DNA of 43,825 nucleotides, taken from Vulcanimicrobiales bacterium (GTDB lineage Bacteria; Vulcanimicrobiota; Vulcanimicrobiia; Vulcanimicrobiales; Vulcanimicrobiaceae). The stretch covers positions 1 through 43,825 of the forward strand of contig JBBQQR010000020.1 of NCBI GenBank assembly GCA_038215615.1, read 5' to 3'. The translations under genes and the position numbers were made by a program. Shown piece by piece: positions 1 through 43,825 of this stretch (its first letter is position 1; every line of letters starts with the position of its first letter). The notes under the pieces are model-generated. The model worked only from the letters and a program-made list of their open reading frames with translations, made no database searches and had not been told where the DNA came from.

Positions 1-208
1 GATCGCGAATCTCGCGTTTCGCTTTGTCGACGTCGGCTTTCGCGTTTTCTTTCGTCTCATTTACTACGGAGCCGACCTTTTCGCCGGCCGTCATCTCGTC
101 GCCGAACACGGCACGCTTCGCGTGCTCCGCGTCGGCGCTTCCGCGGTGGAGGCCCTCCTTCGCCGCATCTCCGATGTCTTCGATGGTCCGTTTGATTTCG
201 TTTGCCAT
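1..208 (-). CDS. Small hydrophilic LEA/CsbD-like stress protein, 3' end truncated by the window edge (not in ORF track)
   Basis: Manual translation from ATG at 208: MANEIKRTIEDIGDAAKEGLHRGSADAEHAKRAVFGDEMTAGEKVGSVVNETKENAKADVDKAKREIRD...; frame open to the edge, rich in A/K/E/D, helical amphipathic pattern. The + ORF 24..215 is its antisense shadow. The function is inferred from composition. Confidence 0.75.
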   Translation of the reverse strand, partial: MANEIKRTIEDIGDAAKEGLHRGSADAEHAKRAVFGDEMTAGEKVGSVVNETKENAKADVDKAKREIRD

Positions 209-217
209 ATTTTAGGC

Positions 218-243
218 TACCCCAAGCCGCGAACACGCTAAAC
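218..243 (-). promoter_or_regulatory. sigmaB/SigF-type general-stress promoter GTTT-N17-GGGTA
   Basis: Minus strand reads GTTT(243-240) agcgtgttcgcggcttg GGGTA(222-218) gcctaaaat ATG(208); fits the GTTT-N15-17-GGGTA consensus. Confidence 0.6.
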
Positions 244-293
244 GTACCAGCCGAGCGCTAGGACCCGGCGGGACTGCCCCGAACGGGCACCTC

Positions 294-1307
294 TTGGTAC
301 GATCGTTCGCAGCCTTGCTCATGCTCGCACTGGCCGGTTCGGCAACGCGCGCCGTTGACGCGAATGCCGGCTGCACCCTCGGTGCCCAATCCGTGCGTTT
401 CGATCTGCCGAATACGTCGCGAAATTTCCGATCGGGCTGGCATCTGAAAGTTGCGATCGCCGGAGGGAAGCAGCGCTCCGTTCAAATCGACACAGGCTCG
501 ATAGGTTTCGTTGTGGGACGCAGCGCGGTCGGTCCGCGTGCGATTGGGCCGTTGGCAGCCGGGCAGCAAGAATACACGAGCGACGGATTGATCTTGCTAG
601 GGCATTACTACCGCGCGGCCGTGACCTTCGAGGCCGGCACGGGCCGTGCGTCTGCCGTTTCCGTCAGGCTCTTGGCTGTCGAACAGCTGGCCTGCGATCC
701 GAAATATCCCAAATGCTCGCTGCGTGGGCGTTCGCCGCAAAGCGTTGGCGTGCTCGGTGTTGGATTCGCGCGCAAAGAAAGTATCGGAAGCAATGCGTTC
801 TTGCAGCTCGGGGCAATGGCCGGCGGCAGAATGCATCCCGGATATATCATTGCAGAAAATGCGGTGACGCTCGGACTTACGGCGGAAAACACGCGGGGAT
901 TTCAATTTATTCAACTCGCCCACGGACCGCACGATTGGCTCGGTGCTCCGGCCTGTTTTGGATTTCCAGGAAAACTCGGTTACGAGCGCATGTGCGGAAC
1001 ACTGTTGGTAGATACCGGACTCGCGTCGATGATCGTTTCGCGTGCGCCCGTATTGCGGCCGGCCGATATACGAAGCGAGATACCAAACGGAACTGCGATC
1101 GACATTGCGTCGCCGGCTTTCGAGCGGCCTATCATGCACTATCGCTTTTCGGTGGGAGATCGCGGTGCGCTGAGTCCGACGTCGATCCGCTGGTCGAGTG
1201 CGACGGGAAACAGCGCCTTCGTGAATACGGGCCGGAACGTCATTCGGGCCTACGATTATCTCTACGACGCCAAGTGCGGCCGCGTCGGGTTTCGATCCGG
1301 GAGTTAG
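294..1307 (+). CDS. Secreted pepsin-like (bilobed) aspartic protease
   Basis: Signal peptide (MVRSFAALLMLALAGSATRA); two catalytic motifs VQIDTGS (~489) and LLVDTGL (~1011); GVLGVG and C-terminal NTG..YDYLYD...RVGF as in pepsin-fold proteins. Confidence 0.75.
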   Translation: MVRSFAALLMLALAGSATRAVDANAGCTLGAQSVRFDLPNTSRNFRSGWHLKVAIAGGKQRSVQIDTGSIGFVVGRSAVGPRAIGPLAAGQQEYTSDGLILLGHYYRAAVTFEAGTGRASAVSVRLLAVEQLACDPKYPKCSLRGRSPQSVGVLGVGFARKESIGSNAFLQLGAMAGGRMHPGYIIAENAVTLGLTAENTRGFQFIQLAHGPHDWLGAPACFGFPGKLGYERMCGTLLVDTGLASMIVSRAPVLRPADIRSEIPNGTAIDIASPAFERPIMHYRFSVGDRGALSPTSIRWSSATGNSAFVNTGRNVIRAYDYLYDAKCGRVGFRSGS

Positions 1308-1308
1308 C

Positions 1309-2898
1309 TTAGCGCGGCTGCTCGGCTTGGCGGCTTTGCAGGCGCCAGCGCCAGACGGCTTCGTCGCGAAACTCGGCGTCGGCCGAGTCGCGCTGCCAGG
1401 CTTGCGAAAACTCGGCGGAGAGACTGCGGGGGCGGCGCTCTTCGGGCAGATCGGAGAAGCGCAGGCGCATCGTCAAAGGCACGCCTTCACCCGAGACGAT
1501 AGCCTGTTGCGTGGGCAGGCCCGCCAGCGCGTTCAGCATACCGCGCGCGGCAAACGGAATAACTTTGGATACGATCTCCTGATCGAGCTCGTTCCCCATG
1601 CGCATCGCAAAGATCGTACCGCACTGCGAAAGGGCGTGCGCTGAGAGTTCCGACGGCCGCTGCGAAATGAGCGCGAGCGAGACGCCATATTTGCGTCCCT
1701 CTTTAGCGAGCCGCGTGATAGCGCGTGATGTAGCGGAGAAACCAACGCGCTCGTCTTCGGGAATGTAGCGGTGCGCTTCTTCGCAGACCAAGAGCACCGG
1801 CGGCATGCGATCGCGCTCCGACCAAACCGCGAAGTCGAACAGCACGCGGCACAACAATGAAACGACGACATCGACGATCTCCCCGGGCATGCCGGAGAGA
1901 TCCACGATCGTGAGGGGCTTGCCGTGGACGGGAATGCGGAGCAAACGCCCGACGACTTCCGAAAGCCGATCGGGCGCATCGAACGTGTCCGTGAACATGA
2001 ACTTAAAGCGCGGATCGTTGCGCAGCGATTCGAATCGCTGCTTGAGCCGAAGGTACGGCGCAGCGCTGTCGGGCTTATCCAGCTTGCCCATGCGCTGGCT
2101 CAATATGTTTAAGAGGTCCGCGGTTAAGTACGGAATCGGCGTGTCGACAGTGATCGAGAACGGGAGCTGTTGACCTTTGGCATACTCCATGCGCGCCGCG
2201 GTGATGACGTCTTTGAGAATCATCGCTTGCGATTCTTGCTCTTGCTGCGTGCCGCCGCGGATCAAAACCCGGCAGGCTTCCTCGAAATCAAAGAGCCAGA
2301 ACGGCAGCTGCAGATTGTCGGAGTTCACACTTTCGGCGATATCAGGAAACGCTTGCGGATATTCGTTATGCGGATCGAGGAGAATGACGTGCGCATTCGG
2401 ATGCTTGTCGAGCATGGCGGAAAGAATAAGCGTAAGCGCGCACGACTTCCCAGCGCCGGTTGCGCCCAGCAGCGCAAAGTGTTTTGCCAGAAGTTCGTTG
2501 ACCATCAGGAAAGCCGGCTGCGCCGAATCGTTATAGAGGGTGCCGACTTGAATGCTCGAGCGTGACTGCGGTATGTAAACCGTCTCCAAATCCGCATTGC
2601 TCGCGCAGATGACGGGAGTACCGGGAGACGGATGATTGGAGACGCCGCGCAAGAAGTGAGAGCCGCCGTACTCCGCGCGGAAAATCTCACCCAGCAGATC
2701 GACGACCAAGACGCGTCCGGTAGGAGACCCAGGCTCCAATCGAACGGCCGAAACTGTGCCTACGACTTCGCCCACCGGTCCGCTGATGCTGACCATGGCG
2801 CCCACGCGGACGGCGCTCAACTCAGTCGGGTCGGTGTCCAAGCTCGCCGTGATCTGCGAGCCGTCAACGGTCAGTACGCGCCCGAGTACCTCGTTCAT
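1309..2898 (-). CDS. HerA/FtsK-superfamily ATPase (DUF87-type) with N-terminal HAS-barrel-like region
   Basis: Walker A HFALLGATGAGKS, LLDPHNEY, Walker B LVCEEAHRY, AKEGRKYGVSLALISQRPSEL signature. Confidence 0.88.
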   Translation of the reverse strand: MNEVLGRVLTVDGSQITASLDTDPTELSAVRVGAMVSISGPVGEVVGTVSAVRLEPGSPTGRVLVVDLLGEIFRAEYGGSHFLRGVSNHPSPGTPVICASNADLETVYIPQSRSSIQVGTLYNDSAQPAFLMVNELLAKHFALLGATGAGKSCALTLILSAMLDKHPNAHVILLDPHNEYPQAFPDIAESVNSDNLQLPFWLFDFEEACRVLIRGGTQQEQESQAMILKDVITAARMEYAKGQQLPFSITVDTPIPYLTADLLNILSQRMGKLDKPDSAAPYLRLKQRFESLRNDPRFKFMFTDTFDAPDRLSEVVGRLLRIPVHGKPLTIVDLSGMPGEIVDVVVSLLCRVLFDFAVWSERDRMPPVLLVCEEAHRYIPEDERVGFSATSRAITRLAKEGRKYGVSLALISQRPSELSAHALSQCGTIFAMRMGNELDQEIVSKVIPFAARGMLNALAGLPTQQAIVSGEGVPLTMRLRFSDLPEERRPRSLSAEFSQAWQRDSADAEFRDEAVWRWRLQSRQAEQPR

Positions 2899-2957
2899 AC
2901 TTCACGTTTTCGGCTTGCTTGCAGGCATCGCCTCGAAACGCCCCGCAGAGCCCGGCT

Positions 2958-3509
2958 ATGAAGGTCGTGAAATTGGACCTTTGGATCGCACTTGCGGCGC
3001 TGATCGTAAGCGGTTTGACCGCATCGGCTGCGCTCTATCAAAGCAAAGTGTTCTCCGACCAGCTGAGCGCGACGGTTTGGCCGTACCTCTCGTTCGTCGA
3101 CGTCGCGGGGCCATCGTCGATGGATCTCAGCGTGGAAAATGACGGGGCCGGCCCGGCAATTATCGCCGGCGCCCAGGTTACCGTGGCCGGGAAAAACGAG
3201 CGCTCCGTGATCGGTGCAGTAACGGATCTCAACGTGCACCGAAAAACCGCCTCCCACTTTTCGGTTTCGGCGGGATCGATCGGCCCCGGTCAAGTGATCA
3301 GGCCCGGTGCGAGTGCCACGATCGTTAAGCTCGGGCGGCTCCCGCCCGATATCGTGGCTCAATTGCGCACGACCTATCCGAAGGTCGCGATAAGCGTCTA
3401 TTATTGTTCCCTCTTGAACCGGTGCTGGGTGGTAAGGCTACACGCAACTGAGCGCCCTCAAGAGGTCACGGGCCAAAACTACCCGCACACGACGATCCAG
3501 TCGGAGTAG
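2958..3509 (+). CDS. Hypothetical membrane-anchored protein
   Basis: ATG 2958 preferred over TTG 2919; N-terminal hydrophobic helix, then VWPYL, NDGAGPAII and YYCSLLNRCW segments. Confidence 0.7.
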   Translation: MKVVKLDLWIALAALIVSGLTASAALYQSKVFSDQLSATVWPYLSFVDVAGPSSMDLSVENDGAGPAIIAGAQVTVAGKNERSVIGAVTDLNVHRKTASHFSVSAGSIGPGQVIRPGASATIVKLGRLPPDIVAQLRTTYPKVAISVYYCSLLNRCWVVRLHATERPQEVTGQNYPHTTIQSE

Positions 3510-3513
3510 CGCT

Positions 3514-3542
3514 ATGACAAGTCGCAAGCGGTGCGGTACAAT
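3514..3542 (+). promoter_or_regulatory. sigma70-type promoter for the tRNA/tig region
   Basis: ATGACA (3514-3519), 17 nt spacer, TACAAT (3537-3542), 12 nt before tRNA-Leu. Confidence 0.65.
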
Positions 3543-3554
3543 ACTCCGCGGCAT

Positions 3555-3636
<82 letters not shown>

Positions 3637-3689
3637 AGACGCTGATCAGAGAGGCGCGCGAGGTGAGCGCTAAGAATAGGGCGGGTCGC

Positions 3690-3761
3690 GCGGAAGTAGC
3701 TCAGTGGTAGAGCATCGCCTTGCCAAGGCGAGGGTCGCGAGTTCGAATCTCGTCTTCCGCT
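3690..3761 (+). tRNA. tRNA-Gly (anticodon GCC), CCA not encoded
   Basis: Acceptor GCGGAAG/CTTCCGC plus discriminator T; anticodon arm TCGCC-TTGCCAA-GGCGA; T-loop TTCGAAT. Confidence 0.97.
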
Positions 3762-3771
3762 AATTGTATTT

Positions 3772-5076
3772 ATGACCGCAACAATCAACAAACTTTCTCC
3801 CACGCAAGTCGAACTGCTCATTGCGATCTCTCCAGAAGAGATGCGCGATGCAGAGGATCGCGCGTTCCGCCGTCTGGTGAAAAAAGCAAAACTGCCCGGC
3901 TTTCGTCCCGGCAAAGCTCCGCGCAAGATTTTCGAGCAAGCGTACGGCGCCGAAACGATCTCCCACGAAGCAATGGAAGACGTCGTGCCGGCTGTGTACG
4001 CAAAGGCGGTCCGCGAACACGATCTCGAACCGGTCGACCGTCCGCATATGGAGTTGCTGCCGGGTGAAGAAGGCGAGCCGCCGCGCGTGAAAGCGGTCGT
4101 CGAAGTGCGGCCTGCGATCGATCTTCAAGAATATCAGAAGTTAAAACTGACGCGTACGCTGCCGGTCGTGACCGGCGAAGAGGTTGAACGCAGCCTGCAG
4201 AGTTTGGCGCGCGAACGCGCGACGCTGGTGCCTGTCGAGCGAGCTGCAAAACTCGGCGACGTGGTAACGGTCGATTATGAAGGCAAAATCGACGGCACGC
4301 TGTTCGAGGGTGGGTCAGCGAAGGGACAAACGACCGAACTGAACGAGGGCCGCTTCATTCCAGGCTTTGCGACCGGGATCGCCGGCATGAACGCGGGCGA
4401 GACCAAAGACGTCGAGGCGGTCTTCCCGGAAAACTATCAGCAAGAAACGCTGGCGGGGAAAACGGCGGTCTTTACGGTTACACTGCACGAGATCAAGGAA
4501 CTCGAGCTGCCGCCGATCGACGACGAACTGGCCAAAGCGGTCTCCGATCACCAAACCCTGGAAGAACTGCGCGCGGATATCCGCAAACGCCTAGAAGCGG
4601 TCGCTCAAGCCCGCGCTCAACGCGAGCTGGGAGGCCAGGCCGTCGAACAGGTCGTGAAGGTGCACGATTTTCCGCTTCCCGAAATCTTGATCGAGCGCGA
4701 AATTGAAAACATGCTGGGTGATATCGCTTCGATGGCGGCGCGCATGGGAATGTCGCTCGACGATTATTTAAAGAGCGCCAAGAAAACCGAAGAACAGCTA
4801 CGCGGCGAGTATCGCCCCGAGGCGGAACGTCGCGTTAAGGCAACGCTGGTTCTTGAGGCGATCGGCAAGGCCGAGAATATTTCTGCGACGCCGGCTGATA
4901 TTCAGGAAGAGCTTAGATCCCTTGCCCGGCAGTACGGGCAACCCGTGGATAAGGTCCGTCAGGCCCTCGGAAACAACGTCCTTCCTTTAATGGAAGGCAT
5001 CGTTCGCACCAAGACGGTCGACTTTCTGGTCGAACACGCGCAGATAGAGGAAGCAACCTCGGCGCCTGCGTCGTAG
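3772..5076 (+). CDS. tig: Trigger factor
   Basis: Ribosome-binding signature [12 protein letters not shown] domain ([18 protein letters not shown]), 434 aa, tig-clpP-clpX synteny. Confidence 0.97.
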
Positions 5077-5087
5077 TTGAGAGTCAT

Positions 5088-5702
5088 ATGATAATGGCTC
5101 ACCTGGTCCCCATGGTCGTCGAACAAAGCGCACGCGGCGAACGCGCCTTCGATATCTACTCGCGCCTGCTCAAAGACCGCATCGTTTTTGTCGGCGGGGC
5201 GGTCGACGATCATTTGGCGAATCTGGTGATCGCGCAGCTGCTTTTTCTTGAAAAAGAAGATCCCGACAAAGATATCGACATGTACATCAACAGCCCGGGC
5301 GGCAGCGTGACGGCCGGACTGGCGATCTACGACACCATGCGCTTCATTAAGCCCGACGTAGCAACGATCTGTTCCGGCATGGCGGCCTCGATGGGGTCCA
5401 TTTTGCTCACCGGCGGGGCGGCCGGAAAACGGATGTCGCTGCCCCATTCCAAGATTTTGATACACCAGCCGTGGGTCTCGCAGGTCGGAGGGCAAGCCAC
5501 CGATATCGAAATTCACGCCCGGGACCTCATCGCCACCCGCCGTATGCTGGCGGGAATCTACGAGGAGACCACCAAGAAAGATGTCGAGCAGATTCTCAAG
5601 GACATCGAGCGGGATTACTATATGACGCCGCTAGAGGCCAAGGAGTACGGTATCATCGATTCGATCATCCAGGATCGCTCGTCGCTGGCGACGCCGGCCT
5701 AA
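5088..5702 (+). CDS. clpP: ATP-dependent Clp protease proteolytic subunit
   Basis: [25 protein letters not shown] (catalytic Ser), IHQP (catalytic His). Confidence 0.98.
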
Positions 5703-5711
5703 AGGGGAAGC

Positions 5712-6971
<1,260 letters not shown>

Positions 6972-7003
6972 GGCACAGCAACTCCGGCGACTAAAAGCGC
7001 CGA

Positions 7004-9627
<2,624 letters not shown>

Positions 9628-9631
<4 letters not shown>

Positions 9632-10191
9632 CGGCTTCCGCGCATCCGGTAGGTGCCGACCCTAAACGCCGCGTTCTCGTGGCCGCCGACGAGATCGAGC
9701 GCATAGTCGCGCGGCTCGCGCATCAAATCCTCGAGCCCGAAGGTCCGCAGGCGCGTCTGCACATCATCGGCATTCGCCGTGGTGGCGAGGCGCTGGCGCA
9801 GCGCATCGCTGCGCAGATCGAGCGCGTCTCCGGAAAACGTCCGCAGCTCGGCTTTCTGAACATCAATCTTTACCGTGACGATGACGTGTCGCACGAATTG
9901 CCTGAATCGCAAATTCCCGGCGACTTGAGCGGTAAGACCGTCGTGATCGTGGACGATGTGCTCTACACGGGAAGAACCGTCCGCTCGGCGCTGGATGCGG
10001 TGACCGATTTGGGCCGGCCTGCTGCCGTGCGCCTGTGCGTGCTCGTCGACCGCGGGTTGCGCGAGCTGCCGGTGCAGCCGGACTACGTTGGCCGGTTCGT
10101 GCCGACCAGCCGGAAAGAACGCGTCAACGTCAGCTTGCAGCGCGAGCCGTCGGCATCCGACGAGGTAACGATCATTGCGGACCCGTCGTAG
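9628..10191 (+). CDS. pyrR: PyrR (pyrimidine regulatory protein / uracil phosphoribosyltransferase)
   Basis: RLAHQILE, LYRDD, VIVDDVLYTGRTVR PRPP motif, DRG.RELP..PDYVG; ATGA overlap with valS. Confidence 0.93.
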
Positions 10192-11089
10192 CCTTATCGA
10201 TCTCGACGACCTGACGGCTTCGGAGATGATCTACATCTTCGAGCGCACTGCGGACTTCGAGCAAGCAGAACCGGGTGCGCTCTTAGAGGGCATCGCATGC
10301 GTGAATATGTTTTTTGAAACCAGCACGCGAACGATGACGTCGTTCGCGCTGGCCGAGCAGCGTTTGGGCGGCAACGTGATCACGCTCTGGCCCAAAGAGT
10401 CGAGCCTGCAAAAGGGCGAGACGATCGAAGATACGGCGATGACGCTGGCGGCCATGGGCGTCAATATCTTGGTGATCCGTCATCCCGACGATGGTTATCC
10501 GCGCCGCGTCGCCTTGGCGTTCGATGGACACGTCATCAACGCGGGCGACGGCACGCACGCCCACCCGACGCAAGGCCTTCTCGACATCTACACGATCCGT
10601 CAAGAGTTCGGCGACTTGCGCGGACGGAGGATTGCGATTGTCGGTGACATCCTGCACAGCCGCGTCGCTCACTCCAACATCGCGGGCCTGCGAGCTTTCG
10701 GCGTCGAGGTGATCCTCGTCGGCCCTCCCGGTTTTCTTCCCGATGATTACATGGCGCCCCACGTCAAAGTCGTGCGCGATCTCGATTCGATCTTGCCCGA
10801 GGTTGACGCCGTCATGCTGCTGCGCATCCAGCGCGAGCGTTTTGCAGACATGCCGCTCTCCGACCAAGAGTATATTGCAGGCTATCGCTTGGATTCCAAA
10901 AGGCTCAAACGGATGCGCGAGGACGCGATCGTAATGCATCCTGGTCCGTACCATCGCGGGATGGAGCTCGACGACAGCGTGCTTGAATTTGCCGGCTGGC
11001 GTTATGCCAAACAGGTGATGCATGGCGTTCCGGTGCGCATGGCACTCCTGGATTTCCTGGTTAACGGCGCACGGGCGCTGGTGGCCTGA
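10175..11089 (+). CDS. pyrB: Aspartate carbamoyltransferase catalytic subunit
   Basis: FFETSTRT, KGETIEDT, INAGDG..HPTQ, GDILHSRV, LRIQRER, MHPGP. Confidence 0.96.
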   Translation: MRTRRSLIDLDDLTASEMIYIFERTADFEQAEPGALLEGIACVNMFFETSTRTMTSFALAEQRLGGNVITLWPKESSLQKGETIEDTAMTLAAMGVNILVIRHPDDGYPRRVALAFDGHVINAGDGTHAHPTQGLLDIYTIRQEFGDLRGRRIAIVGDILHSRVAHSNIAGLRAFGVEVILVGPPGFLPDDYMAPHVKVVRDLDSILPEVDAVMLLRIQRERFADMPLSDQEYIAGYRLDSKRLKRMREDAIVMHPGPYHRGMELDDSVLEFAGWRYAKQVMHGVPVRMALLDFLVNGARALVA

Positions 11090-11090
11090 C

Positions 11091-12311
11091 ATTCTCATCG
11101 CCGGGGGTCGGGTCGTCGATCCGGTTGCGCGGATCGATGCGGTGCTGGACGTGCGCGTACACAACGGCATTGTCACCGAAATCGGCGAGCTGTTAAAGCC
11201 GGAAGAAGGCGAGGATGTCATCGACGCCCGCAACGCGTACGTTGCGCCGGGCTTCATTGACATGCACGTGCATTTGCGCGAGCCGGGCAATCCCGAAAAA
11301 GAGACGATCGCCAGCGGATGCGCCGCCGCCGTAGCCGGCGGGTTTACGGCGTTGGCCGCCATGCCCAATACGCATCCGGCACTCGATACGCCCGAACTCG
11401 TGCGGTGGGTCAGCGAGACTGCGGGAAGCATCGGCCTGGCGCGCGTCTACCCGATCGCCGCAATAACGCACGGCCGCGAAGGAAAGGAACCGGCCGATTA
11501 CAACGCGCTCAACGCTGCCGGTGCAGTCGCTTTCAGCGATGACGGCAACACGATCGAAAGCGCCATCGCGCAAACCAGCGCGGCATTGCGCGCGCGGGAG
11601 TCCGGACGGGTTTTTATTACGCACTGTGAAGATGCGGCAGTCAAAGAGCGCGATGAATTCGATCCGGCCGCCGAAACGACGGCGGTCGAACGCGACGTCG
11701 CCATCGCGCGCGCGACATCGCTCCCATGGCATATCGCGCACGTCTCCACGCGGGGCGCGATCGAATCTATCGCCGCAGCCAAAGAACTGCGCATCGCGTG
11801 CACGGCCGAGGTGACGCCCCACCATCTGGTGTTTTCACGCGAAGACGCAGCCGGTTTGGAGATTCCATCAAAGGTTCACCCACCGCTTCGGTCGTCGCAG
11901 GACGTCGATGCGTTACGGCGCGCCGTTGTCAGCGGGACCATCGATGCGTTCGCAAGCGATCACGCGCCGCATACCGACGACGTCTCACCCGGCTTTAGCG
12001 GCTTAGAGATTGCGGCCGGCGCCTACGCTTACGCGCTCCCGGATTTGCCGGTGCGCCGCTACGTCGCAATGCTCTCCTCAACCCCCGCGCGCATCCTCGG
12101 TATTCCGGGCGGAACGCTCGCGGTAGGCTCGCCGGCCGACGTGACGATATTTGCCGACCGCGACTGGATCGTCGATCCGGCCGCATTTCATTCGAAGGGC
12201 AAGCGCACGCTCTTTGCCGGCAAGACGCTTCCGCGCCGCGCAATCGGGACGATTGTCGGCGGTGCGGTTGTGATGCAAGACGGCCGCGTCTTCGCGCGGA
12301 GCGCCCCGTGA
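11091..12311 (+). CDS. pyrC: Dihydroorotase (type I); start uncertain (ATT 11091 or ATG 11022)
   Basis: DMHVHLREPG, GGFT..AMPNT, FSDDG, HCED, HIAHVST, ASDHAPH; family-like sequence begins at ILIAGGRVVDP. Confidence 0.92.
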   Translation: MLIAGGRVVDPVARIDAVLDVRVHNGIVTEIGELLKPEEGEDVIDARNAYVAPGFIDMHVHLREPGNPEKETIASGCAAAVAGGFTALAAMPNTHPALDTPELVRWVSETAGSIGLARVYPIAAITHGREGKEPADYNALNAAGAVAFSDDGNTIESAIAQTSAALRARESGRVFITHCEDAAVKERDEFDPAAETTAVERDVAIARATSLPWHIAHVSTRGAIESIAAAKELRIACTAEVTPHHLVFSREDAAGLEIPSKVHPPLRSSQDVDALRRAVVSGTIDAFASDHAPHTDDVSPGFSGLEIAAGAYAYALPDLPVRRYVAMLSSTPARILGIPGGTLAVGSPADVTIFADRDWIVDPAAFHSKGKRTLFAGKTLPRRAIGTIVGGAVVMQDGRVFARSAP

Positions 12312-13390
12312 ATCGCGCCGCACTCTTCTTAGCGGACGGCACGCGCTTCGACGGCTCGGGGTTGGGATACGAAGGGCTAGCGTTCGGCGAGGCGGTGTTT
12401 TACACGGGCATGACGGGCTATGAAGAAGCGCTGACGGATCCGTCCTACGCCGGGCAGATATTGACGTTCACGTTCCCTATGATCGGCAACTACGGTATCT
12501 CCGGCGCCGCCGCGCAGTATTCCCGCGCATGCGTAGCGGGTGCCGTCATGAAGCGCATAGCGCGACATCCATCGCACCACGCTTCGAAGATCGATTTGCC
12601 GGCGTGGCTGGACGAACAGCGGATTCCCACGCTGGTCGATGCCGATACGCGCGCGATTACTATCACTCTGCGCGAACACGGCACGATTTGGGCTGCCCTC
12701 GCGGTCGGCGAACCGTCGCTGGAGCGAGCGGAGAAGCAGCTGGCGCAGTTCGTGCGCGGCGCAAATACCAAAGAGCTCGTGCCGAGCGTTGCTACGCGCG
12801 AGGAACGCATCGAAGGTGTGGTGGGTGGTCCGCGCGTGGTGCTGATCGACTGCGGCGTCAAGCGCGCTATCGTCCGGGAGCTCGGATCTCTCGGCGCTTC
12901 CATCACCGTCGTTCCTTATAATGCGACGCAAGAGCAGATACTGGGGCACGACCCGCAAGCGATTTTCATCTCGCCGGGGCCTGGCGATCCGACCGACTTG
13001 CCGGAGACGATCGAAACGCTGCGCGCACTGCTGGGAAAGCGCCCCATGTACGGGATCTGCCTGGGCCACCAACTCCTGGCCCTTGCTTGTGGGGCCAAGA
13101 CCTTCAAATTGCCGTACGGGCATCGCGGCGGCAATCAGCCGGTAAAGAATCTGCAACGTGGAGACGTTATCGTTACCGCGCACAATCATGGATACGCCGT
13201 CGACGCCGAGTCGCTCCCCAGCGCGCTCGAACAAACCATGGTCAATCTCAACGACGGCACCAACGAAGGCTTCCGGCACCGCGACTTCGTCGTGGAAGCC
13301 GTTCAATTTCACCCCGAAGCCTCTCCGGGGCCGTTCGACGCGCGAGGTCTTTTCGCGCATTGGCTCCAGGATCTGGTGCGACGCCCATAA
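12308..13390 (+). CDS. carA: Carbamoyl-phosphate synthase small subunit
   Basis: GEAVFYTGMTGYEE.LTDPSY, SPGPGDP, GICLGHQ (catalytic Cys), QFHPEASPGP. Confidence 0.97.
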   Translation: MNRAALFLADGTRFDGSGLGYEGLAFGEAVFYTGMTGYEEALTDPSYAGQILTFTFPMIGNYGISGAAAQYSRACVAGAVMKRIARHPSHHASKIDLPAWLDEQRIPTLVDADTRAITITLREHGTIWAALAVGEPSLERAEKQLAQFVRGANTKELVPSVATREERIEGVVGGPRVVLIDCGVKRAIVRELGSLGASITVVPYNATQEQILGHDPQAIFISPGPGDPTDLPETIETLRALLGKRPMYGICLGHQLLALACGAKTFKLPYGHRGGNQPVKNLQRGDVIVTAHNHGYAVDAESLPSALEQTMVNLNDGTNEGFRHRDFVVEAVQFHPEASPGPFDARGLFAHWLQDLVRRP

Positions 13391-13400
13391 TCTAAGCGTC

Positions 13401-14525
13401 TTGTTGATCTGCGCGGCGCTCATCGGGCGTCGCATTTTTCTCCTCACCGCTGCGATTGCCGCAGCCGCGCGCTTTCTGCAGCGTAACGATACGCAAGGCG
13501 AACGGTTCGTACCGGATGCGATCAGTGCGCCGGCACCCGCCGTCATAAGCTCGCCGGAGGTGGACTTCCAGCCGCCACGCGGCGCTGAGCTCCCCGCCGT
13601 TCCCGATGTGTCAGGCGTGCGCGCAACGCTCGAGCGCGCGGTGGTCGGGCAGGCTGGCGCGATCGAAGCTCTCATGATCGGCCTGATCGGGGGCGGTCAC
13701 CTGTTATTGGAAGGAGCTCCCGGCCTCGGAAAAACGCTGGCGTGCAGCACGATGGCGCGCGCGGTCGATGCGACCTTTTCGCGCATTCAGTGCAACGCCG
13801 ATCTAACTCCCGCCGACGTGATAGGCTGCGAAATATTCGATCAGCGCGACCTGTCGTTTAAACTTCGTTTGGGTCCGGTTTTCGCCAACGTCGTCTTGGT
13901 CGACGAGATCAACCGTGCGCCGGCGCGCGTCCAAGCGGCGTTGCTTCAGGCAATGGAAGAACAAAGTATAACCATCGCGACGGAAACCCGTGCGCTGCCG
14001 GATCCGTTCTTCGTGCTCGCGACCATGAATGAAGCCGAGGCGGACGGAATTTTTCCGCTTCCCGCGGCGCAACTGGATCGCTTTCTCCTGAAGGTCGTCC
14101 TCGAGTTTCCGACTGCGCAAGAAGATATGGCAATACTCGAGCGCCACGCAGCACGATCTGGCATTTCACTGATGGCGCCGGTCTCACTCGACGAGATCCG
14201 CACTTGGCAGGCGGCCGCGCGCGCGATCTATTGCGCGCCGGATTTGAAGCGATACGTCGCAGAGATCGTCCGCGCTACGCGCGCCGCCGCGGAATGCGGC
14301 GACTTGGAATCGGGCGCCGGGCCACGCGCGGGCCTCGCCATTCTTTGCGCCGCGCGAGCTCGTGCAATTCTGATGACACGAAACCACATAGTACCGGATG
14401 ATGTGCAGCGTGTGGCGGTCGCTGCGCTGCGCCATCGGGTCACCTTCGCCCATTCCTATCTGCTTTCGCGCGCCGACCGCGAGGGTAAGCTGCGCGCGAT
14501 CCTCGACCGCGTCGCGCCGCCGTGA
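13401..14525 (+). CDS. MoxR-family AAA+ ATPase (start uncertain: TTG 13401 or a later GTG)
   Basis: HLLLEGAPGLGKT, RIQCNADLTPADVIG, GPVFANVVLVDEINRAP..QAALLQAMEE, LPAAQLDRF, GPRA. Confidence 0.9.
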   Translation: MLICAALIGRRIFLLTAAIAAAARFLQRNDTQGERFVPDAISAPAPAVISSPEVDFQPPRGAELPAVPDVSGVRATLERAVVGQAGAIEALMIGLIGGGHLLLEGAPGLGKTLACSTMARAVDATFSRIQCNADLTPADVIGCEIFDQRDLSFKLRLGPVFANVVLVDEINRAPARVQAALLQAMEEQSITIATETRALPDPFFVLATMNEAEADGIFPLPAAQLDRFLLKVVLEFPTAQEDMAILERHAARSGISLMAPVSLDEIRTWQAAARAIYCAPDLKRYVAEIVRATRAAAECGDLESGAGPRAGLAILCAARARAILMTRNHIVPDDVQRVAVAALRHRVTFAHSYLLSRADREGKLRAILDRVAPP

Positions 14526-15229
14526 CTTACATACGTCGCGTCGTCTTACGGAAGCCTTGCCTATCCAAGGACCGCAGCGGAGGCGGATTGCGCGCATACG
14601 AGCCGGCTCAAGAAGCGCGGGCGATCGATTGGCGCGCTTCCGCGCGCGAGGGCTCGCTGCACATTCGCGAGCGCTCCGGCGAGGTAACTCTCGCGTGGGG
14701 AACCGTTGTGGACGCATCGCTTTCGATGCGCGCCGGACGCAATCGCAGTTTGGGCGAGGCTGCGCAAGAAGCGGCGCATGTTTGGCGTGGGTGCTTAGCG
14801 CCCGGCGACCGTTGGATCGACGTCGATCCGGCAGGGCGCTGCGGGTTATCGCGGGGACTCGATCGGGCATTGCGCGTTTTGCCGGCGCATAGCGCGCTGC
14901 TTGTTGTGGGCGATTTTCTCGATCTGCCGGACGTTTCCGGTGCGCTGCTGCGCACGGTCGCGAGGCGGCTCGATTGTACGGGGCTCGTCGCGGGCGATCC
15001 GTGGCGCGAGGACTTTCCTCTGGCCGGATTCGTCGTTATTGCGGATCTCGAAACGGGAGCTGCCCGCCGGTTCTTTGTGGGTGCGCGCGAACGCGCGCGG
15101 CTTCAAAGCGAAGCGGGAGTGCGCCAGCGCGCAATTCTGGCCCGGCTCTCTGGAGCAGGTTGGCGCGCGGGGACGTTTTCGGAAGGTGACGGCGGCCGTG
15201 CGCTGTTCCGCGCGTTCGCCGCGCCGTGA
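14522..15229 (+). CDS. DUF58-family protein (divergent, short)
   Basis: LRAYEP...RAIDWRASAR, VVDASLSM and GDFLD motifs; lies between moxR and vWA with GTGA overlaps. Confidence 0.75.
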   Translation: MTYIRRVVLRKPCLSKDRSGGGLRAYEPAQEARAIDWRASAREGSLHIRERSGEVTLAWGTVVDASLSMRAGRNRSLGEAAQEAAHVWRGCLAPGDRWIDVDPAGRCGLSRGLDRALRVLPAHSALLVVGDFLDLPDVSGALLRTVARRLDCTGLVAGDPWREDFPLAGFVVIADLETGAARRFFVGARERARLQSEAGVRQRAILARLSGAGWRAGTFSEGDGGRALFRAFAAP

Positions 15230-16101
15230 CGTTCGCGCATCCGGCGCTCGCGTTTCTGGCGGCGCTCAGTTTGCCGCTTGCATTTGCAGGACGGCGCAAG
15301 TCGGCCGCGCTCTGCCGCCAACGCGCGTACGCGTATTCGAATCTGCCATTTATGATCGCCGCGATGAAGACCACGCAGTGGATGACAATTTTGCTCGACC
15401 TAGCCTACGCCGTTGCGTTTACGCTGCTGATCGCAGCCGCGGGCGGACCGCGCATTTTGACCACCGCACCGGTTCCGGCCGCGGTTGTTCTGTGTTTGGA
15501 TACGTCAGGCTCCATGAACGCGCGCGACATCGTTCCGTCCAGAGCCGGCGCGGCCGCGCTTGCGATTCGTTCCTTTGTCAATGCGATGCCGCCTCGTACG
15601 CACGTGGGCCTAGTGGCATTTGCCGGAAACGCACAGCGTATCGTTCGAATGACGGGCGAGCGCCAAGCAATCATGGCGGGGCTCGCGCGCATCCCGCCGC
15701 CGAACGGTCAAACCGCGATCGGCGACGGATTACTGGCGGCCGCTGCGTTGCTTCCGGATGAGGGTCGGCGCGCGGTCCTTCTGATCACCGACGGCGAAGC
15801 CAACCACGGTTACGATCCCCGCTCCGCCGTTCGGGCGTTGGGAGCGTCGCATATCCGCCTCGACGCGATCGTCATCGGCGATTCGCCGTTTTTGGAATGG
15901 ATGAGATCGTATACATTTAAGACGGGTGGGGTGTTTTCGCGTGCGCGAAGTGCTGCCGATTTGACGGCGCAAATCGTGCGCTTAGCCACGGCCGGAAACG
16001 TCACTCGCGTTCCTCGTGATTATACGGAGGCGTGCGTTATCGCCGCGCTTTCTCTAGCCGCAGCTGCTTGGCTTGCCGCAGCGGGGGCGGCTCGTCTCTG
16101 A
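15226..16101 (+). CDS. BatA-like membrane vWA-domain protein
   Basis: N-terminal MTFAHP and TM helices, MIDAS DTSGSM, TAIGDG, LITDG, C-terminal TM. Confidence 0.88.
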   Translation: MTFAHPALAFLAALSLPLAFAGRRKSAALCRQRAYAYSNLPFMIAAMKTTQWMTILLDLAYAVAFTLLIAAAGGPRILTTAPVPAAVVLCLDTSGSMNARDIVPSRAGAAALAIRSFVNAMPPRTHVGLVAFAGNAQRIVRMTGERQAIMAGLARIPPPNGQTAIGDGLLAAAALLPDEGRRAVLLITDGEANHGYDPRSAVRALGASHIRLDAIVIGDSPFLEWMRSYTFKTGGVFSRARSAADLTAQIVRLATAGNVTRVPRDYTEACVIAALSLAAAAWLAAAGAARL

Positions 16102-16116
16102 GCGAACCCGCGGAGC

Positions 16117-16755
16117 ATGAGCCGCTGGGATATTTCCACAACGCGCCATACCTATGCGCAGGCCGCCGAGCTGGACATGCGCGCGGAACCGCTCGCGCAC
16201 TTGAAAGCTTGGATTGAAGCGGCGCACTCGGCGGGAGCTCGCGAAGCAAACGCCATGGCCCTCAGTACTGTCGGAGAAAACAGCCGCCCGGCTGCGCGCA
16301 TGGTGCTGCTGCGCGGACTCGATGAGCGCGGTTTGGTATTCTTTACGAGCTATTTTAGCCGGAAGGGCCGCGACCTCACGCGCAAGCCATTTGCCGCGGC
16401 GCTCTTTTTTTGGCCCGAGATCCACCGCCAAGTATCCATTGAAGGCGGGGTAGAGCAACTGCCCGATGTTGAATCCGATGCATATTTTGCCGGCCGTCCA
16501 CGCGGTCATCAACTCAGCGCGTGGGCGTCTGAGCAAAGTGAGGAAGTGGAAAGCCGCGAGGTGCTTGAGCAGCGGCTCGAGGATTTCACTAAACGCTTCG
16601 AAGCCGCCATGGTCCCCCGCCCGCACTCATGGGGTGGATTTCTACTGCGCCCTGAACGCTTCGAGTTTTGGCAAGGCCGCTCGAACCGCTTGCACGACCG
16701 GATAGAATTGCGCCGTGACGGGGCCCGATGGATGCAAAGACGGCTGCAGCCGTGA
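16117..16755 (+). CDS. pdxH: Pyridoxamine 5'-phosphate oxidase
   Basis: EANAMALST, ARMVLL, SRKG, YF..RPRG.Q..AWAS.QS, WGG, EFWQGR.NRLHDR, RLQP. Confidence 0.96.
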   Translation: MSRWDISTTRHTYAQAAELDMRAEPLAHLKAWIEAAHSAGAREANAMALSTVGENSRPAARMVLLRGLDERGLVFFTSYFSRKGRDLTRKPFAAALFFWPEIHRQVSIEGGVEQLPDVESDAYFAGRPRGHQLSAWASEQSEEVESREVLEQRLEDFTKRFEAAMVPRPHSWGGFLLRPERFEFWQGRSNRLHDRIELRRDGARWMQRRLQP

Positions 16756-19700
16756 ATCCGTCGGTCGTGCGCAGCGTCATGGTCATCGGTTCCGGGCCCA
16801 TCGTTATCGGCCAGGCCGCCGAGTTCGATTACGCCGGCGTCCAAGCGTGCCGCGCGCTGCGGGAGGAAGGCCATCGCGTCATCCTCGTCAACTCGAACCC
16901 TGCGACGATCATGACCGATACCGAAGTCGCCGACGCCGTCTATCTGGAACCGCTGACGGTCGCGTCGATCGAAGCGATCGTCGAGCGCGAGCGGCCCGAC
17001 GCGCTCCTGCCGACGCTCGGCGGTCAAACCGGTTTGAACCTCGCTGTGGAACTTCACGAAGCCGGCGTGCTCGAACGCTACAGCGTCGAGTTGTTGGGCA
17101 CGCCCATCGAAACGATCCGGTCGGCGGAAGATCGCGAGCTTTTTAAGGCCAAGATGATCGAGATCGGCGAGCCGGTTCCGGAGAGCACCGTCGTCACAAA
17201 CGTGGAGCACGGTGTTGCTTTTGCCCAGGAGTTCGGCTATCCGGTAGTGGTCCGGCCGGCGTATACGCTGGGCGGCACGGGCGGCGGAGTCGTGCACGAC
17301 GAAACGGAGCTGCGCGAGATCCTGGGCGGCGGCCTCGAAGCCAGTTTGATCCACCAGGCTTTGGTTGAAACGTCGCTGCTCGGCTGGAAAGAGATCGAGT
17401 ACGAAATCCTGCGCGACTGCGCCGACAACTGCATCGTGGTCTGCAACATGGAGAATTTCGATCCGGTCGGCGTGCATACGGGAGATTCGATCGTCGTAGC
17501 GCCCTCGTTGACGCTTTCAGACCTTGAATACCAGATGCTGCGCAGCGCCAGCCTCAACGTTATTCGTGCGCTCAAGGTGCAAGGCGGCTGCAACATCCAG
17601 TTCGCGCTGCACGCATCGTCCAGCGAGTACCGTATCATCGAAGTCAATCCGCGCGTTTCACGCAGCTCCGCGCTGGCGAGTAAAGCGACCGGATATCCGA
17701 TTGCGAAAATCAGCACGCGCATCGCGCTTGGACAAACGCTTGACGAAATTTCCAATCCGGTCACCGGCGTCACAAAAGCGGCGTACGAACCGACGCTCGA
17801 CTACGTCGTCGTAAAGATCCCGCGCTGGCCGTTCGACAAATTTCCGCTGGCGGACACCGCCCTGGGGACGCAGATGAAATCGACGGGCGAAGCGATGGGC
17901 ATCGGCCGGACGTTTGGTGACGCGCTTCTCAAGGCTTTGCGCGGGCTGGATCTCAAACGCGAAACGCTGACGGGCACGGCCCTCGCGCAGTGGAGCGACG
18001 CCGAGCTCGAGGCGGTCGTTATCAAAGCGAACCACGAGCGGCTGTTCGCCGTGGCCGAGATGCTGCGGCGAGGCGCGGAACCTGCACATATCCAAGCGCT
18101 CTCCGGAATCGACCCGTTCTTTCTCTACGAAATCGCGGAACTGGTGGCGCTCGAGTCGCGCGGCGCTCTGCCCGCGGAGGGCGCCTACGCATTCCGCATG
18201 GTCGATACGGCGGCCGCCGAGTTTCCCGCGAAATCACCCTACTACTATATTTCGCGCGGCGAACAAAACGAGATGCGCAGCCCCGGCCGGGACGCCGTTG
18301 TCGTGGTCGGCAGCGGTCCGATCAGGATCGGGCAGGGCATTGAGTTCGATTACTCTTGCGTGCACGCGGCCTGGGCGCTGAACGCGGCCGGATGCGCGTC
18401 GGTTATCGTGAACAATAATCCTGAAACCGTTTCGACCGATTTCGACGTCTCCGATGTGCTCGTCTTCGAACCGCCGGGCGCGGGCGAGGTTGAAGCCGTC
18501 TATCGCGCTACCGGTGCGCGCGGTGTGATGCTCTCTTTTGGCGGTCAGACCGCCATCAATCTTGCCGGCGAACTTGCACGACGCGGCGTACCTTTAGTCG
18601 GAAGCGCGCGTGAGAGTTTGGATATGGCCGAAGATCGCGCGAAATTCGATGCCGCGCTCAACCGCATCGGTGTTGCGCGACCGGAAGGGAAGGCTGCGCG
18701 CTCGTTCCGCCAAGCGCGGGCCATCGCTCGCGAGCTCGGCTTCCCGGTCTTGGTGCGTCCGTCTTACGTTTTGGGCGGGCGCGGCATGGAAGTCGTTTAT
18801 AATGAGGGCCAGCTCGCATCGTATGTCGAGTCTGCGCCGCTGATAGCGCCCGACGCGCCGCTGCTGGTCGACAAATATCTGCGGGGGCTCGAATTAGAAG
18901 TCGACGCGGTCTTTGACGGCAACGATGTCCTGGTACCCGGCATCTTCGAGCATATCGAACGCGCGGGGATCCATTCGGGCGATTCGATCGGCGTCTATCC
19001 GCCGCTTTCGATCGACGCCGTTATGGAGAAACGCATCGTCGAGGTCACAACTGCAATCGCGCGCGAGTTGCAGATACGAGGACTGATCAACATTCAGTTT
19101 GTCATTCACGAGGGCGAGCTCTACATCATCGAAGCCAACCCGCGCGCCAGCCGCACGGTGCCCATCATCCAAAAAGCGACCGGCATTAATATCGTCGCCG
19201 CGGCTACTCGAATCGCGCTCGGAGAAAAGCTGCGCGACATGGAGTACGGCGTCGGTCTTGCGCCAAGCGCGCCGTTCAGCGTCGTGAAAATACCGGTGTT
19301 TTCGTTTGCGAAGATGCGCGGGGTCGAAACGATTCTCGGCCCCGAAATGAAATCCACCGGCGAAGTGCTTGGCATCGACGAGACGTTCCCGGCCGCGTTG
19401 CGCAAAGGGTTCCTCGCCGCCGGGGTCAAGCTGCCCGGGACCGGCGGGAGAATCCTCGTTTCAATTGCGGACGGTGAAAAAGAAGATGCGATCCCAGTAT
19501 TGCGGCGTTATGCGGCTTTGGGTCACCGTCTGGTCGCCACGCCCGGCACGCGCGAGCATCTCGAAACGGCGGGCATTCCGTGCGAAGAAGTCAACAAGAT
19601 CGCCGATGGGTCGCCGCATGTGCTCGATCTGATCCGCCAGCGGGCGGTGGATTTGGTCATAAACGACGCGCAGGGCGCACGCGAAATATCGGACGGCTAC

Positions 19701-19850
19701 AAAATCCGGCGCGCTGCGGTTGAGGCGAATATCGCCTGCTTGACGAGTCTCGATACAGCGCGCGCGCTCGCCGCCGCGCTGGAGAGCAGCGCCGGGCCGC
19801 CGCGTTCGCTTCAAGAATACCGGCGCTCGCACGTACGGATAGCATCCTGA
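16752..19850 (+). CDS. carB: Carbamoyl-phosphate synthase large subunit
   Basis: GSGPIVIGQAAEFDY, two ATP-grasp halves, GSGPIRIGQGIEFDY, C-terminal MGS-like domain; GTG 16752 overlaps the pdxH stop (GTGA). Confidence 0.97.
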   Translation: MNPSVVRSVMVIGSGPIVIGQAAEFDYAGVQACRALREEGHRVILVNSNPATIMTDTEVADAVYLEPLTVASIEAIVERERPDALLPTLGGQTGLNLAVELHEAGVLERYSVELLGTPIETIRSAEDRELFKAKMIEIGEPVPESTVVTNVEHGVAFAQEFGYPVVVRPAYTLGGTGGGVVHDETELREILGGGLEASLIHQALVETSLLGWKEIEYEILRDCADNCIVVCNMENFDPVGVHTGDSIVVAPSLTLSDLEYQMLRSASLNVIRALKVQGGCNIQFALHASSSEYRIIEVNPRVSRSSALASKATGYPIAKISTRIALGQTLDEISNPVTGVTKAAYEPTLDYVVVKIPRWPFDKFPLADTALGTQMKSTGEAMGIGRTFGDALLKALRGLDLKRETLTGTALAQWSDAELEAVVIKANHERLFAVAEMLRRGAEPAHIQALSGIDPFFLYEIAELVALESRGALPAEGAYAFRMVDTAAAEFPAKSPYYYISRGEQNEMRSPGRDAVVVVGSGPIRIGQGIEFDYSCVHAAWALNAAGCASVIVNNNPETVSTDFDVSDVLVFEPPGAGEVEAVYRATGARGVMLSFGGQTAINLAGELARRGVPLVGSARESLDMAEDRAKFDAALNRIGVARPEGKAARSFRQARAIARELGFPVLVRPSYVLGGRGMEVVYNEGQLASYVESAPLIAPDAPLLVDKYLRGLELEVDAVFDGNDVLVPGIFEHIERAGIHSGDSIGVYPPLSIDAVMEKRIVEVTTAIARELQIRGLINIQFVIHEGELYIIEANPRASRTVPIIQKATGINIVAAATRIALGEKLRDMEYGVGLAPSAPFSVVKIPVFSFAKMRGVETILGPEMKSTGEVLGIDETFPAALRKGFLAAGVKLPGTGGRILVSIADGEKEDAIPVLRRYAALGHRLVATPGTREHLETAGIPCEEVNKIADGSPHVLDLIRQRAVDLVINDAQGAREISDGYKIRRAAVEANIACLTSLDTARALAAALESSAGPPRSLQEYRRSHVRIAS

Positions 19851-21241
19851 GACGCTCCGTCTCCGTCAAACTTGGCGCCCTGTTCGCTCTCCTGTTCGGC
19901 GTATTGGCCGCGCGTCAGGCGTACGTGCAAGTCATCGATGGGCCGCGCCTTGCCGCGATTTCTTACAACCCGCGACACGCACTGCTCGCGACACGCCGCG
20001 GACGCATTCTTGCAAGCGACGGTACCGTGCTCGCGCAAACGGCTAAAGGCGAACGGCAGTATCCTTACGGTCCGTCGCTTGCGCAAACCGTCGGTTACGT
20101 TTCAATACGCTATGGAACCAGTGGTCTGGAAGACGCTTACGACGCCGCGCTCACGCCGGCCGATACAACCGGCGACGCCGGGGCGCAAGCCGCGGAAATT
20201 GTTGAAGCAATCACCGGGCAAAGCGCGACGGCACGCGGCGCCGATGTTGTCACCACGATCGTTCCGGCAATTCAGAACGCTTTGTACTCCAGGCTCGCAC
20301 TCCATTCGCGTGCCGGCGGCGTCGTGCTCGATCCGCGGACGGGCGCGGTTCTGGCGCTCGGGAGCGTACCGAGCTTCGATCCGAACGCGCTCGCCGCGGA
20401 GTTCCAATCGCTGCTGCACGATCCGAATAGCCCGCTGCTCAACCGCGCTATCGACGGACTCTATCCCCCGGGCTCAACGTTTAAAATCTTCACGGCGTCG
20501 GCAGCGCTCGACGCGGGGGCTGTCACGATGCAGTCGACGTTTAACGATCCAGGCTATTTTACGATCGGAAATTTCACGCTGCACGATAACGAGTTCGAAG
20601 CGACGGGAACGCAGGACCTTACGGGAGCGTTCTCGCTCTCCAGCAACGTTGATTTCGGACAGATCGCTTTGAAGATGGGGACGCAGACGTTCTATCAGTA
20701 CATCGATCGCTGGGGAATAGGAAAATCGCTTGATTTTCAGCTTCCCGCCAGTACGGATCGCGTTCCGTCGCAGGATTCGATCGTTCCCGGCGAGCTGGCG
20801 CAAATGGGTTTCGGGCAAGGCGCCTTGCTGATGACGCCGCTGCGGATGGCGCTCCTCGCGGCGACCGTCGCCAACGGAGGCTCGGAGCCGCGTCCGTTTC
20901 TCGTTCGGCAAGTGGTCCGGCAAGGCGCTGCAAGCGGAAGCTACGGCGCCTCCGAGTTGGCCAACCCGATATCGGCGGATACGGCAGCGAGCGTGAAGAA
21001 CATGATGATTGCCGTCGTGCAGCACGGAACCGGAACGCCGGCGCAGCTGCCCGGCGTCACCGTTGCTGGTAAAACCGGAACGGCAACCAACCCGTTCGGC
21101 GCGGCGCACTCGTGGTTTGTCTGCTTTGCACCCGCGGAAAATCCACGCGTAGTCGTTGCCATCGTCGTTGAGAATGCCGGATACGGCGCGGAAGTTGCTG
21201 CGCCGATTGCGAGGGAAGTGTTGCGGGCTGCTCTGAAATGA
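19847..21241 (+). CDS. pbpA: Class B penicillin-binding protein (PbpA-like); proposed CTG start at 19847, first canonical start TTG 19904
   Basis: RRGRILASDG, YPPGSTFK (SxxK), SSN, KTGT, HSWF. The TM anchor MRRSVSVKLGALFALLFGVLAARQAYVQV begins in frame upstream of the TTG. Confidence 0.88.
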   Translation: MRRSVSVKLGALFALLFGVLAARQAYVQVIDGPRLAAISYNPRHALLATRRGRILASDGTVLAQTAKGERQYPYGPSLAQTVGYVSIRYGTSGLEDAYDAALTPADTTGDAGAQAAEIVEAITGQSATARGADVVTTIVPAIQNALYSRLALHSRAGGVVLDPRTGAVLALGSVPSFDPNALAAEFQSLLHDPNSPLLNRAIDGLYPPGSTFKIFTASAALDAGAVTMQSTFNDPGYFTIGNFTLHDNEFEATGTQDLTGAFSLSSNVDFGQIALKMGTQTFYQYIDRWGIGKSLDFQLPASTDRVPSQDSIVPGELAQMGFGQGALLMTPLRMALLAATVANGGSEPRPFLVRQVVRQGAASGSYGASELANPISADTAASVKNMMIAVVQHGTGTPAQLPGVTVAGKTGTATNPFGAAHSWFVCFAPAENPRVVVAIVVENAGYGAEVAAPIAREVLRAALK

Positions 21242-23307
21242 TCGACTCGGCGCACGTCTTTAATAACCGTTACCGGCTCGACAACAAGCTCGGCGAAGGC
21301 GGCATGGCGACGGTCTATTGCGGCACCGACACGCTGTTGCGCCGGCGGGTTGCGATCAAAGTGTTGCGTCACGATTACGCCTCCGATCAGGAATTCGTAC
21401 GGCGATTTTACCAGGAAGCCGAATCGGCCGCGAAACTCTCGCATCCGAATATCGTTAATACGTACGACGTCGGGCGGGAAGGCGACACGTACTACATCGT
21501 CATGGAGCTGGTCGATGGGCCGTCGCTCGCGGAGATCATTGCCGCGGACGGCAGGCTGCCCGAACCGGTCGCGCTCGATTACGCCGCGCAGGTCTGCAAC
21601 GGGTTGGCGTACGCGCACCGGCAAGGGTTGCTGCACCGGGACATCAAGCCCGCGAACATCTTGATCACCAAAGACGACGTGGTCAAACTTTCCGATTTCG
21701 GCATCGCGCGAGCCGTCTCGCAGCAGACCATGACGATGACGCGCCCGGGCATGGTCATGGGAAGCGTCTACTATCTCTCACCGGAGCAAGCACAGGGCTT
21801 GGACCTCACCGAAGCCTCGGATCTCTACAGCGTCGGCATCGTACTCTATCAAATGCTGACCGGCAAGCTGCCCTTCACGGGCGAGTCGCCGGTTACCGTA
21901 GCGCTCAAACACATCTCCGATCCGGCCCCTGCGCTCGATCCGTCCGCCGGCGTCAGTCCCGCGCTCGCGTCGATCGTCAGCAAGCTGTTGCAAAAACAGC
22001 CCGAGAACCGCTTCCGATCGGCAAGCGAGGTTGCGTCCGCGTTACGCGAAGCGCGTGAGCGGCCCAGCTTTGCAGCGTACTCTTTGGTTGACGATGCCCC
22101 GGGCTACGGAGGCGCGGCGATCGCGGTGCAGCCGCCCCCACGGAGATCGCGACTTCCGGACCGGCGAATCGACGCGGTTGAAGAAGAGGAGTCGCGCCGC
22201 GGACCATCCGCGTGGATCGTCGCGCTCCTCGCGCTCGTCCTGATCGGCGCCGCGGTCGCCGGATACATCATGTCCGCGCACCCGTTCACGCCCGTGCCTG
22301 CGGTCGCGGTGGCGAACTACGTCAATCAGCCCGACGCGCTGGCGCAAAAAACGATCGTCAACGCCGGGCTGACGTATAAAGCTACGCGCCAGACCAGCGA
22401 CACGGTCGCTCCCAATCATGTGATCCGTCAAGATCCGGCCCCGGGTTCGAAGATCGCGCGAGGCTCGGCGGTGCAACTTGTGATCAGCAGCGGACCGCCG
22501 ACTGTCGGTTTGCGCGACGTGGTTGGCTATACGCTTGACGATGCGCAAAAAGATCTGACCGGAGACAAACTCAACGTCACCGTCGTGCAGAAGTTCGATC
22601 CTACGCCCAAGGGCAGCGTGGTTGACGAACGCCCCAAGCCCGGTACCAAAATGCGGCAGAACGCCGGAGTTACACTGGTCGTCTCGCAAGGTCCCGCGCC
22701 GATAAAGATGCCGCGCCTGGCGGGCTTAACACTGGATCAGGCCCGGCAGATCGCCGCCCAGGACGGCTTTACGATCAACGTCAGCGAGCGCTCAGCCTTT
22801 CCAAATATTCCACCCAACGTGATCGAATCGCAAGACGTGCCCGCCGGAATGCAAGTGCCTTCGGACCATTCGACCACGGTGAACGTGGTCGTCAGCAGCG
22901 GCGGTGGCCTCACGAACGTCCCCAATCTGATCGGCAGCGATTTGACGAGCGCTCAGTCGCAGCTGAAAACGGCTGGGTTCACGGCTGCAATCGGCTACTT
23001 GGTCGAACCGGGTTCTCCGAATAACGGTCAAGTGATCTCGCTTGACCCGCAACCGGGAACGCCCGCGGAAAAAGGCTCGACCATTCGTATGACGCTCTCC
23101 GTTTCGGGTGAAGTGCCGGATACCAACGGCATGACGATCCAACAGGCGAAGGCGCAGCTCGCCGGCTACGGCTACACGATCGGCAACGTGACGCCGACAA
23201 CCGAGGGCGCAAGCGGACGAATCGTGCGCACCGAACCGGAGGCCGGCACGAAACTGGCGCCGGGCTCGCCGGTCAACATTTACGTCAACAACAGCAATCC
23301 GCCGTGA
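21238..23307 (+). CDS. pknB: PASTA-domain Ser/Thr protein kinase (PknB/PrkC), five PASTA repeats
   Basis: LGEGGMATVY, VAIK, HRDIKPAN, DFGIAR, YLSPEQ; TM helix; five ~65-aa PASTA-like repeats. Confidence 0.95.
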   Translation: MIDSAHVFNNRYRLDNKLGEGGMATVYCGTDTLLRRRVAIKVLRHDYASDQEFVRRFYQEAESAAKLSHPNIVNTYDVGREGDTYYIVMELVDGPSLAEIIAADGRLPEPVALDYAAQVCNGLAYAHRQGLLHRDIKPANILITKDDVVKLSDFGIARAVSQQTMTMTRPGMVMGSVYYLSPEQAQGLDLTEASDLYSVGIVLYQMLTGKLPFTGESPVTVALKHISDPAPALDPSAGVSPALASIVSKLLQKQPENRFRSASEVASALREARERPSFAAYSLVDDAPGYGGAAIAVQPPPRRSRLPDRRIDAVEEEESRRGPSAWIVALLALVLIGAAVAGYIMSAHPFTPVPAVAVANYVNQPDALAQKTIVNAGLTYKATRQTSDTVAPNHVIRQDPAPGSKIARGSAVQLVISSGPPTVGLRDVVGYTLDDAQKDLTGDKLNVTVVQKFDPTPKGSVVDERPKPGTKMRQNAGVTLVVSQGPAPIKMPRLAGLTLDQARQIAAQDGFTINVSERSAFPNIPPNVIESQDVPAGMQVPSDHSTTVNVVVSSGGGLTNVPNLIGSDLTSAQSQLKTAGFTAAIGYLVEPGSPNNGQVISLDPQPGTPAEKGSTIRMTLSVSGEVPDTNGMTIQQAKAQLAGYGYTIGNVTPTTEGASGRIVRTEPEAGTKLAPGSPVNIYVNNSNPP

Positions 23308-23822
23308 CCGAAAGGATTCTCGGGATCGATCCGGGCCTGCGCGTGACGGGCTACGGCGTCATCGAATATTCCGGCGGCAAGACACGCGTTGTGGAAGCGG
23401 GCGTGGTTTCTCCCCGCGCCTCCTCTGCGCTGGAAGCGCGCTTGCACGAGCTGCACGCCGGAATCGAGAGAGTTGTCGCACTGACCCACCCGGATGTCAT
23501 TGTGATCGAAGAACTCTACACGACCTATCGCAATCCGATGACCGCGATCATGATGGGTCACGCGCGTGGGGTGTTATGCCTGGCGGGCGCTCAAGCCGGC
23601 ATTCCCGTTGCAACACTGGCGCATTCGCGCGTGAAGCGCGCGCTGGCCGGTTCCGGTGCGGCGCGCAAGGAGCAGGTCAACCGGATGGTCGCGCAACTCC
23701 TGGGCTTTAAGGCGCCGCTAGCGCCGGACGACGTGTCGGACGCGCTCGCGCTGGCGCTGGCTTACTGCAACGTTCGCGAACACGACCGTCGCCTACCCGA
23801 GCAGCTGCGGCATGTTCTCTAG
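23304..23822 (+). CDS. ruvC: Holliday junction resolvase RuvC
   Basis: RILGIDPG...TGYGVI, IEE, GHARGV, G.A.KEQV..MV, DD.SDALALAL. Confidence 0.96.
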   Translation: MTERILGIDPGLRVTGYGVIEYSGGKTRVVEAGVVSPRASSALEARLHELHAGIERVVALTHPDVIVIEELYTTYRNPMTAIMMGHARGVLCLAGAQAGIPVATLAHSRVKRALAGSGAARKEQVNRMVAQLLGFKAPLAPDDVSDALALALAYCNVREHDRRLPEQLRHVL

Positions 23823-24432
23823 AATTACCGGAACGCTCGTCGACCGGACCCAGGGAAACGTCGTGCTGGACGTAGGGGGCTTGTCCTATGATATCATCCT
23901 GCCGCCGTGCGTCGAAGAAAAAGTCGCGATCGAAAACGGCGGGCAGCTCTCGCTGGAGATCTATTCGGTGATGAATATGGAGGGCAATACCGGCCACTTC
24001 ACGTTCTACGGCTTCAGCAACGCCATCGAACGCGAGTTCTTCGAAAAGCTGCTGAGCGTCGCCAGCATAGGGCCGAGATCCGCGGCCCGGGCGTTCTCGC
24101 AACCGATGTCCCGCATCGCAGGCGCGATAGATCGGGGCGATCATGCGTTTCTTAAGTCGCTGCCCGGAATCGGGCAGCAGAAGGCGCGCGACATCGTCGC
24201 GAAGTTGCAAGGGAAGGTGACGAAGTTTCTGCTCATTCGCGATGCCGAACCGGCGCCGCCGGCGCGCATTCCGGATTTTGCGGAAGAAGCGCTCGCGGTG
24301 CTGCTGCAGCTGGAGTACCGCCGCGCCGAGGCCGAAGAGATGATCCGCTCGACCCTCGACGCCGCGCCCGGCATCAACGACTCCGAAACGTTGCTGGCCG
24401 AGATCTATCGGCAGCGTGCCGCCCATGAGTGA
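23812..24432 (+). CDS. ruvA: Holliday junction branch migration protein RuvA
   Basis: OB-fold start, FYGF...ERE.F..LLSV.SIGPRSA, LPGIG.QKA HhH motifs, C-terminal domain. Confidence 0.95.
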   Translation: MFSRITGTLVDRTQGNVVLDVGGLSYDIILPPCVEEKVAIENGGQLSLEIYSVMNMEGNTGHFTFYGFSNAIEREFFEKLLSVASIGPRSAARAFSQPMSRIAGAIDRGDHAFLKSLPGIGQQKARDIVAKLQGKVTKFLLIRDAEPAPPARIPDFAEEALAVLLQLEYRRAEAEEMIRSTLDAAPGINDSETLLAEIYRQRAAHE

Positions 24433-25498
24433 CGACGCGCTCAAGCGTTTGTACGGACCGCCGGGCGAAACCGATCCCGAACGCGTCGTCGACGCCGTCG
24501 ATTCGCTCGAGGATGAAGTCTACGGCGCCAGTTTACGTCCGCGCTCATTTGACGAATACGTGGGCCAGACGACGGTCGTGGAAAACCTCAAAATTGCGAT
24601 CGCAGCTGCCAAACAGCGCAACGAACCGTTGGAACACGTACTGTTTTACGGTCCACCGGGGCTCGGCAAAACGACGCTGGCCGCGCTGATCGCCAAAGAA
24701 CTCGGCAGCGCGCTCCGGCCGACGAGTGGTCCGACGTTAGAAAAGCCCAAGGATCTCGTCGGTATCCTCACTTCGCTCGAAGACGGCGACATTTTTTTCA
24801 TTGACGAAATCCACCGGCTCGGACGGGTCGTCGAAGAGTTTCTCTATCCCGCGATGGAGGAGTATCAAATCGACTTCGTCGTCGATCGCGGCGCGTACGC
24901 CAAGACGCTGAAGCTCCCGCTCAAACGCTTTACGCTAGTCGGCGCGACGACGCGCGCGGGGATGCTTTCCGCTCCGCTTCGCGAGCGGTTCGGCATCATG
25001 CATCATCTCGATTACTATGACGAAAGCGAACTCAAGCGCATCGTGCTGCGCTCCGCGGGTGTGCTCGGCGTGCCGATAGACGAAGACGCTGCGGCCACGA
25101 TCGCCCGGCGCAGCCGCGGCACTCCGCGCATCGCGAACCGTCTGCTGCGGCGCGTGCGGGACTTTGCCGAAGTCCGCGCCGACGGGCGCGTCACCAAACC
25201 GGTAGCGGAAGAAGCGCTCGCGCGCGAAGGCGTCGACGAGCTCGGACTGGATCGCCTCGATCGTGCGTTTCTGAAAACAATTATCGAACAGTACCGCGGC
25301 GGGCCGGTCGGTATTGCGGCAATTGCGGCAACGCTCACCGAAGACGCCGAAACGCTCGAGGACGTCGTCGAGCCCTACCTCTTGAAGGCGGGCTTTGTCA
25401 CGCGCACGGCCGCGGGACGCAAAGCGACGCCGGATGCCTACTCTCATTTGGGCGTGACCGGAGGCGCGGAGCGCGCCCAACAGGAGCGTCTGCTCTGA
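24425..25498 (+). CDS. ruvB: Holliday junction branch migration ATPase RuvB
   Basis: SLRP..FDEYVGQ, GPPGLGKTTLA, FIDEIHR, GATTRAG, RGTPRIANRLLRRVRD. Confidence 0.98.
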   Translation: MSDDALKRLYGPPGETDPERVVDAVDSLEDEVYGASLRPRSFDEYVGQTTVVENLKIAIAAAKQRNEPLEHVLFYGPPGLGKTTLAALIAKELGSALRPTSGPTLEKPKDLVGILTSLEDGDIFFIDEIHRLGRVVEEFLYPAMEEYQIDFVVDRGAYAKTLKLPLKRFTLVGATTRAGMLSAPLRERFGIMHHLDYYDESELKRIVLRSAGVLGVPIDEDAAATIARRSRGTPRIANRLLRRVRDFAEVRADGRVTKPVAEEALAREGVDELGLDRLDRAFLKTIIEQYRGGPVGIAAIAATLTEDAETLEDVVEPYLLKAGFVTRTAAGRKATPDAYSHLGVTGGAERAQQERLL

Positions 25499-26493
25499 AA
25501 CGCTCGGCGTTTCTTGCCGCAGCGGCGGCACTCACCGGCAGTTGCAGTTTAGAGGCCCGAGCGATCGCACAAGAGGATCCCGCGGTATCTTCGCAGGTTC
25601 CCGCGCTGCGCGTGTTGCTTGGCCAAGGACACGTCCAACCGATCGACGGGCAAACGTTTCTGTACGAAGGACGGCGTTATCGCGGGACGGCGGCAATCTT
25701 GCCCGACACGGGTCAGGTCGTCAGCACTGTACCTATCGAACAATACTTGTACAGCGTCGTTTCGCGCGAGATGCCGCGCAGCTGGCCGCCCGGCTCACTG
25801 CAAGCTCAGGCGATACTCGCGCGCACGTATGTGCTGCAGCGCAGCAATCCCAATCGCGGGTACGATCTGGTTCCCTCCGAGACCGATCAAGTGTACAGCG
25901 GCGTCGACGCCGAGGCAGCGCAAACAAGCGCCGCCGTTGATGCAACCGCCGGCCAAGCGCTGCGGTTCGGCGCGGGTTTCGCTTCGATTGCCTACTCCGC
26001 GTGCTGCGGCGGTCACACCGAATCTTCCGCGGACGCGTGGGGCGGAAGGCCTTTGCCGTATCTCTCCGGCGTCGCATGCGATTACTGCAAAGACTCGTCT
26101 TGGTACCATTGGACGCAAACCGTCAGTGCCGACGCGCTTCTGGGCGCGCTCGGAAATCAGTCGGCCGCAATCGGCGATCTCCAAAACATCTCCCTGGACT
26201 CTCCAGACGCCAGTGGCCGCTCGCGATTCTGGACCTTTACCGGAAGCGCGGGTTCCACGCGTTTGAAAGCCGCCGACGTTCGGCGCGCCATCGGCTCACG
26301 CGTCATTCCAAGCTTGCTGATACGCAAAACCGCTTTCGACCCCGCGTCCCAAACCTCAACGATCGAAGGCGCCGGATTGGGCCACGGCGTCGGGTTCTGT
26401 CAGTGGGGCGCGCGCGGACTTGCAAAGACCGGCGCGGACGCCGCCGCGATTCTCGCGTTCTACTTCCCGGGCACGAGCATCGGCACTGTCTGA
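25495..26493 (+). CDS. SpoIID/LytB-domain lytic transglycosylase; proposed CTG start at 25495, first canonical start GTG 25612
   Basis: YRG, EQYL.SVV.REMP..WP...LQAQAILARTY, DQVY.G, CCGGHTE, GHGVGFCQWGA, IL.FYFPG; an in-frame signal peptide lies upstream of the GTG. Confidence 0.88.
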   Translation: MKRSAFLAAAAALTGSCSLEARAIAQEDPAVSSQVPALRVLLGQGHVQPIDGQTFLYEGRRYRGTAAILPDTGQVVSTVPIEQYLYSVVSREMPRSWPPGSLQAQAILARTYVLQRSNPNRGYDLVPSETDQVYSGVDAEAAQTSAAVDATAGQALRFGAGFASIAYSACCGGHTESSADAWGGRPLPYLSGVACDYCKDSSWYHWTQTVSADALLGALGNQSAAIGDLQNISLDSPDASGRSRFWTFTGSAGSTRLKAADVRRAIGSRVIPSLLIRKTAFDPASQTSTIEGAGLGHGVGFCQWGARGLAKTGADAAAILAFYFPGTSIGTV

Positions 26494-27568
26494 ACTCGCC
26501 TCCGCGTACGATTACGATCTGCCGAAAGATCTGATCGCGCAGCGCCCAGCGGAGCCGCGCGATTCCTCGCGGCTGCTGGCCGTGCGCGGCGATACGTTAG
26601 CACATTTACGGTTCACCGATTTTCCGTCGCGGCTGCGCGGCGGAGACTTGCTCGTCCTCAACGAGACGCGCGTCATTCCGGCGCGCGTGCACGGGCGGCG
26701 TACACCGAGCGGCGGCGAGGTCGAACTGCTCTTTTTGCGGCCGGCGCAAGAGGCGCATTACGATCCGCGATCGTCGCGTTGGCTAGTGCTTGCCAAGCCG
26801 GGCCGGCGATTGCGCGCCGGTGAGCGCATTGCGTTCGGTGAATTCGGCGAGGCGGTCGTGGCCGGCGTTCGCGCGGATGGCGTCCGGGTAGTCGAATTGC
26901 GGCTCAACGTTGAGTTCGAGGAGTTCCTCGACCGCGCCGGTGAGTTGCCGTTGCCGCCCTACGTTACCGAAGATTCGCAACAGGCGCGCAGCGGATACCA
27001 GACGATCTTTGCGCGCGATCCGGGCAGCGTGGCTGCCCCGACCGCATCGCTGCATTTTACGCAAGCGGTTTTCGACGATCTTCAGCAGCGGCACATCGAG
27101 GTTGCGAAGCTGTCGTTAGACGTCGGGCTCGGTACGTTCCGGCCGCTCCAAAGCGAGCGAATCGAAGAACACACGATGCATGCCGAGTACTTTTCGATTC
27201 CGCAAGAGACCGCGCACGCGGTGAGGCGCGCCAAAGAAGAAGGCCGTCGCATTGTGGCGGCCGGGACGACGGTCGTGCGCGCATTGGAAGCTTCGGCGCG
27301 CGGTCGGGGCGAGGTACAGCCCGGCGCCGGCGAAACCGATCTTTTCATCAAGCCCGGCTTCCGATTCCAAATCGTCGATGCGCTGCTCACGAATTTCCAC
27401 TTGCCGCGCTCGACGCTGCTGGTGCTCGTTTGTGCGTTTGCGGGGCGGAACCGGATCTTCCGTGCGTACCGCGAAGCCGTCGAAAACCGTTACCGCTTTT
27501 TTTCTTTCGGCGACGCGATGTTTATCGAATCGCGCGGTTCCGCAGCCAGCGACGCGGCTTCACTATAA
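26486..27568 (+). CDS. queA: S-adenosylmethionine:tRNA ribosyltransferase-isomerase; proposed CTG start at 26486 (alternative TTG 26420)
   Basis: YDYDLP..LIAQ.P..PRD.SRLL, N.TRVIPAR, PLPPY, YQT, GSVAAPTA.LHF, GTT.VRALE, TNFHLP, YRFFSFGDAM. Confidence 0.95.
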   Translation: MSELASAYDYDLPKDLIAQRPAEPRDSSRLLAVRGDTLAHLRFTDFPSRLRGGDLLVLNETRVIPARVHGRRTPSGGEVELLFLRPAQEAHYDPRSSRWLVLAKPGRRLRAGERIAFGEFGEAVVAGVRADGVRVVELRLNVEFEEFLDRAGELPLPPYVTEDSQQARSGYQTIFARDPGSVAAPTASLHFTQAVFDDLQQRHIEVAKLSLDVGLGTFRPLQSERIEEHTMHAEYFSIPQETAHAVRRAKEEGRRIVAAGTTVVRALEASARGRGEVQPGAGETDLFIKPGFRFQIVDALLTNFHLPRSTLLVLVCAFAGRNRIFRAYREAVENRYRFFSFGDAMFIESRGSAASDAASL

Positions 27569-28995
27569 AAGACGAGACCCGGCGCGGCGCCGGGGCGTTT
27601 GCGCACGTGCTTACGCTGCGTATAATCCACGACGACCCTTAGGCTACTGCGGCCCTTCGAATGCAGTGCGGCCAGTTCGGCAGCGATGCGAATGTCCTCG
27701 TCGCAAGGAGCGGCGCGATCGTCTCGCTGCAAAATGACGTGAGCGCCCGGCTGCCCGCGCGCGTGAAACCAGAGATCGTTGGGCCGCGCGGTTCGAAATG
27801 TCAGTTCGGCATTTTCAGCTGGAGATCGTCCAACGTACACGCGCGTTCCCGCGGGAGTCACGCCTTGCATCGGTGCGCGTTTCCGCGGCCGGCTCTTCGG
27901 CGCAGCGGCAGCGCCACGCGGCTTAACGAGTTCGAGTATTTCGCGCACCTGGTCGTGATCCGCGCGTTCGAGTTCCCAGCGCAACTCTTCGACTTCCTCT
28001 AAGCTTCCCCGCACCGCGTTGCGCCTGCGCGCGAGATGAGCGGCTGCGCTTCCGGCTTTTTTGTATCGCGCGAATACTGCGGCGGCCTCATCCTTCGCGG
28101 CTTGGCGATCGGCCGGGGCAAGCTCGTGCAATCCGCCGTAGATCGCATCGCCGCGCGCGCGCAGATCGTCGCGCGTCGCCGATACTGCCAGCGCGGCCTC
28201 CACACGCGCGAGCTCCGCGTTCAGTTTCCGTGCGCGCTCTTCGAGCATGCGCTGTGCGCCGGCGCGAACTTTGTCTTCCCCGGCTCCGGATTCCGAAGGA
28301 ACGGCCGCCGTCGTCCGCAGTTCCGAAAACAATTCTATCAGCGACGGAGTTCGCTCGCATGCCGACTCTTCGAAGCCGGTTAGCGGAACGACGTGCCCTT
28401 GCAAGAGCGCGCCGGCGTCGTCGCGGTAAACGTAGAGGTCGTTTCCGCGGACTGCTTCGGCCGACGGTTCCTCTGCGAACTGCGATCCCATTTTTCCCGC
28501 CCGCGCAGGCGGCGGTTCGTACGCGATTCCCGGACGAACCGATCGCGCGGCTTTGCCGGAACGCCGAAATTCCTTGAGCGCCGCAACGACAATCCCGCCC
28601 TTTGCGATGATGATGTTTCCGAATCGCGGCACGAGTTCGCAGATCACGTTGTACGATTCGGGAACTCCGAAGCGCGACTGCGCGGCAAATTGCAGTTCCA
28701 GAATGCGTTCGCCCTCGATCGCGCGAGATGCGGTCAGCGACTTTCCGCGCAGAGCGGCGCCAGCCGCGCGAACGAAGCCCGGCTCCGCCGCAATGGGCAG
28801 CTCGCCGTCTTCAACCGTGATGAGCGGCGTGGGTGCGAAGACGTCTGCGCACATCAGCTGCGTACGGCCCTTTTTCCACAGTGCCATCGCGAAGCGACCA
28901 TCCTCGAGCTGGCCCACATCGCGGACGCGCGCCCCTTGGAACCGGCTTTCAATCTCGAGCGCCAGGCGGGCGATCAGGATGGCGTCAGTCCGCAT
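27490..28995 (-). CDS. rqcH: NFACT-family ribosome quality-control protein (RqcH/Rqc2/FbpA-like)
   Basis: NFACT-N (ERILEL, ELVPRFGNIII), coiled coil, NFACT-R (YVGRS..EN..LTF..A.PNDLWFHA...PGAHV, VDYTQRKHV.K..GA.PG.V.Y). Confidence 0.85.
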   Translation of the reverse strand: MRTDAILIARLALEIESRFQGARVRDVGQLEDGRFAMALWKKGRTQLMCADVFAPTPLITVEDGELPIAAEPGFVRAAGAALRGKSLTASRAIEGERILELQFAAQSRFGVPESYNVICELVPRFGNIIIAKGGIVVAALKEFRRSGKAARSVRPGIAYEPPPARAGKMGSQFAEEPSAEAVRGNDLYVYRDDAGALLQGHVVPLTGFEESACERTPSLIELFSELRTTAAVPSESGAGEDKVRAGAQRMLEERARKLNAELARVEAALAVSATRDDLRARGDAIYGGLHELAPADRQAAKDEAAAVFARYKKAGSAAAHLARRRNAVRGSLEEVEELRWELERADHDQVREILELVKPRGAAAAPKSRPRKRAPMQGVTPAGTRVYVGRSPAENAELTFRTARPNDLWFHARGQPGAHVILQRDDRAAPCDEDIRIAAELAALHSKGRSSLRVVVDYTQRKHVRKRPGAAPGLVFYSEAASLAAEPRDSINIASPKEKKR

Positions 28996-29152
28996 CGGCA
29001 AGACGCCTTCTGTGATACAACATATTCATGGTCAGAGGCATCATTAGGCTCACGGGCGCCCTTCGCCCGGGCGCCGCAGGCCCGTTCTCGTGACCAGGGG
29101 ACCCACCCGGCCGGTCGGAACACTAGGCCCTTTGCCAGAGAGGAACTCCGCT

Positions 29153-29770
29153 GTGCTGGGCCCGGGCTTGCTCTTCGTGGTCTCCGGCCCGTCGGGGGCC
29201 GGCAAGGACACGCTCGTGGACGCGCTCCTGGCACGCACGGGGCGCCTGCGGTACTCTGTCTCGGCCACGACGAGGGCTCCCAGGCCGGGCGAGCGAGAGG
29301 GCGAGCACTACTTTTTCGTTTCGCGTGAGGAGTTCGAAAAGCGCGCTTCGGCCGACGGGCTGCTCGAATGGCGCGAGTACAACGGAAACCTATACGGAAC
29401 TCCGAGGGACTTCGTCGAAGATACCCTGACCCAGGGCTACGACCTGATCATGAAGCCCGAAGTAAACGGTGCGCTCTCGATCAAAAGTACGTTTCCGGAT
29501 GCCGTACTCATATTTTTGCTTCCGGACCGGTTTTCGTATCTGCGCGGGCGCTTGCTCGCGCGGCGGACTGAAACCAACGAAGAGATCGCCGGGCGCCTTG
29601 AAACCGCGCACGAAGAGATCAGGAATATTCGAGACTTTGACTACATCGTCATCAATGAGGAGCATCGCTCCGACGAGGCGGTCAAAGACTTGCAAGCCAT
29701 ACTGCAGGCGGAGCGGTTCCGCATTCACCGTTTTGGTGACGACGCTATAAGGAAATTGGAACACTCATAA
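29153..29770 (+). CDS. gmk: Guanylate kinase
   Basis: VSGPSGAGK, SVSATTR.PRPGE.EG.HYFF, N.YGTP; GTG 29153 is preceded by SD-like GAGAGGA (ORF track starts at 29090). Confidence 0.96.
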   Translation: MLGPGLLFVVSGPSGAGKDTLVDALLARTGRLRYSVSATTRAPRPGEREGEHYFFVSREEFEKRASADGLLEWREYNGNLYGTPRDFVEDTLTQGYDLIMKPEVNGALSIKSTFPDAVLIFLLPDRFSYLRGRLLARRTETNEEIAGRLETAHEEIRNIRDFDYIVINEEHRSDEAVKDLQAILQAERFRIHRFGDDAIRKLEHS

Positions 29771-29988
29771 TGACCGAACCAGTCTTCGGAGATCTCGACG
29801 AACTGCTCAAACACGTCGATTCAAAATTCAGTCTCGTCAACGTTGTGACCAAACGCGCCAAACAGTTGAACAACGGCGCCCCTGAGTTGACCGAAAACAT
29901 CAATCCCAACAAGCCGGTTTCGACCGCCTTCGCGGAAGTTGCGACAGGGAAGATCCACTATCACCGGACCAAAGAGGGAATAAAGTAG
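29770..29988 (+). CDS. rpoZ: RNA polymerase omega subunit
   Basis: DELL..VDSKFSLV...KRAKQL, KPVS.A..E...GKI; follows gmk with a TAATG overlap. Confidence 0.94.
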   Translation: MTEPVFGDLDELLKHVDSKFSLVNVVTKRAKQLNNGAPELTENINPNKPVSTAFAEVATGKIHYHRTKEGIK

Positions 29989-29995
29989 CTCTTCC

Positions 29996-31834
29996 ATGTG
30001 CGGGATAGTCGGATATATCGGCGAGCGCGACAGCGTCCCGATCATTCTGGACTCGCTCGCGCGCTTGGAGTATCGCGGATACGATAGCGCCGGCATTGCC
30101 GTCATCGACAGCGCCGGTGCGCTGACAGGTTCGAAAGCCGAAGGAAAGCTTCAGCGGCTGGCCGAGCGGCTCCGTAACGGCGAGGCGCTTTCGGGACGCG
30201 TCGGCGTCGGCCATACACGATGGGCCACGCATGGAAGGCCCTCCGACGCAAACGCGCATCCGCACATGGATTGTACCGGGCGGATCGCCGTCGTGCACAA
30301 CGGCATTATCGAAAATTACGCGCCGCTGCGCGCGCGCCTCATCGAGTCGGGCCACATCTTTAAAAGCGAGACCGACACCGAGGTGCTCGCTCATCTCATC
30401 GAAGCGCACTACGACGGAAATCTGGAAGAAGCGCTGCGGCGGACACTGCGTGAGGTGCGCGGCGCGTACGCGCTCGGCGTCATCAGCTCGGACGATCCGG
30501 ATCATCTGATCTTTGCCCGCAACGGCGCGAGCCCGTTGGTGGTCGGCATCGGCAACGGCGAAATGTTCGTCGCCTCCGACACGCCGGCAATTCTCCAATA
30601 CACGCGCAAAGAGATCATCCTTCAGGAGGGCGAGATCGTCGTCGTCGGCCGCGACGGCTGGCGTCTGACGGATTACGACGGTAAGCCGATTGCGCGTGAA
30701 GTGATGAATATCACGTGGGACGTCACATCGGCCGAAAAAAGCGGCTACAAGCATTTCATGCTCAAGGAGATCTTCGAACAGCCCAACGTCATCAAAGAGA
30801 CGCTCTCCGGGCGGGTGGACGAAAACAATGACGTGCACTTGGCCGCCGAGATCGGCATGGACGAAGCGAAGCTGCGCGATCTCTCGAAAATCGCAATCAC
30901 GGGGTGCGGCACCGCGTATCACGCCGGCATGGTCGGCATGTACTTGCTGCGGTCCCTGGTGCACATTCCAGTCGAGATGGAGCTCGCAAGCGAATTTCGG
31001 TACGGCGATCCCGTCATCGATCCGACGTCGCTGACAATCGCAATGTCGCAGTCGGGCGAGACCGCGGATACGATTGAAGCCGTGCGTATTGCGAAGGAAG
31101 CGGGCAGCTCGGTACTCGGCATCTGCAATGTCCTCGGCTCGCACCTAATGCGGCTCGCGGACGGAATGCTCTTCACGCGCGGCGGACCGGAAATCGGCGT
31201 CGCCGCTTCAAAAACGTACGTCTCGCAAGTGACGGCCATGACGCTGTTCGCGCTCTATCTCGCGCGCCTGCGCGAGACGGCGCCGCTCGAGCGCTTGCGG
31301 GAGATCGCCGATAACGCGCGGCTCTTACCCGCCGCTGTAGACGTCGTATTGAACACATCCGACGAAATCCGCAAAGTCGCGCGGCGCATACGCAAGGCGC
31401 GTTCGGTGCTGTTCATCGGCCGATACATCAATTTTCCGACCGCTCTCGAAGGCGCGCTTAAACTCAAGGAAATATCGTACATTCACGCTGAGGGGTACGC
31501 GGCGGGCGAAATGAAGCACGGGCCGATCGCGCTGCTGGACCCAAACGTGCCCGTGGTCGGCGTGATGACCGATGGACGCGTCCGCGAAAAACTTCTCTCC
31601 AATTTAGCGGAATCGAAGGCGCGCGAAGCCCCGATCATCGTCGTCGCAAACCATGGCGACGAAGACGCCAAAGCGATTGCCGACCATGTGTTTTGGGTTC
31701 CGAAAGTAGACGAGCTGCTCTCGCCCATCGTGAACGTCATTCCACTGCAGTTGTTGGCCTACCATATCGCCGACATCGAAGGCAAGGACGTCGATCAGCC
31801 GCGCAACCTCGCCAAGACCGTCACCGTCGAATAA
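29996..31834 (+). CDS. glmS: Glutamine--fructose-6-phosphate aminotransferase
   Basis: MCGIVG, LEYRGYDSAG, GHTRWATHG, SQSGETADT, PRNLAKTVTVE. Confidence 0.98.
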   Translation: MCGIVGYIGERDSVPIILDSLARLEYRGYDSAGIAVIDSAGALTGSKAEGKLQRLAERLRNGEALSGRVGVGHTRWATHGRPSDANAHPHMDCTGRIAVVHNGIIENYAPLRARLIESGHIFKSETDTEVLAHLIEAHYDGNLEEALRRTLREVRGAYALGVISSDDPDHLIFARNGASPLVVGIGNGEMFVASDTPAILQYTRKEIILQEGEIVVVGRDGWRLTDYDGKPIAREVMNITWDVTSAEKSGYKHFMLKEIFEQPNVIKETLSGRVDENNDVHLAAEIGMDEAKLRDLSKIAITGCGTAYHAGMVGMYLLRSLVHIPVEMELASEFRYGDPVIDPTSLTIAMSQSGETADTIEAVRIAKEAGSSVLGICNVLGSHLMRLADGMLFTRGGPEIGVAASKTYVSQVTAMTLFALYLARLRETAPLERLREIADNARLLPAAVDVVLNTSDEIRKVARRIRKARSVLFIGRYINFPTALEGALKLKEISYIHAEGYAAGEMKHGPIALLDPNVPVVGVMTDGRVREKLLSNLAESKAREAPIIVVANHGDEDAKAIADHVFWVPKVDELLSPIVNVIPLQLLAYHIADIEGKDVDQPRNLAKTVTVE

Positions 31835-31837
31835 CTC

Positions 31838-32215
31838 ATGCCCACCAAAAAGCAGGTCGAAGAGGCGATCTTCGCGCTGGAAGGCTTCCGTGTTGAATTC
31901 GATCTTTTCGATCCTAAGCACCCGCTGCCCGAGTACGAATGGCGCGTCATGGCGCCGCAGCGCTGGAAAATTTCGGATTGGAAGAACGAGCGTCTGGGCG
32001 GCTACCGCACCTTGGCCAAAGGCTTGAGCGTCTTTCGCGGAGACGGTTCGCCGGTTCCGCGGGACATGCAGTTGGGAAATCTCCGCGACGGCTACTTCGA
32101 AGCGCAGTACGGTCAGATCGCGCATGGCGGATCGGAAAAGCCCTCCAACGTGATCCGCATGGATGGGCGCGAGGGCGGAGTCACGGGCCGCGGACGCAAA
32201 CCTCGCCGCACATGA
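31838..32215 (+). CDS. Hypothetical protein (125 aa)
   Basis: Fills the glmS-rph gap exactly (3 nt after glmS stop, ATGA overlap with rph); globular N-terminal ~90 aa and a basic tail. Confidence 0.75.
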
Positions 32216-32961
32216 AGAGAAGCGACGGGCGCGCGCTTGACGCCCTGCGGCCGATCGCGATCGAAGCCAACTACCTGAAGTATCCTGAAGGCAGCGCGTT
32301 GATCACCGTCGGAAACACGCGCGTCCTTTGCGCTGCGACGATCGAAGAGCGCGTGCCGCAATGGATGAAAGGCCGCGGGGTCGGATGGGTCACGGCCGAG
32401 TATTCGATGCTGCCGCGCGCAACGCAAGAGCGTACGCAGCGCGAAGCTTCGCGAGGCAGGCTCGGCGGCCGGACGCATGAGATCCAGCGCATCATCGGCA
32501 GAGCGCTTCGCGCCGTAACCGATATGGCGAAACTCGGCGAGCGCACCGTGTGGCTGGATTGCGACGTATTGCAAGCCGACGGCGGCACGCGCACTGCGGC
32601 GGTCACCGGCGCTTGGGTCGCGCTCGCGCTGGCGCTCATCGCCCGCTTCGATGTCAAGAAGCGCGCGGCTTGGCCGCTGCTTGGCCAGATAGCCGCGACC
32701 AGCGTCGGGATCGTCGACGGCTACAACCTGCTCGACCTCGCCTATGATGAAGACAGCCGGGCGCAAGTCGATCTCAACGTCTTCATGACGGACACGGGTA
32801 AGTTTACGGAATTGCAAGGGACCGCGGAAGCGACGCCGTTCAGCCGTTCCGAGCTCGACGCGCTCTTGCAACTAGCCGAACTTGGGATCAAGCAACTGCT
32901 CGAGGCGCAGCGCGCAATCGTCGAACCACTTGGCTATCCGGCACTCGTCAATGTCGGATGA
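32212..32961 (+). CDS. rph: Ribonuclease PH
   Basis: [57 protein letters not shown] 32212. Confidence 0.97.
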
Positions 32962-33292
32962 AAGATTTCGCGCGCTCGTTGCGCGCGTTGGGGAATTCTA
33001 CGTCACGGATCGGGCGATGAAAGCTGCTCAGAAGACGATCGAGGCCGAGCTTGCCGCCGGCGGAGCGGGCGAATTCGCCCGCGGCCGCTACGTCGAGGCA
33101 GTACGGCGGTATTTCTTAGGCTTCGAGCGTGAAGCGCGTGCGCAGCTGCGCGACGTCGACAAGCGGCTCGTGCACGCGAACCAGGTGCATTTTAACCTTG
33201 CCGCCGAACGCGGCGTGGTGGTCAAACGGATCGAAGCGACGCAAGGCGTGCTGAAAGAGATTGAAGATGGCGCAGGTTCTGCGCGAGGTTGA
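32951..33292 (+). CDS. Hypothetical alpha-helical/coiled-coil protein (113 aa)
   Basis: [21 protein letters not shown]...; overlaps the rph end and the mlaE start. Confidence 0.7.
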
Positions 33293-34106
33293 AGAGAGTC
33301 CGGCGGCGCAGGCCGTCGAGCGCGTCAGCGTCGGCGTCCTGGCCTCGGTCGGGCGCCGGGTCAGCGACATCCTTGAGTACGCCGGCGGTCTCACGATGCT
33401 CATGTGGGAGACCGTCAAGACGATCTTCCGGCTACGCATTCGTTTTGCCGAAACGTTAAACCAATGCTATCTCTTGGGCTATCAGTCGCTAATCATCGTT
33501 TTACTCACCTCTCTCTTCACGGGCATGGTCTTTTCGCTGGAGTCCGCCGTGCAAGCCGTGCAATACGGTTTCGGCAGTTTCGTCGGCGGTATCGTTTCCT
33601 ACACCGTTGTCCGCGAGTTGGGGCCGATGCTTTCGGCTGTAGTCGTGGCGGGCCGCGCGTGCGCGGCGATCGCTGCCGAACTCGGCTCGATGGAAGTCAC
33701 CGAACAGATTGAGGCCCTCAAATCGCTCGGGTTAGCCCCGGTCCGCTTCCTGGTCGTCCCGCGTTTGCTCGCGTTGATGATCATGCTCCCGCTGCTCACC
33801 GTTTTCGCGGACGTTATCGGCGTGTATGGCGGACAGTGGATCGCGCACGTGCAGGCGCACATCGGCACGCAAGATTTTATGGCGTCGGCGCGCCAAACGG
33901 TCGGCTTTGACGACGTCGTCAAAGGCTTATTCAAAGCGCTCGTGTTTGCCGTCGTCATCGTGATGATCGGTTCCTACCAGGGATTGACGACCAAGGGCGG
34001 CGCAGCCGGCGTCGGCAAATCGGCAACGAGCGCAGTGGTCACCTGCATCATTTTGATCTTCATCCTGAATTTCGTGATGTCGTACTTCTTGTACGCGGGA
34101 GCCTGA
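33267..34106 (+). CDS. mlaE: MlaE-family ABC permease
   Basis: RELGPML.AVVVAGR...AIAAELGSM.VTEQIEAL..LG..PVRFLVVPR, GG..GVG..AT.AVV. Confidence 0.94.
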   Translation: MAQVLREVEESPAAQAVERVSVGVLASVGRRVSDILEYAGGLTMLMWETVKTIFRLRIRFAETLNQCYLLGYQSLIIVLLTSLFTGMVFSLESAVQAVQYGFGSFVGGIVSYTVVRELGPMLSAVVVAGRACAAIAAELGSMEVTEQIEALKSLGLAPVRFLVVPRLLALMIMLPLLTVFADVIGVYGGQWIAHVQAHIGTQDFMASARQTVGFDDVVKGLFKALVFAVVIVMIGSYQGLTTKGGAAGVGKSATSAVVTCIILIFILNFVMSYFLYAGA

Positions 34107-34861
34107 TGGCCGAATCAATTGCCCGACTCGACGACGTGTCGGTGCGTTTCGGAGAACGCGTGGTGCTGCAGAACTGCAGCCTCAAGGTTCCCGAGGGCGC
34201 GATCACGTGCATCATCGGGCTTTCGGGAGCCGGTAAATCGACGATATTGCGGCTGCTCGACGGGCTGCTGTTGCCCGATTCCGGCCACGTGTATCTGCGC
34301 GAAAACGACATTTGCCACATGCGCGAGAGTCAACTTATCGAGATGCGGACGAAGATCGGTTTTGCCTTTCAGTTTGCGGCGCTCTTCGATAGTATGACGG
34401 TTGGTGACAACGTTTCTCTGCCACTGCGCGAACACACAACGCTATCCGAGAAAGAGATTCGCGACATCGTGATGCACACGCTTGAGAGCGTAGGGCTGTC
34501 GCACACGTACGACAATATGCCTTCCGAACTCTCGGGCGGCATGCTCAAGCGAGCCGGCTTCGCCCGCGCCGTCGTAACCAACCCCGAACTGGTGCTTTAC
34601 GACGAGCCCACCACCGGCGTCGATCCGATCGTCACGCATCTCTTGACCGATACGATCAAGCGGCTGCGCAAGCAACTCAACGCCACCGCCGTCGTCATTT
34701 CACACGATCTACAATCGATCTACATGATGGCTGATTACGTCGCTATGCTTTTCGAGGGCGCGATCATCGCCACCGGGACCGTCGACGAGGTGCGCAAATC
34801 GACCAACCCGATCGTCCAGCAATTCCTTCAGGGCTCAGAGGTGGGCCCCATACCCCTGTGA
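34106..34861 (+). CDS. mlaF: MlaF-family ABC ATPase
   Basis: GLSGAGKS, FQ.AALFDSMTV, PSELSGGM.KR, YDEPTTG.DP, SHD. Confidence 0.94.
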   Translation: MAESIARLDDVSVRFGERVVLQNCSLKVPEGAITCIIGLSGAGKSTILRLLDGLLLPDSGHVYLRENDICHMRESQLIEMRTKIGFAFQFAALFDSMTVGDNVSLPLREHTTLSEKEIRDIVMHTLESVGLSHTYDNMPSELSGGMLKRAGFARAVVTNPELVLYDEPTTGVDPIVTHLLTDTIKRLRKQLNATAVVISHDLQSIYMMADYVAMLFEGAIIATGTVDEVRKSTNPIVQQFLQGSEVGPIPL

Positions 34862-34881
34862 TGCGCAGACGCACAGGGGTA
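34851..34881 (+). repeat. Perfect 10-bp inverted repeat (hairpin) spanning the mlaF stop
   Basis: TACCCCTGTG (34851-60), 11-nt loop, CACAGGGGTA (34872-81); no U-tract follows. Confidence 0.7.
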
Positions 34882-34933
34882 CCCCGCTACTGCAAAAAGA
34901 TGGCAGAAGAACCCGTGCGGGAATAGGAGGAGA

Positions 34934-36499
34934 ATGTTTCTCACCAGGCAGGCGCAATTGGGAGTCTTCGCAATCGCTGCGCTGCTCTTTCTGTTCGGGA
35001 TTTTTTACATCATCACGGACTACGGGACGCGGCACAGCGGGTACCGGATCGGCGTGCACTTTGCGTCGGCTTCCGGCCTGCCGACCGGCGCGCAAGTGTT
35101 CTTTAGCGGAGTCAGCGTGGGAACCGTGGATCAAGTGCAACTGCTCCCCGACAACACCGTCGACGTCATCCTGGCGATTCAACCCCAAGTCGACATTCCG
35201 AAGGATTCGAAGTTCTTGATTCAGTCGCCGCTCACCGGGTCGCCGAACTTTTACATTATCCCGCCGGTGCCGCCGGCCATCGAGCCCGGATACACCGCGA
35301 CGCCGGTACCCAAGAGTGCGATGCTGCCGCGAGAAGTTCTTCCGCTCAACGAGCAGCCTGCGGGCATCACCGGCGCGACCGTCGCGGATTTGCTTTCGCA
35401 AGGCCAGGGTGAGATCAAACGGCTGGACTCGATGCTCGTCATGCTCCAGAATCGCGAAGGCAAGCTGCTAAACACGCTGCAGTCCGCGCTTTCCAACGTG
35501 GACGAAATGTCGGGGCAGCTGAAGAGCACGGTAGCCGACGTGTCGGGCACGATGTCCGTGACGATGCACCAGGCCGGCGCGAACATCGTGGCGATGACCA
35601 ATACGCTGAACTCAACGCTCGGCCGTAATCAGTACAAAATCGATTCGATGCTCGCATCCCTTGATAGCACCGCTCTCGCGCTCAGTCAGTCCATGGACTC
35701 GCTCCGCTCGCTTGCGACGGATCCGCGACTGCACGACAACCTCATTGGCACGACGCAAAATATTCGCGACCTAACGATGAACCTATCGGGGGTTGCTAGC
35801 GACTTGCGGCAAGTGACAGGCAACGCGCAGACGCAAGCGCAGCTGCGCGACACGGTCGCGTCGCTCGATGCGACCATGCAGAAGGCAAACTCCCTGCTCG
35901 GAACGCTGGGCGGACAAAGTCATGTTCCGGGAGTTGATGCCGGCGCTACGCCCTACCCGTTGCCCAATAAGAGCGGCGTTCCGCCCATGATTCCCGGGGC
36001 GCCCGCGCCCAAGCCGTCGCCCAACGGTGCGGCCTTGAATGGCGGACTTTCGAAAATTCTCAGCAACCTCGTTTCGGTCCAGCTGCGGTTGAGTTATCTC
36101 AATTCGCAGACCGTGCCGGGCAATAACCGTCTGCTGACCGCCGACCGCGGGCCGCAAGCCGACGTCAATGCGATCCTGCTGCCGCGCGGGCAGATGAGCA
36201 TCATGACGGGCGCCAACGATATCGGCAGCGGCCGTACAACCTATAATCTGGCCGCGATCAAAGCATTCACGCCGGCCATTCACATCGGCGGCGGTATTCT
36301 CTATTCTCAAATAGGAGCGCTCGCGACATTCGATGCCGGGCTCGTCGGACTGGAGACGCGCGTCTACAATTTGCGCCGGCCGAGCTTCGATTTCTACGGA
36401 AACTTCAACGTGGCGCGATGGGGCAAGTTGTTTCTGGGGCAACGCGACGCGGGCCGTCCGGACCGGCGCACCGTCTTCGGATTGCAACTGCAGTTCTAA
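34934..36499 (+). CDS. mlaD: MlaD/MCE protein with a long helical region and a C-terminal beta-strand domain
   Basis: N-terminal TM, MCE motif F..ASGL..GA.V..SGV.VG.V, ~170-aa helical stretch, Pro-rich linker, amphipathic beta region ending FGLQLQF; strong SD AGGAGG. Confidence 0.9.
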   Translation: MFLTRQAQLGVFAIAALLFLFGIFYIITDYGTRHSGYRIGVHFASASGLPTGAQVFFSGVSVGTVDQVQLLPDNTVDVILAIQPQVDIPKDSKFLIQSPLTGSPNFYIIPPVPPAIEPGYTATPVPKSAMLPREVLPLNEQPAGITGATVADLLSQGQGEIKRLDSMLVMLQNREGKLLNTLQSALSNVDEMSGQLKSTVADVSGTMSVTMHQAGANIVAMTNTLNSTLGRNQYKIDSMLASLDSTALALSQSMDSLRSLATDPRLHDNLIGTTQNIRDLTMNLSGVASDLRQVTGNAQTQAQLRDTVASLDATMQKANSLLGTLGGQSHVPGVDAGATPYPLPNKSGVPPMIPGAPAPKPSPNGAALNGGLSKILSNLVSVQLRLSYLNSQTVPGNNRLLTADRGPQADVNAILLPRGQMSIMTGANDIGSGRTTYNLAAIKAFTPAIHIGGGILYSQIGALATFDAGLVGLETRVYNLRRPSFDFYGNFNVARWGKLFLGQRDAGRPDRRTVFGLQLQF

Positions 36500-36506
36500 G
36501 CCGCCG

Positions 36507-37439
36507 ATGGAGCAGAGCCGCCCCCGCGTAGGAATTATCGGATCCGGTGCGATGGGCACCCTCTTCGGTTTTCATTTGGCATCCTGCTGCGACGTCACGA
36601 TGCTCGACAGTAACGTGTCGGTGCTCGAGAGCATTCAAAAACATAAAGGCCTTTCCGTCAACGGCGCGCCGCCGCGCGCGGTACGCGTCGGAAAGACGCC
36701 CCGCGATTTGTTCGGGTCGAACATGGTCTTTCTGTTCGTCAAAGCCGTCGACACGCTGCGCGCTCTGCGTCCGTTTGCGGGTGAGCTGAACCCATCCACG
36801 CCGATTGTCTCGCTGCAGAACGGGGTCGGAAATGAGGATGCCATCAAGGCCGCGCTGGGCGGCGCGATCCCGGTCGTTCTGGGCATTACAACGGAATCGT
36901 CCCTGACCGTTAAGCCGGGCCGCGTTCGCAGCTCCGAAGAGGGCAGCACGATCGTCGGCTCCGGCGGCGCCTCTCCGGCGACGTCGCGCGCGGTTGCCGA
37001 TCTGCTGATTCAGAGCGGCCTGCGAGCCGCAGTCGTGTACGACATCCGCCCGCACCTCTGGGGTAAACTCGTTGCGAACGCCGCCATCAATGCGCCGAGC
37101 GCGATTTTGGACTGCGTCGCGGGCGATTTGCTGCACGACCCCAATGCCGCGCGACTCTGCGAAGCGCTGGCTGAAGAAGCGGCAGCGGTCGCATCCGCCC
37201 TAAAAATTCATTTGCCTTACGCCAACCCGTGGCAATACGTGAGCGAAGTTATCGCGGTCGGCGCGGACTCCAAGACATCCATGGCCTTCGATCTCGAATC
37301 GGGTCACCAATCCGAGATCGACCACATCAACGGTGCAGTCTGTGCCGCCGGCAGGCGCACCGGCGTCGCGACACCCTATAACGACACGATGGTGCGTCTC
37401 GTCAAGGCACGCGAAGCTCTAAAGTCATCCAAAACCTGA
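36507..37439 (+). CDS. panE: 2-dehydropantoate 2-reductase
   Basis: GSGAMG, VK, LQNGVG, LW.KL..NAAIN, SM..DL, EID.ING; ATG 36507. Confidence 0.92.
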   Translation: MEQSRPRVGIIGSGAMGTLFGFHLASCCDVTMLDSNVSVLESIQKHKGLSVNGAPPRAVRVGKTPRDLFGSNMVFLFVKAVDTLRALRPFAGELNPSTPIVSLQNGVGNEDAIKAALGGAIPVVLGITTESSLTVKPGRVRSSEEGSTIVGSGGASPATSRAVADLLIQSGLRAAVVYDIRPHLWGKLVANAAINAPSAILDCVAGDLLHDPNAARLCEALAEEAAAVASALKIHLPYANPWQYVSEVIAVGADSKTSMAFDLESGHQSEIDHINGAVCAAGRRTGVATPYNDTMVRLVKAREALKSSKT

Positions 37440-37442
37440 TCG

Positions 37443-39641
37443 CTACCTGCCTGCGACCGTGAACCCACGCGGCCCGTGTACTGTGCCCCGCAGAACGCGA
37501 AAATGCACGCGGTCGACCGCGCTTCCGGCGCGAACCGTCAGCACCCAATCGCCCATTCGGACGGGCCAAAAATAGGCGTCTCCGTCGCCCTGCGCGATGC
37601 GCGCTCCGTTAAGGCGCCATACCGCCCGGACGTGCGGCGGACGGCTTATTCGAAACTCAATCCGCTGCTGCGCGCGACGAGGATCGGTGGCGGCTAACCC
37701 GTCTTCAAAAACATCGCCGTCGTTGGGAAAAAGCACACGCAGTGCGCCGGCCGTATCACCCTGCCCGGCGCGCCATTCGTTGAACGCGGCGGATACGCCG
37801 GCGCGCCGCGGGTTTCGGATCGATCTCACGTCTTCGGCGTCGGCATATTCACGCAGACCTCCCCAGCGTACGATGTGATAGCCGGAAGGCGCAGTAAATG
37901 CTGGGGGATCGCCGTGTTCGTACAGATGCAGCATGATCCGGTTCCAAAGCGGACCCGCGCCCGTAACGCCCGCGATGCGGCGCATCGGCGCGCCTGAAAA
38001 ATTTCCGGTCCACACGGCGACCGTGTATTCCGGTGTCGCTCCCACCGTCCAGGTGTCGCGGTAATCCGACGAGGTCCCCGTTTTAACCAATGAGGCAAAC
38101 GGTGTATCGATAACCGATCCCACGCCGAACGACTTGGCGCGCGCGTAGCGATCGGCGAGCATGTCGCACACGAGTTCCCAGGTGGCCGGGTCGCCGATTT
38201 GCGTCGCAACCGGCACGCGGTTATCCATGACGGTCCGCAGGGGAATGTCACTGCCGCCGCGCGCCAGGGTCACGTACGCGTGGGCGAGATCCCAAAGGGT
38301 CACCTCGCCTGCGCCAAGCGTCAACCCCAGTCCGTAGTAGTCCGGCGTACGATGTAAATCCGAAAAACCGATAGTCCGCAGACGCGACAAGAACGCCGGG
38401 ACGCCCACGGCAGAGAGCACGCGTACTGCCGGAACGTTGAGCGAATTCGCGAGCGCGGTGCGCACGGAGACCGGGCCGGCGAAGTTCGAGCTGTAGTCCT
38501 CCGGCGAATATGCGTGGCCGTTCGGAATAGCATACGACGTCGGCACATCGGCTAGGATTGTGTACGGACGGATCGTCCTGCGTTCTAATGCATACTCGTA
38601 GAGAAAGGGTTTCAGTGTCGAACCCGGCTGGCGAAGCGTGCGAACGCCGTCATTTTTCCCAAGGTAGGCATCGTCGAAGTAATCGGTCGATCCAACGTAG
38701 GCAAGCACGTCCCCGCTGCGGTTGTCGATGACGAGCGCTGCGGCTTGCGTGACGTTCCGGCCGGCGAGCGCCGCAACGACATCCCGGGCTTGCGACTGCA
38801 CGAAGAGTTGCAGCGGAAGATCGATCGTCGTGCGAACCGGGCTCGATGCCGCTTGCGGCGCAAGCCGGAAGAGCAGCTGTTGCGCGGCGGCTAATTCACC
38901 ACCGGCTTTCCGCACGTGCAGCATTTCGCGGCGCGCGATGCCGGCCTCGCTTTGCGTGATGTATCCGGCCGAAACCATCGCGCTTAGAACCGCGTGCTGA
39001 CGCGTGCGCGCCGCTGCCCAATGCGTGCGCGGCTCCAGCCCGGTCGGGTCGTTCGGCAGGCCGGCCAGGAGCGCGGCTTGCGCCAAATCCAAATCGCTCG
39101 ACGGAATGCCGAAATAGGTGCGCGAGGCGGCCTCGATTCCGTAGATATTCCCGCCCATGGCGACCCGGTTGACGTAGGCGTTGAGGATTTGATTCTTGCT
39201 TGCGCCGGCTTCGATGCGCGAGGCGTCCCAAATCTGCAGCGCTTTGCCGCGCACTCCCGATGGAAGGTCGAATTGCTCGCGCGCGAGCTGCATCGTAATC
39301 GTCGAAGCGCCGCCCGTACCGCACAGACAGCGGAAGCTCTGCCAGCCTGCGCGCGCCGCGGCCAGCCAATCAACGGGACCGTGCGCGAAGAAATGGCGAT
39401 CTTCGGCGGCGAGCACAGCTTTGATGAAGAAGGGCGAAACACGCGCGAGCGGCACCGAAACCGAACTCTCGCGTCCGCTGCTGAGCACGACGCCCAGTGG
39501 AATCCCGGCGCGGTCGGTAAAACCGACGGCCGAACTGCGCGGTTCGATCGCAGCGGCCGGGATTGCGAAGGAGCGCCACGCCAACCACGCTGCGATCAGC
39601 GCGGCAGCGGTCGACAGGGAAGTCCGCACGCCATGGCTCAT
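37443..39641 (-). CDS. pbpC: Penicillin-binding protein 1C
   Basis: Transglycosylase EDRHF, GASTITMQLAR; transpeptidase QPGSTLKPF, SLN, KTGT; C-terminal BiPBP-like domain; adjacent to the A2M gene. Confidence 0.92.
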   Translation of the reverse strand: MSHGVRTSLSTAAALIAAWLAWRSFAIPAAAIEPRSSAVGFTDRAGIPLGVVLSSGRESSVSVPLARVSPFFIKAVLAAEDRHFFAHGPVDWLAAARAGWQSFRCLCGTGGASTITMQLAREQFDLPSGVRGKALQIWDASRIEAGASKNQILNAYVNRVAMGGNIYGIEAASRTYFGIPSSDLDLAQAALLAGLPNDPTGLEPRTHWAAARTRQHAVLSAMVSAGYITQSEAGIARREMLHVRKAGGELAAAQQLLFRLAPQAASSPVRTTIDLPLQLFVQSQARDVVAALAGRNVTQAAALVIDNRSGDVLAYVGSTDYFDDAYLGKNDGVRTLRQPGSTLKPFLYEYALERRTIRPYTILADVPTSYAIPNGHAYSPEDYSSNFAGPVSVRTALANSLNVPAVRVLSAVGVPAFLSRLRTIGFSDLHRTPDYYGLGLTLGAGEVTLWDLAHAYVTLARGGSDIPLRTVMDNRVPVATQIGDPATWELVCDMLADRYARAKSFGVGSVIDTPFASLVKTGTSSDYRDTWTVGATPEYTVAVWTGNFSGAPMRRIAGVTGAGPLWNRIMLHLYEHGDPPAFTAPSGYHIVRWGGLREYADAEDVRSIRNPRRAGVSAAFNEWRAGQGDTAGALRVLFPNDGDVFEDGLAATDPRRAQQRIEFRISRPPHVRAVWRLNGARIAQGDGDAYFWPVRMGDWVLTVRAGSAVDRVHFRVLRGTVHGPRGFTVAGR

Positions 39642-39698
39642 GGAAACGTGCTTCCCGCGCCTCAAGTGCTTTTCCGCCGCGGTGTTGAAGAACTGGGC

Positions 39699-42600
39699 GT
39701 GCGTGGCCGTTTAGCACTCGCGGCAATCGGTATTCTCACCGTCGTTTCGGCGTGCGGTAAGCCGCCGACACGTGGGCTCGAGTCCGTTGCCCGGCTGCCC
39801 TCGCCTTCGGCGCCCGCCTGGATCGCGCAGGTGGCACCCCTTGGAAAGGTGACGAGTTCAGCGCAGATTCGCGTCATATTCGCCAATCCGGTTATTCCGG
39901 TCGCGCAGCTGGGTTCGGCGTCTGAGAAAGATCTGCTCGCGCACTTCCGCGTTACGCCCGCGCTCGCGGGTTCGTTCGTCGTGCTGACGCCGCGCATGAT
40001 CGCTTTCGAATCGGATTCGGCGCTGCCTCGAGCGACTCGCGTTCGCGTTACCTTGACTTCAGGGCTGCGAGATCTCTCCGGTCATGCGCTCGATCGCGAT
40101 CTTGCTTGGACTTTTGAAACCGACCCGATCGTGCTTAGAAATGCCAATCAATCACCCGATGCCACGCCCACACCGTTCACGGTCTCGCTGCGGCCCACCG
40201 TGCAACTTTCGTCTAATACGCAGCTCGACGCGGACTCGCTGGCTTCCTCGGCGGTCTTCCATTCGGGCGCAGGCGACACGCCGTCTGCGGCCGCTCAAGA
40301 AAGCCCCGACCCGGATGGCGGAAGCTGGAGTTACGCGATTTCGCCGCAAAGCGATCTGCGAAAAGATACGGCCTACACGCTGACCGTCGAACCCGGGGTT
40401 CTGCCAAAAGCCGGCAACCTTGCGAGCGTCAAAGCGCTCACCGTCGCCATGCATACGTACTCGCCGCTCGCATTTATCTCGGCGCGTCCCACGGCCGATC
40501 CGATGACGTCAACCGGCAACCCGCGATTCTCGGGCGGCGATCCCGTGCTGATCTTCAATAATGCACTGGATCCAAAAACGTACCCTCAACACATTCGCCT
40601 GCAGCCCTCGCCGCGTCCGGTGGGGCAGCTCTACTCGATCTCAGACGACGGAACCACGGTTTCGATTAACCCGTACGCGCTGTCGCCGAAAACCAATTAC
40701 ACGCTCTGGGCCGATGCCGCTCTGCAGGATGTTTACGGTCAGCAACTTGGACGCGACGCGCGCGCGCAGTTCGCAGCCGGCGACTTGGCGCCGTACTTCT
40801 GGGCGCCGACCGGCTTCAATATGTTCGTCGCAAGCCAGAATCTGCAGCTGCAGTACAGCGCCATCAATTTGCCCGGCAATAGCTATCGCGCAGCCTATCA
40901 CGCGATCGCGCCCGCCGAGCTCATTTACGCCGACGAATCCGACGTTTCAAAATTGCTTCCGGATCCTATGGACTGGGCCGCTTTCGGAGTGCACGCCGCG
41001 CCCAACACGCAGGTCCCAATTAACATATCTCTTCGCGATCGTCTCGGAAGCTCGATGGGCATGCTTGCCTATGGCGCCGAGGCGGGGACCAACAGTGGGA
41101 ACAGCTTCAGCGGCAGCGTTGCATTGACGAACCTGGGCGTCTTTGCGCAGTGGTTTCCGCAAACCGCGAATATCATGGTGCAGCGCTTGAACGACGGTGC
41201 TCCCGTCTCCGGAGCGCCGGTCTCGGTGTACGTGATGCACACCTACGATCAAGGGCCGGTCGATCCGAACCCGCAGCCGTGCGCGGCGGGCGCGACCGGC
41301 GCAAACGGTGCGCTCGCATTTGCGTCTATCGATCTCGCACGCTGCTACGCGGGTAATCGTCCGGCGGATCAAGCGCCCGAGCTGCTCACCGTAGCGCGAT
41401 CCGGTTCCGACTGGAGCTTTGTGCGCACTTACGCGTGGAGCGGCGCGTATACGTACAACCTCGGCAGCCTGGATTCGACGTGGTCCAATGGTCAGCCGAT
41501 CTCGCGCGGCGTTATCTACTCCGACCGCCAGATGTATCAGCCGGGCGAGCGCGGATGGCTCACCGCCGTTTGCTACGTTCTGCAGAACGGAACGCTTAAA
41601 GCCGACGCGAACGCCCAGTACTCGGTCGTGCTCACCGATCCCAATGGCGCCAAACGCACGCTGCCGGCGCAGACGAGCAACCGTTATGCGAGTTTCTCAT
41701 TCCCGGTAACTTTTTCGAAAACGCAGCCGCTCGGATACTACACGGTGACGGCGACCGGGCCGGGCGGAGCGCAAATGACCGGCAATTTTAGAGTTGCCGA
41801 ATTCCATCCGCCCAACTTCAGCGTCGATGTGAACCTCGACCGGACGTACGCAGCCGCCGGAAGCTCCGTGAACGCCGCGGGCAGCGCGAAGTATTTGTTC
41901 GGAGCTCCGATGGGGGGAGCAAGCGCAACGTTCCACGTCACGCGCGAGCAAATCTCGATCACGCCCAAAGGTTGGGACGACTTCAGTTTCGGGCGGCAGT
42001 GGCTTTGGCCCGAGCAGCAGCCCGACGCTTCGGGCGACGTCAGCCAGCAAAGCGTGACGCTCGACAGCGCAGGAAAAGGATCCTACGCGGTTACTGTGCC
42101 GCAAGAGTTGCCCTACGCGATGACCTACCGTATCGATCTCGAAGCCACCGACGCCTCCCACCTGACCAGCAGCGCGACGCAAACCTTTACGGCTGTTCCG
42201 GCTGCTTCGCTGATCGGATTGCGCAGCGATTTCGTCGGCACGGTGAACGCGCCCGTCTCCGTCGGAGTGATCGTCACGGACCCGGCGGGCAAAGCGCAAA
42301 GCGGAACGCGCGTTCACGTGGAGCTGCAGAAGATGCAGTACAGTGGCGTTACCCAGGTTGTGGAGGGCGCAGAATCCGCGCGCAATCAGGTCCAGTATTC
42401 AACCGTCGCGCAGGCCGATGCCACGAGCGGAAACGCAGCGCAAACGGTCGCGCTCGTCGCGAAGGATCCCGGAAGCTATCGCATCCGCGCGAACTTTTCG
42501 GGTGCGGCCGGGGATGCCACGGCGACGGATACGCAAGTCTGGATATCCGGGCCGGGCCAAGCGGTGTGGGGCGACCAGAATCCGTCGCAACTGCAGATGA

Positions 42601-43825
42601 AACTCGACCGGCAAGTCTATTCGGCGGGGGACACGGCGACGGTGGCCGTCGCCTCGCCTTACAGCCGCGCCGATCTCTATTTGTCGGTCGTGCGCGACCG
42701 CGTGCTCTATAAAACGCTGATCCACATCGACGGCAGCGCGCCGCGCGTGCGCATCCCAATCGTGCAAGCGATGTTTCCGAATGCCGCCGTTGAGGGCGTG
42801 CTTGTTCGCCGCGGAGCGCCGCTTTCGTCGGGCGCGGTGCAAAAGCCGGATAGTCTCGTGCGGCTAGGGATTGTCGCGCTGACGCTCGATCTCCACCCGC
42901 GTTACTTGTCGGTGCGCATCACGCCGGGGCAGGCGAAAGCGCAGCCGGGACAGCGCCAAACCGTGCGCCTGCAACTCCGCGACAGCAGCGGAAGAGCGGC
43001 GCAGGGACAGTTCACCGTCATCGTCGCGGACGATGCTATCCTCCGGCTGAGCGGATACCGCCCGCCCGATCTCGTCCAAACCGTCTTCGCGGCCCAGCCG
43101 ATTTCGACGCGCTACGCGGATAACCGCCCGCAGGTTACGCTGGCGCAACCCAAGGACATGGCGCAGAAAGGCTGGGGTTTCGGCGGCGGCTTCCTAGCCG
43201 GCGCCGCGAGCACGCGCGTGCGGACGCACTTCGTCCAACTCGCGTATTTCAACGGTTCGGTGCAAACGGGCGCGAACGGGAACGCCGTCGTTTCGTTCAG
43301 CGTACCGGATAACCTGACGACGTGGCGCATTATGGCGGTCGCAATGTCCGACGGCTCGACGCCGCGCTTTGGAAACGCGGACGCAACGTTCATCGCTACC
43401 AAACCGCTCGTTACTGATCCGCTGTTGCCGCAGTTCGCGCGCACGGGTGATCGTTTCGACGGCGGTTTGCTGCTTCTCAATGGCTCGAGCGGTTCACTCG
43501 ACGCGCGCACGCAAGGCACGCTCACCGGCGCGCTGAGTTTCGCGTCCGCTCCCAGCGCTTCGGTCCAAGCCCATCAAACATTCGCGCCGGGTATGAACGC
43601 GTGGCGTTTCGGTATGATCGCGGGCGCCGGCGACGCGGCGTCGGTGCAGTTCCGGACGCTCGCCGGCAGCAGCGACGCTTTCGAAGTGCCGTTTGCTATC
43701 CGCAACACGGACGTCACCGAGTCAGTGATCGACTCGGGAGCGACGGCCACGCAGACGCAAGTCCCGCTTCGGATCGGGAGCGGCGCCGGGACGGTTCGGG
43801 TTGACCTCGCGGGCTCGCTGATTCC
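39699..43825 (+). CDS. Bacterial alpha-2-macroglobulin lipoprotein, 3' end truncated by the window edge (not in ORF track)
   Basis: GTG 39699: MRGRLALAAIGILTVVSA|CGK lipobox. In the same frame: SDRQMYQPGE (~41520), FRVAEFHPPNF (~41790), bait region KGWGFGGGFLAG, PDNLTTWRIMAVA (~43305), LPQFARTGDRF. The track shows no terminated ORF in this frame, consistent with no stop. Confidence 0.92.
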   Translation, partial: MRGRLALAAIGILTVVSACGKPPTRGLESVARLPSPSAPAWIAQVAPLGKVTSSAQIRVIFANPVIPVAQLGSASEKDLLAHFRVTPALAGSFVVLTPRMIAFESDSALPRATRVRVTLTSGLRDLSGHALDRDLAWTFETDPIVLRNANQSPDATPTPFTVSLRPTVQLSSNTQLDADSLASSAVFHSGAGDTPSAAAQESPDPDGGSWSYAISPQSDLRKDTAYTLTVEPGVLPKAGNLASVKALTVAMHTYSPLAFISARPTADPMTSTGNPRFSGGDPVLIFNNALDPKTYPQHIRLQPSPRPVGQLYSISDDGTTVSINPYALSPKTNYTLWADAALQDVYGQQLGRDARAQFAAGDLAPYFWAPTGFNMFVASQNLQLQYSAINLPGNSYRAAYHAIAPAELIYADESDVSKLLPDPMDWAAFGVHAAPNTQVPINISLRDRLGSSMGMLAYGAEAGTNSGNSFSGSVALTNLGVFAQWFPQTANIMVQRLNDGAPVSGAPVSVYVMHTYDQGPVDPNPQPCAAGATGANGALAFASIDLARCYAGNRPADQAPELLTVARSGSDWSFVRTYAWSGAYTYNLGSLDSTWSNGQPISRGVIYSDRQMYQPGERGWLTAVCYVLQNGTLKADANAQYSVVLTDPNGAKRTLPAQTSNRYASFSFPVTFSKTQPLGYYTVTATGPGGAQMTGNFRVAEFHPPNFSVDVNLDRTYAAAGSSVNAAGSAKYLFGAPMGGASATFHVTREQISITPKGWDDFSFGRQWLWPEQQPDASGDVSQQSVTLDSAGKGSYAVTVPQELPYAMTYRIDLEATDASHLTSSATQTFTAVPAASLIGLRSDFVGTVNAPVSVGVIVTDPAGKAQSGTRVHVELQKMQYSGVTQVVEGAESARNQVQYSTVAQADATSGNAAQTVALVAKDPGSYRIRANFSGAAGDATATDTQVWISGPGQAVWGDQNPSQLQMKLDRQVYSAGDTATVAVASPYSRADLYLSVVRDRVLYKTLIHIDGSAPRVRIPIVQAMFPNAAVEGVLVRRGAPLSSGAVQKPDSLVRLGIVALTLDLHPRYLSVRITPGQAKAQPGQRQTVRLQLRDSSGRAAQGQFTVIVADDAILRLSGYRPPDLVQTVFAAQPISTRYADNRPQVTLAQPKDMAQKGWGFGGGFLAGAASTRVRTHFVQLAYFNGSVQTGANGNAVVSFSVPDNLTTWRIMAVAMSDGSTPRFGNADATFIATKPLVTDPLLPQFARTGDRFDGGLLLLNGSSGSLDARTQGTLTGALSFASAPSASVQAHQTFAPGMNAWRFGMIAGAGDAASVQFRTLAGSSDAFEVPFAIRNTDVTESVIDSGATATQTQVPLRIGSGAGTVRVDLAGSLI

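Follow-up and report, generated by a model that had tools for sequence, protein, structure and literature searches.

Likely non-canonical start codons at stop-adjacent gene junctions in a Vulcanimicrobiota class

Coupling of termination to re-initiation at -4, -1, and -8 overlaps is known (PMC10666635, PMC12548453, PMC6728339), and non-canonical starts have been described in several other settings. In Deinococcus deserti, rpsL and Deide_03051 start with CTG, dnaA with ATC, and infC with ATA (PMC2830850). Starts repressed by IF3 include infC and the GTC of Streptomyces sigR (PMC5472188) as well as ccpN, cvfC1, and citZ of Staphylococcus aureus (PMC13009471), and in Escherichia coli, certain alleles of infC act as suppressors of a recJ mutant that has a GUA start (Haggerty and Lovett 1997, as cited in PMC2268962). 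We found no report of a class-wide start pattern of the kind described below in the open-access literature searched, and the terms "non-canonical" and "CTG" are absent from the main text of bioRxiv 10.64898/2026.09.10.750558.

The window analyzed here is a 43,825-nt stretch from a Vulcanimicrobiales bacterium (genome G000). The Vulcanimicrobiota class consists mostly of uncultured bacteria, Vulcanimicrobium alpinum being a cultured member. Three ordinary genes of the window, and dozens across the class, likely start with CTG, ATT, ATA, or even GTA at the stop of the previous gene. These starts overlap the upstream stop or lie a few bases from it, as in termination-reinitiation pairs, and they share with the known coupled pairs the same geometry and a Shine-Dalgarno (SD) sequence that often lies within the upstream gene. 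However, the available parts of those reports assume a canonical NTG, with ATT only for rare -5 overlaps, whereas -4 overlaps here also carry CTG, ATA, GTA, TTA, and CTA (PMC10666635, PMC12548453). As in D. deserti, where annotation missed them, conserved non-canonical housekeeping starts would occur within one lineage, but the D. deserti report, as far as it was available, covers four genes, two of them with peptide evidence, and makes no link to stop overlaps, whereas the class has at least 25 sequence-predicted candidates per genome at junctions (PMC2830850). The IF3-repressed starts are similar in that a weak codon lowers output and two-mismatch codons can work in vivo, but those in the available accounts belong to single regulatory genes (in S. 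aureus, four sites with extended SDs), whereas in the class most SDs are of modest strength, and relatives often differ in whether a given site is canonical (PMC5472188, PMC13009471). Likewise, recJ provides a GUA start in a coupled gene, but it was, as cited, made in the laboratory and depended on suppression through IF3, whereas the putative GTA starts of pth and mutS2 in the class are natural and IF3 looks ordinary (PMC2268962).

Start codons at four junctions in the window

The original prediction placed in-frame CTG codons over upstream stops at 19847, 25495, and 26486. Their positions, frames, and canonical alternatives were as it described, and the seven ATGA or GTGA junctions that it named were all found in the window, pdxH/carB being a GTGA at 16752. 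The ortholog alignment that it called for was carried out. The CTG column was canonical in relatives for spoIID and pbpA, or kept as CTG within the genus for pbpA, so that these CTGs are likely true starts; queA is a weaker case than either. The set of three was incomplete, since a fourth junction, that of pyrC, has a putative ATT start at 11091.

At the carB/pbpA junction, the putative pbpA start CTG 19847 and the carB stop (19848-19850) form a CTGA with a -4 overlap (19847..19850, forward strand, as are all features below). The gene (19847..21241) encodes a class B penicillin-binding protein A-like product of 464 aa, with matches to Pfam Transpeptidase and PBP_dimer_2 and, by hydropathy, an N-terminal hydrophobic anchor at residues 5-21. 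The frame is open from 19724, and its first ATG, GTG, or TTG is TTG 19904, which would remove 19 residues, including most of the hydrophobic 17-mer (Kyte-Doolittle 2.18). The CTG is present in independent assemblies of all nine genus genomes, and its first base, C, is unchanged in all of them, compared to 3 of 59 comparable four-fold sites (18/188 overall). At 21 other loci, the start column was ATG, GTG, or TTG in 15, a canonical codon lay at most four codons off in 4, and the remaining two were a CTG and an unalignable locus; in G021, the overlap position is identical and carries a carB GTGA. A weak SD-like GGA (19837..19839) precedes the CTG with a duplex energy of -3.3 kcal/mol, not above background, where relatives have GGGT, GGTGG, GGTGA, or GGAG.

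The ruvB/spoIID junction has the same form, with the putative start CTG 25495 overlapping the ruvB stop (25496-25498) as CTGA (25495..25498, -4 overlap). Its first base doubles as the third, unconstrained position of the final Leu codon in ruvB. The SpoIID/LytB-domain gene (25495..26493, 332 aa; PF08486, TIGR02669) would have a signal-like N-terminus (KRSAFLAAAAAL). An AGGAG Shine-Dalgarno (25482..25486) lies within the ruvB tail (QERLL and stop), 8 nt 5' of the start, with a duplex energy of -7.7 kcal/mol with the class anti-SD. There are 158 open codons 5' of the CTG without a canonical codon, and the next canonical codon, GTG 25612, would cost 39 residues. Among 10 genus genomes, the start column is CTG in four, GTG in five, and ATG in one, which on the tree means either one GTG-to-CTG change and a reversal or two gains.

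The putative queA start, CTG 26486, lies in a -8 overlap (CTGTCTGA, 26486..26493) with the spoIID stop (26491-26493). The gene (26486..27568, 360 aa) matches NF001140 from residue 6 to 348 at model positions 4-343. Its canonical alternatives are TTG 26420, with a 74-nt overlap, and GTG 26582, which falls within the QueA model. This CTG is found in 2 of 10 genus genomes (independent assemblies); G008 has the identical CTG TCT GA without a canonical alternative. In G023 and G024, the -8 overlaps are GTG TCT GA and TTG ACT GA, in the same layout but five codons further upstream. The gene 5' of queA differs among loci, being spoIID or a PilZ gene. For pyrC, the pyrB stop is followed after a 1-nt gap by ATT 11091 (11087..11093). 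In eight genus relatives, no canonical start lies upstream, and the column is ATT in seven and CTG in one. The upstream open frame is just nine codons in three relatives and four codons in one, and therefore ATG 11022 of the window is not conserved; an alternative start is an ACG nine codons upstream. Thus, long-overlap canonical alternatives exist for queA and pyrC but are not conserved, and there are none before the conserved N-terminus for pbpA and spoIID. An exact look-up of four protein forms in a protein collection gave no matches.

Extent in the genome and in the class

The proposal that CUG is used routinely was not supported. The 923 close pairs of G000 include 336 canonical -4 overlaps, compared to four CTGA junctions without a nearby canonical start, and six canonical junctions of the window were never CTG in 44 rows from relatives (three pyrR rows, unaligned to the start, were left out). 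Nor was a genome-wide enrichment of CTGA seen, 23/83 compared to 43/210 for CTAA plus CTAG (Fisher p=0.21), a control contaminated by NTA starts. The idea of lineage-wide non-canonical re-initiation fared better in that the pattern appears to be class-wide at junctions, but CTG was too narrow, as the codon set is broader. Besides CTG, ATA, ATT, ATC, GTA, and TTA were found at such starts, with CTA, GTC, and ACG possible, and the placements relative to the upstream stop were -4, -8, -1, -5, -10, and a gap of 0.

About 5% of the conserved genes in G000 lack a canonical start. In ortholog pairs with outgroups (n=229), 12 genes in G000 compared to 2 in the partners lacked one, or about 9 compared to 0 after curation, in which prs (false), infC (known), and pth (the region having been chosen for it) were discounted and both partner flags were apparently false. 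In pairs with other classes (n=87), the counts were 3 and 0; both control sets are small. Strong non-canonical cases occurred at junctions in 24 of 28, against a background of 1132/1986 (p=0.002), and the -4 frame was used in 23 of 44 (p=0.007). For six genes, 27 of 76 loci in the class were non-canonical compared to 2 of 88 in other classes; genus-g1 rows were taken out by hand, the genes had been picked for being non-canonical in G000, kin are not independent, and many other-class loci are AT-richer. A junction-only screen of 120- to 180-kb pieces did not separate the groups, with 9/141 flagged in the class, 7/114 in other classes, and 5/103 in outgroups, and it was not significant in G003. 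Such screens (120- to 400-kb pieces) are too noisy for group separation. SD strength at 23 sites was not clearly higher than at lone stops (median -3.5 versus -2.7, p=0.07).

A good example is pth. Of its 30 class loci, 25 have no canonical start, as do 1 of the 20 loci from other classes and none of 6 outgroup loci. Where the rplY stop is in the -4 frame, which is so in 20 of the 25 and at five distances, the codon is always ATA (9) or GTA (11); the canonical open reading frame of 166 aa lacks the GLGNPG...TRHN segment. Examples in G000 are pth (GTA), smc (ATA), mutS2 (GTA), prfA (CTG), and tmk (CTG), the last two CTGs sitting in frame 0 with no overlap. Several columns switch among relatives: smc at 17 class loci has ATA in 2 and GTG, ATG, or TTG in 14; mutS2 has GTA versus ATG (seven other-class loci were left out because the N-terminus was unaligned); tmk has CTG versus GTG, TTG, or ATG; HAD has TTA or GTA versus TTG; and priA has CTA, TTA, ATA, or CTG versus GTG. 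NCBIfam models extend 5' beyond the first canonical codon in smc, mutS2, tmk, truB, truA, thiL, coaE, HAD, leuB, two ABC ATPases, thpR, PHP, MqnP, prfA, pth, and queA. In purA, only one open codon lies upstream of the ATC in 5/5 genus relatives, and the ATC is common to 6/6 assemblies; an indel was rejected as an explanation. Where near-cognates are close by, more than one codon could be the start, as with TAATC/TAACG at -1 (tonB, ugtP, DUF92, purA, truA), an ATT two codons before priA, and ACG/ATT before the family queA.

Initiation machinery and rival explanations

The relaxed IF3 discrimination suggested earlier found no support in the protein, whose sequence looks ordinary. In columns shared with outgroups, the class-specific changes A21I, V54I, K72R, D103E, and K177R are conservative and occur in some other-class genomes too; the C-terminal extension differs. 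Positions A42, G71, Y75, R131, and P176, regarded as fidelity residues, are as in E. coli in the alignment, with no substitution, and the ATA start of infC is kept in 78 of 80 loci. Inspection of IF3, initiator tRNA, RRF, uS9, RsmB, RsmD, and KsgA showed no defect, and no change was seen in the initiator tRNA anticodon or its three GC pairs, the uS9 tail, the 790 loop, or G1338/A1339, nor a loss of RsmB, RsmD, or KsgA.

The 16S rRNA was taken from three relatives because that of G000 was not found. All three genes, and a haloarchaeon, have an archaeal-type h44 bridge-B3 segment (C1415-G1485, Y1416-G1484, A1418.A1482), the full set of which was found in none of seven other bacteria compared. 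The class has G1484, A1482, and C1476, with G1484 pairing with U/C1416 and C1476 with G1424. Initiation at CUG is higher in two E. coli h44 mutants, about 2-fold for C1484G and about 3-fold for 1474-6 GUU, but these mutants break pairs, whereas the class bases are paired (PMC3082907), and h44 is therefore a lead rather than an equivalence. This altered segment, rather than IF3, is a candidate cause of the class tolerance. In a bolder version, on which we would bet against ourselves, the post-termination register rather than the codon would pick the start in Vulcanimicrobiia, so that any N-U-purine over the stop (GUA, UUA, CUA, AUA, CUG) might start essential genes (pth, smc, priA), allowed by the archaeal-type h44 bridge-B3.

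Canonical codons are missing, the sites lie at junctions, their columns switch with canonical codons, and the class rate is higher than that of controls. Coupled re-initiation on weak codons is probably, with considerable doubt left, what starts pbpA, spoIID, queA, pyrC, and the about 5% of conserved genes without a usable ATG, GTG, or TTG. A ribosome terminating on the upstream gene would start again within a few bases, at CTG, ATT, ATA, ATC, GTA, or TTA. It would still be bound to the mRNA, in many cases over an SD within the tail of the upstream gene, and a shift of 2 nt (-4) or another short distance would suffice for fMet-tRNA, so that a codon with about 0.1 to 3% of AUG activity in E. 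coli reporters could supply a low-demand protein. Changes to weak codons would be tolerated gene by gene and arise repeatedly. The starts may instead be real but a general, under-annotated trait of many high-GC bacteria, with neither the class nor its ribosome special. The CTGA -4 starts that the junction-only screen found in other classes (coaE in G106, a flippase in G102), its failure to separate class from controls, and the Deinococcus precedent (PMC2830850) point that way, but the like-for-like ortholog pairs and the pth counts do not, and 4 of 5 other-class pth loci at 60% GC or more are canonical; we regard this explanation as unlikely, though a serious contender.

Somewhat less likely still, the weak codons may be under selection as switches that respond to IF3, as in infC and Streptomyces sigR, in which case a group of genes for translation and maintenance (pth, prfA, truA, truB, queA, lysS, smc, and mutS2) would rise when IF3 falls. 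An apparently intact IF3, the fixed C of the pbpA CTG, and a class-wide pth that is always RTA at -4 would suit such switches, but smc, mutS2, tmk, prfA, and spoIID alternate between canonical and non-canonical codons among relatives, as drift would have it, and transporters and biosynthetic enzymes are among the genes. Poor discrimination by IF3 itself, the mechanism of the original prediction, is improbable: in E. coli, mutations in infC increase initiation from the GUA of a coupled gene (as cited in PMC2268962), and K72R and D103E are fixed in the class, but the conservative and partly shared changes, the E. coli-like fidelity positions, the near-invariant infC ATA, and the canonical majority of junctions argue against it. 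Slippage at NTAA or NTAG stops into a fusion protein, without initiation, would account for the -4 frame (a -1 shift) and for GTA, TTA, and CTA, two mismatches from ATG. It is nonetheless very doubtful, as the column is canonical in relatives for smc, mutS2, HAD, and priA, upstream partners vary (queA), visual inspection showed no conserved slippery run, and PbpA and SpoIID need their N-terminal targeting segments. Gene decay and errors in the assembly from which G000 is known can be largely dismissed, since independent assemblies share the codons (pbpA, pth, purA, pyrC) and the frames are intact, single copy, and matched by models over their full length.

Implications for the class

If coupled re-initiation on weak codons is correct, the class would provide natural alleles for asking how far a re-initiating ribosome insists on a proper start codon and whether this control is exerted by IF3 or by subunit joining. 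Reporters in E. coli would allow direct tests of the h44 segment and of the rplY-pth junction, where ATA or GTA occurs at five distances in one frame. Without a usable ATG, GTG, or TTG, standard gene finders would shorten these proteins; of the mis-annotation expected earlier, truncation by callers limited to these codons would thus stand, whereas routine CUG use as its cause is not supported. In a widespread class, about one conserved protein in 20 would then be annotated with the wrong N-terminus, at the cost of membrane anchors, signal peptides, P-loops, or catalytic motifs.

Probable noncanonical starts in the window

A sequence check of the window confirmed that CTG occupies the junction position at carB/pbpA (19847), ruvB/spoIID (25495), and spoIID/queA (26486), all three as originally predicted. 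For pbpA, no canonical codon (ATG, GTG, or TTG) is present from the in-frame stop before 19724 up to the TTG at 19904, and for spoIID, there are zero in 158 open codons, the next one being the GTG at 25612. The canonical alternatives for queA are a TTG at 26420, which creates a 74-nt overlap, and a GTG at 26582, which lies within the QueA model. A fourth window case is pyrC, with a putative ATT start at 11091 (in 11087 to 11093, forward strand), one base past the pyrB stop; none of eight relatives has a canonical start upstream, and the window's ATG at 11022 is not conserved among them. The moxR frame (13390 to 13620) has a hydrophobic low-complexity N-terminal stretch ahead of its AAA domain, and its start position is ambiguous. 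Window ORFs without a Pfam match are found at 2937 to 3509, 27661 to 28002, 31838 to 32215, and 32972 to 33292.

Orthologs agreed with the CTG starts of spoIID and pbpA, whose columns are canonical in other loci, and queA was the weakest of the three. The spoIID column among 10 genus genomes is CTG in 4, GTG in 5, and ATG in 1, and it is ATG or GTG in most other family loci. An AGGAG within the ruvB tail lies 8 nt 5′ of this start (duplex, −7.7 kcal/mol). On a four-gene tree, the codon history requires either a single change from GTG to CTG and a reversal or two gains. The pbpA start is CTG in all nine genus genomes carrying the gene; of 21 other loci, 15 show ATG, GTG, or TTG (two from unpublished genomes, G028 and G030), 4 have a canonical codon at most four codons away, 1 has CTG, and 1 is unalignable. 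The C of this CTG is the free third base of the last Ser codon of carB, and of 59 comparable sites, just 3 do not vary among the nine genomes, a hint, from this one site, that it may be under selection. For queA, the sequence CTG TCT GA is common to another genome, G008, which has no canonical alternative, and six genus members start at an ATG within a spacer. Of 30 queA loci, 16 (one from unpublished G028) lack a canonical start near the N terminus, and many of the 16 follow a PilZ gene whose end lies in the −4 frame (start codon overlapping the upstream stop, as in ATGA) over CTA, CTG, or TTA. In many family members (for example, L013:1130-1501 and L016:1151-1501), spoIID and queA are separated by this stand-alone PilZ gene; tblastn against the window's genome, G000, gave no match.

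The original prediction also held that CTG re-initiation is routine, for example through relaxed IF3 discrimination. In G000 (2.21 Mb, 61% GC; the window is its contig C20), the −4 frame stays open for the downstream gene at 196 of 214 ATGA, 127 of 162 GTGA, and 42 of 70 TTGA sites. The corresponding CTGA frequency, 23/83, was not enriched over the CTAA-plus-CTAG control (43/210; P = 0.21), which is itself contaminated because the wider noncanonical pattern sits in it. At six canonical window junctions, where ATG and GTG interchange, no CTG was found in 44 rows. Therefore, CTG use is gene specific, not routine; the CTGs themselves are likely starts.

Probable noncanonical starts across the genome and class

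A screen with our own gene finder covered 923 close gene pairs in G000 and left 44 whose junction has no canonical start nearby; the frame is −4 in 23 of the 44 (P = 0.007). The known frameshift gene prfB also turns up in such lists. The prfB gene (contig C1, near 158817) carries CTT-TGA, a known +1 frameshift site. Strong cases, in which the upstream sequence has no canonical codon at all, numbered 28; a stop was within 60 nt in 24 of these, compared to 1,132 of 1,986 genes (P = 0.002), and the remaining four look like doubtful gene calls. In 17 named genes, NCBIfam models begin ahead of the first canonical codon. Against outgroups, G000 alone was flagged in 12 of 229 ortholog pairs and the partner alone in 2 (curation leaves about 9 versus 0); the counts were 3 versus 0 in 87 pairs with other classes of the phylum and 8 versus 5 in 191 pairs inside the class. 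A cruder junction screen did not separate class, other classes, and outgroups.

The pth gene lacks a canonical start in 25/30 class loci, 1/20 loci of other classes, and 0/6 outgroups; in 20 loci, at five distances, the end of rplY is in the −4 frame, with its stop over GTA (11) or ATA (9). The frequencies for smc, mutS2, tmk, prfA, and purA were 3/17, 5/17, 6/17, 2/6, and 7/11 in the class compared to 0/13, 0/6, 1/13, 0/23, and 0/13, respectively. With genus g1 left out, the six-gene total was 27/76 versus 2/88, for genes picked from G000 and kin that are not independent. The smc ATAA and mutS2 GTAG line up with ATG or GTG in relatives, the HAD TTA/GTA with TTG, and the priA CTA/TTA/ATA/CTG with GTG. 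A given gene carries different codons in different lineages, and therefore the origins were repeated. Near-cognates (TAATC, TAACG, and ATT) sit next to the CTA, TTA, and some of the GTA calls, and CTGA starts are present in other classes too.

The putative coaE start (L397:2692-3270) is GTC, seven bases after GGAGG and the same codon as the Streptomyces sigR start. At recF (L395:4251) and leuB (L403:2424), the overlap is −5 and carries ATT (ATTAG), a rare type (PMC10666635). The gene after rpsI (L386:2808-3881) is open just two codons before the overlap in 3/3 aligned genus relatives, which would leave ACG or CTA as its start.

Initiation machinery and 16S helix 44

Relaxed IF3 discrimination was not borne out: changes in class IF3 are only conservative, at columns common with outgroups, and infC keeps its ATA start in 78/80 loci. 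The initiator tRNA of G000 is canonical, and the uS9 tail, RRF, RsmB, RsmD, and KsgA are all present. RsmB occurs in three class genomes and had no match in two other-class genomes, G062 and G106. The uS13 protein (rpsM, contig C6) has a long C-terminal tail ending in KKPAPATGGGPPKK; the uS13 tail reaches the P site. A tRNA-Sec lies at C36:9883-9976. ARAGORN found no tmRNA in G000, and the 16S 3′ end was also not found in the assembly.

In the 16S rRNA of three class genomes, the 790 loop, G1338/A1339, and anti-SD are standard. The bridge-B3 segment of helix 44 shows archaeal-type pairing in 3/3 (L511, L512, and L513; 1415 to 1424 plus 1476 to 1485), with C1415-G1485, Y1416-G1484, and A1418.A1482. 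The archaeon Halorussus has a matching segment, and the full set was found in 0/7 other bacteria, including one other-class genome. The same segment probably also occurs in Spirochaetes and Thermotogae. In Escherichia coli, C1484G doubles CUG initiation (PMC3082907); however, that mutation breaks a pair, whereas the class G1484 is paired with Y1416. Helix 44 as a cause of the noncanonical starts may thus be taken as a lead only.

Probable re-initiation on weak codons

Judged from sequence, the most likely explanation of the junction starts is that a ribosome ending the upstream gene re-initiates at a weak codon. In E. coli reporters, CUG, AUA, AUC, and AUU gave 0.1 to 3% of AUG (10.1101/063800), and precedents include coupling geometry, Deinococcus starts, the sigR GTC, Staphylococcus aureus starts, and a recJ GUA case. 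A search of mainly open-access main texts found no paper on such starts in this class and none describing NTA starts that occur naturally at −4 overlaps (such as GTAA or ATAG). Silent changes in the upstream gene's tail or stop codon would create weak start sites, and a terminating ribosome re-initiating there would give a low coupled output of the downstream gene.
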